Shown: piece by piece, positions 1 to 24,000 of the stretch
How the letters are laid out: every line of letters begins with the position of its first letter
Position numbering within the stretch: position 1 is the first letter of the stretch
Assembly (NCBI RefSeq): GCF_012272835.1
Contig: NZ_JAAWWK010000008.1
Span: 103,500 to 127,499 of the forward strand
Origin: Spongiibacter thalassae
GTDB lineage: Bacteria > Pseudomonadota > Gammaproteobacteria > Pseudomonadales > Spongiibacteraceae
Direction: 5' to 3'
DNA: 24,000 nucleotides
The notes under the pieces: model-generated
Seen by the model: only the letters and a program-made list of their open reading frames with translations
What the model was told of the DNA's origin: nothing
Database searches by the model: none
Made by a program: the position numbers and the translations under genes

Positions 1-2
1 AA

Positions 3-182
3 TATCCCTGTGCTTCCTGCCATAACGCCAACGCCAGGCCGTTGAAGGCCCTGCCGCAGCGCTACTCATTGGCCGAACTGGCTGATTTCTTTGTCACACC
101 AACGCCGCCCATGCCGCAATACCCCCTGGACTCGGGTGAGCGCGAGGCGCTGGCCGTTTATCTGTTTAGTCTCGCCGAGTAG
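3..182 (+). CDS. 3' end of a c-type cytochrome gene (5' part lies outside the window)
   Basis: The frame is open from the window edge to TAG at 180-182. The translation YPCASCHNANARPLKALPQRYSLAELADFFVTPTPPMPQYPLDSGEREALAVYLFSLAE contains a CxxCH haem-c attachment motif (codons 9-23). It is absent from the ORF track because it has no start codon in the window. Confidence 0.5.
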   Translation, partial: YPCASCHNANARPLKALPQRYSLAELADFFVTPTPPMPQYPLDSGEREALAVYLFSLAE

Positions 183-387
183 CTGCGCCAAATCGGTGCG
201 CTGCGGGCTGTGTGGCTTGGTGGTGTGCACGTTGTTGGTGCTTGTTTGCAATTTACTTATTGTTTTTCAAGGATTTTTTGTCAATATTGGGTTCCTGCAT
301 AGCCCTCGTTACAGCCCTTCACTACAATAGCGGCAAATATTTTTGTCGCCGCGATTGCGGTGCCATACCCAGGCTGTAGGCATCATT

Positions 388-2088
388 ATGAAAAAGCAAA
401 AGCCCCTGTATATTTCCTATGCTGGTCCCACACTGCTGGAGACCCCGCTGCTGAATAAAGGCTCGGCCTTTACCGAAAAAGAGCGACGCAGTTTCAACCT
501 GATGGGTCTGCTACCCCCTCGCTACGAAAATATCGACGAACAGGCAGAACGCGCCTACATGCAATACCGCAGCTTTGACGAACCGATCAACAAGCATATT
601 TATCTGCGGGTCGTGCAGGACAACAATGAGACCCTGTTCTATCGCTTGCTGAACGACCACATCGACGAAATGCTGCCCATCATATACACCCCTACCGTGG
701 GTGAGGCCTGCGAGCATTTTTCCGATATCTACCGCAGTGCACGGGGGATCTTTGTCTCCTATGAAGAACGGGCCTATATGGACGATATTCTGCGCAGCGT
801 CACCAAAGACAACGTGAAAGTGCTGGTGGTGACCGATGGTGAGCGGGTGCTGGGGCTCGGTGACCAGGGCATCGGTGGCATGGGTATTCCCATCGGTAAA
901 CTGTCGCTGTATACCGCCTGTGGCGGCATTAGTCCGGCCTACACTTTGCCGGTGGTGCTCGACGTGGGCACCAATAACCGCAAGCTGCTCGACGACCCGA
1001 TGTACATGGGTATGCGCCATGAGCGTATCGGCAAACCCGACTACGACGACTTTGTTGATCAGTTCATCGATGCGGCCCAGGAGCGCTGGCCTGGGGTGTT
1101 AATCCAGTTCGAAGACTTTGCCCAACCCAACGCCATGCCAATACTGCAGCGTCACCGCGATCGGGTATGCTGCTTTAATGACGACATTCAGGGTACGGCA
1201 GCGGTCACTCTGGGCACTCTTTTGTCAGCCTGTAAAAACAAAGGCGTCGCATTGCGCGACCAAAAAGTGGTGTTTGTGGGGGCGGGGTCCGCCGGTTGCG
1301 GCATTGCTGAACAGATTATTCGAGCAATGGTTGACGAAGGGCTGAGTGATGAAGAGGCTCGCCGTCAGGTGTTTATGGTTGATCGATTTGGTCTGCTTAC
1401 CGAGGGTATGGAAAACCTCGTCGACTTTCAGCAGAAACTGGTACAGCCCGCAGCGGCCGCCGCCGATTGGCAGCGCATCGACGACACGGAATACCCAAGC
1501 CTGTTGGATGTGGTCAGCAATGTGGGGGCGGGTATTCTTATCGGTGTTTCCGGCAAACCGGGCTTGTTTACCGAAGAAGTGGTGAGAACCCTTCATCGCA
1601 GTTGCGCCAAGCCCATCATCTTGCCGCTGAGCAACCCCTCCAAACATGTCGAAGCGCGGCCAGAAGATATAATTGCCTGGACAGAGGGCGATGCGATTAT
1701 CGCCACCGGTAGCCCCTTTGCCCCTGTGGACTACAAAGGCAAACGCTATGAAATATCCCAATGTAATAACAGTTATATTTTTCCGGGTATTGGGCTGGGG
1801 GTGATTGCCGCCAAAGCCCGTCGCGTCAGCGATGAAATGTTGATGGCGGCGAGCCGTACCCTGGCGGAGCATTCGCCCATCGACAGCCAGCGACTCAATG
1901 CGGTGCTGCCGCCGCTGAAATTACTGCCGGAGCTCAGCAAGAAAATTGCCTTTGCTGTGGCCCGTGTTGCCCAGGAGCAGGGGCACGCCCGGGAAACAAC
2001 GGAAAAAGAGTTGCGCCAGGCCATAGAAAAGAACTTCTGGTTGCCGCAGTACCGGGAGTATCGCCGCACCGCCGCCCGCGCCCGCTGA
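388..2088 (+). CDS. maeA: NAD-dependent malic enzyme
   Basis: The 343-2088 ORF aligns by eye along its whole length with E. coli MaeA/SfcA ([79 protein letters not shown]). Starting at ATG 388 (MKKQKPLY) gives 566 aa, matching the family length. The 15 upstream codons are probably not translated. Confidence 0.95.
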
Positions 2089-2176
2089 GCTGATCTCGTC
2101 GGTATGTGGTATTCCGCCATCGCGGGTGGCGGCATACCGTGGTGGACACCGAATAAGATCTACTTGAGGTGTCCCC

Positions 2177-3031
2177 ATGCACTTAGGCTTCACGTCCATG
2201 AATACGGCCAGCGACCCCGATCCGGCGGTGCTGGCCAAAGTGCTGGAACAGGCGGGCTTTGAATCCCTCTGGTTTGGCGAACACAGCCATATTCCCCGCT
2301 GTCGCACTACCCCCTACCCACCGGGAGGAGAGCTGCCCGGCCCCTATCGTCAAATGATGGACCCCTATATCTCGCTGATGGCCGCGGCGGCGGCAACGAC
2401 AACCCTGAAATTGGGCACCGGCATTGCGCTGCTAATGGAAAGGGAACTGATTTCCCAGGCCAAAACCATAGTCACTCTGGAGCGATTGTCGGGCAGTCGG
2501 CTGTTGATCGGCACGGGAGTGGGTTGGAATCGGGAGGAATTTGAGAACGTCTCAGATCTGCCCTGGCAGCGCCGATATAGCGCACTGCGGGAAACAGTGG
2601 CGGCGACTCGCACCCTGTTTCGTGAGGCCTCGGCGGAGTTTCACGGTGAATATATCAATTTTGATCCAGTCTGGTTTGAGCCCAAGCCGCTGGCGAAGGT
2701 GCCGGTGATTTTCGGGGCAATGGGGCCGGTGGGTATGCGTCATGCCGCCGAGTGGGCCGATGGTTGGATGCCGGTAGATGTCGCGCTGGGCGATGTAAAG
2801 GAAAGCATTGCCGGATTTCACCGCTTGCTTGAGGAGTTTGGTCGCCGGCCGGAGGATGTGGAAATCACCCTGGTCATCATGGGAGAACTCAGTGCCGATC
2901 TGCTTAAGTACTACCGCGATTGCGGTGTTAGCCGCTGCAATGTTGGCGTGAGCATGGAAAACTGGGAAAAGCCCGAGCTTATCATGCCGTTGATAGAAGA
3001 ATATTCAGCGGTGATTGAACAGCTGCGCTAG
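2177..3031 (+). CDS. Luciferase-like monooxygenase (LLM) family / F420-dependent-type oxidoreductase
   Basis: This is a 284-aa ORF whose ATG is preceded by GAGGTG. The N-terminus (FESLWFGEHSHIP) and the LLIGTGVGWNREEF segment are typical of LLM-class flavin/F420 oxidoreductases. This is a family-level call only. Confidence 0.8.
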   Translation: MHLGFTSMNTASDPDPAVLAKVLEQAGFESLWFGEHSHIPRCRTTPYPPGGELPGPYRQMMDPYISLMAAAAATTTLKLGTGIALLMERELISQAKTIVTLERLSGSRLLIGTGVGWNREEFENVSDLPWQRRYSALRETVAATRTLFREASAEFHGEYINFDPVWFEPKPLAKVPVIFGAMGPVGMRHAAEWADGWMPVDVALGDVKESIAGFHRLLEEFGRRPEDVEITLVIMGELSADLLKYYRDCGVSRCNVGVSMENWEKPELIMPLIEEYSAVIEQLR

Positions 3032-3070
3032 TGGTTGTTGGTATAAAACGGGCTGGCATTGCCAGGAACA

Positions 3071-3103
3071 AAAAAAGGCAAGCCGAGACGGCTTGCCTTT
3101 TTG
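3071..3103. terminator. Bidirectional rho-independent terminator between the convergent LLM gene and cspA
   Basis: The sequence is AAAAAAGGCAAGCC-gagac-GGCTTGCCTTTTT. It has a perfect 8-bp GC-rich stem (3077-3084 / 3090-3097), an A-run on the left and a T-run on the right. Confidence 0.75.
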
Positions 3104-3120
3104 CGGTATACCTCGGGCGA

Positions 3121-3330
3121 TTAGATCGCGACGATGTTTTCCGCCTGTGGGCCTTTTTGGCCCTGAGTAACATTGAACTCAACCAGCTGGCCTTCAGTCA
3201 GGGTTTTGAACCCGGAGCTGACAATGGCGCTGAAATGCGCAAAAACATCGGGGCCGGATTTTTGCTCAATAAAACCGAAGCCTTTAGATTCGTTGAACCA
3301 TTTTACTGTGCCAGTCGTTGCATTAGACAT
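3121..3330 (-). CDS. cspA: Cold-shock protein, CspA family
   Basis: The 69-aa product [36 protein letters not shown] carries the RNP1 (KGFGFI) and RNP2 (VFAHF) motifs. The paralogue cannot be assigned from sequence alone. Confidence 0.95.
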
Positions 3331-3482
3331 AAGAGAATATCCTGTAGATAAAGCATAAGAGTGCCTTCATGGGGCATGAATAGCGGGAAAAGGAGACTGA
3401 TATTTAGAAACTACAGGACGAAGAATAAAACGCGACGAAATGGAGAGTATAAAAATGAGGCTTAATTTCAAGCTGGAGCCAG

Positions 3483-3509
3483 AGTATAGGCCGCTGGGTG
3501 TGAAGTCAA
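3483..3509 (-). promoter_or_regulatory. Candidate sigma70 promoter for cspA with a long 5' UTR
   Basis: On the minus strand, TTGACT (3509-3504) and TATACT (3488-3483) are separated by a short 15-nt spacer. This would give a leader of about 150-160 nt, as is known for cspA-type genes. It rests on hexamer matches only. Confidence 0.3.
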
Positions 3510-3721
3510 TGTAAATCTCGTAATGGCGAGGAGCCTGGCGGCCTGCCAATGACTTCGCGGTCGCAGGCGGGGTTGAAAACGCAGAAAACCGTTTTTTTGA
3601 TTTGCGCTCGAGCCTGTAGAGCCTGTAAATAAAATAAAACGCTGTAAACCGCCTGTCCGTGATTGCCGTTGAGTTGAGCCTTTGGCAACTGTTCATTGGC
3701 CCAGGGGCGTTGGATAGTTTT

Positions 3722-4378
3722 TTACTTTTTTCCGGCGCTTTGTTGTATTGCCAGTGCGCCGCGAATAATCATCTTGACCATGGTGGTTGCTTCGTCGATA
3801 AGTTGGGCGCGGTCCTCCGGAGCCAGGCGGTCTGCCGAGGCGCCAAGGGAAAATACCAGCCGTGAAATCGCCTTTGCGACCAGTTCGGGTTTGTGCATTT
3901 GAACGCCGTCGCGCTCACCCCGTCGTACCAGCTCGTCACAAAGCTCTTGCTCGAAGTAGGTCAGTTCGCGCTCTACTGCCTGCCGAAAGGCCGCCGAACC
4001 CAGCGACATCTCGCGCAGCAGTATCTGCAGGTAGCGACTGTCGTCATCCAGGGCTTCCATAAACACTTCGATCGAAGTGCGTACGCCTCCCTGGGTGTCT
4101 TTCAAACGCTGCCTCGCCTCGCGAATCATGCCCCGCAGTCCTCGTCCCGCTTGATCTATCAGAGCAACCGCCAACTCGTCTACATCACGGAAATGCCGGT
4201 AAAAACTATTGGGTGCGATATCGGCTGCCCGCGCTATCTCCCTCAGGCTGAGGCTGGAAACACTGCGATTGCCGTCGAGAAGGCTCACGGCGGCCTGCAT
4301 CAACTCATGCTCTGTAATAGGGGCTTTACGGCTCGACTTGCTGCCATCGCCTTCTTTTCGTTTGCGCGTCAGGGGCAT
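3722..4378 (-). CDS. desT: TetR-family repressor of the FabR/DesT type
   Basis: [37 protein letters not shown] closely matches the E. coli FabR HTH region ([30 protein letters not shown]). The gene is divergent from an oxidoreductase plus desaturase pair, as in Pseudomonas desT-desCB. The start is placed at ATG 4378 (MPLTRKRK). The longer track ORF to 4495 reads through the operator repeats. Confidence 0.85.
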   Translation of the reverse strand: [218 protein letters not shown]

Positions 4379-4446
4379 GAATACGGGTATCCGGCTGGGA
4401 AATAAGAGGCAAACTACCTGAATGGAGGAGTGCTGTAAATACGTAT

Positions 4447-4486
4447 GTATATACAAGTGTATTGACGGTCGTATATACAAGTGTAT
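4447..4486. promoter_or_regulatory. Duplicated palindromic operator candidate in the desT / desC-like intergenic region, overlapping a candidate promoter
   Basis: GTATATACAAGTGTAT occurs twice (4447-4462 and 4471-4486, 24-bp period). Each copy contains the palindrome TATACA-AG-TGTAT(A). TTGACG (4462-4467) plus TATATA/TATAGT (4484-4491) form a plausible plus-strand promoter overlapped by the second copy. Confidence 0.5.
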
Positions 4487-4521
4487 ATAGTGCATCGAAA
4501 TCCCATCTATGGATACCTGCC

Positions 4522-5223
4522 ATGAGCAACGCGATGCCCGCAGACAGAAAGTATTTCCCGAGGCTGCTGAATGCAGTGGTCAACCCCGATCAGTTTGATT
4601 TCTGGGCCCGTCAGTTCGGCAGCGTGGCCGCCTGGCAGCGCTGCTTTGCACGTGTTGCTGCGGTGAAAAAGGAGGAGGGTGGTGTCGTGGTGACCCTGCG
4701 GCCCAATCGCCACTTTCGGGAGTTTGGCGATACCGGCCGCTGCGCTGTAAGCGTCGAAATTGATGGGCGGAAACGATCCGAGGCGTACGCGGCCGAGATC
4801 AAGCCAGATAGGCGAGAGCTTGATATCCGGGTTGTGGCAAATACAAACAATGCTGTCAGCCGATATTTACGGAATACCTTGAAAGTGGGTGATGTGGTTG
4901 AGCTTTCCGAGGGCGCTGCTACCGCGTCCGAACTTTGTCATGGTGAACAGGAGAATGCTGCTGACGATACCGCTGTGGTGATCTTGCGCGCCAGTGATCG
5001 ACGCGTGCGCATCCCACGAAATATTTCCATTCTTGAGGCCCTTGAAGCCGAGGGGATTACGCCTAAATTTGGCTGCCGTCGCGGAGTTTGTAATCGGTGC
5101 AGCTGCATCCGACTAGGCGGAACAACCGCAGATATTGCCTCGGGGTCGGAAAGCGATGTGTCGGGGCAGCCTGTTAGGATTTGCGTCAGTCACGCTGTGG
5201 GCGACATTGAACTCGATCTATAA
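4522..5223 (+). CDS. Ferredoxin-reductase-like beta-barrel plus plant-type 2Fe-2S ferredoxin domain protein (DesC-like partner of the desaturase)
   Basis: The C-terminus GCRRGVCNRCSC...RICVS shows the Cx4Cx2C...C pattern of 2Fe-2S ferredoxins. The gene lies immediately upstream of the desaturase. The start is placed at ATG 4522 because the track start at 4462 is a TTG inside the operator region. Confidence 0.75.
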   Translation: MSNAMPADRKYFPRLLNAVVNPDQFDFWARQFGSVAAWQRCFARVAAVKKEEGGVVVTLRPNRHFREFGDTGRCAVSVEIDGRKRSEAYAAEIKPDRRELDIRVVANTNNAVSRYLRNTLKVGDVVELSEGAATASELCHGEQENAADDTAVVILRASDRRVRIPRNISILEALEAEGITPKFGCRRGVCNRCSCIRLGGTTADIASGSESDVSGQPVRICVSHAVGDIELDL

Positions 5224-5263
5224 ATAATCCCGCTTGAATTCTATCCACCCAGAGAAATTTCCC

Positions 5264-6355
5264 ATGACCTCATTATCTAACAAGTCTCTTAATGCGCAAG
5301 AGCTGGCCGATTTCGGCGCTGAACTTGATGCGCTCAAGCTCAAACACCTGAATGAAGTGGGTGCTGTCGATGCCCGCTATATCAAACGCATCGTAGCCGC
5401 TGTGCGATATAGCGAAGCACTGGGGCGCGGCTTCCTGTTTCTCAGCTTTATTCCGCCCTTTTGGTTGTTGGGTACATTACTGCTGGCTCTGTCCAAAATT
5501 CTGGAGAATATGGAACTGGGCCATAACGTCATGCATGGCCAGTATGACTTTATGAACGAGCCTTCCCTGCGTGGCGAAAGCTATGAGTGGGACATTGTGG
5601 GGACCAGCGAAAACTGGCGCCATAGTCACAATTACCGCCACCATACCTACACGAATATCAAAGGTCTCGACGACGATGTGGGCTACGGCATGCTGCGTCT
5701 TTTTCCGGAGCAGCGTTGGTCGCCCCTATATATACCCCAGGCTTTATACGCCTTGCTGTTGGCATTGTTATTCCAGTGGGGCGTGGCCGTGCAGGAGCTT
5801 CAATTGGGTAAAGTCGTTAAAGGTCGCAAGTCCAGGGCTCAGCTGAAAGAGGAATTGAAGCCCATGTTAAAAAAGGTGAATCGACAGCTGTTGAAGGATT
5901 ATCTGATATTTCCGCTGTTATCCGGCCCACTGTTTTTCAGTGTGATGGCGGGTAATTTTGTCGCCAATATCCTGCGCAATCTGTGGACCTTCATGATTAT
6001 CTTCTGTGGTCATTTTACCGCCGACGCAGAAGTCTTTCCCAAGTCAGTGATAAAGGATGAACTGCCGGGGCATTGGTACCTGAGACAGTTGCGCGGCTCA
6101 TCGAATCTGACTGGCGGCAAGTGGTTTCACATCCTCTCCGGTAACCTGAGCCACCAAATTGAACACCACCTTTTTCCGACAGTACCGGCATGGCGATATG
6201 CGCAAATGAGCACAGAGGTTCAGGCCATCTGCGAGCGATACGGCCAGAACTACAACTCCGGCTCGCTGGTGAGTCAGTTTGGGCAGGTGGTGTGGCGTAT
6301 TCTTCGGCACGCCTTTCCCTCGTCTCCCGAAGGTGCTGTGCAGGTGGGTAGATAG
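5264..6355 (+). CDS. Membrane fatty-acid (acyl-CoA/acyl-lipid) desaturase, DesB-like
   Basis: Three histidine boxes are present: HNVMH, HSHNYRHH and HQIEHH. There are also hydrophobic segments. The ATG at 5264 is preferred over the TTG at 5234. Confidence 0.9.
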   Translation: MTSLSNKSLNAQELADFGAELDALKLKHLNEVGAVDARYIKRIVAAVRYSEALGRGFLFLSFIPPFWLLGTLLLALSKILENMELGHNVMHGQYDFMNEPSLRGESYEWDIVGTSENWRHSHNYRHHTYTNIKGLDDDVGYGMLRLFPEQRWSPLYIPQALYALLLALLFQWGVAVQELQLGKVVKGRKSRAQLKEELKPMLKKVNRQLLKDYLIFPLLSGPLFFSVMAGNFVANILRNLWTFMIIFCGHFTADAEVFPKSVIKDELPGHWYLRQLRGSSNLTGGKWFHILSGNLSHQIEHHLFPTVPAWRYAQMSTEVQAICERYGQNYNSGSLVSQFGQVVWRILRHAFPSSPEGAVQVGR

Positions 6356-6599
6356 CAGAAGTTCGTTTGGGCGCGGCGATGTTTGAATAAGTCGCGCATC
6401 GGGGTCTCTCCCAAAAGCAGAGTGGGCCTTGATTGCGCGGGCATCTTGGCTTGGTGACTCGCTATATTTTTGTAATGGCGTCTTCGGGGGCTGTGCATCT
6501 TGATGGAAATGTTCTTGTGGCGGGCGTAAAGTTTCAGAAGCACTGTGAAAAAACTAGAGAGGCAATGGCATAACCGAGGGCTTTCAAAACAAAATGGAA

Positions 6600-6632
6600 C
6601 CAAGCGGGCAATTTAATGGTGGATCGACAAGG
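6600..6632 (+). repeat. Left copy of an imperfect direct repeat bracketing the AT-rich island
   Basis: CCAAGCGGGCAATTTAATGGTGGATCGACAAGG aligns with 12061-12092 CCAAGCGGCCACTTTATGGGTGAATCGACAGG, with about 28 matches over about 34 aligned columns by hand. It also overlaps a hairpin, GGTGGATCGAC-aaggcgt-GTCGATTCACC (6619-6647). Confidence 0.5.
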
Positions 6633-6801
6633 CGTGTCGATTCACCCATTACATGACCAGGTATTTCACCCATAAGATGGCCAAAGGAGCGAATTTCAGG
6701 TCGCATTTTGGGCTATTTGTAACGGCATTTGACTTGTAAGTTGACCCTATAATGACCGGAGAATACGCAAGGCGGACGGTCACCGAGGAGAAATTCTACA
6801 G

Positions 6802-6871
6802 CCTCAACGCCGCGCTCTGCGGCAAATTTGAAGCGTAGCTGAGAATTTGTCCGACAGCAGCGCATTTATAT
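6802..6871 (-). repeat. attC-like site A (last in the array, 70 bp)
   Basis: The minus strand reads ATATAAA-T-GCGCTGCTGTCGG...CCGCAGAGCGC-GGC-GTTGAGG. The first arm has 2 extra bases relative to its partner. The site starts 4 nt after the TGA stop at 6878-6876. Its central core CGCTTCAAATTTGCC is shared with sites B and D. Confidence 0.6.
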
Positions 6872-6875
6872 GGTG

Positions 6876-7805
6876 TCAGTATTGGCACTCCCATCCTCTT
6901 ACCAGCCCTGTCTCATCAAATTCGACGAGCAATTCTTTCGACAAATTAGCTCTCCGTCTTGCCTCTCTCGATATCAAATCGAAATCATTAGAAGTTCTAA
7001 ATGCGCGAACACTACTTCCTCTATACTCTTTCCACTTATTATCAACAAACTTGATAGTTCTAAATTCAATATCGTTGGCGTTTAGCTTTACGCCATTCCT
7101 AACAAAGTCGTCATCATTTTCTAGTAGTTTATGAATTGCTTTTGAGAGTAACGCATCAAATGAAATTGCTATAGCGAACGCCTCTTTCACAAATTGTTTA
7201 ATATCTGTCGGCGGTGTATCTGCACCAGCAACATGGGCCGCCTTGTGCCTTCTCAGCGATGCGCTCTTAAATATTTCAGCCAACGATAATGTTGCAGTCA
7301 ACCCTAGATTAGATGAAATTTGGGACATTTGGCGCCACGGGTCTTCAACGTTAAAAGACTTCAGAATATCTCCTATTATTGTATTGCTTATATTGGCTTG
7401 AGAATGAGCAAATGTATGGCTAGACAATTCATAGTTTGGAGTTGCTGTGGAGGAAATTTTAAGAGCATGATCTTGAATATAAGCGGGCCTATCGTCTTTA
7501 TCCAACAGGCTCAACTGGTAATTCAATGCTGAAAGCACCTCGTACGTTGCCGCTCTTTGTAGTTTCTCTGGCAGCTCGGCAAATGCGATGGTACACCTGC
7601 TGACTTCTTCCATAGCTTCTGAAGATCGCTTTTTAATATAATCTTCTAAAGATGCAAAGCTCACTACCGCAAGTCCGTTTCTGAGCATTCTCGCAATTGA
7701 ATTATGCTCTCTCTCAGTTAATGCTCTGTTCTGAACAGCATCTGTTTCAATTGAAGCGTCAAGGCACCTGATACGCTCAATAAAATCTGTTTTTGCTGAG
7801 GGCAT
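6876..7805 (-). CDS. Protein with an Rx4-6H (HEPN-like) motif, putative RNase partner of the DUF262 protein
   Basis: The motif LRRHKAAH is at aa 191-198 of the track ORF (7233-7253, AGA AGG CAC AAG GCG GCC CAT on the minus strand). ATG 7805 is preceded by GAGG and lies 1 nt after the DUF262 stop (TGAtATG). The track alternative is TTG at 7826. The gene is AT-rich like the rest of the island. Confidence 0.8.
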   Translation of the reverse strand: MPSAKTDFIERIRCLDASIETDAVQNRALTEREHNSIARMLRNGLAVVSFASLEDYIKKRSSEAMEEVSRCTIAFAELPEKLQRAATYEVLSALNYQLSLLDKDDRPAYIQDHALKISSTATPNYELSSHTFAHSQANISNTIIGDILKSFNVEDPWRQMSQISSNLGLTATLSLAEIFKSASLRRHKAAHVAGADTPPTDIKQFVKEAFAIAISFDALLSKAIHKLLENDDDFVRNGVKLNANDIEFRTIKFVDNKWKEYRGSSVRAFRTSNDFDLISREARRRANLSKELLVEFDETGLVRGWECQY

Positions 7806-7806
7806 A

Positions 7807-8865
7807 TCAAACCTCAACAGATTCAAGCATATTTTTTAGCTTTAATACTCGATTTCTAATCGCTAGTGTGTCGCCTGTAGCTTGTGTCACAGCTTTATGA
7901 AACTCAGGATCATTTTCATATAAATCTCTAGTTGCAGATAGAACGGCATCTTGCGCGCCTTCTAACTCCTGAACCCTACCCGAATCTAAAAGAGAAACTG
8001 CTACCATTTGGGCATCAAAGAGTGGTGCAATAAGTTGTTCTCTCCAGCCATTATTCAATGGCTTTTGGAACGAGAAATCCCCCCAAAGCTTCTGGCAACG
8101 TTCTATCGAATATAGAAAAATCTCCCTCAGCTCATTGACTTCTGTGTGCTGGTTTTCTGCCATAAAGTCATCCATTGCCACGGATATCTTTTTACCAAAA
8201 TTCTCCCATCTACTACGAATTGTGAAGAACCTTAGAACTAGCTCTAGATCATCCATACTCCTATAAGCGGCTGATTTATTTGAAGTTATCTTTAACTTTT
8301 TTCTTAAAAACTCATTTTCGGACAACTCAAAAAGCAAGTCATTTAATGGTCCTGCGAACGCAACATTTCTTACCTCTTGAGCTTTCAAATTCTCGCCACC
8401 AGTATTAAGTCTCAAGAAAACCTCATATTTTAATTCTGGATCAGATTGTTTGAGCAGCGTTATTACACGCATAAATGGTCTAATAGAAAGCGCCCTCTTT
8501 AATTGAGAAGGCAGCTGCTCAAATGTAAATCCGTTTAGCTCTTGAACTTCTTTCAAATCCTTCAACTTGAATTTTCCAGATAGAAACTCGTAAATGGCTG
8601 TTATTCTTTGTTTGCCATCGATAACCGTATAAGTGCCATATTCATCTTCTGAGAGATAGACAGGTGGGACGGGTATATTTAGGAGAAATGACTCAATTAA
8701 TGCGGACTGTTTTTCGACGTGCCAGCGATCCCTTCTTTGATAATGGGGAGTTATATCTATTGACTCTAACTTAACCATATCCGCTATTGCCGAAAGTGAG
8801 AAATCAGATTGTTGAGTAACGAGGCTTTCCTGTGCTCTGGCGAATTTATCTAGTATTTCTTTCAT
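7807..8865 (-). CDS. DUF262 (ParB/sulfiredoxin-fold NTPase-like) domain protein with no DUF1524 nuclease domain
   Basis: DUF262 hallmarks are present: ITPHYQRRDRW, LIESFLLNIPVPPVYL, VIDGKQRITAI (DGKQR at 8605-8619) and FLRLNTGGENLKAQEVRN. The 352-aa ORF starts at ATG 8865. Confidence 0.9.
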   Translation of the reverse strand: MKEILDKFARAQESLVTQQSDFSLSAIADMVKLESIDITPHYQRRDRWHVEKQSALIESFLLNIPVPPVYLSEDEYGTYTVIDGKQRITAIYEFLSGKFKLKDLKEVQELNGFTFEQLPSQLKRALSIRPFMRVITLLKQSDPELKYEVFLRLNTGGENLKAQEVRNVAFAGPLNDLLFELSENEFLRKKLKITSNKSAAYRSMDDLELVLRFFTIRSRWENFGKKISVAMDDFMAENQHTEVNELREIFLYSIERCQKLWGDFSFQKPLNNGWREQLIAPLFDAQMVAVSLLDSGRVQELEGAQDAVLSATRDLYENDPEFHKAVTQATGDTLAIRNRVLKLKNMLESVEV

Positions 8866-8911
8866 TTCATATCCAAATTTTCAATCTGACTTGTTGATAT
8901 CAACCATATCC

Positions 8912-8980
8912 ATATAACGCCCAGCTCAGCGGGCAATTGAAGCGTAGCGTAAATTGATCCGCTGCAGCTGTTTGTTAGGC
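8912..8980 (-). repeat. attC-like site B (69 bp)
   Basis: The minus strand reads GCCTAAC-AAA-CAGCTGCAGCGG...CCGCTGAGCTG-GGC-GTTATAT. The first box abuts the TAG stop (8983-8981) of the upstream ORF. There is one extra G in the first arm. Confidence 0.7.
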
Positions 8981-9931
8981 CTACATTTCATATAGGCTCA
9001 GTCCCATTGCACTGCCAATTACATACCAAATATCTTGCCACTTTACATTTACTAAGTCAGTTCCAACATATCTGGTTTCGTCATTACCCCTTCGTAAAAG
9101 TTTGCCATTAGCGATATAGCTGAAATCATGCCCACCAAAATTTTCCACCGTCTTTTCTTTCGGTAAAACTGTCAGTAAAGGCTCTACGTAAACGGGGTCA
9201 TCTGCGACAACTAGAAATTGATCAAAGAGATGCGCAAAACTGACCATATGCTCACCTAACTCCAAGCTATACCATTCTTCGGACATTGTATTAATTCGTA
9301 CTTCGCCTTTTTCATATTCAAAGCATTGGCCATCTAAATGCTGCACCTCATGCTCATCCTCTGGGAGATGGAATATAAAAGCAGTTACGAAAGATTTTTC
9401 ATGCAGCCATTCAATCGCATGCGGGATGACGTTTTCAATAGGCTCGAAGGACAGCTCTCGACCAGGGTGTAATGTCTTGAAGAAGCGAAGTGCTTTAGCG
9501 GATTCCTGATAGAAAAACCTATAGTCTATATACAGGGCACGATAATTCGCTGGTTCCCGCTGCATCCTTTCCTTATATATTGTTCTTACCTCATCTACAC
9601 ACGCTTTGGCATTTCGGTTTATCTCTCGACCAGTAAACCGAATTACAGTATAGCCAGCCCGCGACAAATACCTTTGCCTGACTGCATCTTTCTCTAGTTG
9701 TTCGGGAGTAGAGTGGTAAGCATGTCCATCAAGCTCGATTATCAGACGTGCATCTCTTAAGATAAAATCAACTCTATAACGACCATGCTTTTCTTTATCA
9801 CCAAACCATTGCTCACTTTCTATTGCGTTGGCAAGATCATTTAGCTCTTTACTAAATTCTGCCTCAATATGAGAAGGCCCTCGATCTCTATACCAGCCTG
9901 GAGCATCTTTTGGCTGTCCTGGGTACTTCAT
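8981..9931 (-). CDS. DUF559/Vsr-like endonuclease-fold domain fused to an unrecognised C-terminal domain of about 190 aa
   Basis: The N-terminal region YRVDFILRDARLIIELDGHAYHSTPEQLEKDAVRQRYLSRAGYTVIRFTGREI matches the DUF559 pattern (D-F...IE-DG--H...D--R--L---G--V-RF). ATG 9931 is preceded by AAGGAG. I do not recognise residues from about 120 to 316. Confidence 0.85.
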   Translation of the reverse strand: MKYPGQPKDAPGWYRDRGPSHIEAEFSKELNDLANAIESEQWFGDKEKHGRYRVDFILRDARLIIELDGHAYHSTPEQLEKDAVRQRYLSRAGYTVIRFTGREINRNAKACVDEVRTIYKERMQREPANYRALYIDYRFFYQESAKALRFFKTLHPGRELSFEPIENVIPHAIEWLHEKSFVTAFIFHLPEDEHEVQHLDGQCFEYEKGEVRINTMSEEWYSLELGEHMVSFAHLFDQFLVVADDPVYVEPLLTVLPKEKTVENFGGHDFSYIANGKLLRRGNDETRYVGTDLVNVKWQDIWYVIGSAMGLSLYEM

Positions 9932-9946
9932 AGAACTCCTTTTGCG

Positions 9947-10004
9947 GCCTAACGCTTAAAGCAGCCGCGCGCATTTATTCGTCGGTTGCCTTTACTTGTT
10001 ATGC
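9947..10004 (-). repeat. attC-like site C (short, 58 bp)
   Basis: The minus strand reads GCATAAC-AAG-TAAAGGCAACCGACG-loop-CGCGGCTGCTTTA-AGC-GTTAGGC. The arms pair over 12 bp, with 2 extra bases and 1 mismatch on the first arm. The first box and spacer encode the last residues and the stop of the upstream ORF. Confidence 0.6.
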
Positions 10005-10336
10005 AATTCTTTAGTGCGAGCTGCATCAATACTGTAAATGTTTCTGCCACTTACCTTTCCCTCTTGTACTGACAAAACTACTCGGCCCCGGTATGTGTTT
10101 GGTAGTCGGCCCCAATCTCTGACGAAGACTTGAAGTCCACTGGGTAATCGCACATAGAATGCAGGATCAGCGGCAGACTTACCGGAAGAGTGCTTGGTGT
10201 AAGAAACCACCTCGGCCTCAATAAATTTTTTTCCGCCAGTGCCGGACTCAAACTGAAAATATGTAAGCGCACCGATGGCTAGGCAAACAGCCAGAACGCC
10301 AGCGGCTAACTTGATGTTCAATTCAACTGACTGCAT
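9992..10336 (-). CDS. Small membrane-anchored protein (one N-terminal TM helix plus a beta-rich C-terminal domain)
   Basis: From ATG 10336 the product is MQSVELNIKLAAGVLAVCLAIGALTYF... (114 aa). This ATG lies inside the GTTATGC box of the preceding attC-like site. The track start at 10360 is a TTG further inside that site. No family was recognised. Confidence 0.6.
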   Translation of the reverse strand: MQSVELNIKLAAGVLAVCLAIGALTYFQFESGTGGKKFIEAEVVSYTKHSSGKSAADPAFYVRLPSGLQVFVRDWGRLPNTYRGRVVLSVQEGKVSGRNIYSIDAARTKELHNK

Positions 10337-10422
10337 AACGCCCGCAACAAGGGCGCACAAATAAGCGCAGCGTTTTGGGCGTCCCAGCGACCATCGGGAG
10401 CGAATGCTTGCGCTTGTTATGT
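10333..10422 (-). repeat. attC-like site C2 (long, 90 bp)
   Basis: The minus strand reads ACATAAC-AAG-CGCAAGCA...TGTTGCG-GGC-GTTATGC. The terminal stem is 7 bp with one extra G on the first arm. The central part is longer and pairs less clearly. Confidence 0.55.
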
Positions 10423-10438
10423 TTTATTACGTATTTCA

Positions 10439-10666
10439 TTATTTGTTTATTTTCGTTTTAGTCTTACAAATCCACCAAAAGGATATTCCTGATACTGAGA
10501 ACAACCCAACGGATACGAACCTATGCCAATCATTGAAACATACGACTCCATTATTGGTGGTGATACATTCCTGGAACCACAACCGTAGCCCAATACCAGC
10601 CAAACATATAGTAATGAGCAGAGGGAGCATTCTTTCCAACCTTGAAGCGAGGCTATCGTCACTCAT
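10439..10666 (-). CDS. Possible small two-TM membrane protein (75 aa, or 63 aa from the internal Met)
   Basis: The ORF starts at an ATG and has two hydrophobic stretches (LPLLITICLAGIGLRLWF and FVSVGLFSVSGISFWWI). Its stop lies 16 nt before attC-like site C2, which fits the cassette layout. The SD at M1 is weak, and GGAAAGA precedes M13. Overlapping ORFs exist on both strands. Confidence 0.35.
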   Translation of the reverse strand: MSDDSLASRLERMLPLLITICLAGIGLRLWFQECITTNNGVVCFNDWHRFVSVGLFSVSGISFWWICKTKTKINK

Positions 10667-10711
10667 TCTCTGACCATTTTTTCAATGCGGTTAACTTGGG
10701 TACTCGCGAAA

Positions 10712-10783
10712 ACATAACGCTCGCAACACCGGGCAATTTGGAGCGCAGCGGAAAATTGTTCCGCGTGCTTGCGCTTGTTATAA
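10712..10783 (-). repeat. attC-like site D (72 bp)
   Basis: The minus strand reads (GGCC)TTATAAC-AAG-CGCAAGCACGCGG...CCGGTGTTGCG-AGC-GTTATGT. The first arm has two extra G residues. The TAA stop of the upstream ORF lies inside the first box. Confidence 0.7.
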
Positions 10784-11584
10784 GGCCGTTGCACCGATTA
10801 ACTCGTTTTCTAGGCTTTTTAAGTTAAATACCCTCACTTCTTGAGGAAACATGAAGGTCACTGCGCTCGACTCAACCTCACGCGTAAACTGCTCAAGTGC
10901 CTCACCTTCCAAGTCGGTCGCTATTGCAAGTAGCAACGTCATTTTGTCGCCTTTAATATCTGGGAGCTCTTGAAATGTCCTTTGGATCTTAACCAATGAA
11001 GATCTGACGTTTCTAAGAGATGTGGAGTCTTTTATATACTTAACTTCAATGGCGTATACTTGGTTGCTTTTCTTACCTATTGCATCAAATAAGAATTGGG
11101 ATTTTCCCGACCTAAGCATTACTTCCTTTTCAATTTCATCAAATTCTTGTGACAGCTTGGTTATTACAAGCTCTTCCGCAAGGTAGTGAGTAGATGCTGT
11201 ACTTCTACGGATGATATTTCTATATGCCAAATCCACATTGCTAATATCTGAACCTACTGAATCCTCTACTACCTCAGATTCAGCTTCTATCTCAGAACTT
11301 AACTTCTCAAGCCTGTCGCCGGCTGTCGGCTTCCCAAAGAGCTTAAGAAAATTATCTTCATCCTGAAAATCAGAAGGAGCGTAGAGAACTTTGTGATTGA
11401 AGTTTAAGGTTAGGAAGAACAGAAAAATCAAAATCGTAGGAAATATCATCAAAAACCATACATACAAGTCCTGACTCCCTTCCTTTAAAAAGGGCAAGAC
11501 TATTGTTCCACTCACTTCTGCCAGCCCGGCAAATATAGCGATAATGGTTAGCGGATTACTTACCTTTTTAATCGTTTCGATCAT
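10778..11584 (-). CDS. Two-TM membrane protein with a C-terminal PD-(D/E)xK-like (restriction-endonuclease-fold) motif
   Basis: The N-terminal helices are LTIIAIFAGLAEVSGTIVLPF and LYVWFLMIFPTILIFLFFLTLNF, followed by an acidic linker. Then come LAEELV...FLFDAIG...YAIEVKY, with D167, E180 and K182 at 11039-11086. ATG 11584 is preceded by GGAG. Confidence 0.8.
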   Translation of the reverse strand: MIETIKKVSNPLTIIAIFAGLAEVSGTIVLPFLKEGSQDLYVWFLMIFPTILIFLFFLTLNFNHKVLYAPSDFQDEDNFLKLFGKPTAGDRLEKLSSEIEAESEVVEDSVGSDISNVDLAYRNIIRRSTASTHYLAEELVITKLSQEFDEIEKEVMLRSGKSQFLFDAIGKKSNQVYAIEVKYIKDSTSLRNVRSSLVKIQRTFQELPDIKGDKMTLLLAIATDLEGEALEQFTREVESSAVTFMFPQEVRVFNLKSLENELIGATAL

Positions 11585-11604
11585 GGGCGCTCCAATTTCG
11601 CCTT

Positions 11605-11615
11605 GGCCTTATAAC
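11605..11615 (-). repeat. Orphan GTTRRRY-type core box at the head of the array (junction where attI or a further attC would be expected)
   Basis: The minus strand reads GTTATAAGGCC, the exact reverse complement of GGCCTTATAAC at the start of site D (10787-10777). The sequence upstream (11616 onward) does not resemble the other sites. Confidence 0.5.
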
Positions 11616-12038
11616 ATTATTATTATGAAGACCGGGGCCTTATATCACTGAGGCTCCTTATCTCGGGGGCTAAAATTGCAATGGAACCAGGAATCCTACA
11701 GATTCCATGGGCTTGGATGAATTTCGTCGAGTTAGTGATTGATGGTAGCAAGACTAGTTCCCTCTATCTGCTTTAGCTCCTTTTCCCCTGATCATATACC
11801 CACTCATATAAAAATCAATTAGTTAGCACTGGCAAAAAGGTGATAGTGAGCGTGTGGCTCCTGAAAAAGGGGAAAGTGGCGATTTGGGGGCAGCTTTTTT
11901 TTAAGCTGAGTGTCTGTTTTCTCCGAAGGGGGCGCTGGTGACTGTCCGCTTCTGACGAGCAGCCGACCTTCCTTGCGCCACTTGGAAGTGATGGGACGGG
12001 ATTATCAACAGGGTTTAGTGAGTGTCATCCCCCGATTA

Positions 12039-12060
12039 TGGGGTAGAGTCTGGGGTAGAG
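12039..12060 (+). repeat. Tandem 10-mer TGGGGTAGAG-tc-TGGGGTAGAG
   Basis: Two exact copies lie at 12039-12048 and 12051-12060, directly abutting the right-hand bracket repeat. Confidence 0.6.
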
Positions 12061-12092
12061 CCAAGCGGCCACTTTATGGGTGAATCGACAGG
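12061..12092 (+). repeat. Right copy of the imperfect direct repeat bracketing the island
   Basis: CCAAGCGGCCACTTTATGGGTGAATCGACAGG aligns with 6600-6632. It lies 22 nt from the 3' end of tRNA-Leu. Confidence 0.5.
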
Positions 12093-12114
12093 AGTTGGAA
12101 CTTTTGGGAAGAAA

Positions 12115-12201
12115 TGGTGCCCAGGAGAGGACTTGAACCTCCACGGCCGTGAAGCCACTAGCACCTGAAGCTAGCGTGTCTACCAATTTCACCACCTGGG
12201 C
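12115..12201 (-). tRNA. tRNA-Leu (anticodon CAG), class II with long variable arm, CCA encoded
   Basis: The minus strand reads GCCCAGGTGGTGAAATTGGTAGACACGCTAGCTTCAGGTGCTAGTGGCTTCACGGCCGTGGAGGTTCAAGTCCTCTCCTGGGCACCA. The acceptor stem is GCCCAGG/CCTGGGC. The anticodon stem is CTAGC/GCTAG with loop TTCAGGT. The T arm is GAGG-TTCAAGT-CCTC. Confidence 0.95.
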
Positions 12202-12239
12202 ATAGGGGATGAAGCGTGACTCAGTGAGTCGAGGCGCGC

Positions 12240-12268
12240 AATTTACTGATTAACCGCTTTTTTGTCAA
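12240..12268 (-). promoter_or_regulatory. Candidate sigma70 promoter for tRNA-Leu
   Basis: On the minus strand there is a perfect TTGACA (12268-12263), a 17-nt spacer and TAAATT (12245-12240). A GC-rich discriminator GCGCGCC follows, as is typical of stable-RNA promoters. Confidence 0.5.
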
Positions 12269-12327
12269 CGCTTGAGTTACACTATAGGCAAATTTTTTTT
12301 TGCATTGAGCACAGGAACTACTACTGC

Positions 12328-14712
12328 ATGGCTAAAAGCCGCAAAGAACACAATGATCCCCACGCCGCCCGCGAAGCGGAACGCTACGACAATCCGGTGC
12401 CCAGCCGGGAGTACATTCTTGAGAAATTAGGTGATGCCGAGCAGGGGATGTCTGCGTCGGCACTGCGCAAGTTGCTGGGTATAGAAGGTGAAGACGAGCA
12501 GGAGGGCCTGCGCCGACGGTTGAAGGCCATGCTGCGCGACGGTCAGCTGATCGAGGGGCGGCGCGGCCGCTTGCAGGCGCCAGTGGCGGGCGAGGCGGTT
12601 GTCGGTCGTGTGCAGGGCCATCGCGAGGGCTATGGTTTCGTTATTGTCGATGGCGATGACGATGTGTATTTGCACAATCGGCAGATGCAGCAGGTGTTTG
12701 ATGGTGACGTGGTGTCGGTAGAGGTGACCGGCAGCGATCAGCGCGGCCGTCGCGAAGGCATTATTGTCGAGGTGGTGGAGCGCAATACCCAGCAGCTGGT
12801 AGGCAAGCTGGTAGATCATCGCGGTCGTGCGATGGTGGTGCCGGAAAATACCCGTATTCAAAACTGGATCGCCCTGGAAGACGGGGATTTCCAGGGGGCG
12901 TCTAACGGTGACTACGTGATGGTGGAAATCACCCGTCAGCCGGGGATGCGCCAGCAGGCCCGGGGGCGGATAGTCGAGTTGCTGGGCGATCGGCAGACGG
13001 TGGGTGTGGCAACGGAGCTGGCCCTGCGCAGTCATGAGATACCCTTCGACTGGCCCGAGGAAGTTGAGGAGGAGGCGCGAAAGTTCGGTTCCGAGCCTCT
13101 GGAAAAAGACAAGAAACACCGGGCTGACCTGCGCGATTTGCCGCTGGTGACCATCGACGGTGAGGATGCCCGGGATTTTGATGACGCGGTCTACGCCGAA
13201 AAGAAAAAGTCGGGTGGTTGGCGTCTTTGGGTGGCTATTGCCGATGTCTCCCACTATGTGAAAATTGGTTCAGCGCTGGATGCCGAGGCTCATCGTCGGG
13301 CAACGTCGGTGTATTTTCCCGACCGGGTCGTGCCCATGCTGCCAGAGGCATTGTCCAACGGCTTGTGCTCGCTCAAGCCCGAGGTTGATCGCCTGTGTAT
13401 GGTGTGTGAAATGACCATCAGCGCCAGCGGTCGGCTGAGTGGTTACACCTTCTACGAAGCCGTCATGCGCTCTCATGCGCGTCTTACCTATAACGAGGTA
13501 GGCGCCATGCTGAGGGTGAAAGGCGCTGATCCAGAGAAGGACAGCGGTCGCTTCCACCAGTTTATTCCGCAGTTGCAAGAGTTGCACAATCTGTATCGCG
13601 CCCTGCGGGAAGCCCGCAGTGAACGGGGTGCCATCGACTTTGAAACCGTGGAGACTCGCATTGTCTTCAGTGATGAGCGTCGGATCGAAGCGATTGTGCC
13701 GGTGCATCGCCACGACGCTCACCGAATGATTGAGGAGTGTATGCTGATCGCCAATGTGGCGACGGCAAAAACACTGGAAAAGTCGGGGCTGGATGCACTG
13801 TATCGCGTGCATAATGGCCCGTCGGACCAAAAGCTCGGCAATCTGCGGGAGTTTCTCGGTGAAATTGGTCTGGGTTTGAAGGGTGGAGAGAAACCGTCTC
13901 CCAAAGATTATCAGGCCTTGCTCTCAACGATTGGTGATCGGCCTGATGGCCAGATGATTCAAACCATGCTGCTGCGCTCACTGAGTCAGGCGGTTTACCA
14001 GCCCGATAACGAAGGCCATTTTGGCCTGAACTACACCGGATACACCCACTTTACTTCGCCGATTCGGCGCTACCCCGATCTGTTGGTGCATCGGGCCTTG
14101 CGCTATTTGATGCGCAACGGTGGCGGCGACGCCGAAAGGCATTTCAGCATCGAGCCGAGTGCACCGGCTTTGCCGCGCAAGAAGATCTATCCCTATGATC
14201 TGGAAGCCCTGCTGACCCTGGGTGCCCACTGCTCGATGGCCGAGCGGCGCGCGGATGATGCCAGTCGTGATGTCATGGCATTTTTGAAGTGCGAGTTCCT
14301 GCAGGATCACGTCGGTAACGAATTCGAGGGCGTGATTGCTGCGGTCACCGGGTTTGGCTTGTTTGTTGAACTGCAGGATTTGTATATCGAAGGTCTGGTG
14401 CATATTTCGGCGCTGCCGCAGGACTACTACCAGTTTGATCAGGCCCACCAGCGGTTGATCGGTGAGCGCACACGTCGGGTTTATCAGTTGGGAGACAGCC
14501 TGCGGGTGCAGGTCATGGGCGTCGATCTGGACGAGCGCAAGATCGATCTCGCTGTGGTGGCTGGCGCGAATACGCGGCGAAATAAACCCTCGGTGCGCGA
14601 GGCTCTTGCCAAGGGCGAAGTGCCCGGTGCGAAGGCCAAGAAGGGGGCAGCCAAGCTGCCGCCGGGCAAGAAGGGTCCTGGTGGTGCCAATAAAAAACGT
14701 CGCCGTCGCTAG
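12328..14712 (+). CDS. rnr: Ribonuclease R
   Basis: The ORF has the RNB-domain pattern (LPLVTIDGEDARDFDDAVY, SVYFPDRVVPMLPE, FTSPIRRYPDLLVHR), a C-terminal S1 domain and a Lys/Arg-rich tail. The start is placed at ATG 12328 (MAKSRKEH). The conserved neighbour rlmB follows. Confidence 0.95.
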   Translation: MAKSRKEHNDPHAAREAERYDNPVPSREYILEKLGDAEQGMSASALRKLLGIEGEDEQEGLRRRLKAMLRDGQLIEGRRGRLQAPVAGEAVVGRVQGHREGYGFVIVDGDDDVYLHNRQMQQVFDGDVVSVEVTGSDQRGRREGIIVEVVERNTQQLVGKLVDHRGRAMVVPENTRIQNWIALEDGDFQGASNGDYVMVEITRQPGMRQQARGRIVELLGDRQTVGVATELALRSHEIPFDWPEEVEEEARKFGSEPLEKDKKHRADLRDLPLVTIDGEDARDFDDAVYAEKKKSGGWRLWVAIADVSHYVKIGSALDAEAHRRATSVYFPDRVVPMLPEALSNGLCSLKPEVDRLCMVCEMTISASGRLSGYTFYEAVMRSHARLTYNEVGAMLRVKGADPEKDSGRFHQFIPQLQELHNLYRALREARSERGAIDFETVETRIVFSDERRIEAIVPVHRHDAHRMIEECMLIANVATAKTLEKSGLDALYRVHNGPSDQKLGNLREFLGEIGLGLKGGEKPSPKDYQALLSTIGDRPDGQMIQTMLLRSLSQAVYQPDNEGHFGLNYTGYTHFTSPIRRYPDLLVHRALRYLMRNGGGDAERHFSIEPSAPALPRKKIYPYDLEALLTLGAHCSMAERRADDASRDVMAFLKCEFLQDHVGNEFEGVIAAVTGFGLFVELQDLYIEGLVHISALPQDYYQFDQAHQRLIGERTRRVYQLGDSLRVQVMGVDLDERKIDLAVVAGANTRRNKPSVREALAKGEVPGAKAKKGAAKLPPGKKGPGGANKKRRRR

Positions 14713-14747
14713 GGCGACGATCAGGAATTAAGTGCAGGAAGTCGTTT

Positions 14748-15485
14748 GTGAGTGAAACCCTATTTGGACTCCACGCTGTATTAACAGCGCTGGAGCGCCG
14801 CCCCGATGCCCTTCGGGAAATATATGTGTTGCAGGGGCGCCGCGATAAGCGTTTGCAGAAGGTGTTGGACCTGGCGGCGCGGCATCAGTTGCCCATTACG
14901 GAGCGCAGTCGCGAGGCCCTCGACAAAATGGTTTCGGGCCGACACCAGGGCGTAGTCGCGGTGGCCGATGCCATGGCCCCGGGGAGTGAAAAAGACATTC
15001 CGGGAATTGTTGAGGCCGCCGGCCGTGACGCGCTGATTCTGGTGCTCGACGGTGTTACCGACCCCCATAACCTCGGCGCCTGCCTGCGCAGTGCGGATGC
15101 TGCCGGGGTGCAGTTAGTGATTGCGCCCAAGGATAATTCCGCCAGCCTGAATGCCACCGTCAGCAAAGTGGCCTGCGGTGCGGCTGAGGCGGTGCCCTTC
15201 GTGCAGGTGACGAATCTCGCCCGTTGTCTGACCCAGTTACAGGACCTGGGCGTGTGGATAGTGGGGATGGCCGGTGAGGCCGACGACTCGCTATATGACT
15301 GCGACCTGACCGGGCCTCGCGCGCTGGTTATGGGGGCCGAGGGCAGTGGTATGCGCAGGCTGACCAAGGAGCGTTGTGACTACCTCGCCAAACTGCCGAT
15401 GGCAGGAGAGGTCAGTAGCCTTAATGTGTCGGTAGCCACGGGTATTTGCCTTTTTGAAGCAGTACGACAGCGTCGTTCGCTATGA
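14748..15485 (+). CDS. rlmB: 23S rRNA (guanosine-2'-O)-methyltransferase RlmB (SpoU/TrmH family)
   Basis: SpoU motifs are present (LDGVTDPHNLGACLRSADAAG, ALVMGAEGSGMR, SLNVSVATGICLFE). The gene has a GTG start and sits in the conserved position after rnr. Confidence 0.9.
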   Translation: MSETLFGLHAVLTALERRPDALREIYVLQGRRDKRLQKVLDLAARHQLPITERSREALDKMVSGRHQGVVAVADAMAPGSEKDIPGIVEAAGRDALILVLDGVTDPHNLGACLRSADAAGVQLVIAPKDNSASLNATVSKVACGAAEAVPFVQVTNLARCLTQLQDLGVWIVGMAGEADDSLYDCDLTGPRALVMGAEGSGMRRLTKERCDYLAKLPMAGEVSSLNVSVATGICLFEAVRQRRSL

Positions 15486-15510
15486 TTTGGCTAAAAAATA
15501 CACGAATTCC

Positions 15511-15539
15511 TTGCATATACCGGCCCCCTTGCCTAAAAT
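15511..15539 (+). promoter_or_regulatory. Candidate sigma70 promoter of the rpsF operon
   Basis: TTGCAT (15511-15516), a 17-nt spacer and TAAAAT (15534-15539) lie about 95 nt upstream of the rpsF ATG. Confidence 0.5.
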
Positions 15540-15633
15540 CCGCGCTCTTGATTTAACGGCAGCCACGTTCAGTTAACGGGGTTGCCCTCCTTGCCACACC
15601 ATAATGGGTGGCTTAACCCGTAAGGAGCATACA

Positions 15634-16071
15634 ATGCGTCACTACGAAATCGTGTTTCTGGTTCATCCAGATCAAAGCGAGCAGGTCCCGGGCATGGTTG
15701 AACGCTATACCCAGGCAATCGAGAAGGATGGCGGCAAAGTCCACCGTCTGGAAGATTGGGGCCGTCGCCAGCTGGCATACCCCATCAACAAAATCCACAA
15801 AGCTCACTATGTGCTGATCAACGCAGAAGCAACTGCTGAAGCGATCGACGAGCTGACAACCAACTTCCGCTACAACGATGCCGTGCTGCGTAATCTGGTT
15901 ATCCGCTGTGATGAAGCCGTGACTGAAGAGTCGCCAATCATGAAGGCAGAGAAAGAGAGCCGCGAGCGTCGCAGCCGCAGTGAGCAGCGCACCGAGCGTC
16001 GCGACAACACTGAGCAGTCGTCTGGCAGCAGCGAAGAATCAGCCGAAAAGGCTGAGACCAGCGCCGAATAA
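15634..16071 (+). CDS. rpsF: 30S ribosomal protein S6
   Basis: The product begins [18 protein letters not shown] and has an acidic C-terminal tail. ATG 15634 is preceded by AAGGAG. Confidence 0.97.
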
Positions 16072-16096
16072 TAGCGGATAGAGTGAGGATATAAAG

Positions 16097-16324
16097 ATGG
16101 CACGTTTTTTCCGTCGTCGTAAGTTTTGCCGCTTTACTGCGGAAGGTGTTAAGCAGATCGATTACAAAGATCTGGACACATTGAAAGCCTATGTTTCTGA
16201 AACTGGCAAAATTGTTCCCAGCCGCATCACAGGAACCAATGCCAAGTATCAGCGCCAGTTGTCTACCGCGATCAAACGCGCGCGTTTTCTGGCTTTGCTG
16301 CCGTACACCGACAGCCATAAATAA
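16097..16324 (+). CDS. rpsR: 30S ribosomal protein S18
   Basis: The product is [47 protein letters not shown]. Confidence 0.97.
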
Positions 16325-16344
16325 GTTGGGCTGTTAAACGACCC

Positions 16345-17187
16345 ATGCGCCCCCTCGCAGAGTTTGTAATGAAAGGGCGCTTCCAGGCCACGGCAGTCGC
16401 CGCGCTTGGAATCGCCACATTGATGTTTGCGTGGGTGGGTGCTGCGGCAGCCGCCCTGGTCACCCTGAGAAAGGGAACGACTGAAGGCATATATGTTGTT
16501 TTCTGGGCGCTGCTACCCGCAATTGCGGTAGCCAAATTCGCTCAGGATGTCGGTCCGCTGTGCATGTTGCTGGTTTCAGCTGGCGCGGCGATCGTCTTGC
16601 GAAATACTCGGTCCTGGCCCTTGGCACTGGTGTTTTCAGTGTTTGGGGGAATGTGCACAGCGCTGTTTCTGCAGCAATTTGCCCAGGACTACCTGGCGGC
16701 AATTCTGGCAACGGTGCAGCCTATGCTGGATCAGTTGCGCAGCCAGTCAGCGGGGCGCTTGCCCCAGATTCTGACCGGCGACATTGCCGCGGTGATCGGT
16801 AGTAGCACCGTGCTGTGGAGTGTGCTGGCGCTGATGTTGGCGCGGTGGTGGCAGTCGCTGCTCTATAATCCCGGTGGTTTTCGCACCGAGATGTGGAGCA
16901 TGCGCTTACCCGCTGTGGCCACGGTGGTGCTGGTTGCGGTCATGCTGTTGATTGGCCGCATGGGTGAGGAATTTCGCTTCTGGGGCGTAATGTGTTTACT
17001 GCCTTTTTTGGCGGCGGGACTGTCGCTGATACACGGGGTAGTAGGGCGTTTCGGCTTGGGTCGGGTGTGGTTGGTAGTGTTTTATATCGCGCTGTTGTTA
17101 TTGGGACCTCTGTGGGGGTTGTTGATACTGGCAGCGATTGTAGATAGTTGGATTGATATCAGACGGCGTTTGTCCAAAACCGCATAG
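16345..17187 (+). CDS. Polytopic inner-membrane protein conserved between rpsR and rplI
   Basis: This 280-aa ORF has multiple hydrophobic helices. A hypothetical membrane protein occupies the same position in Pseudomonas-like genomes. No function can be inferred. Confidence 0.75.
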
Positions 17188-17221
17188 GGTGTTGTGCAGG
17201 CGCGCAGGAGAGGTGAGAACC

Positions 17222-17668
17222 ATGCAAGTGATTCTGCTTGAGAAAATCGGCAAGCTGGGTAATCTGGGCGATCAGGTTAATGTTAAGTCGGGCTACGGCC
17301 GCAACTTTCTGATCCCCTTTGGCAAGGCTGTGCCTGCCACTGGCGACAATGTTGCAGCGTTCGAAGCACGTCGCGCTGAGCTCGAAGCTGCTGCCGCTGA
17401 AAAGCGTGCCGAAGCTGATGCACGCGCAGCCAAACTGGCTGAGCTGGCGGTGACCATCGCTGCGAACGCGGGTGAAGGTGGCAAGCTGTTCGGTTCTATT
17501 GGCACGCGCGATATCGCTGATGCGATTTCAGCGGCCGGTGTTGAAGTGAACAAGAGCGAAGTGCGTATGCCTGAAGGTCCGATCCGTGACATCGGTAACT
17601 ACGAGATCGACATTCAGCTGCACAGCGACGTAGTACAAGCCGTCGCGTTGAGTGTAGTTGCTGAGTAA
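17222..17668 (+). CDS. rplI: 50S ribosomal protein L9
   Basis: The product begins [39 protein letters not shown] 17222 is preceded by GGAGAGG, and the product is 148 aa. Confidence 0.97.
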
Positions 17669-17766
17669 AAAGCTCAGCCAGCCAGACGTCAGGCAGCCTG
17701 AGCGGCCCGACGCCAGCTGAACGCAGAGGCGGGTGCGGACAGTGTGTTCGCGCTGGCCCCTGCTTG

Positions 17767-17808
17767 AAAAAGCGCGTGCGACCTTGCTGGTCGGCGCGCT
17801 TTTTTTTT
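17767..17808 (+). terminator. Rho-independent terminator after rplI
   Basis: AAAAAGCGCGTGCGACC-ttgc-TGGTCGGCGCGC is followed by a T9 run (17800-17808). Confidence 0.75.
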
Positions 17809-17905
17809 GCCACAATGCCTGACTGCTGTCATTCCATTGCCGGTGTTCGGCAACGGGCTGATCCAACCATTCAGAGCTGCTGATAGTTCCGGTAAGAGTA
17901 TCCCT

Positions 17906-19315
17906 GTGCAAGCTGATTCCTATTCCGATACCCCGCCCCCCGATTTCGATATGGGTGAGCTGAGCGAGTTAAAGCGCCCTCCCTACTCTCTGGAAGCAGA
18001 GCAGTCGGTATTGGGTGGCCTGATGATTTCCGGCAACAGCTGGGACTCGGTGGCGGACCTGGTCAGCGAGGGTGATTTCTTCAAGCCCCAGCACCGTCGC
18101 ATCTACGCCTGCATGGAGCGCTTGGTGGAGCAGGAGCAGCCCATCGATGTGGTCACGCTGGCAGAAACCCTGGCGCGCAACGGTGAGCTGGATGAGGTGG
18201 GTGGCACGAGTTATCTGGCTGAGGTGGCCAATGCAACGCCCTCGGTCGCCAATATCCGCGCCTACGCTCAGGCGGTGCGCGAGCGCGCGACGTTCCGCGC
18301 CCTGATCGCGGCAGCAAACTCCATTGTTGATGCCAGCTTTAACCCGGAGGGGCGCAGCAGCGACGATGTGCTCGATGAGGCCGAGCGCCGCATCATGCAG
18401 ATCTCCGAAGAGCGGCCCAAGACCGGCGGTCTGGAGCCCATTAACCCCCTGTTGAAGCAGGCCGTTGAAAAGATCGACGAGCTGTTTAACAGCGATGAGG
18501 CCATCACCGGCCTCAGTACCGGTTTTGAAAAGCTCGACGAAATGACCTCGGGCCTGCAAAAGTCCGACTTGATTATCGTCGCCGCCCGTCCGTCGATGGG
18601 TAAAACCACCTTCGCGATGAATCTGGTGGAAAATGCCCTGTTGCGCTACGACCAGCCGATGCTGGTGTTCAGTATGGAGATGCCCGCGGCCCAGCTGATG
18701 ATGAGGATGCTGTCGTCGGTGGGCAAAATCGACCAGACCAGGGTTCGCAGCGGTCGCCTCGAAGAAGAGGATTGGCCCAAACTCAGCGCCGCTGTCAGCA
18801 AGTTGAAGGACCGGAAGCTGTTCATTGACGATACCCCGGCGCTGACGCCGACCGAGGTGCGTTCCCGGGCGCGCAAGGTGCTGCGGGAGCACGGCAGCAT
18901 CGGCATGATTATGCTGGATTACCTGCAGTTGATGCAGGTGGCCGGAAGCAGTGAGGGGCGTACCGCGGAGATCTCCGAAATTTCCCGCTCGTTGAAGGGA
19001 ATCGCCAAGGAGTTTGAGTGTCCGGTCATCGCTCTATCGCAGCTGAACCGCGCATTGGAGCAGCGTCCGAACAAGCGCCCGGTCAACTCGGATCTGCGGG
19101 AATCCGGGGCCATCGAGCAGGATGCCGATGTGATAATGTTCATCTACCGCGACGAGGTGTACAACGAAGAAAGCCAGGATAAGGGCGTTGCCGAAATTAT
19201 TATCGGCAAGCAGCGTAACGGTCCAATTGGTACTGCGCGCCTGAGCTTTATCGGCAAGTTTACCCGCTTTGAAAACCTGGCCTTCGGCAATTACGACGAA
19301 GATCCCGGCTATTGA
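17906..19315 (+). CDS. dnaB: Replicative DNA helicase DnaB
   Basis: The ORF aligns by eye with E. coli DnaB (PPYSLEAEQSVLGGLM, LIIVAARPSMGKTTFAMNLVENA, DYLQLM, SQLNRALEQRPNKRPVNSDLRESGAIEQDADVIMFIYRDEVY). The start is uncertain: either GTG 17906 (AAGAG upstream) or ATG 17951. The track start at 17807 lies inside the rplI terminator. Confidence 0.93.
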   Translation: MQADSYSDTPPPDFDMGELSELKRPPYSLEAEQSVLGGLMISGNSWDSVADLVSEGDFFKPQHRRIYACMERLVEQEQPIDVVTLAETLARNGELDEVGGTSYLAEVANATPSVANIRAYAQAVRERATFRALIAAANSIVDASFNPEGRSSDDVLDEAERRIMQISEERPKTGGLEPINPLLKQAVEKIDELFNSDEAITGLSTGFEKLDEMTSGLQKSDLIIVAARPSMGKTTFAMNLVENALLRYDQPMLVFSMEMPAAQLMMRMLSSVGKIDQTRVRSGRLEEEDWPKLSAAVSKLKDRKLFIDDTPALTPTEVRSRARKVLREHGSIGMIMLDYLQLMQVAGSSEGRTAEISEISRSLKGIAKEFECPVIALSQLNRALEQRPNKRPVNSDLRESGAIEQDADVIMFIYRDEVYNEESQDKGVAEIIIGKQRNGPIGTARLSFIGKFTRFENLAFGNYDEDPGY

Positions 19316-19324
19316 GCGCGGGCG

Positions 19325-20080
19325 CTATGCGCCGTCGCTCTCCTGGCTGGGGCGCGCTTCAACAAAACGGCCAAAGAATACCCCCACCTCGAACAGCAGC
19401 CACATAGGCACCGCTAACAGCAATTGCGAGATCACATCCGGTGGGGTGAGCAGCATGCCGAATATAAAGCAGCCGACGATAATGTAGGGGCGTTTCTCCC
19501 CGAGTGTTTTGCGGTCGATGACGCCAGCGCTGATCAGCAAAATGGTCGCGATAGGAATTTCAAAGGCGATGCCAAAGGCAAAGAATAGCTTTAGCGCGGT
19601 GTCGAGGAAGCGGGCGATATCCGGGGTGTAAGCGACACCCTCAGGGGTGATGCCGCTGAAAAAGCCGAATACCAGCGGAAACACAACATAATAGGCGAAG
19701 GCCAGTCCCAGATAAAACAACAGTACACTCGACACCAGCATGGGGGCAGCAATCCGCTTTTCGTGGCGGTACATGCCCGGCGAAATAAAGGCCCAGGCCT
19801 GGTGAAGAATCACGGGAATGGCCAGGCAGAAGGCGCTCATCAACACCAGCTTGAAAGGGGTGAGAAAGGTGGAGGCGACCTCAGTGGCAATCATGCTGCT
19901 GCCTTCCGGCAGGTAGCGACGCAGAGGCTCGGCAACGAAGGTATAAATCTCGGCAGAAAAGGGCATCAGGGCGATGGCACAGACCAGTATCGCCAGCACG
20001 ATACGCAGCAAGCGGTCGCGCAGCTCGGTCAGGTGTGCAACCAGCGGCTGGCCGGGGTCGTTGTGGGCATCTGTACTCAT
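19325..20080 (-). CDS. tatC: Twin-arginine translocase subunit TatC
   Basis: This 251-aa polytopic protein ([14 protein letters not shown]...) lies downstream of tatA and tatB. Confidence 0.95.
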
Positions 20081-20454
20081 TCAGCTTCTTTCTTGTCTGT
20101 GGGTGCAGTGCGCAGGGTGTCGTTGGCGACCGCCGTATTGGGGTCTGTCCCCGATGCGGGGGCAATGCTGTTTTCGATGTTTTTCAGTTCATCGCCAGCG
20201 GAGTTCAGCGTGCTTTGCAGTTTGGCTTTGCTTTCGTTCAGCGAATCCAGCACCGCCTCGTTATGCAGTTGCCGACGGATTTCATCGGCGCCGACCTCGC
20301 GCTCGATTTCCTGACGCACGTTGTTAAAACTGCGGCGCAGACGACCGAGCCACAGGCTGGTGGTGCGAATAGCCGAGGGCAGACGTTCCGGCCCAAGCAC
20401 CAGTAACCCGAGCACAGCAATCACCAGCAGTTCGGCAAAACCGATGTCAAACAT
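20077..20454 (-). CDS. tatB: Twin-arginine translocase subunit TatB
   Basis: The product begins [26 protein letters not shown]. The gene overlaps the tatC start by 4 nt. Confidence 0.93.
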
Positions 20455-20457
20455 AGT

Positions 20458-20694
20458 TTATTTTGACTCGTTTTTGGCGTCGCTTTTCGCTTGGGCGTTG
20501 GCGTCTTCGCCTTCGGTTTCTTTTTGTTCCAGGTTTTTGCTCTCGTCCTTGTCGCCGTCGAGGCTATCCTTGAAGCCCTTGACCGCGCCACCGAGGTCGC
20601 TGCCGATGTTTTTGAGCTTTTTGGTGCCGAACAACAACACCACAATTGCCAGAACAATAAGCAATTGCCAAATACTGATGCCACCGAATCCCAT
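20458..20694 (-). CDS. tatA: Twin-arginine translocase subunit TatA
   Basis: The product begins [45 protein letters not shown] 20694 is preceded by GAGGAA. The longer track ORF (to 20742) overlaps the end of hisE. Confidence 0.93.
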
Positions 20695-20704
20695 GGGATA
20701 TTCC

Positions 20705-21061
20705 TCAATTGTTTCCGTTGCTGCCGCGTTGGGCTTTTTCAATGTGACCCGACAGGCCGAAGCGTCGGGCGAGTTCGTTCAGCACAGCCTGATGATCGCC
20801 GCCAAGCTGCTGAAGCATAATCATGCTATGAAACCATAAATCGGCCGTTTCCCCTATCAGCTCGTCCAAATTTTCACTGTGCTGAGCGTCCTTGGCGGCG
20901 ATGATGGTTTCTGTCGCTTCTTCGCCGACCTTTTCCAGTATTTTGTTCAGGCCCTTGTGGTACAGGCTGGCCACATAGGAGCTGTCTGCGCTGGCGGACT
21001 TGCGTTCGGCCAATACGGCGTCGAGCTGCTGGAGTATGTGTGTGCCTGGGTTATTTTCCAT
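20705..21061 (-). CDS. hisE: Phosphoribosyl-ATP pyrophosphatase
   Basis: The motifs [31 protein letters not shown] and [14 protein letters not shown] are present. The gene overlaps the 3' end of hisI. Confidence 0.92.
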
Positions 21062-21443
21062 AAATGGTGTCCGGGTCTTTGATAACGTCTTCGCGGGCCT
21101 GCCATTGCGTGTCTTGCAGGCCCCGGTAGAAACAGCTTTGTCTGCCGGTGTGGCAGGCGATGTCGCCCAATTGTTCTACTTGCAGCAGCAAGGCGTCGCC
21201 GTCGCAGTCCAGTGCAATGTCGTGGAGTATCTGGGTGTGGCCGGAGCTTTCGCCTTTGCGCCAGATGGCCTGACGGGAGCGGGACCAGTATATCGCGCGT
21301 TGTTCCGTCACCGTCAACGAGAGGGCCTCGCGATTCATCCACGCCATCATCAGCACACGGCCACTGCGATGGTCCTGGGCGATGGCGGCGACAAGTCCGT
21401 CGCTGTTCCACTTTATCTGGTCTAGCCAGCTGTCGTTGCTCAT
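21051..21443 (-). CDS. hisI: Phosphoribosyl-AMP cyclohydrolase
   Basis: The motifs [44 protein letters not shown] and [27 protein letters not shown] are present. The start is ATG 21443, or GTG 21449 as in the track. Confidence 0.92.
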
Positions 21444-21480
21444 AGTCACTACTGCTTGCTTGAAAGGCGCCTACTTTACC

Positions 21481-23112
21481 TCAGCGGGCGCGAATAAAAA
21501 AATAGATCGCCGCCAGTCCAAGCCCGATGCTGATCGGCGGCAGCTCATTCAGGCTTGCGCTGATGGCCGGGTCGGTGAACAGAGCGGCAGCGATCAGGGC
21601 GAGAATGGCAAGGCGCTGGTTGCGGCTGCGGCGCTCCCGCGCGCGGTTCTCGGCGTCAAAGCGAGCAAACAGCTCCCGAGTGGCCTCACTTTCCCCTCGC
21701 TGGGGGAGCTGCCCTCGCTCCAGCAGGCTCTCTGGCAGATGGGGGAGTTGCTCCAGCAGTCCGGGCAGGCGGTGGCTGACACGGCGCAGCATGGTTTGTG
21801 GCGAATAGCGGTCGCGAACCCATTGCTCAAGAAACGGCATTGCGGTGGACCACAGGTCGAGTTGCGGGTACAGCTGGCGGCCCAGACCCTCGATGTTCAG
21901 CAGGGTTTTTTGCAACAGCACCAGTGAGGGTTGAACCTCCATATCAAAGCGGCGCGCGGTCTGAAACAGGTAAAGCAGTAGTTGGCCGAAGGAAATATCC
22001 GCCAGGGGTTTTTCGAAAATGGGTTCGCTGACACTGCGAATTGCCGCTTCAAATTCGTGCACCTTGGTGTGGGCAGGCACCCAGCCGCACTCTACGTGCA
22101 GCTCTGCAACCTCACGGTAATTGCGTTGAAAAATGGCCAGCAGATTGCGCGCCAGATAGTACTGGTCGAAATCGCTCAAACTGCCAATAATCGCGCAGTC
22201 AATGGCGATATATTGCGGTGAAAGGGGGCGCTCCTCTGCGATAAAAATATTGCCCGGGTGCATGTCGGCGTGGAAGAAGCTGTCGCGAAACACCTGGGTG
22301 AAAAAGATCTCGACACCGCGCTCGGCGAGCTTTTTCATATCGGTGCCGTCCCGGCGCAGGCGTTCGACGTCAGTCACGGGAATGCCGTGTATGCGCTCCA
22401 TCACCAATACATTGCGGCGGGTGTAGTCCCAGTAGACCTCGGGGACGTAGAGAATGTCGGAATTGGCGAAATTGCGCCGCAGCTGTGAGGTGTTGGCCCC
22501 TTCCCGCTGCAGGTCCAGTTCGTCGTAAATGGTGTGCTGGTAGTCTTCCACCACTTCTACCGGGCGCAGCCGTCGGCCATCGGGCAGGTGGCGCTCCACC
22601 AATTCGGCAATTTTGGCCATCAGACGTACGTCGTCGCTGATGGTGCGCTCGATGCCGGGGCGCACCACCTTGACGACCACCTTGTCGCCGGATTTGAGTG
22701 TCGCGGTATGCACCTGGGCGATGGACGCCGAAGCCAGTGCCTGCCGGTCGAAGTTATCAAATATTTCATCCACCGGGCGGCCCAGGGCCTTTTCGATCTG
22801 GGCCACAGCCTGTTCGCTGGGAAAGGGGGGAACCCGGTCTTGCAGGTGGGCCAGTTCATCGGCAATGTCGTCGGGAAGGAGGTCGCGGCGAGTAGAGAGA
22901 ATTTGGCCGAACTTGATGAAGATGGGGCCTAGGGCCTCCAGTGCGAGGCGCAGTCGTTCGCCGCGGCTGATATCCGGCGCGGGAAACAATCGCCATGGGC
23001 CAAAGCGGAGGAATAATCGCACCTGCAGGGGAAGCCGTTCCTGGGGAATTAACAGGTCTACACGGTACCTGCAGACGATAATGAGAATGGCGAAAAGCCG
23101 TCTCAGGCCCAT
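21481..23112 (-). CDS. ubiB: Ubiquinone biosynthesis protein kinase-like UbiB (ABC1/ADCK family)
   Basis: The 543-aa product has ABC1 motifs ([40 protein letters not shown]) and C-terminal TM segments. It shows ubiE-ubiJ-ubiB synteny. Confidence 0.95.
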
Positions 23113-23121
23113 AGTCCTTCC

Positions 23122-23760
23122 TTAATTCTTATGATTTGCGGCTTTCAGTCGTTGCTGGAGGCGTCGAACGCGTGCCTCAAGACGTTCGCTCCGGCTGTTG
23201 AGTTCGTCGATGCTGGCGTAAAACGCCTCGGCCTGTAGCGGATGGGGAAACAGGCGGCTTTCTTCCAGTAAAAAGTCCTTCAATTGTCGCTGAAGCTGAC
23301 GGCCACTGCTCTTTGCCCAGCGCTGGCCGGCGCGCAGCCCATTGCCGATCTGGTGGGCGACAACGTCGCCGAAGGTGTCCGCCAGGGGCTGTTCCCAGTC
23401 CATTTCGAGCTCCGCGAGCAACTTGCGCAGCGCCAGCAAGGGCGCGGTGTCGCCCGCAATGTGAATGTCGCCGTTAATCAGCGCGGCTGCGGGGTCCTTG
23501 GCAGTGGCGACGGCGGCAAACTCCGTCCAGCGGCCGCGCAAACGGGTGCTGACCTTGTCGGGGGCGTGCAGCATCAAGCGGAGACGCTGGCCGTTTACTG
23601 CCATGGCGAGTGACAGGTCGGGTTCCTGCAAGTCCAGGGCAAAGCATTCGCCGTCGAGCTGCTGAAGTTTGGCGGCGGTGGTTGGGTCGAGGCGCAGGGC
23701 GCGATTGGCCGCGTCCTCCAGGCCTGACAGGGCCGCCGTGCTCAGCAGCGGGGAAATCAA
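23122..23760 (-). CDS. ubiJ: Ubiquinone biosynthesis accessory factor UbiJ (SCP2-domain protein)
   Basis: The gene lies between ubiE and ubiB. Its N-terminus has an SCP2-like pattern ([24 protein letters not shown]). The TTG start overlaps the ubiE stop (CTTGA). Confidence 0.8.
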
Positions 23761-24000
23761 GGCTTGATGCCCCGGTGCACGGCGACCACGCCCGCTGTCA
23801 TGTTGTGGTAGCGCACTTCGGCAAAGCCGGCTTCTTCCATCATTCCTTTCAGGGTTTCCTGATCGGGATGCATGCGGATGCTTTCCGCAAGGTAGCGGTA
23901 GCTCTCCTCGTCGTTGGCAACCAGCTTGCCCATTTTAGGCAGAATGTCGAAGGAGTAGCGGTCGTAGACCTTGCCGACGACCTCATTGGTGGGCTTGGAA
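23757..24000 (-). CDS. ubiE: Ubiquinone/menaquinone C-methyltransferase UbiE, 3' part only (5' end outside the window)
   Basis: The minus-strand frame ends ...[20 protein letters not shown] (stop at 23759-23757). The upstream residues [26 protein letters not shown] match the UbiE C-terminus. Confidence 0.9.

Follow-up and report, generated by a model that had tools for sequence, protein, structure and literature searches.

Two questions are raised by the 24-kb window analysed here (the whole stretch of 24,000 nucleotides from Spongiibacter thalassae): do its gene-associated palindromes mark a true array of integron cassettes, and if so, how did that array come to stand without an integrase? 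The minus strand carries five attC-type sites, at 10712-10783, 10334-10422, 9947-10004, 8912-8980 and 6802-6873. The initial annotation had reported five imperfect palindromes, and on re-check all five were found in the places given there. Each sits directly 3′ of a minus-strand ORF, as had been claimed, starting within the stop codon, abutting it or following it by no more than 16 nt. The sites share a common geometry (AAC, 3 nt, 5 bp, a bulge, 3 bp, an optional bulge and 3 bp), and the extra unpaired bases always fall on arm 1, again as described; top-strand arm 1 corresponds to the 3′ arm once the bottom strand is folded. Folding of the bottom strand, a check proposed with the initial annotation, reveals R-box pairing and bulges on the 3′ arm, with weak fold z-scores at two sites (-0.9 and -1.2). 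The conserved centre attributed to the sites lettered A, B and D is real, but that list omitted 10712: the centre, CGCT[A/G]CGCT[T/C]CAA(A)TT, is found at 6802, 8912 and 10712 and in part at 10334. At the last site, 6802-6873, the R″ box is degenerate (AAA, not AAC) and the spacer shortened.

The boxes are chained from one site to the next, as first noted, with recomputed complementarity between each R′ box and the following R″ box of 11/11, 10/10, 7/7 (extending to 8), 8/8 and 8/9. An integron integrase would insert cassettes singly, cutting at the G|TT of the folded attC bottom strand and joining them to attI, and because of this mechanism an R′ box would exactly complement the R″ box of the cassette that follows.

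We built two covariance models, R1 from site 10712-10783 alone and R2 from all five sites. Both derive from the window's own sites and therefore test cross-recognition, with no independent threshold. R1 recovered from the 24 kb exactly the other four sites, all on the minus strand (E = 2e-10 to 5e-4), and the next best match had E = 0.15. In a model-guided alignment of the sites, pairing in the L stem stands at 98%, and compensatory changes occur at 8 of its 11 pairs, a degree of covariation reached by none of 500 shuffles. On class 1 integrons R2 detected the attCs of blaVIM-2 (5e-12), arr-3 (7e-6), dfrA14 (1e-5) and aac(3)-Ia (0.007) and nothing else at E < 0.5 in 40 kb. Across 1 Mb of intI loci it gave 35 matches, all in same-strand arrays adjoining intI, and on 160 kb of non-integron control loci it gave none. 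In all tests run (architecture, stem covariation, chained G|TT, cross-detection and clean controls), the sites behave as attC.

The search for intI covered the 24-kb window, where domain searches found no tyrosine recombinase in any ORF and tblastn with five IntIs returned nothing, which bears out the earlier statement that no intI ORF or remnant is visible. Since the 24 kb hold neither gene nor remnant, "integrase-less cassette array" is the correct description, and we conclude with high confidence that the window contains a true integron cassette array without an integrase. The array is a CALIN, a cluster of attC sites lacking an integron integrase (Cury et al. 2016, IntegronFinder; PMC4889954), most likely formed by loss of intI.

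At the head of the array lies an attI-like site (11605-11665, minus strand), which the initial annotation did not include. It reads GATATAAGGCC-N20-GTTATAAGGCC; the G|TT at 11615/11614 marks the first crossover, and the R box of this site complements the first attC's R″ box at 11 of 11 positions. Compared with the attI of a Microbulbifer integron (L007) it scores 42, against 16.6 ± 3.0 for shuffles, of which 0 of 2000 reach 42.

A MAG contig of the same species (L001), whose flank is 98.27% identical to that of the window over 3172 nt and whose RNase R protein is identical, carries the 3′ end of an IntI-type recombinase gene just inside the same transposon end; this gene, too, was not described earlier. 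The contig ends inside intI and shows its last 41 codons, a fragment 92% identical to IntIs from Cellvibrionaceae and Microbulbifer. The Microbulbifer protein (L007) carries what appears to be the IntI-specific insertion. By blastn, the two strains share a subterminal region at 11942-12066 (no strand assigned), which in L001 follows the IntI-type stop codon: the last 92 nt are 100% identical and a further 51 nt 92% identical, and beyond them the sequences are unrelated. The L001 gene ends ~20 nt before this common sequence. An intI would normally lie just upstream of the array and divergent from it, towards 12090; here it is missing, most likely by deletion, since the conspecific strain keeps an IntI-type gene at the locus. 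Left of ~11942 the strains have unrelated sequences rather than a clean deletion between them, so replacement or recombination is as possible as simple loss.

The array occupies a low-GC block (6635-12090; 42.6% GC versus 54-58% in the flanks), and inverted TGT...ACA ends with subterminal repeats are found only at the GC boundary. The tRNA-proximal terminus (12067-12090, minus strand), which reads inward TGTCGATTCACCCATAAAGTGGCC, forms an inverted repeat with 6635-6658. The tRNA-distal terminus (6635-6683, plus strand) reads TGTCGATTCACCCATTACATGACC, and a second subterminal repeat comes after it (6665-6682). Three matches to the 18-nt repeat were given by none of 100 shuffles, and the terminus motif is restricted to island borders. 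A probable Tn7-like element enclosing the array had not been noted before. A degenerate extra copy (27/33) of the tRNA-proximal end, at 6597-6629 on the minus strand, points away from the element 5 nt from the 6635 terminus and may be left over from an earlier tandem insertion.

The attachment site is marked by a conserved tRNA-Leu(CAG) gene (12115-12201, minus strand; ARAGORN; Rfam tRNA 53.6 bits), and the element ends 24 nt past the tRNA 3′ end. This tRNA also lies ahead of RNase R in L001, L002, L089, L090, L091 and L099. In one of these, a related bacterium (L091), a Wadjet-carrying element that encodes TniQ, BrxR and JetABCD terminates with GGCCAAGTATTGGGTGAATCGACA, 25 nt away from this tRNA; its end matches 12067-12090 at 20 of 24 positions, at the same tRNA distance. 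Its TniQ is represented by the C-terminal part in the stretch examined, with a precomputed Pfam assignment. L090 provides an empty site. The 24-kb window contains no tns or tni genes, no tnsA, tnsB or tnsC was seen in any related locus examined, and no 5-bp target duplication flanks the element (AGGCG versus GGAGT). Because of the TGT...ACA ends, the same end at the tRNA in L091 and the empty site, the array probably rides in a transposase-less Tn7-like remnant homing to tRNA-Leu(CAG). Tn7-like transposons insert downstream of tRNAs, and 10% carry an intact or partial integron (PMC8649781); homing of a TnsD-type selector to tRNA-Leu has been demonstrated experimentally (PMC10293859).

All cassettes lie on the minus strand. 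Cassette 1 (10718-11614, 897 nt; attC 10712-10783, R1 108 bits, R2 80.7 bits) encodes a 268-aa protein (10778-11584). Its translation shows hydrophobic stretches at the N terminus, and its C-terminal part weakly resembles restriction enzymes or PD-(D/E)xK proteins, all matches being weak (PADLOC REase_II and CARF_PDDEXK, E ~0.003-0.005; NCBIfam restriction enzyme, 4e-4). Cassette 2 (10339-10717, 379 nt) encodes a largely hydrophobic 75-aa protein (10439-10666), and its attC (10334-10422; E = 7.7e-5 with R1, 3.7e-6 with R2) has a long variable loop. Cassette 3 (9953-10338, 386 nt; attC 9947-10004, E = 5e-4 with R1, 8.9e-12 with R2) carries an ORF of ~110-122 aa ending at 9992, in whose product a domain search found no known domain. 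The 316-aa protein (8981-9931) of cassette 4 (8918-9952, 1035 nt; attC 8912-8980, 42.7 bits with R1, 86.3 bits with R2) has an N-terminal DUF559/MTES_1575 endonuclease-like domain (Pfam DUF559 1e-14, MTES_1575 5e-12) and a C-terminal part with no domain assigned; it matches PDB 3hrl, an "endonuclease-like protein", at 1e-5.

Cassette 5, the largest (6808-8917, 2110 nt), holds two overlapping minus-strand genes, one for a ParB/DUF262 protein (7807-8865; Pfam GmrSD_N 3.5e-26) and one for a RiboL-PSP HEPN protein (6876-7826; Pfam HEPN_RiboL-PSP, PF18735, 9e-12), and closes with the terminal, partly degenerate attC (6802-6873; 28.9 bits with R1, 73 bits with R2). In PADLOC the DUF262 protein matches NsnA (1e-73) and PD-T4-2_A (2e-38), and the HEPN protein matches no model, PD-T4-2_B included. 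Menshen was rejected as an identity for this cassette because NsnB and NsnC are absent (PMC12065111).

Could the palindromes be REP- or MITE-type repeats, or transcription terminators, unrelated to integrons? They are imperfect, stand at gene 3′ ends and in three cases have a conserved centre. Yet only five copies occur in 24 kb, on one strand and all in the low-GC block, with none in 160 kb of related chromosomal DNA; a model made from them detects validated attC sites; only one terminator-like match overlaps a site, and it does so on the opposite strand; and the chained G|TT junctions would be left unexplained, which makes this reading extremely improbable. It is also very unlikely that the absence of intI is an artefact, with a metagenome or draft assembly having joined the array to the transposon end over a collapsed or chimeric junction. 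Integron loci do break assemblies (L001 stops within intI and L089 at the tRNA, and both L005 and L100 begin with an intI remnant), and identity between the two strains falls stepwise at 11942-11999. The window is continuous, however, with no repeat at the junction able to cause a mis-join, and 11666-11941 has features of its own, among them a hairpin (11891-11908). In this clade, moreover, intI is commonly decayed or truncated (L004, L005 and L100), so real loss is plausible.

Alternatively, the array may never have stood beside an integrase here, being a fragment moved from a complete integron elsewhere in the genome or a set of cassettes inserted at a secondary site, the other known CALIN routes. 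The divergence from L001 left of ~11942 would suit such a history, as would the finding that 95% of CALIN lack a recognisable intI pseudogene nearby (Cury et al., PMC4889954). We nevertheless consider it quite unlikely, because the attI-like site is homologous to a related integron's attI, lies exactly at the array head and is chained to the first attC, and because the conspecific IntI-type gene lies where it would be expected, and in the expected orientation, within the same transposon end. The low-GC block itself might be an integrase-type genomic island or an ordinary hotspot insertion, with the 33-nt repeats at 6597-6629 and 12058-12090 as attL and attR. These direct repeats match at 27 of 33 positions and flank the block, neither a 5-bp target duplication nor tns genes are present in the window, and relatives differ in what flanks tRNA-Leu (HipBA, for example, in L099). 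Integrase-type islands usually duplicate the tRNA 3′ end, however, and the 33-nt repeat does not contain it. The termini are instead inverted, begin with TGT and carry repeated subterminal motifs, and a TniQ-encoding insertion is bounded by the same terminus at an equal distance from the tRNA, with a precise empty site; an island of this kind is therefore unlikely.

Taken as a whole, a CALIN that arose by integrase loss within a Tn7-like remnant is very likely the best explanation of the locus. The whole platform (6635-12090) would be the only cargo of this transposase-less remnant, whose family members insert 24-25 nt downstream of tRNA-Leu(CAG). We infer this order of events, with intI lost rather than never present. 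Expression would presumably start from a promoter near attI; promoter scans gave results at chance level. As to current mobility, the array would be frozen unless IntI were supplied in trans, and the terminal two-gene cassette may be fixed because the last attC is partly degenerate.

Integrase-less arrays and integrons in Tn7-like transposons are both already well documented, and the window is an ordinary example. The geometry of its sites (AAC, 3 nt, 5 bp, bulge, 3 bp, bulge, 3 bp) is the same as that of VCR (Vibrio-type) attCs. In VCR and aadA attCs the first bulged base is C on the top strand and G on the bottom, whereas in the window sites it is G on top and C on the bottom; both types are present among the validated class 1 sites scored. 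The blaVIM-2 attC (45 bits) is identical to site 8912-8980 at 48 of 72 positions, and both have CCGCTGCGCTCC as their centre, with a G bulged on the top strand.

Like published CALIN, for which the mean is also five sites (PMC4889954), the array has five attC on one strand, no more than 2.1 kb apart, with no intI within 24 kb and mostly small cassettes of unknown function. Whereas most published CALIN have no such trace, this one keeps a recognisable attI and has a conspecific intI at the same locus, so its origin by integrase loss is traceable. Cassette 5 resembles PD-T4-2, a two-gene anti-phage system (Vassallo et al. 2022), in pairing a DUF262/ParB-like protein with a HEPN protein of the PF18735 family; these two domains are the ones listed for PD-T4-2 (PMC10952713). 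The cassette differs in that its DUF262 protein scores better on Menshen NsnA than on PD-T4-2_A. With the Tn7-family integron platforms (Tn7 class 2; Tn402/Tn5053 class 1; Benler et al. 2021) the locus shares a platform held between TGT...ACA inverted ends, and elements related to it have their insertion point a set distance downstream of a conserved gene. In contrast to those platforms, the window copy is devoid of tns/tni genes, has the integron as its sole cargo (5.46 kb), is attached at tRNA-Leu(CAG) rather than at glmS or a res site, and carries defence-like or unknown cassettes in place of antibiotic resistance genes.

The five imperfect palindromes of the initial annotation are present on the minus strand where they had been placed, with model-defined limits at 10712-10783, 10334-10422, 9947-10004, 8912-8980, and 6802-6873 (sites 1–5, each closing the cassette of the same number). 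All five lie on the same strand with spacings of 290 to 2039 nt, in keeping with the published array rule of at least two attC sites on one strand less than 4 kb apart (PMC4889954). Each is located at the 3′ end of a minus-strand ORF and begins within the stop codon, immediately next to it, or no more than 16 nt past it. The proposed chaining of the boxes also holds: between each GTT-side box and the AAC-side box of the following site, reverse complementarity extends over 11/11, 10/10, 7/7, 8/8, and 8/9 positions. The first of these pairs links the first attC to a box that precedes cassette 1 (11615-11605). The same G|TT junction rule, in which R′ of site n is complementary to R″ of site n+1, is kept in a Microbulbifer integron used as a control (L007).

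The sites share a common geometry: after ..TAAC and 3 nt come stems of 5, 3, and 3 bp, the first two separated by a bulged G and the last two optionally by a second bulge; the return arm is bulge-free and leads into xGC and GTTA. They display the architecture R″(..AAC)-L″-variable loop-L′-R′(GTT..), with the exception of the terminal site at 6802-6873, which has AAA instead of AAC and a shortened spacer. Every bulge falls on the 5′ arm of the top strand, in agreement with the extra unpaired bases reported on arm 1. When the bottom strand, which corresponds to the plus strand of the window, is folded with DNA parameters, R-box pairing, the internal loop, and the 3′-arm bulges are recovered in three sites. 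Of the other two, one lacks R-box pairing in its fold and one favors a different structure; z-scores for the five range from -0.9 to -3.4.

What characterizes attC sites is that their structure is better conserved than their sequence. An Rfam search of the window returned the tRNA as its sole match, and Rfam contains no attC family. We judged attC identity with covariance models derived from the window itself, which makes this a test of cross-recognition as opposed to one against an independent threshold. The first model (R1) was built from the single site at 10712-10783 and a hand-written structure, MAFFT alignments of the sites being non-structural and unusable for this purpose. Searching the 24 kb with R1 identified exactly the other four sites, all on the minus strand, with E-values of 1.8e-10 to 5e-4, and the next match had E=0.15. 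In the R1-guided alignment the L stem is 98% paired and shows compensatory changes in 8 of 11 pairs. The covariation score was reached by none of 500 shuffles, and pairing falls to 23-41% in slid registers.

A second model built from all five sites (R2) was run against three plasmid class 1 integrons totaling 40 kb. It detected the attC sites of blaVIM-2 (45 bits, E=5e-12), arr-3 (7e-6), and dfrA14 (1e-5), and more weakly those of aac(3)-Ia (E=0.007) and aac(6′)-Il (E=0.12). All of these matches are on the correct strand and directly 3′ of the gene, and nothing else in the 40 kb scored E<0.5. Within 1.04 Mb of intI-centred loci from many phyla, taken from among the matches listed in a contig search with the IntI C-terminus, R2 found 35 further matches, every one in a same-strand array beside intI. 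No match occurred in 160 kb of non-integron loci, which included chromosome pieces of related Spongiibacteraceae. This cross-detection by R1 and R2, together with the absence of control matches, places the window sites structurally with validated attC sites and not with a dispersed repeat. The top-strand bulged G, at one point considered an abnormality, is shared by the blaVIM-2 and dfrA14 attCs and was dropped as an anomaly for this reason.

The blaVIM-2 attC (5359-5430 in the examined locus of plasmid pJB12, L086) is identical to site 8912-8980 at 48 of 72 positions and has the same centre, CCGCTGCGCTCC. This is the same level of identity as the window sites show among themselves (48-54 positions over 72-75 columns). 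The likeness might hint at the source bacteria of the blaVIM-2 cassette, and could also have arisen by convergence. R2 finds long arrays in four loci from Acidobacteriota and Eisenbacteria MAGs (L078, L076, L039, and L056), with 18 sites in L078; these arrays lie downstream of intI and on the same strand, the ‘inverted’ integron layout.

The array had been described as integrase-less, and this label is correct for the 24 kb. No window ORF contains a tyrosine-recombinase domain (PF00589), and tblastn with five full-length IntI proteins against the 24 kb gave a best E-value of 0.38 and no intI remnant; the array lies at least 6.8 kb from the left window edge and 12 kb from the right. The matches listed in the contig search with the IntI C-terminus included neither the genome of the window nor the L001 MAG described below, so the integrase result covers these 24 kb and not the remainder of the genome. 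By the published definition (PMC4889954), the locus is a CALIN, a cluster of attC sites lacking an integron integrase. What sets it apart from a complete integron is the lack of intI: an adjacent divergent intI is missing from the window, and an attI-like site is present at the array head (11605-11665), where it is chained to the first attC. The 55 nt that lead up to the first crossover (11665-11611) can be aligned, at a score of 42, to the attI of integron L007 from Microbulbifer guangxiensis; that attI was located by the same box-chaining rule. Shuffles score 16.6 ± 3.0, and 0 of 2000 reach 42.

A conspecific MAG contig (L001, GCA_041565615.1) encodes an identical RNase R protein, and its DNA is 98.27% identical to the window over 3172 nt. 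Just inside the shared tRNA-Leu-side sequence, L001 carries the last 41 codons (3′ end only) of a recombinase on the plus strand, divergent from the cassettes, in the position and orientation of intI. Among the matches listed, this fragment is 92% identical to Cellvibrionaceae and Microbulbifer integrases, and the Microbulbifer (L007) protein contains what we take to be the IntI-specific insertion. The attI-like site and the IntI-type gene of this conspecific strain together argue that the array was, or derives from, a complete integron. Read inward from the element end, the window and L001 are 100% identical over 92 nt and 92% identical over a further 51 nt, and are then unrelated. For this reason we infer that intI was lost or replaced in the window; the comparison with L001 gives no clean deletion.

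The 280-nt stretch standing in place of intI (11666-11941) matches none of the loci compared and includes a hairpin at 11891-11908 (CAGCTTTTTTTTAAGCTG). Elsewhere in the clade, frameshifted, truncated, or internally deleted intI genes are found in three Cellvibrionales MAG contigs (L004 3463-4034, L005 332-487, and L100 355-845). Decay of intI seems to be common in this clade.

The array resides in a block of low GC content (6635-12090; 42.6%, compared with 54% and 58% in the flanks) that is bounded by inverted termini. The distal terminus (6635-6683) begins with TGTCGATTCACCCATTACATGACC at 6635 and continues into the second copy of an 18-nt subterminal repeat, and the proximal terminus (12067-12090) reads TGTCGATTCACCCATAAAGTGGCC inward from 12090. 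The ends are inverted, 5′-TGT...ACA-3′, and the 18-nt repeat occurs three times, always at the borders and nowhere else in the window, an arrangement matched by none of 100 shuffles. These subterminal repeats are putative transposase-binding sites. In both the window, where it lies at 12090, and L001, this proximal terminus is separated by 24 nt from the 3′ end of tRNA-Leu(CAG) (12115-12201, minus strand). The window ORFs include no tnsA, tnsB, tnsC, or TniQ/TnsD gene. With both ends present and no tns genes, the element is best described from its sequence as a non-autonomous Tn7-like remnant with the integron platform as its sole cargo.

No 5-bp target duplication is present, the flanks being AGGCG and GGAGT. 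Outside the element, 5 nt from its distal end, a degenerate copy of the proximal end (27/33) occupies 6597-6629 and points away from the element; together with the distal end it forms a 14-nt inverted repeat around AGGCG. This copy may be a relic of an older tandem insertion; no distal end of such an element was found left of 6597. To the right of the tRNA, 12262-24000 consists of conserved core genes in synteny with those of Zhongshania (RNase R, an RlmB-type methylase, S6, S18, L9, DnaB, TatCBA, HisIE-type genes, UbiB, and SCP2). The left flank, which encodes malic enzyme, a luciferase-like monooxygenase, TetR, ferredoxin reductase, and a fatty-acid desaturase, is not shared with the Zhongshania relatives.

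Two contigs of a Zhongshania-like bacterium that encode the same RNase R protein capture the junction with and without an insertion. In one (L090), the sequence upstream of the tRNA is ordinary chromosome, and this contig represents the empty site. The other (L091, 1-9768; JGI 3300002145, contig S2t7BSb_10544386) bears an insertion of at least 9.7 kb with TniQ (a precomputed PF06527 assignment), BrxR, and a complete Wadjet operon, JetABCD. At 25 nt from the tRNA the insertion ends with GGCCAAGTATTGGGTGAATCGACA, and L091 matches L090 again from the base after ...TCGACA. This pair of sequences points to a Tn7-like transposon whose target is chosen by a protein selector. No tnsABC is visible in the loci compared, in the case of L091 because the stretch examined ends inside tniQ. 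A metagenome search with the L091 TniQ fragment yielded no relative. A protein search brought up no full-length TniQ, and P0189, its best named match, was set aside since the genomic context of P0189 is not a transposon. Searching metagenomes for the terminus produced four loci: three have only cargo adjoining the end, and the fourth was rejected as a chance match within an hsdS gene.

In L005, from a Zhongshania sp., a terminus like that of the window, TGTCGATTAAGCC, and the shared TGTCCGCT motif come 61 nt after the intI remnant, which hints that intI next to this type of end is an old arrangement. L001 carries approximately 48 nt of extra sequence inside the transposon end (195-242, TTACCATATGCTGGCCGTTGCGGATATTTACAAAAATATGGCCAAAGC; window 11992/11999), which includes two further GGCCA...-type subterminal repeat copies in opposite orientation. 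At the tRNA-Leu/RNase R junction L099 has HipBA, and the contig L089 stops at the tRNA. In Spongiibacteraceae this junction looks like a hotspot for defence cargo.

Cassettes 1–5 measure 897, 379, 386, 1035, and 2110 nt. The product of the first is 268 aa long, with N-terminal stretches that read as hydrophobic in the translation and with weak matches of restriction-enzyme type. The products of cassettes 2 and 3 are small and have no known domain, and cassette 4 fuses a DUF559/MTES_1575 endonuclease-like domain to an unknown domain. Cassette 5 contains two overlapping genes for a ParB/DUF262 protein and a PF18735 RiboL-PSP HEPN protein. The former matches the PADLOC profiles NsnA (1e-73) and PD-T4-2_A (2e-38); the latter matches no PADLOC profile, including PD-T4-2_B even at E≤10. 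NsnA belongs to Menshen, a system that needs NsnA, the ABC ATPase NsnB, and the effector NsnC (PMC12065111). NsnB and NsnC are absent, the sole partner of the NsnA-like protein being the HEPN protein with no ATPase gene, and we rejected Menshen for cassette 5 accordingly. PD-T4-2, a validated system, combines DUF262 with a PF18735 HEPN domain (PMC10952713). Cassette 5 has the same domain pair, with the A profile matched but the B profile not. No homologue of the six cassette proteins was found by tblastn among all the loci compared, and exact-protein look-ups for the window RNase R (TTG start), DUF262, and DUF559 proteins found none on record. Integron cassettes are reported to encode anti-phage systems (bioRxiv 10.1101/2024.07.02.601719), and a defence role for these cassettes is a reasonable prediction in keeping with this.

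From established integron biology, each cassette would have been taken up in circular form, with IntI recombining its attC, folded from the bottom strand, with attI and crossing over at G|TT. A promoter near attI would drive expression. Promoter-like matches occur on the minus strand at 11818-11791 and 11648-11619, and their total number equals the shuffle expectation, so no promoter is singled out. Without IntI the array would be static. Cassettes 1–4 could still be excised by IntI supplied in trans because their boxes are intact, while the two-gene cassette 5 is probably fixed owing to the AAA and shortened spacer of its terminal site. A more far-reaching proposal makes the 5.46-kb element (6635-12090) a doubly non-autonomous, mini Tn7-like vehicle for attI and its cassettes. 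TnsABC and TniQ, supplied in trans by sibling elements that home to tRNA-Leu(CAG), would mobilize it as one unit, and IntI in trans would reshuffle the cassettes. We consider this vehicle role unlikely; if true, small defence cassettes could spread between strains with neither enzyme aboard.

CALINs, integrons in Tn7-like transposons, tRNA homing, and defence cassettes have all been published, and the locus leaves current understanding unchanged. What it offers is a clean and traceable CALIN origin, in which an attI-like site and five cassettes are kept and intI is gone while a strain of the same species still has the integrase, and an integron platform as the sole cargo of a pared-down Tn7-like element beside tRNA-Leu. 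The same end family carries Wadjet in a related bacterium, and on this basis the site looks like a defence-gene exchange point in Spongiibacteraceae. In practical terms, the locus provides a few small cassettes that are candidates for a defence role and open to testing: the PD-T4-2 domain pair, the DUF559-type endonuclease fusion, and the hydrophobic-N-terminus protein with weak nuclease-like matches. In a cyanobacterial system, experiments have demonstrated that a Tn7-like element homes to a tRNA-Leu gene (PMC10293859), and approximately 10% of Tn7-like transposons have an intact or partial integron aboard (PMC8649781). Tn7 and Tn402 carry a similar platform, a class 2 and a class 1 integron, respectively; the window element differs from both in having no transposition genes and a different attachment site.

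Follow-up and report, generated by a model that had tools for sequence, protein, structure and literature searches.

The cassette and its gene pair

The stretch of Spongiibacter thalassae DNA analysed here (the window, 24 kb of a 200-kb contig) carries an integron gene cassette with two genes, a DUF262/ParB-like gene (A) followed by a HEPN gene (B). The neighbouring gene, which encodes a DUF559 protein, is housed in a separate cassette, and the array in the window adjoins tRNA-Leu and RNase R. No integrase/tyrosine recombinase gene was found among the ORFs scanned in the window. The features of the cassette are compiled in Table 1.

Table 1 Features of the two-gene cassette, in coordinates of the window
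Feature	Position	Strand	Description and basis
Integron gene cassette carrying genes A and B	6808..8917	minus	2110 bp; five-copy comparison and repeat spacing
attC of the preceding DUF559 cassette	8912..8980	minus	R'' GCCTAAC to R' GTTATAT; read from the sequence
Gene A	7807..8865	minus	352 aa, ATG start; DUF262 NTPase domain and helical C-terminal half
DUF262 motif I, PHYQRRDRW	8722..8748	minus	residues 40-48; read from the sequence
DUF262 motif II, DGKQR	8605..8619	minus	residues 83-87; all five residues invariant in 25 homologues
DUF262 motif III, FLRLNTGGENL	8386..8418	minus	residues 150-160; read from the sequence
A/B junction	7803..7815	minus	GAGG, stop TGA, T, ATG; read from the sequence
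Gene B	6876..7805	minus	309 aa from ATG; HEPN of the RiboL-PSP / MAE_28990 clade
Predicted HEPN catalytic motif R186-H-K-A-A-H191	7233..7250	minus	R-x4-H; conservation in 150 representatives
C-terminal α/β domain of B	6879..7088	minus	residues 240-309, β-β-β-α-β-β; AF2 model, pLDDT >90
attC of the cassette itself	6802..6871	minus	imperfect palindrome ending in R' GTTGAGG; five-copy alignment

By its attC bounds and its recurrence in different arrays, the unit is an integron gene cassette. It extends from the TT of the upstream R' box (G↓TTATAT, the arrow marking the recombination point), which is contributed by the attC of the preceding cassette, to the G of its own R' box (G↓TTGAGG). These G↓TT points were backed by comparison with four independent copies of about 90% nucleotide identity in Salinibius, Gilvimarinus, Neptuniibacter and a metagenome. 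Homology to the four copies is restricted to positions 8918-8922 to 6794-6866; the flanks are wholly unlike among the copies 5' of GTTATATGG and 3' of GCGCGGCGTT, and at the upstream boundary the four other copies are unrelated in sequence up to GTTATATGG. A repeat family spaced 2110 bp agrees with the same boundaries. Since the identity to the other copies stops exactly at the attC points, the pair travels as a single 2110-bp cassette, in line with the original prediction of a single two-gene cassette of about 2.1 kb.

The attC of the cassette itself, which includes the palindrome I13 (6814-6839), is damaged: in the five-copy alignment its R'' box lacks 2 nt that the other copies have (ATATA--AATGCGCTGC here vs. 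ATATAACAAGGCGCTGC there). In Salinibius, intI adjoins the same cassette, and the array also contains a PhdYeFM/ParE pair near the integron. When the cassette was scanned for σ70 promoters and terminators, none turned up ahead of gene A, and sites were fewer than in shuffled controls.

The gene order is tightly constrained. The stop codon of gene A (TGA, 7809..7807) is separated by a single T (7806) from the ATG of gene B (7805..7803), and a GAGG (7815..7812) sits 6 nt upstream of that ATG, which is the arrangement described in the original prediction. Across 91 related loci the gap between A stop and B start lay between -8 and +21 nt and was most often 2 nt. In support of the original prediction, the two genes are strictly co-inherited and tightly coupled: gene A lay directly upstream of gene B in 95 of 95 assessable loci from several phyla. 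These comprise all 21 loci found via B, including 17 species genomes (Alpha-, Beta- and Gammaproteobacteria, Acidobacteriota, Symbiobacteriaceae, Bacteroidia and Hydrogenedentes), and metagenome loci found via A, where B followed directly downstream in every assessable case (74/74), down to 46% identity. Besides integrons, plasmids and defence-type islands also carry the pair, and in V. cholerae it adjoins a Lamassu-domain (LmuB_C) gene and VspR.

The DUF262 protein and its HEPN partner

The product of gene A is a protein of the ParB/DUF262 NTPase fold with an NsnA-type helical DNA-binding half and without a nuclease domain. The ParB-like DUF262 NTPase domain spans residues ~28-168 (PF03235 GmrSD_N, E=3.5e-26 against Pfam), and the helical half, residues ~170-352, corresponds to the ParBDB DNA-binding domain of NsnA. 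The three DUF262 hallmarks named in the original prediction are all present and (nearly) invariant in 25 homologues, the invariant residues outside DGKQR being P40, Y42, Q43, R44, R45, R47 and W48 in motif I and R152, L153, N154, T155, G156, G157 and L160 in motif III. DGKQR corresponds to the motif DGQQR, to which the literature on BrxU and HEC-06 assigns NTP hydrolysis in GmrSD-like proteins. DUF1524/HNH (PF07510) was not detected in gene A at E<=0.1 in Pfam, so that the claimed lack of the usual fused nuclease holds. Among the PADLOC models, A matched NsnA best (1.2e-73, residues 15-349), followed by PD-T4-2_A (2.4e-38, residues 25-330); matches to SspE, HEC-05 and HEC-06 were absent or weak and confined to the N-terminal motifs. 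The AF2 model of A (pLDDT 82) found its best PDB matches in BrxU (7p9k) and a ParB-CDP structure (6sdk). Among PDB sequences, neither A nor B had a match by sequence or profile search.

Gene B was listed among the ORFs with a TTG start at 7826 (316 aa) and is read here from the ATG, with residues 1-235 forming the helical HEPN region and residues 240-309 a conserved α/β domain at the C terminus. The prediction of a helical, HEPN-like protein of about 310 aa agrees with its match to PF18735 HEPN_RiboL-PSP (45.8 bits, cut-off 28.4, residues 27-220), a family recovered in 30 of 31 homologues. PF18737 (MAE_28990/MAE_18760-like) was matched by 9 of the 31 as well, so the family name raised tentatively in the original prediction proved relevant. 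The AF2 model (pLDDT 91.2) had as its best BFVD match an MAE_28990/MAE_18760-like HEPN protein (probability 1.00, TM 0.53). Foldseek searches of the PDB returned nothing at E<0.08, with ROQ domains and unrelated helical proteins at the top, and no solved HEPN structure resembling the model. The gene B family comprises 533 clusters at 50% identity.

Conservation across 150 family representatives singled out one R-x4-H motif, with R186 and [H/N]187 in 149/149, A190 in 149/149 and H191 in 148/149. A conserved R-x4-6-H motif inside an α-helical domain marks members of the HEPN superfamily, to which B belongs. The bare Rx4-6H pattern was discarded as evidence in itself, being uninformative alone: it occurs four times in B against ~1.6 matches expected from composition, and of these matches R186-x4-H191 alone is conserved. 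The motif had been placed as LRRHKAAH at 7233-7253. RRHKAAH is encoded exactly there (7253..7233), but the leading L lies at 7256..7254. With numbering from the TTG start, the earlier catalytic pair R192/H198 is R185/H191 in the ATG numbering, and R193 is R186. The histidine of that pair was chosen correctly, but R185 is conserved in only 90 of 149 representatives, and the proposed R192A mutant would hit this less conserved arginine rather than the invariant R193.

In the C-terminal domain of B, W305 is present in 130/130 sequences, R249, W258, E260 and A268 are conserved, and nearly all 150 representatives extend to profile position ~305. No structural match to this domain was found with Foldseek in the PDB or BFVD.

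Proposed function and alternatives

The gene pair probably constitutes an anti-phage module of the DUF262(ParB-like)-RiboL-PSP-HEPN type, with PD-T4-2 as its prototype, carried on a promoter-poor cassette, A acting in sensing and B as an RNase. The cassette itself moves between marine Gammaproteobacteria. The proposal is built on analogy with GmrSD, BrxU and SspE, in which DUF262 senses DNA and its NTPase activity turns on the attached nuclease. It also draws on PD-T4-2 and on HEPN tRNases activated by DNA, for instance DARNA, which is switched on by ssDNA. A and B would form a complex, its stoichiometry fixed by translational coupling. A may recognise phage DNA, possibly modified, through its DUF262 and ParBDB-like domains, and bind or hydrolyse NTP; recognition would release or activate a dimeric B. 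B would then cleave RNA (tRNA or mRNA), so that translation stops and the phage no longer replicates, and the infected cell would probably be sacrificed. In such a scheme, contact or regulation would most likely involve the conserved α/β domain at the C terminus of B.

The gene order would also suit an addiction module in which B is a HEPN RNase toxin, A its antitoxin, and phage defence secondary to stabilisation of the cassette array. An upstream partner coupled to a downstream HEPN gene across a 1-nt gap is antitoxin-like, HEPN proteins are common toxins of toxin-antitoxin systems, and the 2013 survey of the superfamily suggested that NTPase partners serve as antitoxins to MAE_18760, a related HEPN family (paired with ParA/Soj; PMC3710099). 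The location in an integron array points the same way, as cassettes of the toxin-antitoxin type stabilise chromosomal integron arrays against loss and the Salinibius array holds the PhdYeFM/ParE pair too. A predicted 352-aa two-domain NTPase/DNA-binding protein with invariant catalytic motifs, however, would by far exceed what is needed to neutralise a toxin. Nor is the pair confined to integrons, as noted above, and the prototype, PD-T4-2, was recovered as a phage defence and confirmed as such in the strain it came from (PMC9519451). We therefore regard a primarily addictive function as unlikely, the two roles being compatible with each other.

Alternatively, the effector could be A, cutting or nicking (modified) phage DNA as a ParB-like enzyme, much as type IV restriction enzymes do, with B serving as an accessory regulator or a back-up abortive arm. 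The 2013 survey counts ParB/DUF262 proteins as DNases of restriction-modification-like systems in which HEPN genes are embedded (PMC3710099), the nearest solved structure to A is the type IV enzyme BrxU, and the A family is more conserved than that of B (~60% vs. 45-50% identity). Against this, cleavage in GmrSD, BrxU and SspE is assigned to DUF1524, which is missing here, DUF262 being NTPase and sensor. Retention of the predicted R186/H191 dyad in all but one representative argues that B is an active enzyme, and for PD-T4-2B, of which an H127A mutant was made, the authors call the mutated conserved residues essential for protection (PMC9519451). An effector role of A is improbable on these grounds.

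A degenerate Menshen system (NsnABC), reduced to NsnA by loss of NsnB and NsnC and followed by B as an unrelated neighbour, would explain the full-length NsnA match of A but is hardly credible and was dropped on gene content, given that B follows A in each of the 95 loci, that neither the cassette nor these related loci hold an ABC-ATPase or NsnC-like gene, and that PD-T4-2A and E. coli and Klebsiella plasmid DUF262 proteins match NsnA as well (1.6e-58 to 2.2e-75), which marks the NsnA model as broad.

Relation to known defence systems

The closest validated relative of the anti-phage module proposed here is PD-T4-2 from E. coli ECOR65, described as 'DUF262, HEPN' and protective against T4 (Vassallo et al. 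2022; PMC9519451). Its deletion in ECOR65 restored T4 plaquing, the top HHpred family of PD-T4-2B was PF18735, and the H127A construct (Table S7 of that study) was made to probe the HEPN domain (PMC9519451). No published account of its mechanism, RNA target or trigger was found in the literature searched. The genuine locus encodes a DUF262 protein of 364 aa and a HEPN protein of 167 aa on a P4-like satellite beside ssrA; its proteins matched PADLOC PD-T4-2_A at 2e-162 and PD-T4-2_B at 8e-64, with PD-T4-2B recognised by all three PD-T4-2_B models. Gene A is 28% identical to the genuine PD-T4-2A (E=1e-25). Gene B matched none of the three models, either at E<=0.1 or at E<=10. The DUF262-HEPN pairs of an E. 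coli IncX1 plasmid and a K. aerogenes plasmid are likewise unmatched, which indicates that the PD-T4-2_B models are narrow. In hhalign, the B profile aligned with the single PD-T4-2B sequence only marginally (E=0.018, probability 2.5%) and with the single IncX1 (180 aa) and K. aerogenes (261 aa) partners at E=0.15 and E=6e-4, a single sequence being a weak test; RRHKAAH was placed on RNAAAH, within the PD-T4-2B stretch PRNAAAH (R122..H127).

Both systems are carried by mobile elements and are two-gene operons of a DUF262/ParB-like protein without DUF1524 and a HEPN protein immediately downstream, for which PF18735 is the best and PF18737 the second Pfam family. They share the R-x4-H motif (RNAAAH in PD-T4-2B, RHKAAH here), and the likely equivalent of H127 is H191, the histidine kept in 148 of 149 representatives. 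In contrast to PD-T4-2B, however, the B protein has 309 instead of 167 aa, with a bigger HEPN region and the extra C-terminal α/β domain, and it is found on an integron cassette of a marine Spongiibacter instead of a P4-like satellite next to ssrA in E. coli. The pair is a distant relative of PD-T4-2, with B tied to PD-T4-2B by Pfam profile and motif only.

It is possible, if doubtful, that the 307-aa 'long' HEPN subfamily, in which the C-terminal α/β domain is invariant and the DUF262 partner dedicated, forms a mechanistically distinct sister system to PD-T4-2. In that case the extra domain of B could act as a second sensor or as the switch that lets the ParB-like NTPase license the RNase, and the spread by integron cassettes would amount to a widespread defence of marine and environmental bacteria missed by current PADLOC models. 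With its defined residues and an extra domain that can be separated, the long form lends itself to studying how an RNase is controlled by a ParB-like NTPase. It is a coherent subfamily of several hundred clusters labelled merely "DUF262" and "HEPN domain-containing". As the PD-T4-2_B models miss B and A scores higher on NsnA, defence pipelines under-call this subfamily or could mislabel it.

With GmrSD, BrxU and SspE, gene A shares an N-terminal DUF262 domain with the motifs QR..W, DG(Q/K)QR and FxxLNxGG; in SspE and GmrSD the domain is sensor and NTPase (PMC12065111). Those systems join DUF262 and a DUF1524 HNH DNase directed at DNA in one polypeptide, whereas A ends at 352 aa with no DUF1524 match and the predicted RNase is a separate partner. 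To read the pair as a putative split, RNA-targeting GmrSD-like system is a reasonable mechanistic analogy. Menshen (Millman 2022; Li et al. 2025) is similar in the architecture of NsnA (ParB-DUF262 and a helical ParBDB-like part) and in its proposed logic of a DUF262 sensor upstream of an RNase effector, but the pair has no NsnB ABC-ATPase transducer and no inPIN-BECR NsnC, the effector being a HEPN gene directly after the sensor. Phage-defence integron cassettes, a concept already published for BRiCs and for mobile and sedentary integrons, are likewise compact attC-bounded modules common to different genera; unlike in those integrons, the attC cluster in the window stands without an integrase. 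A keyword search gave no mention of a DUF262 cassette in the parts of that literature it reached. The present pair is a clean case of a probable defence system of two genes that travels between at least five genera as a single integron cassette with exact recombination boundaries.

Contrary to the notion that a DUF262-HEPN pairing might be uncharacterised, such operons were described in 2013, when "Ribo L-PSP-HEPN ... operon with ParB" was noted in the HEPN survey of Anantharaman et al. (PMC3710099), and PD-T4-2 was validated against T4 in 2022 (PMC9519451). The ParB-associated RiboL-PSP-HEPN / MAE_28990 operons are the gene-neighbourhood class to which the pair belongs, although here it lacks an accompanying DNA methylase. 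That description was computational and at the level of the superfamily, and the 307-aa subfamily and its C-terminal domain were not delineated in it. The conceptual gain is small, DUF262 with a RiboL-PSP HEPN being an already recognised and experimentally validated defence architecture. With the same architecture as PD-T4-2, the pair is real but is no new kind of system.

The gene pair and its domains

The original prediction had described a cassette of about 2.1 kb with two genes, one for a DUF262 NTPase-like protein (A) and one for a HEPN-like protein (B). Its observation was accurate and its domain interpretation right: two minus-strand genes lie within the interval, and all three DUF262 motifs of A are present in the sequence. 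An exact-sequence look-up returned the NCBI names "DUF262 domain-containing protein" and "HEPN / RiboL-PSP-HEPN domain-containing protein" for A and B.

Positions of the gene pair, its cassette and neighbouring features in the window
Feature	Position	Strand	Description
Gene A	8865..7807	minus	352 aa, DUF262
DUF262 motifs of A	residues 40-48; 83-87; 150-160	minus	PHYQRRDRW; DGKQR; FLRLNTGGENL
A/B junction	7809..7807 (TGA of A)	minus	TGA, one T, then ATG of B; GAGG 6 nt 5' of that ATG
Gene B	7805..6876	minus	309 aa from ATG, HEPN
Integron cassette with A and B	8917..6808	minus	2110 bp; homology edges in five copies
DUF559 cassette	8981-9931	minus	316-aa protein
268-aa protein cassette	10778-11584	minus	no Pfam family
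tRNA-Leu(CAG)	12115-12201	minus	immediately beside upstream end of cassette array
RNase R	12262-14712		follows tRNA-Leu(CAG)

In Pfam searches, protein A affiliated with PF03235 (GmrSD_N, E=3.5e-26) and gave no match to DUF1524 at E<=0.1, as had been expected; its length of 352 aa leaves no space for an HNH domain. The PADLOC models of NsnA, the DUF262 protein of Menshen, and of PD-T4-2_A both cover full-length A (1.2e-73 and 2.4e-38, respectively). The best PDB matches of an AF2 model of A (pLDDT 82), with probabilities of 0.75-0.97 and weak E-values, were the GmrSD-family type IV enzyme BrxU (7p9k) and the CTP-binding ParB domains 6sdk, 7bnk and PadC. According to the published Menshen study, NsnA consists of a ParB-DUF262 domain and a helical "ParBDB" DNA-binding domain, the latter also found in DndB, GmrSD and SspE (PMC12065111); A has this same architecture and nothing further.

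Residues 27-220 of protein B match PF18735 (HEPN_RiboL-PSP) with 45.8 bits against a curated cut-off of 28.4. This family was matched by 30 of 31 B homologues, and PF18737 (MAE_28990/MAE_18760-like HEPN), a name mentioned in the original prediction and indeed relevant, by nine of them. The proposed Rx4-6H signature LRRHKAAH stood in part. The bare pattern is no evidence for HEPN, as it occurs four times in B versus about 1.6 times expected from composition; motif conservation decides. The 31 homologues (43-94% identity) all share R185, R186, A189 and A190 and show near-complete conservation of H187 and H191. When 1.84 billion cluster representatives were searched with a profile, 533 relatives passed a threshold of E<=1e-3 and 241 passed E<=1e-30, nearly all of them full-length with 300-315 aa. 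In the best 150 of the 533, R186 and A190 are conserved in 149/149, H191 in 148/149 and H or N at position 187 in 149/149, whereas R185 occurs in merely 90/149. The predicted catalytic dyad of B is therefore R186-x4-H191. The residues suggested earlier for mutation, R192 and H198, were numbered from a TTG at 7826 and correspond to R185 and H191; the histidine was well chosen, the arginine was the wrong one.

The integron cassette and the surrounding array

Copies with approximately 90% nucleotide identity are present in Salinibius halmophilus, Gilvimarinus chinensis, an uncultured Neptuniibacter and a metagenome contig, with the identity limited to window positions 8918-8922 to 6794-6866. The five copies are unrelated up to GTTATATGG at the upstream edge and nearly identical after it. 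Downstream, the window and the three genome copies have a common 70-nt imperfect palindrome and diverge just past GCGCGGCGTT; the metagenome copy has a different attC. These edges are the G|TT crossover points of integron attC recombination sites and thus define a 2110-bp cassette, confirming the predicted extent. The 90%-identity protein cluster takes in Pseudidiomarina and Alcanivorax too, and in Salinibius an intI-type integrase lies two cassettes away. The attC R'' box in the window (6861-6871) has a 2-nt deletion (ATATA--AATG versus ATATAACAAGG in three other genera), and this loss may have rendered the cassette immobile in Spongiibacter. A scan for σ70-like promoters revealed none ahead of gene A.

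The cassette is part of a low-GC island (~6500-12100; 39-46% GC versus ~56% in the flanks) in which all ORFs examined are on the minus strand. The island comprises about five attC-bounded cassettes, with the A+B pair and ORFs of 268, 75, 122 and 316 aa; its attC sites were recognised by eye from R''/R' boxes and the repeat families D3, D9, D16 and D20. The 24-kb window contains no integron integrase, so the island resembles an attC cluster without integrase. The adjacent tRNA-Leu(CAG) and RNase R are uncommon neighbours of integron arrays.

A 33-nt direct repeat, GAACCAAGCGGGCAATTTAATGGTGGATCGACA, flanks the whole island (6597-6629 and 12058-12090, 82% identical), and related copies containing ATGGGTGAA lie in inverted orientation at 6641-6682; the repeats may represent decayed attC sites or att sites of the island. 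Residues 47-117 of the 316-aa protein match the DUF559 / MTES_1575 Vsr-like endonuclease fold (E=1e-14, 5e-12), its 200-aa C-terminal part is unannotated and its 90% cluster occurs on 11 contigs; it is possibly a stand-alone nuclease or defence cassette. The 268-aa protein gave weak PADLOC matches to PD-(D/E)xK-type models (REase_II, E=0.003; CARF_PDDEXK, E=0.005), and its cluster has nine, mostly metagenomic members.

Co-conservation and proposed function

The expected co-conservation of both genes was observed. A search with the B alignment against one genome per species yielded 17 loci in Alpha-, Beta- and Gammaproteobacteria, Acidobacteriota, Symbiobacteriaceae, Bacteroidia and Hydrogenedentes; in these and four further loci (21/21), an A homologue is located directly upstream on the same strand. 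Conversely, the A alignment recovered 80 metagenome loci (46-93% identity), 74 with B directly downstream and six ending less than 100 nt past A. The gap between the two genes ranges from -8 to +21 nt (mode 2; 91 loci). The A+B pair is an obligate unit.

Vibrio cholerae GCA_024219075.1 (4941-6933) carries a homologous pair (~60% identity in B), flanked by a cluster with a Lamassu-domain gene (LmuB_C) and by a VspR regulator and helicase. This setting is a defence island, not an integron array.

In SspE and GmrSD/BrxU, DUF262 serves as a sensor of DNA features, and the NTPase activity of this domain turns on the attached nuclease; in DARNA (PD-T7-3) a HEPN tRNase is activated by DNA binding. 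If the present pair works in an analogous way, phage DNA would be bound by A via its DUF262 and ParBDB-like domains; A would also bind or hydrolyse NTP and would release dimeric B or activate it, and B would then cut RNA and cause translation arrest. The tight coupling of both genes would fix their stoichiometry, and the conserved C-terminal domain of B is an obvious candidate for contact or control. A TA-type addiction role of the cassette appears unlikely, and we consider it equally improbable that A is a DNA-targeting effector with B as accessory. A degenerate Menshen system is contradicted by the gene content and very improbable.

Relation to PD-T4-2 and other DUF262-HEPN pairs

PD-T4-2, isolated from E. 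coli ECOR65, is listed as validated under the annotation "DUF262, HEPN", and T4 could again form plaques on the native strain once the system had been deleted (Vassallo et al. 2022, PMC9519451). By HHpred, PD-T4-2A is PF03235 and PD-T4-2B is PF18735 (97.8%), then PF18737 (96.9%); PD-T4-2B H127A is among the listed site-directed mutants, which according to the authors abolished protection (PMC9519451). The literature searched gave no account of its mechanism, trigger or RNA target, and reviews class it as uncharacterised. The locus, recovered from a complete E. coli genome via the published deletion primer, encodes a 364-aa DUF262 protein and, 4 nt on, a 167-aa HEPN protein. In E. coli 2009C-3133 (3968-5603) the genuine system resides in a P4-like satellite inserted beside ssrA, with psu, ogr/delta, icd-like genes and an integrase. 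Of 5426 complete E. coli genomes, 17 contain the system by the criterion of a perfect 50-nt match at the gene start.

The genuine proteins scored 2.1e-162 (PD-T4-2_A) and 7.9e-64 (PD-T4-2_B) in PADLOC. The NsnA model gives the DUF262 proteins of DUF262-HEPN pairs 1e-58 to 1e-75 and outscores PD-T4-2_A for all A-type proteins tested except genuine PD-T4-2A, and among the HEPN partners tested, none other than the prototype is recognised by any of the three PD-T4-2_B models. Both observations also apply to further pairs whose PF18735 partner has 180 aa (E. coli IncX1 plasmids) or 261 aa (K. aerogenes plasmid). Such pairs could therefore be missed or confused in annotation. Besides this gap in current defence models, the analysis provides a corrected catalytic residue, strict co-inheritance, cassette mobility and an extra C-terminal domain of B.

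Protein A shares 28% identity with PD-T4-2A over 233 residues (E=1e-25), and hhalign aligned P-R122-N-A-A-A-H127 of PD-T4-2B to R186-H-K-A-A-H191 of the B family with a marginal overall score (E=0.018). B has 309 aa and a conserved C-terminal domain, whereas the 167-aa PD-T4-2B lacks that domain. The varied HEPN partners indicate a broad class with rapid divergence on the HEPN side, in which PD-T4-2 proper and the 307-aa HEPN form represent separate branches. As the DUF262-HEPN pairing is known and validated, the pair in Spongiibacter thalassae is a new, divergent representative on an integron cassette.
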